DNA from: Nostoc punctiforme PCC 73102
GTDB lineage: Bacteria; Cyanobacteriota; Cyanobacteriia; Cyanobacteriales; Nostocaceae
DNA: 32,000 nucleotides
NCBI RefSeq assembly: GCF_000020025.1
Contig: NC_010628.1
Span: forward strand, 3,030,001 to 3,062,000
Direction of reading: 5' to 3'
Positions 1 to 32,000 of the stretch are shown piece after piece (position 1 is the stretch's first letter; the number at the start of each line of letters is the position of its first letter). The notes under the pieces were generated by a model. It was not told where the DNA came from, did no database searches, and worked only from the letters and a program-made list of their open reading frames with translations. Made by a program: the position numbers and the translations under genes.

Positions 1-1316
1 GCCATGTTATTCGAGAAATCGTAGATATTTGCAAAGCAACTGGAATACAAACTAGTACTTTACCTGGAATATATGAAATCCTCAACGATCGTGTGCGGGT
101 AGATAGCATTCGAGATGTCAGGATTGAGGATTTGCTCAGGCGAGAACCCATACAGACTGATGTTGAGCAAGTGCATAAATTTATTAAAGGTAAGACAGTA
201 CTGATTACAGGTGCAGGAGGATCAATTGGTAGTGAACTTTGCCGTCAAATTTTCAAATGTCATCCTGCGGAAATGATACTTATGGGACACGGAGAGAATT
301 CTATATTTAATATCCAACAAGAGTTAGAAAAACTGATCCAAATACTCAAAAATGATGGGAAAGTACAGCGATACACCCCTCGTATTTATACTTTCATTGG
401 CGATATTCGTTATAGCGTTCGCCTAAAACAAGCTTTTGAACAATTTCAACCTAACGTGATTTTTCATGCGGCTGCTCATAAGCACGTTCCTCTGATGGAA
501 TTAAATTCATCAGAAGCAATCACTAACAATGTGCTTGGAACAAAAAACTTATTGGATATGGCGCTGCAATACAATGTTCAAAACTTCGTGATGATTTCCA
601 CAGATAAAGCTGTTAATCCCACTAGTGTCATGGGTGCTAGTAAAAGAGTTGCCGAAATGCTAGTGCTGCAAGCTGCAAAAGAAAGCGGTAAACCTTATGT
701 TGTTGTGCGCTTTGGCAATGTTTTGGGTAGTCGTGGTAGTGTAGTTCCCACTTTTAAAAAACAAATTGCTTCAGGTGGACCAGTCACCGTTACCCATCCC
801 GATATCTGTCGTTATTTCATGACCATCCCGGAAGCAGTGCAACTTGTTTTACAGGCTGCGGTATTGAGTCGTGGTGGTGAAGTATTAATGCTGAATATGG
901 GCGAACCTGTAAAAATTGTTGACTTGGCGAAGGAATTAATTCGCCTTTCGGGATACGAGGTAAATAAAGATATTGACATCTTATTTACAGGCTTAAGACC
1001 TGGGGAAAAGTTATTTGAAGAACTGTTTATTGAGGGAGAAGAGTACGAACCAACTCAACATGAGAAATTGATAGTAGTGAAAAATGGCAGTCGGATTGTT
1101 TCAGAAAATCTCACCGTGACTGTAGAAGAATTGTGTACCGCAGCAAGCAAAAGTGATCTTAAATACATCATGTTATTACTGGAACAACTGGTGTCAGGAT
1201 ACAAACCTAATTACTTAGAAGATAATAAACGAATAAATAGTTTAAAGAATAGTGCTGTAATCACATATTCAAATAAAAACAAACTCGCGAAAATGGAATC
1301 GGGAGGGGCTAAATAA
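1..1316 (+). CDS. CapD/PglF/WbpM-family polysaccharide biosynthesis protein (NDP-HexNAc 4,6-dehydratase type), 5'-truncated by the window edge
   Basis: The frame is open from nt 3 (HVIREIVDICKATGIQTSTLPGIYEILNDRVRVDSIRDV...), so the GTG at 93 in the ORF track is not the true start. It carries the Rossmann motif TGAGGSIGSELCRQ and the catalytic region MISTDKAVNPTSVMGASKRVAE, followed by FGNVLGSRGSVVP. This is the typical C-terminal half of CapD/PglF-type enzymes. Confidence 0.9.
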   Translation, partial: HVIREIVDICKATGIQTSTLPGIYEILNDRVRVDSIRDVRIEDLLRREPIQTDVEQVHKFIKGKTVLITGAGGSIGSELCRQIFKCHPAEMILMGHGENSIFNIQQELEKLIQILKNDGKVQRYTPRIYTFIGDIRYSVRLKQAFEQFQPNVIFHAAAHKHVPLMELNSSEAITNNVLGTKNLLDMALQYNVQNFVMISTDKAVNPTSVMGASKRVAEMLVLQAAKESGKPYVVVRFGNVLGSRGSVVPTFKKQIASGGPVTVTHPDICRYFMTIPEAVQLVLQAAVLSRGGEVLMLNMGEPVKIVDLAKELIRLSGYEVNKDIDILFTGLRPGEKLFEELFIEGEEYEPTQHEKLIVVKNGSRIVSENLTVTVEELCTAASKSDLKYIMLLLEQLVSGYKPNYLEDNKRINSLKNSAVITYSNKNKLAKMESGGAK

Positions 1317-1387
1317 AATAGAGTGTTTGGACTCTAAGTCGATGGTTAATTCATCAAATAACTCTACATTTAATTTAGGTAATCAAC

Positions 1388-1717
1388 ATGAAAACGATCT
1401 ATGGCTCTCACGGCTTATTACAAAAAATAATCCGATATACCCAGGATGATGAGTATTTGTATGGCAAGCAAGTGCGAGCATTTGAAATCACCGATTTGAC
1501 AACAACGACTTATGAAGAAAAAGCGGTTAAACATAATCCAATTATCAACGCAAATGGTTATGAATGGAATAAAAACGGAATGTATAATATCGCTCCTCAC
1601 AAGCTTGATAGCGGCAAATGGATAGCTTGTGTAGGTGGTTATCAAATCATTGTTGTGTTTGGTATAAAACTGCAAAATTGGATGAGGTTAATGACTAAAG
1701 CAGATGCAACAACATAA
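1388..1717 (+). CDS. Hypothetical protein (109 aa), no recognisable motif
   Basis: The ORF fills the gap between the dehydratase and the flippase on the same strand, and ends 14 nt inside the flippase ORF. Support is only ORF length and position. Confidence 0.3.
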   Translation: MKTIYGSHGLLQKIIRYTQDDEYLYGKQVRAFEITDLTTTTYEEKAVKHNPIINANGYEWNKNGMYNIAPHKLDSGKWIACVGGYQIIVVFGIKLQNWMRLMTKADATT

Positions 1718-2942
1718 GCCTCTAACACTGCGCGGCAACTTTTCTTGGACTTTCGCCGGTAATTTAGTTTATGCAGCTTGCCAGTGGGGAATGTTGGTGA
1801 TACTGGCTAAACTTGGCAGTCCAGAGATGGTAGGACAGTTTACCTTGGGGCTGGCGATCACAGCACCTATAATCATGTTTACAAATCTTCAGTTGCGAAT
1901 TGTCCAAGCAACAGATGCCAGAAAACAGTATTCTTTTAGCGATTACCTGGGGCTGAGACTAATCTCGACAGCTTTAGCACTTGCGATCGTTACGGTTATT
2001 AGTTTGTTAGGCGGCTTTCGATGGGAAACATCCCTAGTTATCTTCTTGATGGGCTTGGCAAAGGCATTCGAGTCTATTAGCGACATATTTCATGGACTGA
2101 TTCAGCAGTACGAACGCATGGATCGGATTGCAACATCGTTGATGATTAAAGGCCCTCTATCACTGCTACTACTGGGCATTGGAGTATATATGTCTGGCCA
2201 TATTCTCTGGGGAGTGGTGGGGTTGGTCTTTGCTTGGGCAGTGGTGTTGGTCGCTTGGGACATTCGCAGTGGTATCTTAATACTATACAGGTCACAATTG
2301 CAACCGCGTTGGCATCGAAAAACCCTAGTAAAGCTGGTATGGCTCTGTTTGCCTTTGGGGTTTGTGATGATGCTAATTTCACTCAATACCAATATTCCCC
2401 GTTACTTTATTGAACGATATTTAGGTGAGCGGGAATTGGGGATTTTTGCAGCCATTGCCTACCTGATGGTGGCAGGAAACATCGTAGTAAATGCCCTAGG
2501 AGAGTCAAGCATTTCTAGACTAGCTAAGTATTACGCGGCTAAAGATGCTATTGCTTTCCATACACTCCTACTCAAGCTGGTAGGAATCGCTGCTTTATTG
2601 GGCGGAACAGGTGTTTTGATGGCTGTTGTAGCTGGACATCAGATCCTGACTCTTCTGTATCAACCTGAATATGCCGAGCAAACAAATTTGTTTATCTGGT
2701 TGATGGTTGCAGCTGGAATTAACTATGTATCGTCCTTCCTGAGCTATGGAATGACGGCATGTCAGTACTTTCGCATCCAAATGCCTTTGTTTGCGATTGT
2801 AGTAACTATCTCAACCATAGCCTGTCTATGGCTGCTACCCAGTTTGGGATTGCTAGGAGTAGCGATCGCACTAGTTATTGCAACTATTGTTCAAACAATT
2901 TTTAGTTTAGGAGTTATCTTCTATGCACTACACAAACTCTAG
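1704..2942 (+). CDS. wzx: Wzx-type oligosaccharide/polysaccharide flippase (MOP superfamily)
   Basis: It is 412 aa and hydrophobic throughout, with roughly 12 helices. The N-terminus LRGNFSWTFAGNLVYAACQWGMLVILAKLG is typical of polysaccharide-biosynthesis flippases. It sits in a glycan locus next to a Wzy-like gene. Confidence 0.8.
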   Translation: MQQHKPLTLRGNFSWTFAGNLVYAACQWGMLVILAKLGSPEMVGQFTLGLAITAPIIMFTNLQLRIVQATDARKQYSFSDYLGLRLISTALALAIVTVISLLGGFRWETSLVIFLMGLAKAFESISDIFHGLIQQYERMDRIATSLMIKGPLSLLLLGIGVYMSGHILWGVVGLVFAWAVVLVAWDIRSGILILYRSQLQPRWHRKTLVKLVWLCLPLGFVMMLISLNTNIPRYFIERYLGERELGIFAAIAYLMVAGNIVVNALGESSISRLAKYYAAKDAIAFHTLLLKLVGIAALLGGTGVLMAVVAGHQILTLLYQPEYAEQTNLFIWLMVAAGINYVSSFLSYGMTACQYFRIQMPLFAIVVTISTIACLWLLPSLGLLGVAIALVIATIVQTIFSLGVIFYALHKL

Positions 2943-3243
2943 AGATATCCAGAAGGCAAATGAGCATTCTATACATATCCTCCATGTTGTTGGAGAGATG
3001 AACATGGCTGGAATCGAAACCTGGCTAATGTACATTTTGCGACATATCGATCGCGATCGCTTCCAGATGGATTTTCTGGTTAACACAGCCCAGCCCGGCG
3101 CTTACGATGAAGAAATCCGTGCCCTTGGTAGCAAGGTTATTCTATGTTCTCATCCGTTACGATCCTGGTTGCACGCTCCTAATTTCAAACGTATCTTGCA
3201 CGAGTACACAGCAGGACTACATTGTGTGTTCTCAAACTCATAA
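2923..3243 (+). pseudogene. Truncated GT4 (GT-B) glycosyltransferase, N-terminal fragment only
   Basis: The 106-aa ORF (IHILHVVGEMNMAGIETWLMYILRHIDRDRFQMDFLV...YDEEIRALGSKV...FKRILHEY) matches only the first ~90 residues of family-1/GT4 glycosyltransferases. There is no C-terminal donor-binding half and no E-x7-E motif. The frame terminates at 3243, exactly where the AT-rich wzy-like gene begins. Confidence 0.55.
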
Positions 3244-3258
3244 TATTGGTACAAATTA

Positions 3259-4458
3259 ATGTCAAATACGATCGTTAAAAAAACATTAAATCAGGATTTT
3301 TGGAATAACGTAATTCTTTTACCTATTGACTTAATTTTGATTTTTTGTTCGACATTTCCTGGAGAAAATAAAACGGTGTATGAAATTCCTTTATTTTTTG
3401 TTTTTTGGACAATAGTTTTTGTCCTGAGAAGAAACTTTATTTTAAGCCCAGCAGAAATTTCTGCTCAAATATTCATTTTTTTCGCTCTCTTACCTATTTT
3501 TATTCAATTTTATCAATACAATTTTGACTATTATTTTGGCGCTATATCAGGAATTCTATATGTTAATATTCTTGTTTTTGGCACTCATGTAATCGAGCGA
3601 TTGCTCAGTAATAGTCCAGGTTGTAAGATAGTTCGATGGCTGCCTGCCATTACACTAATTTTTCTTGGAGTATTATCTCAACAGTTTTCTGGAAACGAGC
3701 CAAGGCAATCCTTTATATTTGGGCCCAATATTTACTACAGAATTATTGGAACTATTTTCTTGCTAAATCTCGTATTGGTTCATGAAAATTACTCTAGCAA
3801 AAAAGAAAAAATTTCAATACTTAGCTTAATCACTACGATATTTTGTTTAGTTATTGCATTGTCTCTAATGGTTAAAACAGGTTCTAGAGGTGCAACAATA
3901 GTAGGAATTTTTATGACATTATCTTTTCTTTACACAGTACTATATATCAGATTGAATTGGCTAAAGTTTGCTAGTATAGCTATAACATTTGCTCCTTTTT
4001 TACTCGCTATAAATTCAAGTTTTTCTAAATCTATTATTGATTCTAGAGTATTTTGGTTTTATGACCGTGGTGCCTCCTCTAGTTCTATTGCAGTCAGGGA
4101 AGGATATTGGCAAAATTTGACATCTTTTTTTATAAAAGATAATTTTTTATTCGGAGAAGGAAGCCAATATATATATTCCTATCCTCACAATATTTATCTA
4201 GATATGCTATATAATGGCGGCTTTTTACCCTGTGTTATTCTTATAGGATTTACTGCAATGTATGGAATACTTTTATGGAAAGGGAAATTAAATAGAAACT
4301 GGAAAATTATAACTATAATTTGTTCACCAATTTATATAGGTTCTCTATTTTCTGGAACATTATATGACAACTATTCAATTATAAGCCTAATATTTGCACT
4401 GCCAAATTTGATACACAACAAAGTTCCTACTATATCTACAAAAAATCAAAGGGTTTGA
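3259..4458 (+). CDS. wzy: O-antigen polymerase/ligase-family membrane protein (Wzy-like)
   Basis: It is 399 aa with many hydrophobic segments, and is extremely AT-rich and rich in Phe/Ile/Leu. KTGSRGATIVGIFMTLSF and YPHNIYLDMLYNGGFL resemble the Wzy_C signature (SRGA... / HN-x-Y-L...G). It partners the Wzx gene. Confidence 0.72.
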   Translation: MSNTIVKKTLNQDFWNNVILLPIDLILIFCSTFPGENKTVYEIPLFFVFWTIVFVLRRNFILSPAEISAQIFIFFALLPIFIQFYQYNFDYYFGAISGILYVNILVFGTHVIERLLSNSPGCKIVRWLPAITLIFLGVLSQQFSGNEPRQSFIFGPNIYYRIIGTIFLLNLVLVHENYSSKKEKISILSLITTIFCLVIALSLMVKTGSRGATIVGIFMTLSFLYTVLYIRLNWLKFASIAITFAPFLLAINSSFSKSIIDSRVFWFYDRGASSSSIAVREGYWQNLTSFFIKDNFLFGEGSQYIYSYPHNIYLDMLYNGGFLPCVILIGFTAMYGILLWKGKLNRNWKIITIICSPIYIGSLFSGTLYDNYSIISLIFALPNLIHNKVPTISTKNQRV

Positions 4459-4501
4459 TAAAAATTCAAATCTATAGTTTGAATAGGAGAGAATCACTTT
4501 T

Positions 4502-5641
4502 ATGCATGAATTTGATGAATATCAAATACGGTCAACTGTTATCCTATATGTTGCGCCAATTACGCACAATCGAATTACTGGGTTAACACCTGCCGTAACG
4601 CCATTAGTGAATGCCCTGCAAAATTTAGGAGTGCAAACTGGACTTTTGACTACTTCTACACTAGGGCGCTACGAAAATCCTGAGCTATATCCAGTTGTTT
4701 ATATAAATGATTTACCTCTTTATCCAAGTTTAGCTTCAATGCCAGAACCATTGAATAAACCCGATCTGATTGTTTTCCAAAGTACCTATGTTTTGAAGCA
4801 TATTCCACTCGTATATGAGGCTTTGCAACGCAAGATTCCCTATATAATTACACCTCAAGGTGGGATGACACAGAGAGCGCAGCAGCAAAAACAACTGAAG
4901 AAAAAGGTAGGTAACTTTTTATTTTTTAACTGGATGGTACGAAATTCTGCTGCTTTGCATTGCTTAAATGAACAAGAAGCTATAGATGTGAAAAAAACCT
5001 GGAGTCATCCTGTATTTATAGTTGGAAATGGAGTCAATATGCCGCAACCTAAACTATTGGCATACCCAGGGAGCAAACCAGGGTTAAAATTTGTCTTTTT
5101 AGGAAGACTCGATATCAACCATAAAGGATTGGACCTTCTATTAGAAGCTTGTGCGCTATTACAAGAAAAATTGAGAAAATCAACAGTTCAGATACTTTTA
5201 TATGGATCTAATATAGCTGGAAGTAAGATAAAACTTGAGAAGATGATAAATAAATATCAACTTCAAGATATTGTTCATCTCAACGATCCAGTTTTGGGAG
5301 ATGCAAAGCAAGAAGTTTTCCAAAGCGCAGATTTGTTTATACATACCTCTCGCTTTGAAGGACATCCAATAGCAGTATTAGAGGCTTTATCTTATGGAAT
5401 ACCTTGTCTACTCACACCTGGAACTAATATGGCAAGTGAAGTGGAGGCGGCTGGGGCTGGATGGTCTGTGGAAGCTACTCCAGTAGCGATCGCTAAACGG
5501 ATGCAAGATATTTTAGCCGCGCGATTAGAATTCCCAAAAAGAGGACAGGCGGCACGAAATTTAGTAGAAGAAAAATATTCCTGGAACCAGATTGGCAAGC
5601 AGTCACTTCGAGAATATTTCAATCTATTACATGCAAATTAA
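4502..5641 (+). CDS. GT4-family glycosyltransferase
   Basis: It is 379 aa. The C-terminal GT-B donor domain carries FIHTSRFEGHPIAVLEALSYGIPCLLT (the E-x7-E motif). AGGAGAG lies about 11 nt upstream of the ATG. Confidence 0.85.
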   Translation: MHEFDEYQIRSTVILYVAPITHNRITGLTPAVTPLVNALQNLGVQTGLLTTSTLGRYENPELYPVVYINDLPLYPSLASMPEPLNKPDLIVFQSTYVLKHIPLVYEALQRKIPYIITPQGGMTQRAQQQKQLKKKVGNFLFFNWMVRNSAALHCLNEQEAIDVKKTWSHPVFIVGNGVNMPQPKLLAYPGSKPGLKFVFLGRLDINHKGLDLLLEACALLQEKLRKSTVQILLYGSNIAGSKIKLEKMINKYQLQDIVHLNDPVLGDAKQEVFQSADLFIHTSRFEGHPIAVLEALSYGIPCLLTPGTNMASEVEAAGAGWSVEATPVAIAKRMQDILAARLEFPKRGQAARNLVEEKYSWNQIGKQSLREYFNLLHAN

Positions 5642-5691
5642 AAAAATATAGATGTAATTGTTAATTCAAATAATTCTCTAGAGGTTCAACG

Positions 5692-6948
5692 TTGATGGAT
5701 ACTCGCACATTAATTTATTTACATCAATATTTTTCGATTCCTACAGTTTCTGGAGGCACAAGATCCTGGGAGTTTTCGACTCGTCTTGTCCAAGATAAAT
5801 GGCAAGTTTGTATGTTTTGCGGTGACTCGGAAATTCATGGAATTCCCGCCGTTAATATCCTGAAATTGTTCAACACCAAAAATGTTAGTTTTAAATTAAA
5901 TGTTATTCCTTTGAAGTACAGTAATTACATGAGCTTCTCGCGGAGAATTTTTGCATTTTTGAGTTTTGCTGTTCGGTCTTCTTTACAAGTCCTGCGAGAA
6001 GAAAAAGCTGACCTCACTTTTGCTACTAGTACACCGCTTACTATTGCAATACCAGCTTTGTTGCGAAAATGGTTGCATGGCACTCCTTATATTTTTGAAG
6101 TCAGAGATCTCTGGCCAGAAATGCCAATAGCTATGAAAGCTGTACGCTCACCATTAGCTATATTTTTGGCTCGGCAATTAGAACTGATAGCTTATCAAAA
6201 TGCTTCTCATATTGTGGCACTTTCTCCTGGTATGAAAGAAGGCATCGTCAAACAGGGTATATCTCCTGAGAAAGTAGAAGTGATTCCTAATGCTTGCGAT
6301 AATGCACGTTTTAACATTTCAGAAACAATTGGATTAGAGTTTCTCCGCCAGCATCCCGAATTATCTGGCGGGCCTTTGATTGTTTACACCGGTACATTCG
6401 GGCATATAAATGGAGTCAACTATTTGGCTTATTTAGCAAGTCACATGAGAAATATCATACCTGAGGCTAAATTTCTGGTGGTTGGTTCAGGTGTCTGCGA
6501 AAGTGAAGTCAGAGAAGCTAGTTGTCAATTAGGGATTTTGGAAAAAAACTTCTGGATGTGGCCACCTATTCCCAAAGCTGAAATGCCAGCACTTCTTTCT
6601 GCATGTACCGTTGCCACCTCCTTGTTTAAGCCAATTCCTGAGATGGAGCATAATTCAGCTAATAAATTCTTTGATGCCCTAGCAGCAGGTCGCCCAGTCG
6701 TAATTAACTATGGCGGTTGGCAGAAAGAAATTCTCGAACAATCTGGTGCTGGTATTAGCATTTCTAGCAACGATCCAAAAGTTGCTGCAATTCAACTTGC
6801 AAAATTTTTAAATAGCTCTGAGTGCTTGCAAAGCGCTCAGGCTGCTGCAAGAAAACTTGCAGACACAGTGTTTGATCGAGATATTTTGTACAAGAAATTA
6901 GCAAATGTTTTTCAGAAGGTTTTAAATGAAACGCATTCTGACATTTAA
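5692..6948 (+). CDS. GT4-family glycosyltransferase (WcaI/WbuB-like)
   Basis: It is 418 aa. The N-terminus LIYLHQYFSIPTVSGGTRSWEFSTRLV is typical of WcaI/WbuB-like GT4 enzymes, and the C-terminal half has NSANKFFDALAAGRPVV. The start is either TTG 5692 or ATG 5695. Confidence 0.82.
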   Translation: MMDTRTLIYLHQYFSIPTVSGGTRSWEFSTRLVQDKWQVCMFCGDSEIHGIPAVNILKLFNTKNVSFKLNVIPLKYSNYMSFSRRIFAFLSFAVRSSLQVLREEKADLTFATSTPLTIAIPALLRKWLHGTPYIFEVRDLWPEMPIAMKAVRSPLAIFLARQLELIAYQNASHIVALSPGMKEGIVKQGISPEKVEVIPNACDNARFNISETIGLEFLRQHPELSGGPLIVYTGTFGHINGVNYLAYLASHMRNIIPEAKFLVVGSGVCESEVREASCQLGILEKNFWMWPPIPKAEMPALLSACTVATSLFKPIPEMEHNSANKFFDALAAGRPVVINYGGWQKEILEQSGAGISISSNDPKVAAIQLAKFLNSSECLQSAQAAARKLADTVFDRDILYKKLANVFQKVLNETHSDI

Positions 6949-8221
6949 AAAGTGGAAACATTGGTCGAAAATAAAATTCTTGCATTGTGCTGAAAAGCTA
7001 CTAGCAGCCGTTGGAATTATTATTGCGTCCGTCGTCTTTACGGCAACAAATACAGAAGTTTTTGCAGAAGATATATACCCTCAAAGCAAGGAATTTCCGC
7101 TAGGTCTATACTCTATACACGAAGCACAAGATATGGAGAGAGTGCGGCAATTCGGATGGAAAATCGCCCAGACATATCATTTTACCCCCTCTTTTCTTGA
7201 AACTGTAGCTAAGGGTAAGATGCTTGCTCTTGCCAGCCTGCCAGGTGAATCTGAGCCGATACCAGAGGTGGAAGCGGCAAACAAGATTACCGCTCTTGCT
7301 AAGAGCGATCGAGTAGCGTGGTGGGAATTTCCTGAAGAACGGCGCTATTGGAGAGATGGAGAAATGGCGATAGTTACCAATTATGCGAGTTGGACACGCA
7401 AATATGACCCAAAAAAGCGACCAAATTATATGTACATCCCCGGTCACTATGATGCTACAAGTGTCCAGCAGTATGTACCTTATTTGGATATCATTCCCTC
7501 CAGCATTTACACAAACTATATAGGGGTGCCACATGCATGGGTGCGGTGGCGCATGGAAACCACACTAAAGGGGATCGAGTTAGCACAAGCCACGATAGGC
7601 CCTGATTATCTGAATGGAGAAAAAACTCCTGTAGCAATTTTGGAACTCTTTCACGAATCTGGCAATGCGATCGCAACAACCGAAGGGGCATATCACGACT
7701 TTTGGCAGTCTATCGTATCTGGTGCTAGGGGAATTCTGATTTTTTCTTATTGGCACAAGCGCGACCATCCCAATCTGGAAAGTGTTTTGCAAACATATCA
7801 TAAGGCTGCTGGAGAGATTGTAGGGCCAGAGCAATTGGGCTCGGCTATCTTGTATGGCACGAGGCTAGATAATGTGAGCTTTAAGATTGTCGCTGGCCCA
7901 GCAAGGACAGAGGAGTTTTACACCTATGGCATGGAGCAGTCACTCAGCTTTCCCTCTATTAATTTGCTGACAATTGTTTGGAATCAATTTACTTACATTA
8001 TTGCCGTCAACTCAGCAAATGAACCTGTTTCTGTTAGTTTTACTGGTCTTTCTAATACATCTACCGAAGCAACTGTTCTATTTGAAAACAAGACAGTTCT
8101 GCTTAACGATGGAGTATTAAATGCCGAATTTCAACCTCTTGGTGTACATGTCTTCAAAATTTCTAGCAGCAAAGTCTTGAAAAGAAAAAACCAAAGTATC
8201 TACGCTTATTTTCCTCGATAA
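6926..8221 (+). CDS. Exported or membrane-anchored protein of unknown function (possible glycan-active TIM-barrel-like enzyme)
   Basis: The 431-aa ORF overlaps the upstream gene by 23 nt. A basic N-terminus plus the hydrophobic stretch LLAAVGIIIASVVFTATNTEVFA-ED looks like a signal peptide or anchor. The soluble part is rich in W, Y and E (WWEFPEERRYW, AILELFHESGN, ILIFSYWHK), but I cannot assign a family. Confidence 0.55.
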   Translation: MKRILTFKKWKHWSKIKFLHCAEKLLAAVGIIIASVVFTATNTEVFAEDIYPQSKEFPLGLYSIHEAQDMERVRQFGWKIAQTYHFTPSFLETVAKGKMLALASLPGESEPIPEVEAANKITALAKSDRVAWWEFPEERRYWRDGEMAIVTNYASWTRKYDPKKRPNYMYIPGHYDATSVQQYVPYLDIIPSSIYTNYIGVPHAWVRWRMETTLKGIELAQATIGPDYLNGEKTPVAILELFHESGNAIATTEGAYHDFWQSIVSGARGILIFSYWHKRDHPNLESVLQTYHKAAGEIVGPEQLGSAILYGTRLDNVSFKIVAGPARTEEFYTYGMEQSLSFPSINLLTIVWNQFTYIIAVNSANEPVSVSFTGLSNTSTEATVLFENKTVLLNDGVLNAEFQPLGVHVFKISSSKVLKRKNQSIYAYFPR

Positions 8222-8261
8222 AACTGATAGATATTGATTCCTGATTTTTATCTTTACAACA

Positions 8262-8933
8262 ATGAAAATTACAGCTATGAACAGCAAATATTTACAAAAA
8301 CATTTTTTTAGAAAAAACAGCAGATTAATCAAGTCTATATTAGATAGATTTGTAGCAGCAATCGCCCTTTTAGCTCTTTCTCCGGTGATATTGATAATTG
8401 CGATCGCTATTTATTTCCGCATGGGTTATCCAGTTATTTTTATCCAACCCCGTCCCGGTAAAAATGCTCGTATTTTCAATTTTTACAAGTTCCGCACTAT
8501 GACTGATGAATGCGATGCCAAAGGCAATCTTCTCCCTGATGAGAAACGCCTCACGCCTTTTGGTGAATTTCTTCGTCAAACCAGTTTGGACGAACTCCCA
8601 CAACTTTGGAACGTCCTCAAGGGTGACATGAGTTTGGTGGGCCCTCGTCCTTTACTGGTGCAGTATCTTGACCGTTACAGCCTCGAACAAGCACGTCGCC
8701 ATAATGTCAAACCGGGTATCACAGGTTGGGCGCAAATCAATGGTCGCCGATTATTAGATGGATGTTGGGAAGAGAAATTCAGATTAGATATTTGGTACAT
8801 TGACAATTGGAATCTATGGTTGGACTTGAAAATTCTGGTTTTAACTCTGTTCAAAGTTTTGAAAAAAGAGAATATTAGCCAAGAAGGCTACGCTACAGGT
8901 GAAGAATTTCAAGGTAGTACTAGAGAAGTATGA
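8262..8933 (+). CDS. Small monotopic phosphoglycosyl transferase (bacterial sugar transferase family, PglC/WbaP-C-terminal type), the initiating enzyme
   Basis: It is 223 aa with one N-terminal hydrophobic helix (AAIALLALSPVILIIAIAIYF). This is followed by PVIFIQPRPGKN, FYKFRTM and DELPQLWNVLKGDMSLVGPRP, the classical signature of this family. Confidence 0.92.
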   Translation: MKITAMNSKYLQKHFFRKNSRLIKSILDRFVAAIALLALSPVILIIAIAIYFRMGYPVIFIQPRPGKNARIFNFYKFRTMTDECDAKGNLLPDEKRLTPFGEFLRQTSLDELPQLWNVLKGDMSLVGPRPLLVQYLDRYSLEQARRHNVKPGITGWAQINGRRLLDGCWEEKFRLDIWYIDNWNLWLDLKILVLTLFKVLKKENISQEGYATGEEFQGSTREV

Positions 8934-9039
8934 AATATTATTGTACAAACTCTCAATAAATAAGGCAGAAGACGGAGAAAAGTCTGAGTGAGGTTTTTCA
9001 AAGCTCGCGAACTCGCTAACGCTTCCTAACTTCGTCAAG

Positions 9040-9079
9040 ACAAGAGATTGGCTTCACAATAGCCAAAGAAATCTCTTGT
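9040..9079 (+). other. Intergenic stem-loop between the sugar transferase and the tailoring block
   Basis: ACAAGAGATT (9040-9049) pairs perfectly with AATCTCTTGT (9070-9079). An inner GGCT/AGCC pair is also present. Only a weak T-tract follows. Confidence 0.35.
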
Positions 9080-9103
9080 AATAAATCCTATTATTTCAGG
9101 TAA

Positions 9104-10216
9104 ATGTTTATGAAAAAAGAATGGGAATTAGGTTCTGAATTTGATTGGTCAAATGAGTTTTTAATGGCATCTAAAACTAACAATTTTCTACCTAAGATAT
9201 ATGAACTTTTTTCCACTGGTACAGCTTGTCTGATTTCTCTCAACAATCTATTAAATCAGAATCAAGGGCGTCAGCTACGACTGCATTTACCATCTTTTTC
9301 ATGCATGGATTTTGCAACAAAACTCAAAAAATATTTTGAGATATGTTGGTATCGAGATTTGCCAACTCAAGAATCCCCAGATTTTAACTCCCTCAATACT
9401 TTCCCAGGTGATTTAGTTTTAGCAGTTAACTTATTTGGGGTTAGACAAAGAAAATGTTGGCAAGATTGGCTATCTAAACATAATGAGATTATCTTAATTG
9501 AAGACCATAGCCACGACCCTTTTTCTTCTTGGGCACAGCAAAGTAATGCTCACTATGCTATAGCTTCTCTACGTAAAACTCTGCCAATCCCAAATGGAGG
9601 TATTATCTGGTCACCCCAAAATATTAAGTTGCCAAAAGCTTCTTCAGAATCACCAGCTAGTTGTAAAAAACTGACTGCTATGCTGTTAAAACGAGCTTAT
9701 ATTAGTGGTGCAAATATCTCGAAAGATATCTATCGGCGACTAGAGATTGAAAGTGAGGAAGAGCTTGATTGCGAAACTAATTATGCAGCTTCAACTTTCA
9801 CTTCTAATATTTTAAACTGCCTGAATATTGGAGAATTTAGGCGAAAAAGGGAAAGAAATGTCAAACAATTTTTAGCTTGGATATCAATTACAAACCATCC
9901 TAATTGGACACCCATTTTTACCTCTTGGCCCGATGGTTCTGTGCCATTCAACAGTATAATCGTCTGTAAAGATCCAGAAAATCGAGAAGCTTTACGTAAC
10001 TACTTAATAAGTCAAAATATATTTCCACCGATTCATTGGCCGCAAACGCCAGAAAATTCATCTAATGATCCTTTAGCAATAGATTTGTCAAAACGCATTT
10101 TAACAATACCAACTGATCAACGTTACTCTTTAGATGATATTAGTCGTGTGGCAGCGAAATTTCGAGAATTTTTTCAACAATATGACAATCTTGCTATCTC
10201 TATGATTGGAGGATGA
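9104..10216 (+). CDS. Hypothetical protein, possibly a divergent DegT/DnrJ/EryC1-fold (PLP-type) enzyme
   Basis: The 370-aa ORF is AT-rich. It shows a weak but collinear resemblance to sugar aminotransferases: STGTACLISL (cf. SGTAAL), AVNLFG (cf. VHLYG), LIEDHSHD (cf. IEDAAxA) and ASLRKTLPIPNGG (cf. SFxxxKxxxxGEGG, a candidate PLP lysine). Confidence 0.45.
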   Translation: MFMKKEWELGSEFDWSNEFLMASKTNNFLPKIYELFSTGTACLISLNNLLNQNQGRQLRLHLPSFSCMDFATKLKKYFEICWYRDLPTQESPDFNSLNTFPGDLVLAVNLFGVRQRKCWQDWLSKHNEIILIEDHSHDPFSSWAQQSNAHYAIASLRKTLPIPNGGIIWSPQNIKLPKASSESPASCKKLTAMLLKRAYISGANISKDIYRRLEIESEEELDCETNYAASTFTSNILNCLNIGEFRRKRERNVKQFLAWISITNHPNWTPIFTSWPDGSVPFNSIIVCKDPENREALRNYLISQNIFPPIHWPQTPENSSNDPLAIDLSKRILTIPTDQRYSLDDISRVAAKFREFFQQYDNLAISMIGG

Positions 10217-11184
10217 AAAGTAATTCAAAATTCAAGAATTTATTGTTGTTCGCACAATTTTTTGAAGTTTTGAAAGTAAGCAGGATATATTACATGAAAA
10301 CTTTTACTTACAAATTCTCACAAGATCAGCTAGCTCTTTTACCCACAGAGTCAGATATTGCTTTTTATGAAGAACACGGCTGGTTTATTAGCAAAAAAGT
10401 TATACCTGATGAGATTATAGATGAAGCGATCGCAGGTAGTGAAAATTTTTATCGCGGAGAGCGAGACGCAACACTTCCCTATAGTACTGGTTACAGCGAC
10501 TGGAAGCCTGGAGATGGAGACGCTGTACGCAATAATCAACATGTTTCTTATCGGAAAAAAGAACTACGCAAGCTCGTTCTTCAACCAATTGTTGGGGCGA
10601 TCGCTGCGAAACTAGCTAGAACTACAGAAATTCGATTATTTGAAGATACGCTAGTCTATAAGGCACCCATCACGATTAGCGATCGAGGAGGCGTAGTTGG
10701 CTGGCATACCGATTACTCTTATTCTTCTAACTGCACCTCTAAAAAAATGCTTTCCGCTTGGATACCTTTCCAAGATATTGATGAAAATAAAGCACCACTC
10801 GTTGTTCTTGATGGTAGCCATAAGTGGTCAGATACCGAACATCTGCGTTGCTTCAATAACCAGAATCTCAAAGAGATAGAAGAGAAATTTACCCAAAAAG
10901 GACGAGAGATTGTTGAAGTACCTATCATTCTGAAGAAAGGTCAAGTTAGCTTTCACCACTGTTGTACTATTCACGGTAGCTATCCCAATTGCAGCAATTC
11001 AGTACGCTTGGCATTTGCTTTATATTTACAGGACTATGCCAATCGCCATCAACCTTTTTGGAATAACAAAGAACAAATTCACCACTTTCTTGACAGTATG
11101 TGTCGCAAACTGCCTAATGGTAATCCAGATTATAGCGATCCAGCAATATTTCCTATTTTGTGGTCAGCAGAAGATAGATATTAA
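10213..11184 (+). CDS. PhyH-family Fe(II)/2-oxoglutarate-dependent dioxygenase
   Basis: WHTDYSY supplies the H-x-D of the facial triad, and CCTIHGSYPN supplies the distal His, with PhyH-like spacing. The longest ORF starts at an ATGA overlap with the upstream stop (10213). ATG 10294 (MKTFTYKF, preceded by AGCAGGA) is a plausible alternative start. Confidence 0.78.
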   Translation: MKSNSKFKNLLLFAQFFEVLKVSRIYYMKTFTYKFSQDQLALLPTESDIAFYEEHGWFISKKVIPDEIIDEAIAGSENFYRGERDATLPYSTGYSDWKPGDGDAVRNNQHVSYRKKELRKLVLQPIVGAIAAKLARTTEIRLFEDTLVYKAPITISDRGGVVGWHTDYSYSSNCTSKKMLSAWIPFQDIDENKAPLVVLDGSHKWSDTEHLRCFNNQNLKEIEEKFTQKGREIVEVPIILKKGQVSFHHCCTIHGSYPNCSNSVRLAFALYLQDYANRHQPFWNNKEQIHHFLDSMCRKLPNGNPDYSDPAIFPILWSAEDRY

Positions 11185-11220
11185 ATAGTCAAATGTAGCA
11201 AAATAAATAGGGATAATCAC

Positions 11221-12300
11221 ATGAATTTACAAGTACAAATAATTGAATTGACCAACGATTTGTGGTTAAAAACCTTGCAAGAAATCCGTCATGATTTTTA
11301 CCATTTGCCTGAGTATACTTATTTAGAGGCTAAAAGAACTGATACTATCCCCGAGGCTATATTAATAACTGAAGGTGAAAAAAAGTTTTTTGTACCTTAT
11401 TTGCTCAGGAAATGTAATGACATCCTCTTTGAAGGACTACAATCAGCAGATATTTTTGATGTTGTTTCCCCCTATGGCTATCCGGGGATCTTGCTTAGTG
11501 AAGCAGCTATTAACACACCAGGATTTCTAGATGCTGCTCTAGATATGATGAAGCAGGAATTTCACTCTAGAGGGATATGCTCTGCTTTCTTTCGTTTGCA
11601 TCCAATTCTGAATGAGAGTTTCACTAAAGTCTCTCAAACGGAAAATTTTAAACTTACAGGGGAAACAGTCTCAGTTGATTTGAGACTTTCTAACTTGTGG
11701 ACTCACACGAGAAAGGGTCATCGTAGCACAATTAACAAGTGTAAGCGCCTCGGAATGATTGCAAGGATGGTTCCATTCCAAGATTATTTGGACGAATTTG
11801 TTGCAATCTATGAAGAAACCATGAAACGTGTCAATGCAACGACAGGATACTACTCTTTTAATTCCGAATATTTTACTCAAATGAATGATTTGTTAGGTGT
11901 TAGTCTTCATCTATGCATTGTTGAACACGAACATCAGATAGCTTGTGTTGGTTTATATACAGAATGTTGTGGAATTGTGCAAAGCACACTTGGGGGAACA
12001 AGAAATCAGTTTGTTCATTTATCACCGGGTAGTTTAGAAACCGACTATGCAAGATATTGGGCACAGAAACGCGGTAATGAATTTTTGCACTTGGGGGGTG
12101 GAGTTGGTAGTTCAACTGAGGATAGTTTATATATTTTCAAAGCGGGTTTCTCTCAACTAACTCACAAGTTTTTAACATTACGCTTAATAATTGATGAGGA
12201 AAAATATTATAAATTGGTGAACTTAAAAGCGAAAGTTATAGGTAAAACAGCATCAGAATTATTGGAATCAGACTTTTTTCCTGCTTATCGTTCACATTGA
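11221..12300 (+). CDS. FemAB-like / GNAT-fold acyl- or aminoacyl-transferase
   Basis: It is 359 aa. The motifs FYHLPEYTYLE, SPYGYPGILLS, RKGHRSTINKCKRLG and LHLGGGVGSSTEDSLYIFKAGFS follow the pattern of FemAB/Acetyltransf_6-type proteins seen in EPS loci. Confidence 0.6.
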   Translation: MNLQVQIIELTNDLWLKTLQEIRHDFYHLPEYTYLEAKRTDTIPEAILITEGEKKFFVPYLLRKCNDILFEGLQSADIFDVVSPYGYPGILLSEAAINTPGFLDAALDMMKQEFHSRGICSAFFRLHPILNESFTKVSQTENFKLTGETVSVDLRLSNLWTHTRKGHRSTINKCKRLGMIARMVPFQDYLDEFVAIYEETMKRVNATTGYYSFNSEYFTQMNDLLGVSLHLCIVEHEHQIACVGLYTECCGIVQSTLGGTRNQFVHLSPGSLETDYARYWAQKRGNEFLHLGGGVGSSTEDSLYIFKAGFSQLTHKFLTLRLIIDEEKYYKLVNLKAKVIGKTASELLESDFFPAYRSH

Positions 12301-12409
12301 ATGACCACGCTCGGGAAATTATGCTTTTCATCTCTCATATTGGTTAAGCAATTAAGCTTGATAATGCTTCTAGTATTTAAGTTTTGAAAATTTACATAAA
12401 TCATAGTCA

Positions 12410-13588
12410 ATGAAAATTCAACAACCATCCGTTTTAATTCCCGATCCATGCAACAATCCTCTTGCGTACTATGCAATACGCTGTCTTAAACAAGCTAATA
12501 GTGAATTTAATATAAATGTGATTGTTTCCTCTGGCCAAACATTAGATGACAATGAATGGTTATATTTTTACAAGTATTCGGCATATATTGATAATTTAGT
12601 TGTTTCGGCAAATAGCATGAATTCACTAGAGTATTTAGATGAGGTAATTAGGATAATCGAAAATCAAGGAATAAATCTTATATTTCCTGCTTCCGAAGAA
12701 GGCTTTAAGTTTGTTTCAAAATATAGATATAAATTGTCAAAATTTTGTAGAATAGTGGCATTGCCAAGTGAAGAAAATTTAGATGCAGCCTTTGACAAAT
12801 GGAAGTTGCACCTTTTATTACAAAAACATAATATCCCAACACCTGAAACAGTTTTACTTAAAGAGATTGAGAATATTAGCCAATTTAATTATCCTGTAAT
12901 ACTCAAACCAGTTGATGGAAGTGGTGGAAAAAATATACAAAAATTTGATTCTTTAGAAGAAGAAAATTTTCAGGCTATTTGTAACTATCCCAATGATGTA
13001 TATATTGTTCAAAAATATGTACCTGGTCATGACATAGGTTGTAGTGTTCTTTGTCAGGATGGGCAAGTTCTTGCTTACACAATACAACAGCAATTAGGAT
13101 TAACAGAAGGATTTACTCCCAAAATTGACAAATTGAAATTTGTTCATGATTCTGCTGTTATTGATATAGTCACAAAAACTATGAATGTACTTAAATGGAG
13201 TGGTATTGCTAATTTAGACTTAAGATATAATTCTCAGACAGGACAAATTAATGTTATTGAAATCAATCCACGGTTTTGGCAATCTTTAATGGGTTCTCTC
13301 TCAGTTGGTGTAAATTTTCCGTATATTTTATATTTACTATCAAATAACATCAGTTTTGAGAGAATTTCCTATAAAGAACAATATTATGCTAAATTCCATA
13401 GGTTCATTCAAGATGCTTTCAACGGCTCTTTAGAATATAGTTTGTCTGATACGAATGTTAAATATTTTTTATCAGATCCAAGTGGTATACTCCATTTCTT
13501 ATTTTATAAGCTTATGAAACAGAAGTTATTTCAAAACATGAAAAGTATATTTTCTCTGCAATCTCAAAAAATACAAAACGTTAAATGA
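12410..13588 (+). CDS. ATP-grasp fold ligase
   Basis: It is 392 aa. It carries the glycine-rich loop PVILKPVDGSGGKNIQKF, then VYIVQKYVPG and NVIEINPRFWQS (the E-x-N metal/ATP site). The gene is very AT-rich. Confidence 0.8.
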   Translation: MKIQQPSVLIPDPCNNPLAYYAIRCLKQANSEFNINVIVSSGQTLDDNEWLYFYKYSAYIDNLVVSANSMNSLEYLDEVIRIIENQGINLIFPASEEGFKFVSKYRYKLSKFCRIVALPSEENLDAAFDKWKLHLLLQKHNIPTPETVLLKEIENISQFNYPVILKPVDGSGGKNIQKFDSLEEENFQAICNYPNDVYIVQKYVPGHDIGCSVLCQDGQVLAYTIQQQLGLTEGFTPKIDKLKFVHDSAVIDIVTKTMNVLKWSGIANLDLRYNSQTGQINVIEINPRFWQSLMGSLSVGVNFPYILYLLSNNISFERISYKEQYYAKFHRFIQDAFNGSLEYSLSDTNVKYFLSDPSGILHFLFYKLMKQKLFQNMKSIFSLQSQKIQNVK

Positions 13589-13699
13589 TAAGTAAGTGTA
13601 AAGGTTTTTAAAGTCATCAGGAATACTTTGAGGAATTTCTCATAAAAAAATCTGAATTATTGCAGCCTTATCAGATAATCCAAACTACTGAAAATAATT

Positions 13700-14860
13700 A
13701 TGACTAAACCAATCTTGCTCTCGATTCCACACATGGGCGATCGCGAGCTAAAACTCATCAAAGAAGCTTTTGATACTAACTGGATTGCACCAGTTGGTCC
13801 ACACATCAATGCTTTCGAGGAAGAATTTTGTCAAGTAACTGGGGCTGGGTATGCGGCGGCTGTTAGTTCTGGTACAGCAGCTCTACATTTGGCTTTACGA
13901 TTATTAGGCGTTGAGTCTGGAGATGAAGTTTTTTGCTCTACCCTGACATTTATAGCTACCGCTAATCCAATTGCCTACTTAGGAGCAAAACCAGTATTTA
14001 TTGATAGCGATCGCACTTCTTGGAATATGAATCCTGACTTATTGCAGGAAGCGCTAGAGAACCGCGCACGTTTTGGCAGATTGCCTAAAGCAGTGGTACT
14101 TGTGCATCTGTATGGTCAAAGTGCAGATATCGATCCCATCCTGAAAGCTTGCAATCAATATGACGTTCCTTTAATTGAAGACGCAGCTGAAGCTTTAGGT
14201 GCTACCTACAAAGAGCGTTCCCCCGGAACTTTTGGGCGCATTGGCATTTACTCCTTCAATGGCAATAAAATCATCACTACCTCCGGTGGTGGGATGTTGG
14301 TTTCGGACGATCCACAATTGGTAGCAAAAGCCCGTTTCTTAGCAACCCAAGCGCGCGATTTATCTCCCCATTACCAACATTCGGAAATTGGTTACAACTA
14401 CCGCCTTAGCAATGTTTTAGCTGGTATTGGTCGCGGTCAATTACATCTTTTGAGTGAGCGAGTGGCAGCTAGAAGACGCAACTTTAAGATTTACCAACAG
14501 GTTTTAGGAAATCTCCCAGGCATAGAATTTATGCCGGAAGCTATTTTTGGCCGTGCTACTCGCTGGTTAACCTGTTTAACAATCGATCCAGCAACTTTTG
14601 GAGCAGATCGAGAACAAGTCCGCATCGCACTTGCCGCACAGCAAATTGAAACTCGTCCTGTGTGGAAGCCTTTGCATCTCCAGCCTGTGTTTGCTGAGTG
14701 TGAATATATTGGAGATACAGTCGCTAAAGATTTATTTACACACGGTCTTTGCCTACCTTCGGGATCTAATCTCACAGACGAAGATTTGGAGCAAGTGATT
14801 AATGAAATTCTAGCAGTTCACCATAATAGTTCTAAAACTCATACTTATATGTTTCTATAG
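13700..14860 (+). CDS. DegT/DnrJ/EryC1/StrS-family sugar aminotransferase (PglE/WbpE-like)
   Basis: It is 386 aa. Motifs are SGTAALHLALRLLG, LIEDAAEALGA, YSFNGNKIITTSGGGMLV (PLP lysine) and YNYRLSNVLAGIGRGQL. Confidence 0.92.
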   Translation: MTKPILLSIPHMGDRELKLIKEAFDTNWIAPVGPHINAFEEEFCQVTGAGYAAAVSSGTAALHLALRLLGVESGDEVFCSTLTFIATANPIAYLGAKPVFIDSDRTSWNMNPDLLQEALENRARFGRLPKAVVLVHLYGQSADIDPILKACNQYDVPLIEDAAEALGATYKERSPGTFGRIGIYSFNGNKIITTSGGGMLVSDDPQLVAKARFLATQARDLSPHYQHSEIGYNYRLSNVLAGIGRGQLHLLSERVAARRRNFKIYQQVLGNLPGIEFMPEAIFGRATRWLTCLTIDPATFGADREQVRIALAAQQIETRPVWKPLHLQPVFAECEYIGDTVAKDLFTHGLCLPSGSNLTDEDLEQVINEILAVHHNSSKTHTYMFL

Positions 14861-14865
14861 CAATC

Positions 14866-14937
14866 CGATAGCGAAGCGGTAGTGAGTCAGACGCTCCTGC
14901 GTCGCTAACGCTGCGCTATCGAGCGTCTTTGATTTCT
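14866..14937 (+). terminator. GC-rich structured element just after the last operon gene (candidate intrinsic terminator or dispersed repeat)
   Basis: GACGCTC (14890-14896) pairs with GAGCGTC (14921-14927) and is followed by TTTGATTTC. An alternative outer pairing joins CGATAGCG (14866-14873) with CGCTATCG (14914-14921). The region is an island of high GC in AT-rich spacer DNA. Confidence 0.4.
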
Positions 14938-14958
14938 AAACTTATTTGTGTAGGAGGC

Positions 14959-15035
14959 AATAGGTAATAGGCAATAGGTAATAGGTAATAGGTAATAGGT
15001 AATAGGCAAGAAGTAATAGGCAATAGTCAATAAGG
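14959..15035. repeat. Heptamer tandem array AATAGG(T/C), about 11 units (STRR-like)
   Basis: I read off the units directly: aataggt, aataggc, aataggt x4, aataggc, aagaagt, aataggc, aatagtc, aataagg. Confidence 0.9.
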
Positions 15036-15196
15036 CTCTTTGAGTTGTACTGATTTTTTTCAGAAATCAAATATGACTCCTATATATAATCAGTAGGTGG
15101 GCTTGACAAATTATCTATTTTATTTCTTTTGCTTGTTTGCAATATTGAGTCATTCAAGCTTAATTACATCAATCATCAAAAATCCAATCTAAATTT

Positions 15197-16600
15197 ATGG
15201 AATCTCGAACAGAAAATATTATTACGTTTAATACATATTTGCAAATTTTGAAGCGCCGTAGGTTGTCTTTTATAGTAATATTTTTTCCAGCATTGCTAAT
15301 TTCATTGCTACCTTTGTTATTAAGACAACCTAATTATATGGCAGAGGGAAAGCTGCTGTTCCACAAAACAAATATAACTTCTTCCCTAACGGGAGTAGGA
15401 ACAGAAATAAACAAGCTAGAATCAGTATCTCAGGATCAAACTAATCCTTTAAATACAGAAGCAGAAGTTATACGCTCTATACCTATAGCGCAAAAAGCTA
15501 TAAACAAACTCAACTTGAAGGACGACAAAGGGGAGCTTATAAAACTCCAGGCTTTTCTTAAAAAATTGACTGTGAAAAATATTGATGGAACTGATATTTT
15601 ATTAGTCTCCTATCAAGATACTAACCCGGAAATTGCAACAGAAGTTGTTAATAAATTGATGGATGCTTATTTAGAATATAATATATCCGCTCAGAGGAAT
15701 CAAACTACGGCTGCGCGCAAATTTTTAGAAAAACAGATGCCGAATGCAGAATTAACTGTTCTAAAAGCAGAAGCCGATATCACAAAGTTTAAAGAAAACT
15801 ATAAGAGTGTTTCCCTGCCAGAAGAAGCAAGTAAGGCAGTAGAAAACATTGCAGACTTACAAAAGAAATTTAGTGAAGCTCAATCAAGAATTGCTGATGT
15901 CGATGCACAGTCTAAAGAAATCCGCGAACAATTGGGTATGAACTCTCGACAGGCAATGATTAAGACTTCCCTTAGCCAGATTTCAGGTGTACAAGATATT
16001 CTTAAAGAAATTCAACAATTAGAGTCGCAACTTACACTCAGGCGAACTGTTGTACAAGACACCCATCCGCAAATTCTAGATTTAGAAGACAAGTTAAAGT
16101 CTTTAAACGAGCTACTGCAACAGCGCATAAAAAAAGTTACAGGAACGAATAAACTAAAACTAAATCAAAACTATGAATTAGGAGAGTTACAACAGCAACT
16201 CTCAGCGAAGCTTATAGAATTAGAGTCAACCCGTCTAGGTTTAGAAAGCCAATCTGCTGCTTTATCTAACTTACAATCTAGCTACAAACAACGTCTGAGT
16301 TATCTTCCGAGATTAGAACAACAACAACACCAGTTAGAACGTAAAGCAAAAGTCGCACAATCTACTTATTTACTTTTGCAACAAAAGCTAGAAGAAAGCC
16401 GTTTAGCGGAAAATCAAAACTTAGTTAATGCAAGTATCCTATCCGAAGCTCAAGTTCCTCAACAGCCTATTTCTTCTCCTTTTATGCTTGTGAGTGCTTC
16501 TTTACTGGCTATCCTGGCTACTTTAGTGGCTATCTTTATTTTGGAAGCAACAGATAAATCAATTAAGACTGTTGATGAAACCAAAAGTTGTTGGGATTGA
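15197..16600 (+). CDS. Wzz/GumC-type polysaccharide co-polymerase (chain-length determinant) lacking the tyrosine-kinase domain
   Basis: It is 467 aa. An N-terminal Wzz region with a TM helix (FNTYLQILKRRRLSFIVIFFPALLISLL) is followed by a long coiled-coil. The C-terminal segment is NASILSEAQVPQQPISSPF plus a second TM helix (LVSASLLAILATLVAIFILEATDKSIKTVDE). The ORF stops just where fused Wzc-type proteins continue into the kinase. Confidence 0.85.
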   Translation: MESRTENIITFNTYLQILKRRRLSFIVIFFPALLISLLPLLLRQPNYMAEGKLLFHKTNITSSLTGVGTEINKLESVSQDQTNPLNTEAEVIRSIPIAQKAINKLNLKDDKGELIKLQAFLKKLTVKNIDGTDILLVSYQDTNPEIATEVVNKLMDAYLEYNISAQRNQTTAARKFLEKQMPNAELTVLKAEADITKFKENYKSVSLPEEASKAVENIADLQKKFSEAQSRIADVDAQSKEIREQLGMNSRQAMIKTSLSQISGVQDILKEIQQLESQLTLRRTVVQDTHPQILDLEDKLKSLNELLQQRIKKVTGTNKLKLNQNYELGELQQQLSAKLIELESTRLGLESQSAALSNLQSSYKQRLSYLPRLEQQQHQLERKAKVAQSTYLLLQQKLEESRLAENQNLVNASILSEAQVPQQPISSPFMLVSASLLAILATLVAIFILEATDKSIKTVDETKSCWD

Positions 16601-16693
16601 CTTCATTAGGGATTATTCTTTTTTTTGAGTAAGTAAGTTGGCACAATAAAATCAAACTATGTAATATTAATGAACTAGCCTAAAACCCATCTA

Positions 16694-16728
16694 CCTATTG
16701 CCTATTGCCTATTGCCTATTGCCTTATC
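16694..16728. repeat. Heptamer tandem array CCTATTG x4 plus one degenerate unit, the reverse complement of the 14959-15035 array
   Basis: The sequence reads cctattg cctattg cctattg cctattg ccttatc. The reverse complement of cctattg is caatagg, which is the AATAGGC unit in another phase. Confidence 0.9.
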
Positions 16729-16808
16729 CCAACAACAATTATTTACGCCAACTTACTTGTATTACTGAATTCTAAATGCAAACTTCAGAATCAATTTTAT
16801 GGATCTGC

Positions 16809-19151
16809 CTAGGTAGAAAATTCCAACCGATGTGCAGTACCATTATCCACAAAACTCTGTTCACCAACGCCAACTAATTCCACAATGGTTTCACGCGTTA
16901 TAGGTGAGAACTCACCTTCTCTGGCTGCAATCTCAACAATGGTTCTTTGCTGCTCGGAATAAACATGGTAAGTTGTGGTGCAAAAGGCTCCTGTTTTGTA
17001 CTCAAAAGTATGACCATCATCTTCATAAAGGGTAAACTCACCAACACCCTTCCAGATCCGCAGTCTCATTTGGTTTATGGGATGTTCATCTACATATTGC
17101 ATTACTGGCGCGATCGCAATAATTGAGCCAGCACGAACATATAACGGCATTTTCTCCAGTGGTGCATAAGCAAGAATGTGAATGGGTCCTATAAAAGTTT
17201 CCCCACTCCACCAATCATACCAACAACCTTCAGGCAAGTAGACGGCACGATGTTCAACGCCTGGACGGTAAATTGGTGCCGCTAGTAAGGAGGGGCCAAG
17301 CATTACTTGATCGGCAAGAGAAAAGGTTTTTGGGTCATTGGGGAAATCATACAGAAGTGGGCGAAGAATTGGTGCGCCAGTAGTTGCAGCCAACCAAAAA
17401 AGAGTGTAAATGTAAGGTAGTAGTTGATAACGGAGTTCAATGTACTCGCGGCAAATTTTTTCGATGCGATCGCCAAATACCCAAGGCTCATGCTGTGCAG
17501 TAGTTAATGCTGAATGCCCACGCATCAAGGGGTAAAGCATTCCTAGCTGCATCCAACGCGCATATAGTTCAGCCGTAGCATTCCCCGCAAACCCCCCAAT
17601 ATCACTACCAACAAAGGGAATACCCGATAGTCCCAGGTTACAAAGCATTGGTATGGACATTTCCAAGTGTTCCCACAGAGATTGATTGTCTCCTGTCCAG
17701 ATAGCTGACCAGCGTTGAATGCCAGCATATCCAGAGCGTGTCAATATAAAAGAGCGTTCAGTCGGACGAGATATTTTCGCTCCTTGATAAGATGCCTGTG
17801 CCATCATTAGCCCATAAAGATTGTGAACTTCCTTATGGGTGGTTATTTCCTCAATTGGCCCCTGTGGTGCATCAAGGGGAAAAGAAATCTTGTCACCAGG
17901 ATCGCCGAATGGACGGTCATCCAGTGCGGGTTCATTCATGTCGTTCCAGATGCCGGCAACACCAATATCAGTCAAACTTTTTTGCCAATTTCCCCACCAA
18001 TCTCTAACTTCAGGACGTAGGTAATCAGGAAAGACAGCCTTGTCTGGCCAAACATAGCCGTGGAACAATTGACCATTAGTTTTTCGGATGAAATAGTTAT
18101 TCTTTAATCCCTCGTCAAAGACTTTGTAATCTGCTTCTGGCTCGTATTTGACTCCCGGATCAACAATCGTCACTACTTTAAATCCATCTTGCTTAAGATT
18201 TCCGATTAATTTTTGAGGATCAGCAAATCGCTTGGGACTCCAGGTAAAAACCCTATAGCTATTCATATAGTCAATATCTAAATGAATAACATCACAGGGA
18301 ATGCGACGCTGACGAAATTCATCAGCTAGTTTGCGTACTATATCTTGTGACTCATAACTCCAGCGACATTGGTGATAACCTAATGACCATCGAGGTGGCA
18401 AAGGCATCCGTCCAGTTAGCTGGGTGTAAGTCTGGATAATTTTCGCAGGTTCAGGCCCATAAATAATGTAGTAATCTAGTTCGCTCCCCTGAGTTTCCAT
18501 CTGCCAGACTCCAGGCTGTTGTGCGCCCAGATCAAATCGGCTCCAATAAGTAGTATTAAAAAAAAGTCCGTATCCCAATCCAGGACGCAAGGCGATGAAA
18601 AAGGGAATTGCCTGATACATACTGTCTGTCATGATGCCGTAATCGATCGCATCTGATGCCCAGTTGGTTTTCACTTTTGATCGCTGATCTAGTAAACCAG
18701 TCGGTTCACCAAAACCATAGAAATGTTCGTCAGATTCAATCCGTTTCCACCCAGCAACCTCCCCTGTCCGCCACCCCATCCCTAAGTCTGTATCTTGTGC
18801 AAAAGGCTGTCCTACTGAGTCAAAACACTGGATACGACATGGATCGCGGGACACGACAATAGACAATTGCTCAGTTTCAATTTCTATAGTCTCTGCTGTT
18901 TCCCGCACTTCAAACGGCACAGTAGGCCATTCTTCATCCGCAAGTGCTACTGCCCACGATCGCCTAGAGAGAAATTCACCACTTGGGGCCATCCGTACCC
19001 GAATTAAGTTTGGTGCTAGCACACTAACTATTAGACAGGGGTCGCCGCACAGCAAGAGGATATGGCGCTCATTCTGTTGTATTGCTTGTACTGCTCCAAG
19101 GATTGACCAAGGCGCTTCAGTTGTGTGCAGTTGTCCAAAGTATTGTGGCAT
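16809..19151 (-). CDS. GH31-family alpha-glucosidase
   Basis: It carries GIWNDMNEPA (the nucleophile Asp region), IWTGDNQSLWEHL and FVGSDIGGFAG, and has the size typical of GH31. The maximal ORF starts at TTG 19211. ATG 19151 (MPQYFGQLH...), preceded by the purine-rich tcaggaatt, is the more likely start. Confidence 0.92.
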   Translation of the reverse strand: MPQYFGQLHTTEAPWSILGAVQAIQQNERHILLLCGDPCLIVSVLAPNLIRVRMAPSGEFLSRRSWAVALADEEWPTVPFEVRETAETIEIETEQLSIVVSRDPCRIQCFDSVGQPFAQDTDLGMGWRTGEVAGWKRIESDEHFYGFGEPTGLLDQRSKVKTNWASDAIDYGIMTDSMYQAIPFFIALRPGLGYGLFFNTTYWSRFDLGAQQPGVWQMETQGSELDYYIIYGPEPAKIIQTYTQLTGRMPLPPRWSLGYHQCRWSYESQDIVRKLADEFRQRRIPCDVIHLDIDYMNSYRVFTWSPKRFADPQKLIGNLKQDGFKVVTIVDPGVKYEPEADYKVFDEGLKNNYFIRKTNGQLFHGYVWPDKAVFPDYLRPEVRDWWGNWQKSLTDIGVAGIWNDMNEPALDDRPFGDPGDKISFPLDAPQGPIEEITTHKEVHNLYGLMMAQASYQGAKISRPTERSFILTRSGYAGIQRWSAIWTGDNQSLWEHLEMSIPMLCNLGLSGIPFVGSDIGGFAGNATAELYARWMQLGMLYPLMRGHSALTTAQHEPWVFGDRIEKICREYIELRYQLLPYIYTLFWLAATTGAPILRPLLYDFPNDPKTFSLADQVMLGPSLLAAPIYRPGVEHRAVYLPEGCWYDWWSGETFIGPIHILAYAPLEKMPLYVRAGSIIAIAPVMQYVDEHPINQMRLRIWKGVGEFTLYEDDGHTFEYKTGAFCTTTYHVYSEQQRTIVEIAAREGEFSPITRETIVELVGVGEQSFVDNGTAHRLEFST

Positions 19152-19294
19152 AATTCCTGATTTTAAGATAATTATTTTACCCAATTGAGATTCACATAAA
19201 CTACTACTCAAAAGCGTGTATCTTTAGGCATAGCGTATATTGAACTTTATTTATCACTGTCCTAGGCAATCACAGCCGCGCTTTGGAGCCAAAA

Positions 19295-19326
19295 GTAGTA
19301 ATATCTGCGATCGCAGACATTACTAC
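19295..19326. promoter_or_regulatory. 32-nt near-perfect palindrome centred on a HIP1 site, in the divergent GH31/CDF intergenic region
   Basis: In GTAGTAATATCTGCGA|TCGCAGACATTACTAC, 15 of 16 positions are self-complementary. It lies 174 nt upstream of the CDF ATG. Confidence 0.35.
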
Positions 19327-19499
19327 CGTTCCCCAGAGAAACAATGGTGTTACTCATTCCCTCCAAGAGCGATCGCTTTCTATGCCCCACGATTACCCGT
19401 TTCTATGTGAATACGAAATTCTAATCAAAGTCTCAAGGCGGATGAAGCTATGAGCTAAATTTGTTACTGTTGGCTAAAAATTACAATTGAGTAAATTTG

Positions 19500-20411
19500 A
19501 TGAGTGGTCGAACAGTGCGCTCCTATGCTTTCTTATCAATTGGGGCAGCAATTGTTACTATTGCCTTGAAGTTTGGGGCTTATCTGCTAACCGGATCGGT
19601 AGGGTTGCTTTCGGATGCGATTGAATCGTGTGTGAATCTGGCGGCAGCATTGGTGGCACTGTGGGCAGTAACTTATGCTGCCAAACCAGCCGATGCAGAA
19701 CACACCTTTGGGCATTCTAAAGCAGAATATTTTTCCAGTGGAGCCGAAGGTGCGTTGATTATAGTTGCAGCTATTAGTATTGCAGTTGAAGCTTGGGGAA
19801 GGTTATTGCATCCAGAAGCGATCGCTCAAGTGGGATTGGGGTTGGCTCTATCAATGTTGGCAACAGCAGTCAACGGTGTAGTTGCTTTTGTGTTGCTAAA
19901 AGCGGGACGACGTTTGCGTTCGATTACACTGCGAGCTGATGCTCACCACCTATTTACTGATGTCTGGACTTCGGGTGGTGTGATAGTGGGAATCTTTTTG
20001 GTTCAGGTAACAGGTTGGCTAGTACTTGACCCAATCATCGCTTTGTTGGTAGCAGTCAATATTGTCTGGACAGGATTTCGTTTGCTACGAGAAAGCTTTT
20101 TTGGATTGCTGGATACTGCCTTGCCTATTGAAGAAATAGAGACAATCCGGGTTATTCTCAGTAAATATGAACGCCAAGGTATCCAGTTCCATGCAATGCG
20201 TTCTCGGATTGCTGGAACACGTCGGTTTATTTCCTTTCATGTTTTAGTGCCTGGAGTATGGACAGTGCGGCAAGGACATGATTTATGCGAAGCAATTGAG
20301 TTGAGCATCATTCAAGCACTGCCAAAAAGCAGCATCATAACTCATCTCGAACCATTAGAAGACCCTGTATCCTGGGACGATCAGGAATTGGAGCGGACTA
20401 GTAACCAATGA
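19500..20411 (+). CDS. Cation diffusion facilitator (CDF) family divalent-metal efflux transporter
   Basis: It has six hydrophobic helices, HTFGHSKAEYF after TM2 and HHLFTDVWTS (an H-x3-D metal site in TM5). A C-terminal cytoplasmic domain follows. TTG 19497 immediately precedes ATG 19500. Confidence 0.92.
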   Translation: MSGRTVRSYAFLSIGAAIVTIALKFGAYLLTGSVGLLSDAIESCVNLAAALVALWAVTYAAKPADAEHTFGHSKAEYFSSGAEGALIIVAAISIAVEAWGRLLHPEAIAQVGLGLALSMLATAVNGVVAFVLLKAGRRLRSITLRADAHHLFTDVWTSGGVIVGIFLVQVTGWLVLDPIIALLVAVNIVWTGFRLLRESFFGLLDTALPIEEIETIRVILSKYERQGIQFHAMRSRIAGTRRFISFHVLVPGVWTVRQGHDLCEAIELSIIQALPKSSIITHLEPLEDPVSWDDQELERTSNQ

Positions 20412-20660
20412 CAAGAATCACTTGCAAGAACTGTTCAAGAGGCTAAATAATAGGTGAAGCATCTTCTAAACACAAAACAGCCACCTCTGCTCCATTCAAC
20501 GATCCAACATCAGCAGTGTTTTTTGAATAAGTGTATGTATGAGGCGGTAGCCCCTAGGGACGAAAAAAAGCAAGTACCTCTGGAAATCTGCATAATTCTT
20601 TACCTAATTACACAGAAGTTACAGTTAGTAACCTCTGTGTAGTTAGCAATTTTAAAAATT

Positions 20661-20770
20661 TTAACTATCTCCTTAATTGTCTTAACTGTCTTAACTGTCC
20701 GCTTAACTGTCTTAACTGTCTTAATTGTCTTAACCATCCGCTTAACTGTCCGCTTAACTGTCTTAACTGC
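20661..20770. repeat. Nonamer tandem array CTTAACTGT (about 11 units) with interspersed CCG triplets
   Basis: The array reads cttaattgt, cttaactgt x2, ccg, cttaactgt x2, cttaattgt, cttaaccat, ccg, cttaactgt, ccg, cttaactgt, cttaactgc. Confidence 0.9.
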
Positions 20771-21378
20771 TATTGCATTTTGTAGATAAAGCTGAGATGA
20801 TTTGTAGGCTGAACTTCAGTCTGTTGTTTGAAATGCAGTTATTAAATTGAAAATTAGTCTAATTTAATAAATCTATTGTAGAAATCTATCATAATGAAAG
20901 CTTTGTCCAATATTAGATAGCAGGAATAACCGTAAATATTATCTCATAAGCAATCTCTAATCCATCGCAAAAAACTATAGAGTTCACACCAATCAAAAAT
21001 ATAAAATGCTTGTCATTAATGGGGGCGGTATCAGGGAAATTATACCAGCATAAATAGAAAAGCGAATACTAAAAATTATTTTCAGTTTGTTAGATTTAAT
21101 TGCTAATATTTAAACCGGAGGTGTTCTTACAATCAGACTAGTAGAATTTTATTAACCTTAAATAAATCTTATACATTTCCGAGCGCTGAATTATAGTGTT
21201 ACAAATCTTCCCAAAAATATCTTTAGTATAGGAATGAGATATTTTACGAGCTATCATTTAAACACATAGTTGCTTTAATAGAGAATATGTTATTCTCATG
21301 AAAATATTTTTCTGGATTAGATACTTAAGTAGCGTTTTCATCAGCATCCAAATGTAAGGATTTTAGGTAATTATTATA

Positions 21379-21771
21379 ATGGATGACATAGTTAAAAAAC
21401 TTGCTGGTCTGGGTCTTCCTGGTGTAATACTCGTGATTCTAACGGTAACAACAGGGGGTAGTTCTGCTGCTGTTGCAGCTACTCTGACAGCCTTGGGAGG
21501 GCCGTTTGGCATCGTCGGAGGTATAGCTCTGCTAGGTCTAGTAACTGTGGTAGGAGATACTGTAACGGGATATGGAATTGAAGCCATTCTTAAAGGCATC
21601 TATACAGAACGTAGCAAAACTGAATCTGTGATATTTCTCTTCAAAGAAATTCAAGGTTTACCGATTACAGAGGAGCTAAAACTCAAACTGAAAAATCAAC
21701 TTAGTGTAGCAATGATTACTGATACTAAAGAGGTTCGATATCTAAAAAAAATTGAAATCATCGAGAAATAG
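21379..21771 (+). CDS. Small Gly/Ala-rich two-helix membrane protein, paralogue A (unknown family)
   Basis: It is 130 aa: MDDIVKKLAGLGLPG, then two hydrophobic helices with small-residue spacing (GGPFGIVGGIALLGLVTVVG), then YTERSKTESV...EELKLKLKN and a charged tail. It is 92/130 identical to the 24973-25365 ORF (my hand alignment). The conservation is in this frame. Confidence 0.75.
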   Translation: MDDIVKKLAGLGLPGVILVILTVTTGGSSAAVAATLTALGGPFGIVGGIALLGLVTVVGDTVTGYGIEAILKGIYTERSKTESVIFLFKEIQGLPITEELKLKLKNQLSVAMITDTKEVRYLKKIEIIEK

Positions 21772-22001
21772 TTTTTATAAAAACTGTACGTTGTTCAACC
21801 TAAATTTTGAGCGCTTTAATTCAGGTGAGTTCCCTCTAAATCACTCGATAAATTGGGAAACTTTGATTCCAGTCACCTACCTTTTTAGGGGGATAGAGGA
21901 AATAAATTAAGTGTCTAAAATCACAGATAAACACTTTTAAAACAACCTTTGAGGCTTTCTGAGTGAGTATGTAAACTACGAGGTATTGGAGTTGTGACCA
22001 A

Positions 22002-23093
22002 ATGGAATCTTTAAGTAAGGCATCTTATCGAATTGTTGCCATTCCTGGAGAAGGGATTGGGCCAGAAGTTGTAGAAGCTTCCTTAAAAATTCTGCAACAC
22101 GTTGCTAAAATTCAAGGATTTACCTTACAGGTAGACTATGGTTGGCTCGGCGCAACTGCCTTTGAACAACTGGGTAGTTACTTCCCTCAAGCCACTACCG
22201 AACTGTGCGATGGAGCCGATGGGATTGTATTTGGTGCAGTTAGTCAAGGCGGATTGCTGGAACTCCGAAAACACTTCGACTTTTTTTGCAATCTTCGTCC
22301 AATCCGTAGCGTTAACAGCCTTCTGCATAAATCTAGTCTTCGACCAGAGAAAATTCAAGGACTTGATATTCTCATCGTTCGAGAACTGGTGAGTGGAATC
22401 TATTTTGGGCCGTCTGGACGCTCCTCAGATGAACGAGGAAATTATGGATACCATACGATGCGCTATTACGATGAAGAAATTCGTCGGATTGCTCGTAAAG
22501 CTTTAGAGCAAGCCCAATACCGTCGAGGATTACTCACCGTAGCTCACAAAGAAAACGCCTTACCTCATTTGCATTGGACTCGTCTAGTTCAAGAAGAAGC
22601 CACAAAGTTTCCCAACGTTATTGTTGAACCAATGCTGGTGGATAACTTAGCCATGCAAATGGTTCTGAATCCCCAACGGTTTGATGTAATTTTGGCGAGT
22701 AATTTGTTTGGAGATATTCTCAGCGATATTGGCGGTGCATTAGTTGGCTCAATTGGCTTATTAGGATCGGCAAGTCTTAACGCTAATGGATTTGGTTTGT
22801 ACGAGGCCATTCACGGTACAGCGCCAGATATTGCAGGCTTAGGAATTGCTAATCCCCTCGGAACCTTGGGAGCTTGTGTTTTAATGCTTCAGCAATGGGG
22901 AGAAGTGCAGGCTGCCCAACAGATTATTGCAGCGCAAGACCGAATTTTAGCTAAGGGATACCGAACAGCTGATTTGTTTACCCAAGGCGAAGAAATTTTA
23001 GTTAATACTGCAACCTTAGTTGACCTTTTACTTGAAGAACTTTCAGTTGTGCAACATTCTCAATTAGGAGTACTTCATGAGTCACGAAAATAA
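22002..23093 (+). CDS. hphB: 3-isopropylmalate dehydrogenase homologue; candidate homo-amino-acid pathway dehydrogenase (HphB-like)
   Basis: It is 363 aa. Motifs are IVAIPGEGIGPEVV, CNLRP, ILIVRELVSGIYFG, SNLFGDILSDIGG and YEAIHGTAPDIAG, the beta-decarboxylating dehydrogenase signature. It overlaps the isomerase gene by 17 nt and lies upstream of an NRPS. The symbol is assigned by context, not proven. Confidence 0.85.
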   Translation: MESLSKASYRIVAIPGEGIGPEVVEASLKILQHVAKIQGFTLQVDYGWLGATAFEQLGSYFPQATTELCDGADGIVFGAVSQGGLLELRKHFDFFCNLRPIRSVNSLLHKSSLRPEKIQGLDILIVRELVSGIYFGPSGRSSDERGNYGYHTMRYYDEEIRRIARKALEQAQYRRGLLTVAHKENALPHLHWTRLVQEEATKFPNVIVEPMLVDNLAMQMVLNPQRFDVILASNLFGDILSDIGGALVGSIGLLGSASLNANGFGLYEAIHGTAPDIAGLGIANPLGTLGACVLMLQQWGEVQAAQQIIAAQDRILAKGYRTADLFTQGEEILVNTATLVDLLLEELSVVQHSQLGVLHESRK

Positions 23094-24786
23094 CGTTTTG
23101 CACCTTGGTGATGATATCAATACTGATGATATTATTCCTGCTAATCGAGCTACAAATGATGACCTAGATAGTTTAAAACATTATGCTTTAGAGCATGTTA
23201 TTGGAGCAGGTGAACTGCTAAAATATGATGTGATTGAAGCAGGAGAAAATTTCGGCTGTGGTTCCAGTCGAGAAATTGCTCCCATTGCCCTACAAGCTGC
23301 TGGAATTACAAAGATTCGGGCGCGATCGTTCGCCGAGATTTTTTATCGTAATAGCATCAATATTGGACTTTCTCTAGAAATTCTAGGGGAGAAACAGGAG
23401 AATCCTGTAGTTGATGCGATCGCAGCAGCAGGTGGGTTAATGTCTTTTAATCAGCTGCGTCGTCAGGGTCAGATTAGCATTCCTGGGAGCCTCACTCCGC
23501 CAAGACCTATGACTTTAGTAGAAAAACTCTTGGGCCTTGCCTCTAGAAATTCCTACGTCCAGCCTGGAGAAGTGGTTTTTGCTCAGGTCGATTTAGCATT
23601 ATCCCATGATGCTGTGGCCGGGCCTGTAGCTCAAACATTCTATAAACAGTATGGAGAAGGAACAAAGTTATGGGACTCCCAAAAGGTGGTCTTAGTAGCA
23701 GATCACTTCATCCAAATCAACGACATCCGTGCTGATGACAAAGCATATCTGATGTACGAACAGATGATTGAATTTGCTAAATTCCAAGGATGCCACTTAT
23801 TTGATGTGGTTTCCCCAGGTGAAGCAACAGGCATCTGTCACGTTTTACTACCAGAAAAAGGGTTTGTCCGACCAGGGATGATAATTGCCGGTACAGATTC
23901 CCATACCTGCACCTACGGAGCATTGGGAGCCTTTTCCACAGGCGTGGGAACGACAGATATGGCTAATATTTATGCCACAGGAGATATGTGGATTCGTATT
24001 CCTCCAACCCTAGTATTTGAGTTGTCTGGAACCTTACCTCCTAAAATCAGTGCCAAAGATATTATCCTGTTTATTTTGGGACAAATCGGCTGTGCTGGCG
24101 CTACTAGTAAGGTAATGGAGTTTAGAGGGTCAATCCTGGCACAACTGCCCTTTGATGAACGGTTGACTTTAGCCAATATGGCCGTGGAGTGTGGTGCAAT
24201 CTGTGGGTTGATTGTTCCTGATGAAGTAACCCGTGAATATCTAAAAAACCGAGTTTCAGAAGAATTTCAAGAGATTATCGGCGATGCTGATGCTGAGTAC
24301 GAAAGGGTTTATCAATTTGACCTCAGCAGTTTAGAACCACAAGTTGCCCGTCCCCCGAAACCAGATCGGGTAGTTGCCATTAGTCAGTTAGAAAACATTC
24401 CGATTACTAAAGCCTTTATTGGCTCTTGTACTGGAGGAAAACTCTATGACTTAGCTCAAGCAGCCGAAGTTTTAAAGGGTCGCCAACTGGCAGACGGTGT
24501 AAACTTGTTTATTGTACCTGCAACTATTGAAATTAGAGAACAAGCTCAAGAATTGGGCTATATCGACATTTTTGAACAAGCAGGGGCACAAATTCTCAAG
24601 ACAGGTTGTGGGGCTTGTATCAATTCTGGATTTGGGGTTTTAGCGAAAGAAGAAACAGGTATTTATGCAACCAATCGCAATTTTAAAGGACGCAGTGGCG
24701 ATCCAACGGGCAAAAATTATTTAGCCTCACCCAGAACAGTAGCTATCTCTGCTGTAAATGGAAAAATTAGCGATCGCTTTGATTAA
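23077..24786 (+). CDS. hphCD: Fused isopropylmalate/homoaconitate-isomerase-like protein with the small (LeuD-like) domain N-terminal to the large (LeuC-like) domain (HphCD-like)
   Basis: Residues 1 to about 125 carry LeuD motifs: GDDINTDDIIPA, GENFGCGSSREIAPIAL and RSFAEIFYRNSINIGL. From the internal Met at 23509 (MTLVEKLL) the LeuC/aconitase motifs follow: ADHFIQ, GTDSHTC, GSCTGGK, GCGACIN (Fe-S Cys ligands) and NRNFKGRSG. Confidence 0.88.
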   Translation: MSHENNVLHLGDDINTDDIIPANRATNDDLDSLKHYALEHVIGAGELLKYDVIEAGENFGCGSSREIAPIALQAAGITKIRARSFAEIFYRNSINIGLSLEILGEKQENPVVDAIAAAGGLMSFNQLRRQGQISIPGSLTPPRPMTLVEKLLGLASRNSYVQPGEVVFAQVDLALSHDAVAGPVAQTFYKQYGEGTKLWDSQKVVLVADHFIQINDIRADDKAYLMYEQMIEFAKFQGCHLFDVVSPGEATGICHVLLPEKGFVRPGMIIAGTDSHTCTYGALGAFSTGVGTTDMANIYATGDMWIRIPPTLVFELSGTLPPKISAKDIILFILGQIGCAGATSKVMEFRGSILAQLPFDERLTLANMAVECGAICGLIVPDEVTREYLKNRVSEEFQEIIGDADAEYERVYQFDLSSLEPQVARPPKPDRVVAISQLENIPITKAFIGSCTGGKLYDLAQAAEVLKGRQLADGVNLFIVPATIEIREQAQELGYIDIFEQAGAQILKTGCGACINSGFGVLAKEETGIYATNRNFKGRSGDPTGKNYLASPRTVAISAVNGKISDRFD

Positions 24787-24972
24787 AGACTGAGCTATCA
24801 GATGGGGTTGAATTAGAGATAAAACTCAAAAAATATTAACCCAATCTAAACGTGAATTACTCTTATTTAGCTTAGTCTAGGTTTTGAGAGAGGTTTCTTG
24901 ATTTACAAAGACTCCATGCTCTTCCCCTTAGTAATGTCTTAACCAAGAAAAAAAAGATTTTAGGTAATAAAA

Positions 24973-25365
24973 ATGGACGAAATCGCTAAAAAACTTGCTG
25001 GTCTGGGTCTTCCTGGGATAATTCTCGTGATTTTAACAGTTACATCAGCAGGTAGTAATGCTGCTATTGTTGCTGCCCTCACAGCAGTAGGAGGCCCATT
25101 TGGTATCGTTGGAGGTATAGGTTTACTTGGTCTAATCACGGTTCTAGGTGATACTGTCGCGGGATATGGAATTGAGGCTGTTCTCAAGGCCGTCTATACA
25201 GAACGGAGTAAAACCGAATCTGTAAGATATCTCCTGAAAGAAATAAAAGATTTACCCATTTCAGAGGAGCTAAAACTCAAACTGAAAAATCACCTTAGCC
25301 CAGAAACTGTTACTGAGGTGGAAGATGTTCAAGCTCCAAAAACAATTGAAATTGTCGAGGAATAA
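24973..25365 (+). CDS. Small Gly/Ala-rich two-helix membrane protein, paralogue B (unknown family)
   Basis: It is 130 aa, the same length and architecture as 21379-21771. The 13-nt upstream motif gattttaggtaat is also shared (21359-21371 and 24956-24968). Confidence 0.75.
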   Translation: MDEIAKKLAGLGLPGIILVILTVTSAGSNAAIVAALTAVGGPFGIVGGIGLLGLITVLGDTVAGYGIEAVLKAVYTERSKTESVRYLLKEIKDLPISEELKLKLKNHLSPETVTEVEDVQAPKTIEIVEE

Positions 25366-25376
25366 TTTCACTGTTA

Positions 25377-25501
25377 CATTCGGTGACATTTAAAATCAAA
25401 TGGCACAAATACTATTTGGGATTTTAAATTGGGGATTTGGAGTTATTAAAAGCTGACTGGATTTTGCTTTAAGATATCCATTCGGATTCTATTTAAAATC
25501 A
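25377..25501 (+). promoter_or_regulatory. Imperfect direct repeat (two copies) in the NRPS upstream region
   Basis: cattcggtgacatttaaaatca (25377-25398) and cattcggattctatttaaaatca (25479-25501) share cattcgg plus atttaaaatca. They lie about 102 nt apart. Each contains a TAAAAT -10-like hexamer. Confidence 0.3.
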
Positions 25502-25743
25502 GTATCAGTTAACCGATCGCACCAAATTTCTGTGAGCAAAGAAAATGGCCTCTGAGCCCAATCTCATCGATTAAACCCTCAAAGGCCTATTTTTTGAGAT
25601 ATCTATGCAATAAATCTGTTACCTAGCAGAAGCCCAAAAATCGCTCTAAAGGTCTGTGAAAGAAATAACTGTAAAGCCTGGGCAAGGATATAGCAAAAAG
25701 TTAGAAAAATTGTAAAATCTTCACTTTCTGTAGCAAATTTATT

Positions 25744-28700
25744 ATGGAAGAAACTATCATTAACTCTATTCAAAATATTAATAATTTGTCTGCCTTAACT
25801 GAGCAGGAGCGACATAAAATATTGGTGGAATGGAATCATACAACGGTAGCTTATCCAAAGCACTTATGTATACATCAGTTATTTGAAGCACAAGTAGAAA
25901 AAACTCCAGACAGTATCGCTGTTGTGTTCAAGGAGGAACAACTAACTTATCAGGAGTTGAACCACCGAGCCAACAAAATAGCACATTATCTGCGTTTGCT
26001 GGGTGTAGATACAGAGGTGCTGGTAGGCATTTGCGTCGAGCGATCGCTAGAAATGATTGTAGGAATCTTGAGCATCCTTAAGGCGGGTGGAGCTTATGTG
26101 CCACTAGATCCAACGTATCCCAAAGAGCGTTTAAGCTTCATGCTCTCAGATTCGCAAGTGCAGGTGGTGTTAACTCAAGAAAAATTCGTTGACGATTTGG
26201 CTGCAAGCGGAGCGAAGTTGGTTTGTCTGGATGATAAGAAATCTTTTCACCAAGAGAGCAACGAGAATCCTAGTAGTGGGGTTGCACCAGAAAATCTAGC
26301 TTATGTAATTTATACATCAGGGTCAACAGGAACACCCAAAGGTGTGCTGATTCAACATCAAGGCGTGTGTAATCTAGCTCAGGCACAAGTGAAGCTGTTT
26401 AATGTACAGCAAAACAGTCGTGTTCTCCAGTTTGCTTCTTTCAGCTTTGATGCTTCAGTTTGGGAAATTTTCATGGCTCTGTGTTCAGGAGCTAGCCTTT
26501 ACATTGGAACTCAGGATTCCTTGCGCCCAGGAATAGATTTAATGCGACTGTTGCAAGAGCAATCAATAACTCACGTAACACTTCCACCCACAGCACTAGC
26601 AGCATTACCAAAAGAGGAATTGCCAAACTTACAAACCCTCATCGTCGCCGGAGAAGCTTGTAATCCTAAGTTGATAGCTGAATGGTCAAAAGGGCGGCGC
26701 TTTTTTAATGCTTATGGGCCAACAGAATCAACAATCTGTGCCACAGTAGCAGAATATACTGGTGACACTCAACTGACCATTGGTCGAGCGATCGCTAACA
26801 CTCAAATATATATTCTCGCTCAAGATCGGCAACCAGTTCCTATTGGTACTCCTGGCGAATTGTATATTGGTGGCGATGGCTTGGCTAGAGGCTACTTGAA
26901 CCGCCCAGAGCTAACCAAGGAAAAATTTATTCCTCATCCCTTTGAGAAAGCAGAAGGGAGTAGATTATACAAGACTGGTGACTTAGCTCGCTTCTTACCA
27001 GATGGCAACATTGAATTTTTGGGGCGAGTCGATCATCAGGTGAAGATTCGCGGGTTCCGTATTGAATTAGGAGAAATTGAGGCGCTTTTGAGTCAACATT
27101 CGGATGTACAGCAGGCAGTAGTAATCGCCCGTGAAGATATCCCTGGCGATCAGCGTCTTGTCGCCTATATTGTGCTTAAGCAAAAACTTGATGTGAGCGT
27201 CACTAGCCTCAAACGCTTTCTCCAAGAAAAACTGCCTAACTACATGGTGCCAGCAGTCTTTGTCATTCTAGACTCCTTGCCCCTTACTCCCAATGGTAAA
27301 GTCGATCGTCAGAATCTTCCAGTTTGCGATCGCTCACGCCCCGATCTCGAAGAAACCTTTGTCGCCCCTCGTAACTCCACTGAAGCAACACTAGCAAGCA
27401 TTTGGGCTGAGTTATTGGGACTTGAGCAGATAGGAATCGATGACAATTTTTTCAATTTGGGCGGTCATTCCCTGATAGCAGCTCAAATACTTTCCCGCAT
27501 CCGCGAGGGTTTCCAAGTCGAGTTATTCTTTCACCATATTTTTGCCAACCCTACCATAGCGGGTCTAGCTGGGCTAATTGAACAACACAGCCACCTCAAA
27601 CAACAGTTGCAACGTCCTGCCATACAACCAATTTCACGGTCAGGATACTTGCCAGCTTCCTTTGCTCAAGAGCGAGTATATTTCATCCAAGAAGTAGCTC
27701 CTGAAAGTGCTGCCTATCAAGCTCAGGTAACTCTGCGATTGACTGGAAAACTAGATGTGGCAGCATTAGAGCAGTGCCTCAGTGAGATTGTCCGACGGCA
27801 TGAAATCTTCCGAACGACTTTTCCGGCAATAGATGGACGGTTATTTCAAGTAATCCACCCAGCCGAAGCAATCAGGTTCACATCGAGCGGAGCCGAGATG
27901 TTCACAGTTATAGACCTCCAGACATTTCCTGAGTCTGAGCAAGAAGCAGAAAGTCAGCGCCTATTTGACGCAGAGGTGCAAAAGCCCTTCTACTTAAATC
28001 AACTGCCATTAGTCAGGTGGTTATTGTTGAAGTTGAGCGACCAAGACCATCTTTTGATCCACATCGAACATCACATGGTTCATGATGGCTGGTCTTTCAA
28101 CAACGTGTTCTTGAATGAGTTTGTGGAACTTTATCAAGCCTTCTGTTTGGGTAATCTTTCCCCACTGCCAGAATTAACATTCCAGTTTGCAGATTATGCC
28201 CATTGGCAGCGAGAGTGGGTTAAAAGCCAGGAAGCCGAAGCACAATTAGCTTATTGGCAGCAAAAGTTATCCGGTAGTCCGCCCCTTTTGGAATTACCAT
28301 CAGACCGCCCGCGCCCAGCAGAACAAACTTACAACGGCGCTCAAGTCAGGGTAGAGTTGCCCATTAGCTTGTGCGAATCTTTGAGGGTTCTCAGTCGTCA
28401 AGAAGGAATCACCTTATTCATGACGACGCTAGCAACTTTTTTAGTAATATTGCACCGATACACCAGACAGGACGATCTCTGTGTAGGAACGGCTGTTGCC
28501 AATCGGCGGATGCGCGAGACAGAAAAATTAATTGGCATGATCGTCAATAATTTGGTTTTACGCACTGATTTATCTGGAAATCCCACGTTTCGGGAGTTAC
28601 TGAATCGAGTCCGCCAAGTCAGTCTGGAAGCCTTTGCTAACGAAGATTTACCCTTCGATAAGGTCGTGGAAGTTCTCAAGCCAATCCGGAACTTGAGTTA

Positions 28701-31700
28701 CAATCCCCTGTTTCAAGTGATGTTCAGCTTCCATGATTCTCCCCAGCCAAACTTAACTCTCCCAGGCTTGAACATCAGACCAAATGTAGCCCTCAGCAAC
28801 AAATCAACAAAGTTTGATCTTGATGTCGTTCTGATTCCGCATCATGGCGCAGATAAGGGAATTACTATGATTTGGGAATACAACACCGACTTATTCGACA
28901 CTGCCACAATCCAGCAGATGGCAGAGCAGTATCAAATTTTGCTAGAGGGGATTGTTGTTAACCCAGAGCAGCGAGTTTCTGAATTACCACTGTTAACGCA
29001 GACTCATCAGCAGTTGCTCATGGAGTGGAATCAGACTCACAGGGAGTATGCCGCTAAAGATTGTATTCACGATTTATTTGCGGCTCAGGTGGAGTTAACG
29101 CCCGATGCTGTAGCTATTCAGCAAGAAGGTCAACAGTTAACTTACCGCCAATTGAGCGATCGCGCCAATCAATTAGCACACTATCTGCAAAGTTTAGGAG
29201 TCAAACCAGAAACCCTGGTCGGTATCTGCGTTGAGCGTTCCTTGGAAATGATTGTTGGCTTACTTGGAATTCTTAAAGCGGGAGGTGCTTACGTTCCCCT
29301 CGATCCAGCTTATCCCCAAGAGCGACTGGCTGATATTCTCGCAGATACGCAACTAAAAATTCTGCTGACTCAAGAAAGATTCCAGGACAAATTACCAGAT
29401 TATGCCGGAAAAACGATCTGTTTAGATACAGACTGGGAAATAATTGCTCAACACAGTACAGCCAATCCCATTAGCGAAGTTCAGTCCCATAACCTTGCTT
29501 ACATTATTTACACCTCTGGTTCTACAGGTAAACCAAAAGGGGTGATGATTGAACATCGGTCATTGATGAATTTTGTCATGACCGCAATGCATGAATATGG
29601 AATTAATGCAAGCGATAATATTCTGCAATTTGCGTCAATCTGTTTTGATGCATCAGTTGAAGAAATCTTACCTTGTCTTTCGGTCGGTGCAACATTGGTA
29701 CTGCGAACTGAGCAGATGTTGCACTCCAGCGATGAATTTTGGCGGTGTTGCCGAGAATGGCAATTAACTGTTTTGGATCTTCCCACAGCTTACTGGCATG
29801 AATTAGTAGCGGAACTTACCTCTGAAGATATCCGAATTCCCGAAAGTCTCAGAATGGTGATTATTGGAGGAGAAGAAGCTCAACTGGAAAGAGTGAAACG
29901 CTGGCACAGTAGTATTGCTCACCTCCCCAATCTACCCCAATTACTTAATAGTTACGGGCCAACGGAAGCAACGGTTATAGCGACCTTAGAGCGCTTAACC
30001 CCAGCAGCCACCTCTGTTAGCATTGGACGACCCATCAGCAATGCTCAAGTTCATATTCTGGATCAATATCTGCAACCAGTGCCTATAGGAGTTCCTGGAG
30101 AAATGCACATTGGTGGGGCAGGATTAGCCAGAGGGTATTGGCAACGTCCTGAACTTACGGCTGAGAAATTTATCCAAAGTCCAAAATTTGATCGTCTCTA
30201 TAAAACTGGGGATTTAGCAAGATTTTGCCCAGATGGCAACCTAGAATATCTTGGTCGAGTTGACGATCAGGTGAAAATTCGCGGCTTCCGCGTCGAATTG
30301 GGAGAAATCGAAACGGTGCTGAGACAACACACACAGGTGTTTCAAGCTTTGGTCATTGCTCGTGAAGACATTCCCGGACAAAAGCGCCTTGTGGCTTATG
30401 TTGTTCTGCACCATCCGCAACCAACCACCAATGAATTGCGCCAGTTCCTCAAACAGAAACTACCGAACTACATGATTCCGGCGGCGTTTGTGCTACTGGA
30501 AACGCTACCGATGACACCTAACCGCAAGGTAGATTACCGCGCTCTCCCAGCCCCCGACTTTTCTCGGAGCGCAGAAGATAGCTTTGTTGCACCCCAAACC
30601 CTTACAGAAGAAAGATTAGCGGCGATTTGGTCGGAAATTTTAAGACTCAAGCAAGTCAGCATCCACGATAACTTCTTTGAGCTGGGCGGCGACTCTATCC
30701 TCAGCATTCAGGTAATTTCCCGCGCCAATCAAGCGGGTATCCAAATTGCCCCCAAACAATTATTTCAGTACCAAACCATTGCTGAGTTAGCTGCCGTGGC
30801 AGGAATTACTCGCTCTGTCAAAGCCGAACAAGGATTAGTAACTGGCAAGGTGGCGCTAACACCCATCCAACAGTGGTTTTTCGAGCAGAAATTGCCCGAA
30901 CCTGATTACTTTAACCAGTCAGCTCTGCTAGAAGTGCCGCCAGACTTGCAACCAGAGCTATTGCAGCAAGTCGTACAAAAATTGCTAGTGCATCACGATG
31001 CTTTGCGTCTGCGGTTTGTGCAGGAAGGGGAAAACTGGCTGCAAATTAACGGCGCTACCCAGGAATCTGTACCACTGAGCATCTTTGATTTATCGCACCT
31101 TTCGCTAGCAGAACAGCAAACAGCGATGAAAGCTGCGGATGCGGAACTCCAAGCTAGTTTGAATTTATCTATCAGAGCGATCGCTACGCCCGCCACAGGC
31201 ATCGCACGAGTGGTGTTGTTTCGGTTGGGCAATGATCAACCTGGTCGATTACTGTTCATCATCCATCACTTAGCAGTAGATGGAATCTCCTGGCGGATTT
31301 TGCTCGAAGATTTAGCTACAGCTTATCAGCAAATTAGCCGTGGCGAAGCTATTAAATTACCACCTAAAACTACTTCCTTTCAATATTGGAGCGATCGCCT
31401 GACAGAATACGCCCAAAAAGATGCTGTCAGAGAGTTGGATTACTGGCTAAGTCAATCTAATATTCAAGTTACAGCTTTGCCACTAGACTATCCTTCATTT
31501 AAAGAAAATAATATCGTAGCCTCAACCGCTTCTGTGTCCCTTTCTTTAACTGAAGAACAAACCCGCGCCCTCTTGCAGGATGTACCCTCTGCCTACAACA
31601 CTCAAATTAATGATGTGCTGTTGACTGCCCTAGTGCAAAGCTTTGCCCAATGGACGGGAGAACGTTCTCTGCTAGTCGATCTAGAGGGACATGGACGGGA

Positions 31701-32000
31701 AGACTTGTTTGAAGATGTGGATTTGTCGCGGACTGTAGGCTGGTTTACCACCTTATTCCCCGTTCATTTAAAGCTAGAAGAAGTTGACCATCCAGGAGAG
31801 GTTTTAAAGTCAGTTAAAGAACAACTGCGGCGCATCCCCAACCGGGGTATAAGCTATGGTGTGTTGCGATATTTGCAGCAGGATGAAACAATACGCACGA
31901 AACTACAAGCGCTACCCCAAGCACAGGCAAGTTTTAACTATCTTGGTCAATTCGATCGGGTGCTTAAGGCATCTGCTGTATTGGGTTTGGCTCAAGAATT
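25744..32000 (+). CDS. Non-ribosomal peptide synthetase, 3'-truncated by the window; modules A-T / C-A-T-E (anabaenopeptin-synthetase AptA/ApnA-like layout)
   Basis: It is absent from the ORF track because no stop occurs before the window end. ATG 25744 opens a frame that stays open to 32000; I checked this by translating at 25744, 26281, 28060, 29461 and 31261. Core motifs present include LTYQELN, LKAGGAYVPLD, YTSGSTGTPKG, FDASVWE, NAYGPTE, GELYIGG, YKTGD, GRVDHQVKIRGFRIELGEIE and NGKVDR. Carrier, condensation and epimerisation motifs are also present (see the domain entries). Confidence 0.96.
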   Translation, partial: MEETIINSIQNINNLSALTEQERHKILVEWNHTTVAYPKHLCIHQLFEAQVEKTPDSIAVVFKEEQLTYQELNHRANKIAHYLRLLGVDTEVLVGICVERSLEMIVGILSILKAGGAYVPLDPTYPKERLSFMLSDSQVQVVLTQEKFVDDLAASGAKLVCLDDKKSFHQESNENPSSGVAPENLAYVIYTSGSTGTPKGVLIQHQGVCNLAQAQVKLFNVQQNSRVLQFASFSFDASVWEIFMALCSGASLYIGTQDSLRPGIDLMRLLQEQSITHVTLPPTALAALPKEELPNLQTLIVAGEACNPKLIAEWSKGRRFFNAYGPTESTICATVAEYTGDTQLTIGRAIANTQIYILAQDRQPVPIGTPGELYIGGDGLARGYLNRPELTKEKFIPHPFEKAEGSRLYKTGDLARFLPDGNIEFLGRVDHQVKIRGFRIELGEIEALLSQHSDVQQAVVIAREDIPGDQRLVAYIVLKQKLDVSVTSLKRFLQEKLPNYMVPAVFVILDSLPLTPNGKVDRQNLPVCDRSRPDLEETFVAPRNSTEATLASIWAELLGLEQIGIDDNFFNLGGHSLIAAQILSRIREGFQVELFFHHIFANPTIAGLAGLIEQHSHLKQQLQRPAIQPISRSGYLPASFAQERVYFIQEVAPESAAYQAQVTLRLTGKLDVAALEQCLSEIVRRHEIFRTTFPAIDGRLFQVIHPAEAIRFTSSGAEMFTVIDLQTFPESEQEAESQRLFDAEVQKPFYLNQLPLVRWLLLKLSDQDHLLIHIEHHMVHDGWSFNNVFLNEFVELYQAFCLGNLSPLPELTFQFADYAHWQREWVKSQEAEAQLAYWQQKLSGSPPLLELPSDRPRPAEQTYNGAQVRVELPISLCESLRVLSRQEGITLFMTTLATFLVILHRYTRQDDLCVGTAVANRRMRETEKLIGMIVNNLVLRTDLSGNPTFRELLNRVRQVSLEAFANEDLPFDKVVEVLKPIRNLSYNPLFQVMFSFHDSPQPNLTLPGLNIRPNVALSNKSTKFDLDVVLIPHHGADKGITMIWEYNTDLFDTATIQQMAEQYQILLEGIVVNPEQRVSELPLLTQTHQQLLMEWNQTHREYAAKDCIHDLFAAQVELTPDAVAIQQEGQQLTYRQLSDRANQLAHYLQSLGVKPETLVGICVERSLEMIVGLLGILKAGGAYVPLDPAYPQERLADILADTQLKILLTQERFQDKLPDYAGKTICLDTDWEIIAQHSTANPISEVQSHNLAYIIYTSGSTGKPKGVMIEHRSLMNFVMTAMHEYGINASDNILQFASICFDASVEEILPCLSVGATLVLRTEQMLHSSDEFWRCCREWQLTVLDLPTAYWHELVAELTSEDIRIPESLRMVIIGGEEAQLERVKRWHSSIAHLPNLPQLLNSYGPTEATVIATLERLTPAATSVSIGRPISNAQVHILDQYLQPVPIGVPGEMHIGGAGLARGYWQRPELTAEKFIQSPKFDRLYKTGDLARFCPDGNLEYLGRVDDQVKIRGFRVELGEIETVLRQHTQVFQALVIAREDIPGQKRLVAYVVLHHPQPTTNELRQFLKQKLPNYMIPAAFVLLETLPMTPNRKVDYRALPAPDFSRSAEDSFVAPQTLTEERLAAIWSEILRLKQVSIHDNFFELGGDSILSIQVISRANQAGIQIAPKQLFQYQTIAELAAVAGITRSVKAEQGLVTGKVALTPIQQWFFEQKLPEPDYFNQSALLEVPPDLQPELLQQVVQKLLVHHDALRLRFVQEGENWLQINGATQESVPLSIFDLSHLSLAEQQTAMKAADAELQASLNLSIRAIATPATGIARVVLFRLGNDQPGRLLFIIHHLAVDGISWRILLEDLATAYQQISRGEAIKLPPKTTSFQYWSDRLTEYAQKDAVRELDYWLSQSNIQVTALPLDYPSFKENNIVASTASVSLSLTEEQTRALLQDVPSAYNTQINDVLLTALVQSFAQWTGERSLLVDLEGHGREDLFEDVDLSRTVGWFTTLFPVHLKLEEVDHPGEVLKSVKEQLRRIPNRGISYGVLRYLQQDETIRTKLQALPQAQASFNYLGQFDRVLKASAVLGLAQE
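25850..27320 (+). other. NRPS adenylation domain 1 (starter module; predicted aromatic, Phe-like substrate). Approximate borders
   Basis: Motifs A1-A10 are present. The hand-extracted specificity positions read D A W T I A A I C K, with the A10 Lys codon at 27298-27300. Confidence 0.85.
27365..27590 (+). other. NRPS carrier (T/PCP) domain 1. Approximate borders
   Basis: It carries FFNLGGHSLIAAQ, with the phosphopantetheine Ser codon at 27469-27471. Confidence 0.85.
27625..28960 (+). other. NRPS condensation domain. Approximate borders
   Basis: It carries SFAQERVYFIQE (C1), RHEIFRTTF (C2) and HHMVHDG (28069-28089, the C3 active site). Confidence 0.85.
29045..30545 (+). other. NRPS adenylation domain 2 (predicted basic substrate, Lys-like). 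Approximate borders
   Basis: It carries LTYRQLS, LKAGGAYVPLD, YTSGSTGKPKG, FDASVEE, NSYGPTE and PNRKVDY, with the A10 Lys codon at 30526-30528. The specificity positions read D A E D I G S V I K. Confidence 0.85.
30590..30800 (+). other. NRPS carrier (T/PCP) domain 2, of the type that feeds an E domain. Approximate borders
   Basis: It carries FFELGGDSILSIQ, with the Ser codon at 30694-30696. The GGDSI variant is characteristic of carrier domains upstream of epimerases. Confidence 0.85.
30830..32000 (+). other. NRPS epimerisation domain (partial)
   Basis: It carries LTPIQQWFF, IIHHLAVDGISW (HH at 31264-31269), LEGHGRED, DLSRTVGWFTTLFPV, PNRGISYGVLRYL and FNYLGQFD. Confidence 0.88.

Follow-up and report, generated by a model that had tools for sequence, protein, structure and literature searches.

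What are the two small proteins encoded around the hph genes and ahead of the NRPS gene of Nostoc punctiforme PCC 73102, and are they tied to peptide production? The window, the whole stretch of 32,000 nucleotides that was analysed (contig NC_010628.1, positions 3,030,001 to 3,062,000), contains the following features, numbered from its first letter.

21379..21771, + strand: ORF1, a predicted 130-aa membrane-hairpin protein (ACC81017 / WP_012409011), annotated 'hypothetical'.
21810..21831, no strand: deletion junction, about 2.3 kb lost; sister Nostoc have a Laminin_G_3 plus patatin gene between ORF1 and hphB.
22002..23093, + strand: hphB-like isopropylmalate-dehydrogenase homologue (Iso_dh match; PMC9564503).
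23077..24786, + strand: hphCD-like dehydratase, aconitase-family small and large subunits fused (profile match).
24925..24972, + strand: conserved leader or ribosome-binding region, ..TTAGTAATGT.TTAACCAA..A(A/G)GATTTTAGGTAAT..ATG.
24973..25365, + strand: ORF2, a predicted 130-aa membrane-hairpin protein (ACC81020 / WP_012409014), annotated 'hypothetical'.
25545..25597, + strand: conserved stem-loop between ORF2 and aptA, ATGGCCTCTGAG..CTCAAAGGCC, then TATTTTTT in this strain.
25744..32000, + strand: aptA-like NRPS, A-T-C-A-T-E as read from the translation, running past the window end.

The arrangement, with hphB after ORF1, hphCD before ORF2 and the NRPS after ORF2, is the one described in an earlier, sequence-only reading of this DNA. 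So are the equal lengths of the two proteins (130 aa) and their identity at 92 of 130 residues, which a gapless BLASTP alignment reproduced (E=2e-57); the earlier count of 85 identities in 109 N-terminal residues fits the 84 of 108 found over the first 108 codons. At the DNA level the two copies resemble each other over the opening 300 nt of the ORF (79%) and some 25 nt of leader; upstream of ORF1 only this proximal part of the leader remains (21356-21378). Are these true genes? Compared with their orthologues and paralogues, ORF1 and ORF2 have dN/dS values of 0.13-0.30, indicating purifying selection, and the dS of these comparisons resembles that of the adjoining hphB and hphCD. We conclude from these substitution rates that both are genuine conserved genes.

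Twins retained together within the cluster, as had been supposed, are not the general rule. ORF2 alone is the conserved copy 5' of aptA (clade A, tail ..PKTIEIVEE), whereas ORF1 is a lineage-specific extra paralogue restricted to the N. punctiforme clade. Over 108 residues ORF1 matches the paralogues of other clusters at 93 and 89 positions and ORF2 at 84; ORF2 is less close to ORF1 than the non-anabaenopeptin paralogues are, so the pair did not arise by local duplication. In sister Nostoc strains the ORF1 orthologue stands before the lectin-patatin gene, which is deleted in N. punctiforme PCC 73102.

What do the proteins look like? The three-part layout proposed earlier was confirmed: a short N-terminal helix, a hydrophobic stretch, and a polar helical region with a divergent tail. 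In ORF1 and ORF2 residues 12-65 are uncharged and hydrophobic, with two hydropathy maxima and 12 Gly. The suspected glycine zipper is real and conserved, a GxxxGxxxG at residues 40-48 of the second hydrophobic helix (GxxxG begins at 40 and 44 in both ORFs); G40, G44 and G48 are invariant to near-invariant across 26 and 74 aligned sequences. The AF2 model is entirely helical, with its highest confidence at residues 60-110. In the family layout, an amphipathic helix at the N-terminus is followed by a pair of hydrophobic helices rich in Gly and Ala, a three-helix domain of about 45 residues, and a tail of which each paralogue has its own version. Hydropathy, together with the domain fusions considered below, suggests a membrane hairpin with N-in/C-in topology. 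Many residues of the putative cytosolic domain are invariant (Y75, E77, R78, K80, E82, L87, E90, I91, P95, I96, L100 and K101), which argues for a specific protein partner.

To which family do they belong? The sequence-only reading recognised none, and rightly so: we obtained no Pfam, NCBIfam, PHROG, PADLOC or PDB match, and a literature search on the family found no paper. By these searches the family is new and undescribed. The resemblance to holins that had been suggested has no statistical support. Eight family members gave no PHROG match, the sole Pfam trace was Phage_holin_3_6 (E=0.25, 2 of 35 members), the best BFVD 'Holin' match had E=3.8 and TM 0.24 with no PDB match, and the neighbours are hph, NRPS, patatin or microviridin genes, not the endolysin of a lysis cassette. 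MbtH proteins are soluble, about 70 aa long, and have conserved Trp residues; ORF1 and ORF2 have a hydrophobic hairpin, no Trp, and no Pfam or NCBIfam match of that kind. A RiPP precursor of the MdnA type can be set aside, as the small protein has neither the PFFARFL leader nor the TxKxPSDxE(D/E) core, and the microviridin loci concerned have genuine MdnA genes at other positions. A PqqD-like RiPP recognition element (PF05402) was matched by one member (E=0.001-0.002) and not by the other 34 of 35. None of the Pfam glycine-zipper families matched; the glycine zipper is a motif, not a family.

Where do close homologues lie? To answer this, we surveyed 100 of them in 85 loci, drawn from the best 80 of 141 matches; the counts are of gene copies, not independent events, many coming from related lichen Nostoc MAGs. 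Within this sample 54 of the 100 copies lie no more than 1.5 kb upstream of an NRPS gene on the same strand, 16 lie within microviridin (RiPP) clusters adjoining an ABC transporter gene, and about 6 have no NRPS, microviridin or patatin context. The gene order patatin-(hphB-hphCD)-small-aptA recurs in about 40 loci among the best 80 of 141 matches, in Nostoc, Desmonostoc, Scytonema, Stigonema, Calothrix, Nostochopsis and Sphaerospermopsis; the small gene is an accessory gene of fixed position and orientation beside aptA across genera of Nostocales. The microviridin clusters that carry it have bona fide PFFARFL precursors. The cluster-linked occurrence postulated earlier is therefore strongly borne out by the neighbourhoods of the 100 copies, but the link is to peptide clusters and not to hph or NRPS genes as such, as the microviridin clusters and NRPS-free patatin loci attest. 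Homologues outside peptide clusters amount to about 6% of the close ones and to most of the distant members of the superfamily, which partly bears out what the earlier reading had named as a refutation of its idea. The one Planktothrix close homologue examined has a GUN4-domain gene and Dnd genes as its neighbours and no NRPS close by. Planktothrix has oci-apn-mvd clusters, and the small gene is not among the five genes of its published apnA-E cluster (PMC5311044); adjacency is therefore not required there.

Do the paralogues differ between clusters? Their clades, with distinct tails, follow cluster type: anabaenopeptin, cyanopeptolin-type or microviridin. The associated synthetases are AptA, an OciA-like NRPS that contains FkbM and sulfotransferase domains, an AerA-like protein of the type A-KR-T, and a PKS. 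We conclude from these clades and neighbourhoods that in heterocyst-forming cyanobacteria the family is split into paralogues, one for each kind of peptide cluster, and that its cluster linkage holds. Such fixed places in several peptide clusters suggest that the family is an accessory part of peptide production that has so far gone unstudied.

How might it act? We tentatively favour, at less than even probability, the reading that each paralogue is a membrane adaptor dedicated to its cluster. The hairpin would anchor the small protein in the membrane, and the conserved cytosolic domain with its clade-specific tail would bind a partner there, at the surface, which would link the assembly of peptides in the cytosol to a site on the membrane. 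Candidate partners are the first synthetase, the cluster ABC transporter or scaffold, and the lectin-patatin lipase; the adaptor role and the partner's identity are both inferred. A review (PMC7823629) gives the hypothesis that the microviridin ABC transporter MdnE itself serves the biosynthetic complex as a scaffold in the membrane. The likeness is that MdnE/MvdA-type transporters are membrane components of peptide clusters thought to anchor cytosolic biosynthetic enzymes (PMC7823629); the proteins are unrelated, MdnE being a 670-aa ABC protein and ours a 130-aa hairpin without ATPase, and no such small gene is among the microviridin clusters of Microcystis and Planktothrix as described in the literature. 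The clade D gene stands mid-cluster, usually about 47 nt 5' of the microviridin ABC transporter gene; a partnership with the transporter may be supposed. AcrZ (with AcrB), KdpF and CydX are small accessory membrane proteins of 30-50 aa with a single helix. Like them, the small protein would be a short membrane protein that acts on a larger membrane complex and has its gene beside that complex's genes; unlike it, they have one helix, no conserved cytosolic domain and no sequence relationship to it.

Might each protein instead protect the producer against its own peptides? Bacteriocin immunity genes usually have this very layout, in which every toxin cluster encodes a small membrane protein of its own, and each of our paralogues goes with one type of cluster. 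Self-protection nevertheless seems to us highly improbable: the cluster products are inhibitors of proteases and carboxypeptidases, whose targets are soluble, and are not membrane-active, the hairpin core is near-identical among paralogues serving chemically unrelated peptides, and orphan copies persist, intact, without a cluster. At one locus (L042) the small gene is intact while the microviridin genes between the same flanks have gone.

The DNA on either side of ORF2 raises another question: does the small protein govern expression? The leader at 24925..24972 recurs in three of the paralogue clades, A, B and D. The stem-loop is present in 27 loci, 82-314 nt 3' of the small gene, with two compensatory changes in its outer stem, and it resembles a terminator or attenuator. 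The small gene lies 98-857 nt from aptA; given such gaps and a terminator-like element, co-transcription of the two is not assured. A membrane sensor or regulator situated in the cluster would sense a membrane or peptide-related signal and control downstream genes through its cytosolic domain, possibly with the leader and stem-loop. It would fit the conserved leader and attenuator-like element, the fixed place of the gene at the 5' end in several cluster types, and the superfamily members whose N-terminal XRE or MerR HTH domains make them membrane-tethered one-component regulators. Joint responses of the N. punctiforme apt, mvd and nos clusters to chemical mediators, as reported (PMC9324945), also favour it. 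We nonetheless judge a regulator unlikely: a DNA-binding domain is missing from the 130-aa proteins, their genes have no regulator gene as a regular neighbour, the stem-loop is restricted to clade A, and the microviridin copy adjoins the transporter gene instead of opening the cluster.

What role might be played by the lectin-patatin gene? Among the best 80 of 141 matches, 21 of 100 copies adjoin this phospholipase gene, and in 56 of 100 it is adjacent or one hph insert away. Colicin lysis proteins activate phospholipase A, and by analogy the hairpin might oligomerise, or activate the patatin phospholipase, so as to permeabilise the cell and free the intracellular protease inhibitors. The conserved GxxxGxxxG of helix 2, the frequent lipase neighbour and the tie to peptide clusters, not primary metabolism, would all suit such a release function. 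It remains doubtful, and decidedly improbable in our estimate. Holins and colicin lysis proteins, which act through phospholipase in the case of colicins, are likewise small membrane proteins at a toxin locus; the small protein has no lipobox and no significant sequence or fold match to them, and its large conserved cytosolic domain is more than a simple pore former needs. Its gene lies upstream of the biosynthetic genes, not after them, and is followed by a terminator-like element, so its expression should at least equal that of the synthetases, a level one would hardly expect of a lytic protein. Moreover, this peptide-producing strain and clades B and D lack the patatin gene.

To return to the adaptor, why would it matter? 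Cyanobacterial blooms are rich in oligopeptides such as anabaenopeptins, cyanopeptolins, aeruginosins and microviridins, whose cellular production site, exit and regulation are poorly understood. The small family is an overlooked candidate for the link between cytosolic assembly lines and the membrane, in NRPS and ribosomal clusters alike and with a paralogue for each type. More broadly, and with low confidence, a widespread hairpin module that tethers or controls partner enzymes could have been dedicated in heterocystous cyanobacteria to each major protease-inhibitor pathway (anabaenopeptin, cyanopeptolin-type, aeruginosin/spumigin-type and microviridin), organising a membrane-bound 'peptide factory' or, with the lectin-patatin lipase, triggering regulated release of intracellular peptide. 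Genetic manipulation of N. punctiforme PCC 73102 is described as feasible (PMC9324945), and the strain carries two copies, so the idea is open to direct test.

How far does the hairpin extend beyond these clusters? Its module of about 110 aa defines a superfamily of at least 1497 proteins spread over many phyla. It is fused at its C-terminus to cytosolic Mrr nuclease, AIG1-type GTPase, nitrilase and EEP domains, and at its N-terminus to DNA-binding HTH domains (XRE, MerR); with such partners at both ends, both termini should be cytosolic and the module a tether. Having no Pfam entry and these nuclease, GTPase and HTH fusions, the superfamily merits definition as a new domain family. Could the cyanobacterial proteins be parts of conflict (defence or toxin) modules, a hairpin plus an effector enzyme, that share variable islands with peptide genes and have no peptide role? 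The fused domains are effector types typical of conflict systems, and the neighbouring patatin protein matches CBASS-type phospholipase effector models (PADLOC, E=1e-60); the patatin and small genes also stand together where there is no aptA (loci L061, L072, L074, L073 and L084). A Sorangium homologue lies directly 5' of a Lamassu/ABC-3C-type operon (CTD7-MC3-LmuB), Firmicute homologues sit in prophage or mobile-element cassettes, the Planktothrix copy has its Dnd neighbours, and in a 114-aa cyanobacterial subfamily the gene overlaps that of a 150-aa partner, in which there is a D..EVK motif, although assignment of that partner as a nuclease was not significant. Against this, hitch-hiking fails to explain clades specific to cluster type and a fixed position and orientation in many genera; clades B and D have no patatin or other effector-like neighbour, and ORF1 and ORF2 have no PADLOC match. 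As with the membrane-anchored effectors of prokaryotic conflict systems, Lamassu/ABC-3C operons included, nuclease, lipase, GTPase and nitrilase domains are fused to the module or encoded next to it, but the 130-aa subfamily is effector-free, fixed inside peptide clusters and missed by PADLOC models. We therefore give a purely conflict-related role a small probability.

Some single members deserve mention. One distant member has weak PADLOC matches arising from its hydrophobic region (PDC-M09A, E=5.6e-5), and the Finegoldia prophage homologue stands among tail genes, not lysis genes. One superfamily member gave a weak C19orf12-like match (E=0.043); the better C19orf12 matches belong to a separate C-terminal segment of GTPase fusions.

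What are the two small genes that flank hphB–hphCD ahead of the NRPS? Exact look-up recovered both proteins, and the stretch that holds them is laid out as follows.

Small genes and neighbouring features in the window
21379-21771 (+): ORF1, 130 codons (ACC81017/WP_012409011), annotated ‘hypothetical protein’
22002-23093: isopropylmalate-dehydrogenase homologue of the hphB type, between ORF1 and ORF2
23077-24786: fused small and large aconitase-family dehydratase of the hphCD type, between ORF1 and ORF2
24973-25365 (+): ORF2, 130 codons (ACC81020/WP_012409014), annotated ‘hypothetical protein’
25545-25597: stem-loop, then TATTTTTT
25744 to past the window end: aptA-like NRPS gene, domain order A-T-C-A-T-E

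The hph names are used as in PMC9564503, and the domain order of the NRPS is that of AptA, the first anabaenopeptin synthetase. ORF1 and ORF2 are identical at 92/130 positions without a gap. The sequence-only reading had described twin 130-aa frames around the homo-amino-acid genes, and its coordinates, identity count and neighbours all hold. Measured against orthologues and paralogues, dN/dS is 0.13-0.30 and dS resembles that of the adjacent hph genes; we conclude that both are real genes. Low dS between the Nostoc and Planktothrix copies had suggested synonymous constraint, which is ruled out by the similar dS of the neighbouring hphB and hphCD. Antisense open frames of 75–78 codons, at 21363-21599 (−) and 24960-25187 (−), lie over the Gly/Ala-rich part of ORF1 and ORF2 and are probably a by-product of its codon composition.

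Both proteins open with a short amphipathic helix (residues 1–11). Residues 12–65 contain 12 Gly, D60 as the sole charge and two hydropathy maxima, and G40-x3-G44-x3-G48 is conserved in alignments of the family. Residues 66–110 are polar, with Y75, E77, R78, K80, E82, L87, E90, I91, P95, I96, L100 and K101 invariant; the final 20 residues are variable, the ORF2-type ending being P(K/R)T(I/V)EIVEE. The AlphaFold2 model is all-helical, with a mean pLDDT of 71 (26 sequences) or 74 (74 sequences), highest at residues 60–110, and its tail is disordered.

To what family do such proteins belong? Neither the two ORFs nor distant members could be assigned to a family by Pfam, NCBIfam, PADLOC or PHROG, nothing among solved structures and viral models matched, and the best E of a PDB profile search was not below 0.17. 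Tested for membership, the small protein did not qualify as a holin, an MbtH-like protein, a RiPP precursor or a PqqD-like element, or as part of a catalogued defence system. The earlier denial of an MbtH-like identity is thereby borne out; of the proposed likeness to glycine-zipper and holin proteins the zipper survives, as a motif that is present but does not define a family, and the holin does not. A single member matched PqqD/RRE at E of about 0.001-0.002, which we take as chance since 34/35 members gave no match. A RiPP precursor is ruled out; nearby lie true MdnA genes. Searching the literature for the locus tags and accessions of ORF1 and ORF2 found nothing, and the literature on peptide clusters does not discuss the small gene: the apt paper on N. 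edaphicum passes over the locus tags that lie between aptA and hphCD (PMC9564503). We conclude that the gene family is new to databases.

A first homologue search gave 367 matches, the named ones nearly all from heterocyst-forming cyanobacteria or Planktothrix and all ‘hypothetical’. For a census we took 76 loci from species-representative genomes together with the loci from exact look-up, and classified 100 gene copies by their neighbours. The unit is the gene copy, and many copies come from related lichen-associated Nostoc MAGs.

Contexts of 100 gene copies (best 80 of 141 confirmed matches, hence biased toward ORF2-like sequences, plus look-up loci; flanks of 10 kb; categories overlap)
54/100: at most 1.5 kb upstream of an NRPS gene, same strand
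21/100: directly adjoining a 700-aa Laminin_G_3 + patatin phospholipase gene (the patatin gene)
28 further copies: patatin gene upstream, only hphB–hphCD intervening
16/100: in or beside microviridin clusters
about 6/100: no such context

The family is thus strongly but not exclusively linked to peptide clusters. The suggestion of a cluster-linked role, made from the sequence alone, thereby gains partial support and is made more precise. With flanks of this length, the distal ABC transporter of the apt cluster comes into view only where a microviridin cluster is next (loci L020, L037 and L044).

A neighbour-joining tree of the 100 small proteins, built without bootstrap, groups them by genomic context.

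Clades of the small protein
Clade A (ORF2): precedes AptA; tail ..PKTIEIVEE
Clade B: ahead of an NRPS of 2950 aa that has an OciA/cyanopeptolin-type start and carries FkbM-methyltransferase and sulfotransferase domains
Clade C (ORF1): N. punctiforme clade only; in sister strains flanked by the cation-efflux and patatin genes
Clade D: microviridin-cluster copy, 137 aa; tail ..AVIIQFQWY

At single loci the clade B member is instead followed by an AerA-like A-KR-T protein or by a PKS. Over its first 108 residues ORF1 is closer to a clade B protein (93/108 identical) and a clade D protein (89/108) than to ORF2 (84/108), so the twins did not arise by local duplication. They belong to one Nostocales subfamily of cluster-type-specific paralogues that hold fixed positions in peptide clusters.

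If ORF1 is not a local copy of ORF2, how does it come to adjoin hphB? Comparison with sister strains shows that about 2.3 kb, including the patatin gene, is gone from the window; the junction is at 21810-21831, and the loss brought the two together. Sister Nostoc strains keep the patatin gene between ORF1 and hphB (window 21772-22001 compared with L002:4349-6855). Its 712-aa product, missing from N. punctiforme PCC 73102, matches CBASS-type phospholipase effector models (E=1e-60), and across Nostocales the gene keeps a conserved place upstream of apt clusters. Its adjacency in the census speaks for, and its loss here against, a release or lysis module in which the small protein would act with the patatin lipase, a reading we consider improbable.

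The microviridin loci are genuine, having MdnA precursors with the PFFARFL leader. Their order is two MvdD-type ATP-grasp ligases, the small gene, an ABC transporter (ABC_membrane_2) that starts about 47 nt past it, a GNAT, a GUN4-domain protein and a 150-aa unknown. That the small proteins of peptide clusters confer immunity we regard as very improbable indeed. A genome-mining paper records ‘a GUN4 superfamily protein and a hypothetical protein’ in these clusters, giving their function as unknown (PMC4558948); the names ‘mdnF/mdnG’ appear in a review and could not be traced further. The Planktothrix agardhii small gene falls outside the census contexts, being divergent to a GUN4-domain gene and adjoining Dnd genes. 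The GUN4 protein there (L005:8163-9833(−)) is 78.6% identical over 557 aa to that of a Nostoc microviridin cluster (L020:13147-14868), and the N-terminal 380 residues of the GUN4-domain protein hold no known domain. Such identity is unusually high across orders and suggests that the GUN4 gene and the small gene were transferred together. Elsewhere, two Nostoc genomes (L042:10001-10414 and L035) share phycobilisome-linker-like, HEAT-repeat and PutA-like flanks, between which one carries two ATP-grasp genes, the small gene and the ABC transporter and the other an intact small gene alone; the small gene therefore survives loss of the microviridin genes.

Non-coding elements accompany the family. 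A leader of about 45 nt (..TTAGTAATGTTTTAACCAA..AAGGATTTTAGGTAAT..ATG) is conserved ahead of clade A, B and D paralogues, and its proximal part is also retained upstream of ORF1. The gap from small gene to NRPS spans 98 to 857 nt. In clade A the stretch from the small gene to aptA contains a near-palindromic stem-loop, 82-314 nt past the stop codon, at 27 loci in several genera, with invariant arms ATGGCCTCTGAG and CTCAAAGGCC and two compensatory changes in the outer stem; in most loci a GCGATCGC site precedes it. Its folding energy alone is modestly better than that of shuffles (z = −1.9). An Rfam scan of 20300-26000 gave no match, and a promoter and terminator scan found neither class above shuffled expectation. 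The element with its trailing TATTTTTT suggests a terminator or attenuator; alternatively it could be a protein-binding site.

How far does the protein extend beyond these clusters? Searching 1.8 billion cluster representatives with a profile gave 364 clusters at E<=0.001, and a second search with distant members reached at least 1497 proteins, from cyanobacteria, Firmicutes, Bacteroidota, Marinimicrobia and Myxococcota. Among 112 full-length matches the core of ~110 aa stands alone in 59, and carries a C-terminal extension in 25 and an N-terminal one in 28. Among the domains joined to the C-terminus are Mrr-type nuclease, AIG1/GIMAP-type GTPase, nitrilase (CN_hydrolase) and endonuclease/exonuclease/phosphatase domains; among those joined to the N-terminus are HTH domains of the XRE and MerR types. 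All act in the cytoplasm, from which we infer that both ends of the module are cytosolic and the hydrophobic part is a hairpin. It is a new, broadly distributed module, with this deduced membrane-hairpin topology, that is fused or adjacent to a variety of cytosolic partners and may merit a domain family of its own.

The HTH fusions and the elements ahead of aptA speak for a membrane protein that senses a signal or regulates expression of the cluster, a role we nevertheless think unlikely. The nuclease fusions speak for a hairpin-plus-effector conflict module that is co-located with peptide clusters and no more, which we likewise doubt. A Sorangium homologue lies directly upstream of a CTD7-MC3-LmuB (Lamassu/ABC-3C-type) operon. 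In Firmicutes the hairpin gene sits in a conserved 54-125-117-aa cassette found in two different mobile contexts (L087:5759-6731 and L092:5758-6731), one a Finegoldia prophage, just before a 1075-aa tail-module gene, the other an element encoding a 2900-aa PBECR-domain protein. Genes of a 114-aa cyanobacterial subfamily have ordinary neighbourhoods; in two lineages (L094:5001-5798 and L096:5001-5804) an abutting 150-aa gene follows, with a GRIDILTPSEVIEVK motif (D..EVK). By this motif, the similarity itself not being significant, the partner may be a PD-(D/E)xK nuclease, and would then parallel the hairpin–Mrr fusions.

The reading that we tentatively favour is that the small protein may be a cluster-dedicated membrane adaptor. 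The hairpin would anchor it in the membrane, where the invariant cytosolic domain and the clade-specific tail would dock a partner. Such a role would agree with a published proposal in which the ABC transporter of microviridin clusters serves as a membrane scaffold for biosynthetic enzymes (PMC7823629). Against an adaptor stand the intact orphan copies, the Planktothrix case and the terminator-like element, since this may leave the small gene uncoupled from aptA. For natural-product biology in cyanobacteria the family is a clear lead that can be put to the test.

In several Nostoc genomes the apt cluster is directly followed, on its own contig and strand, by a microviridin cluster, which begins to appear about 30 kb downstream of the apt small gene (L020, L021, L037 and L044 with L015, L016, L033 and L011); the layout resembles the Planktothrix oci-apn-mvd ‘meta-cluster’ (PMC5311044). 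Upstream in the window, a long one-strand polysaccharide cluster (93-16600: Polysacc_synt_2, Wzx-like flippase, Wzy_C, two GT4 glycosyltransferases, DegT aminotransferase and GNVR chain-length protein) gives way to a GH31 glycosidase (16809-19211, −) and the cation-efflux transporter (19497-20411). Within the 970-nt gap from the latter to ORF1, direct repeats follow one another at 20642-20770; they are 9 nt long (CTTAACTGT and variants), apart from some CCGCTTAACTGT units of 12 nt.
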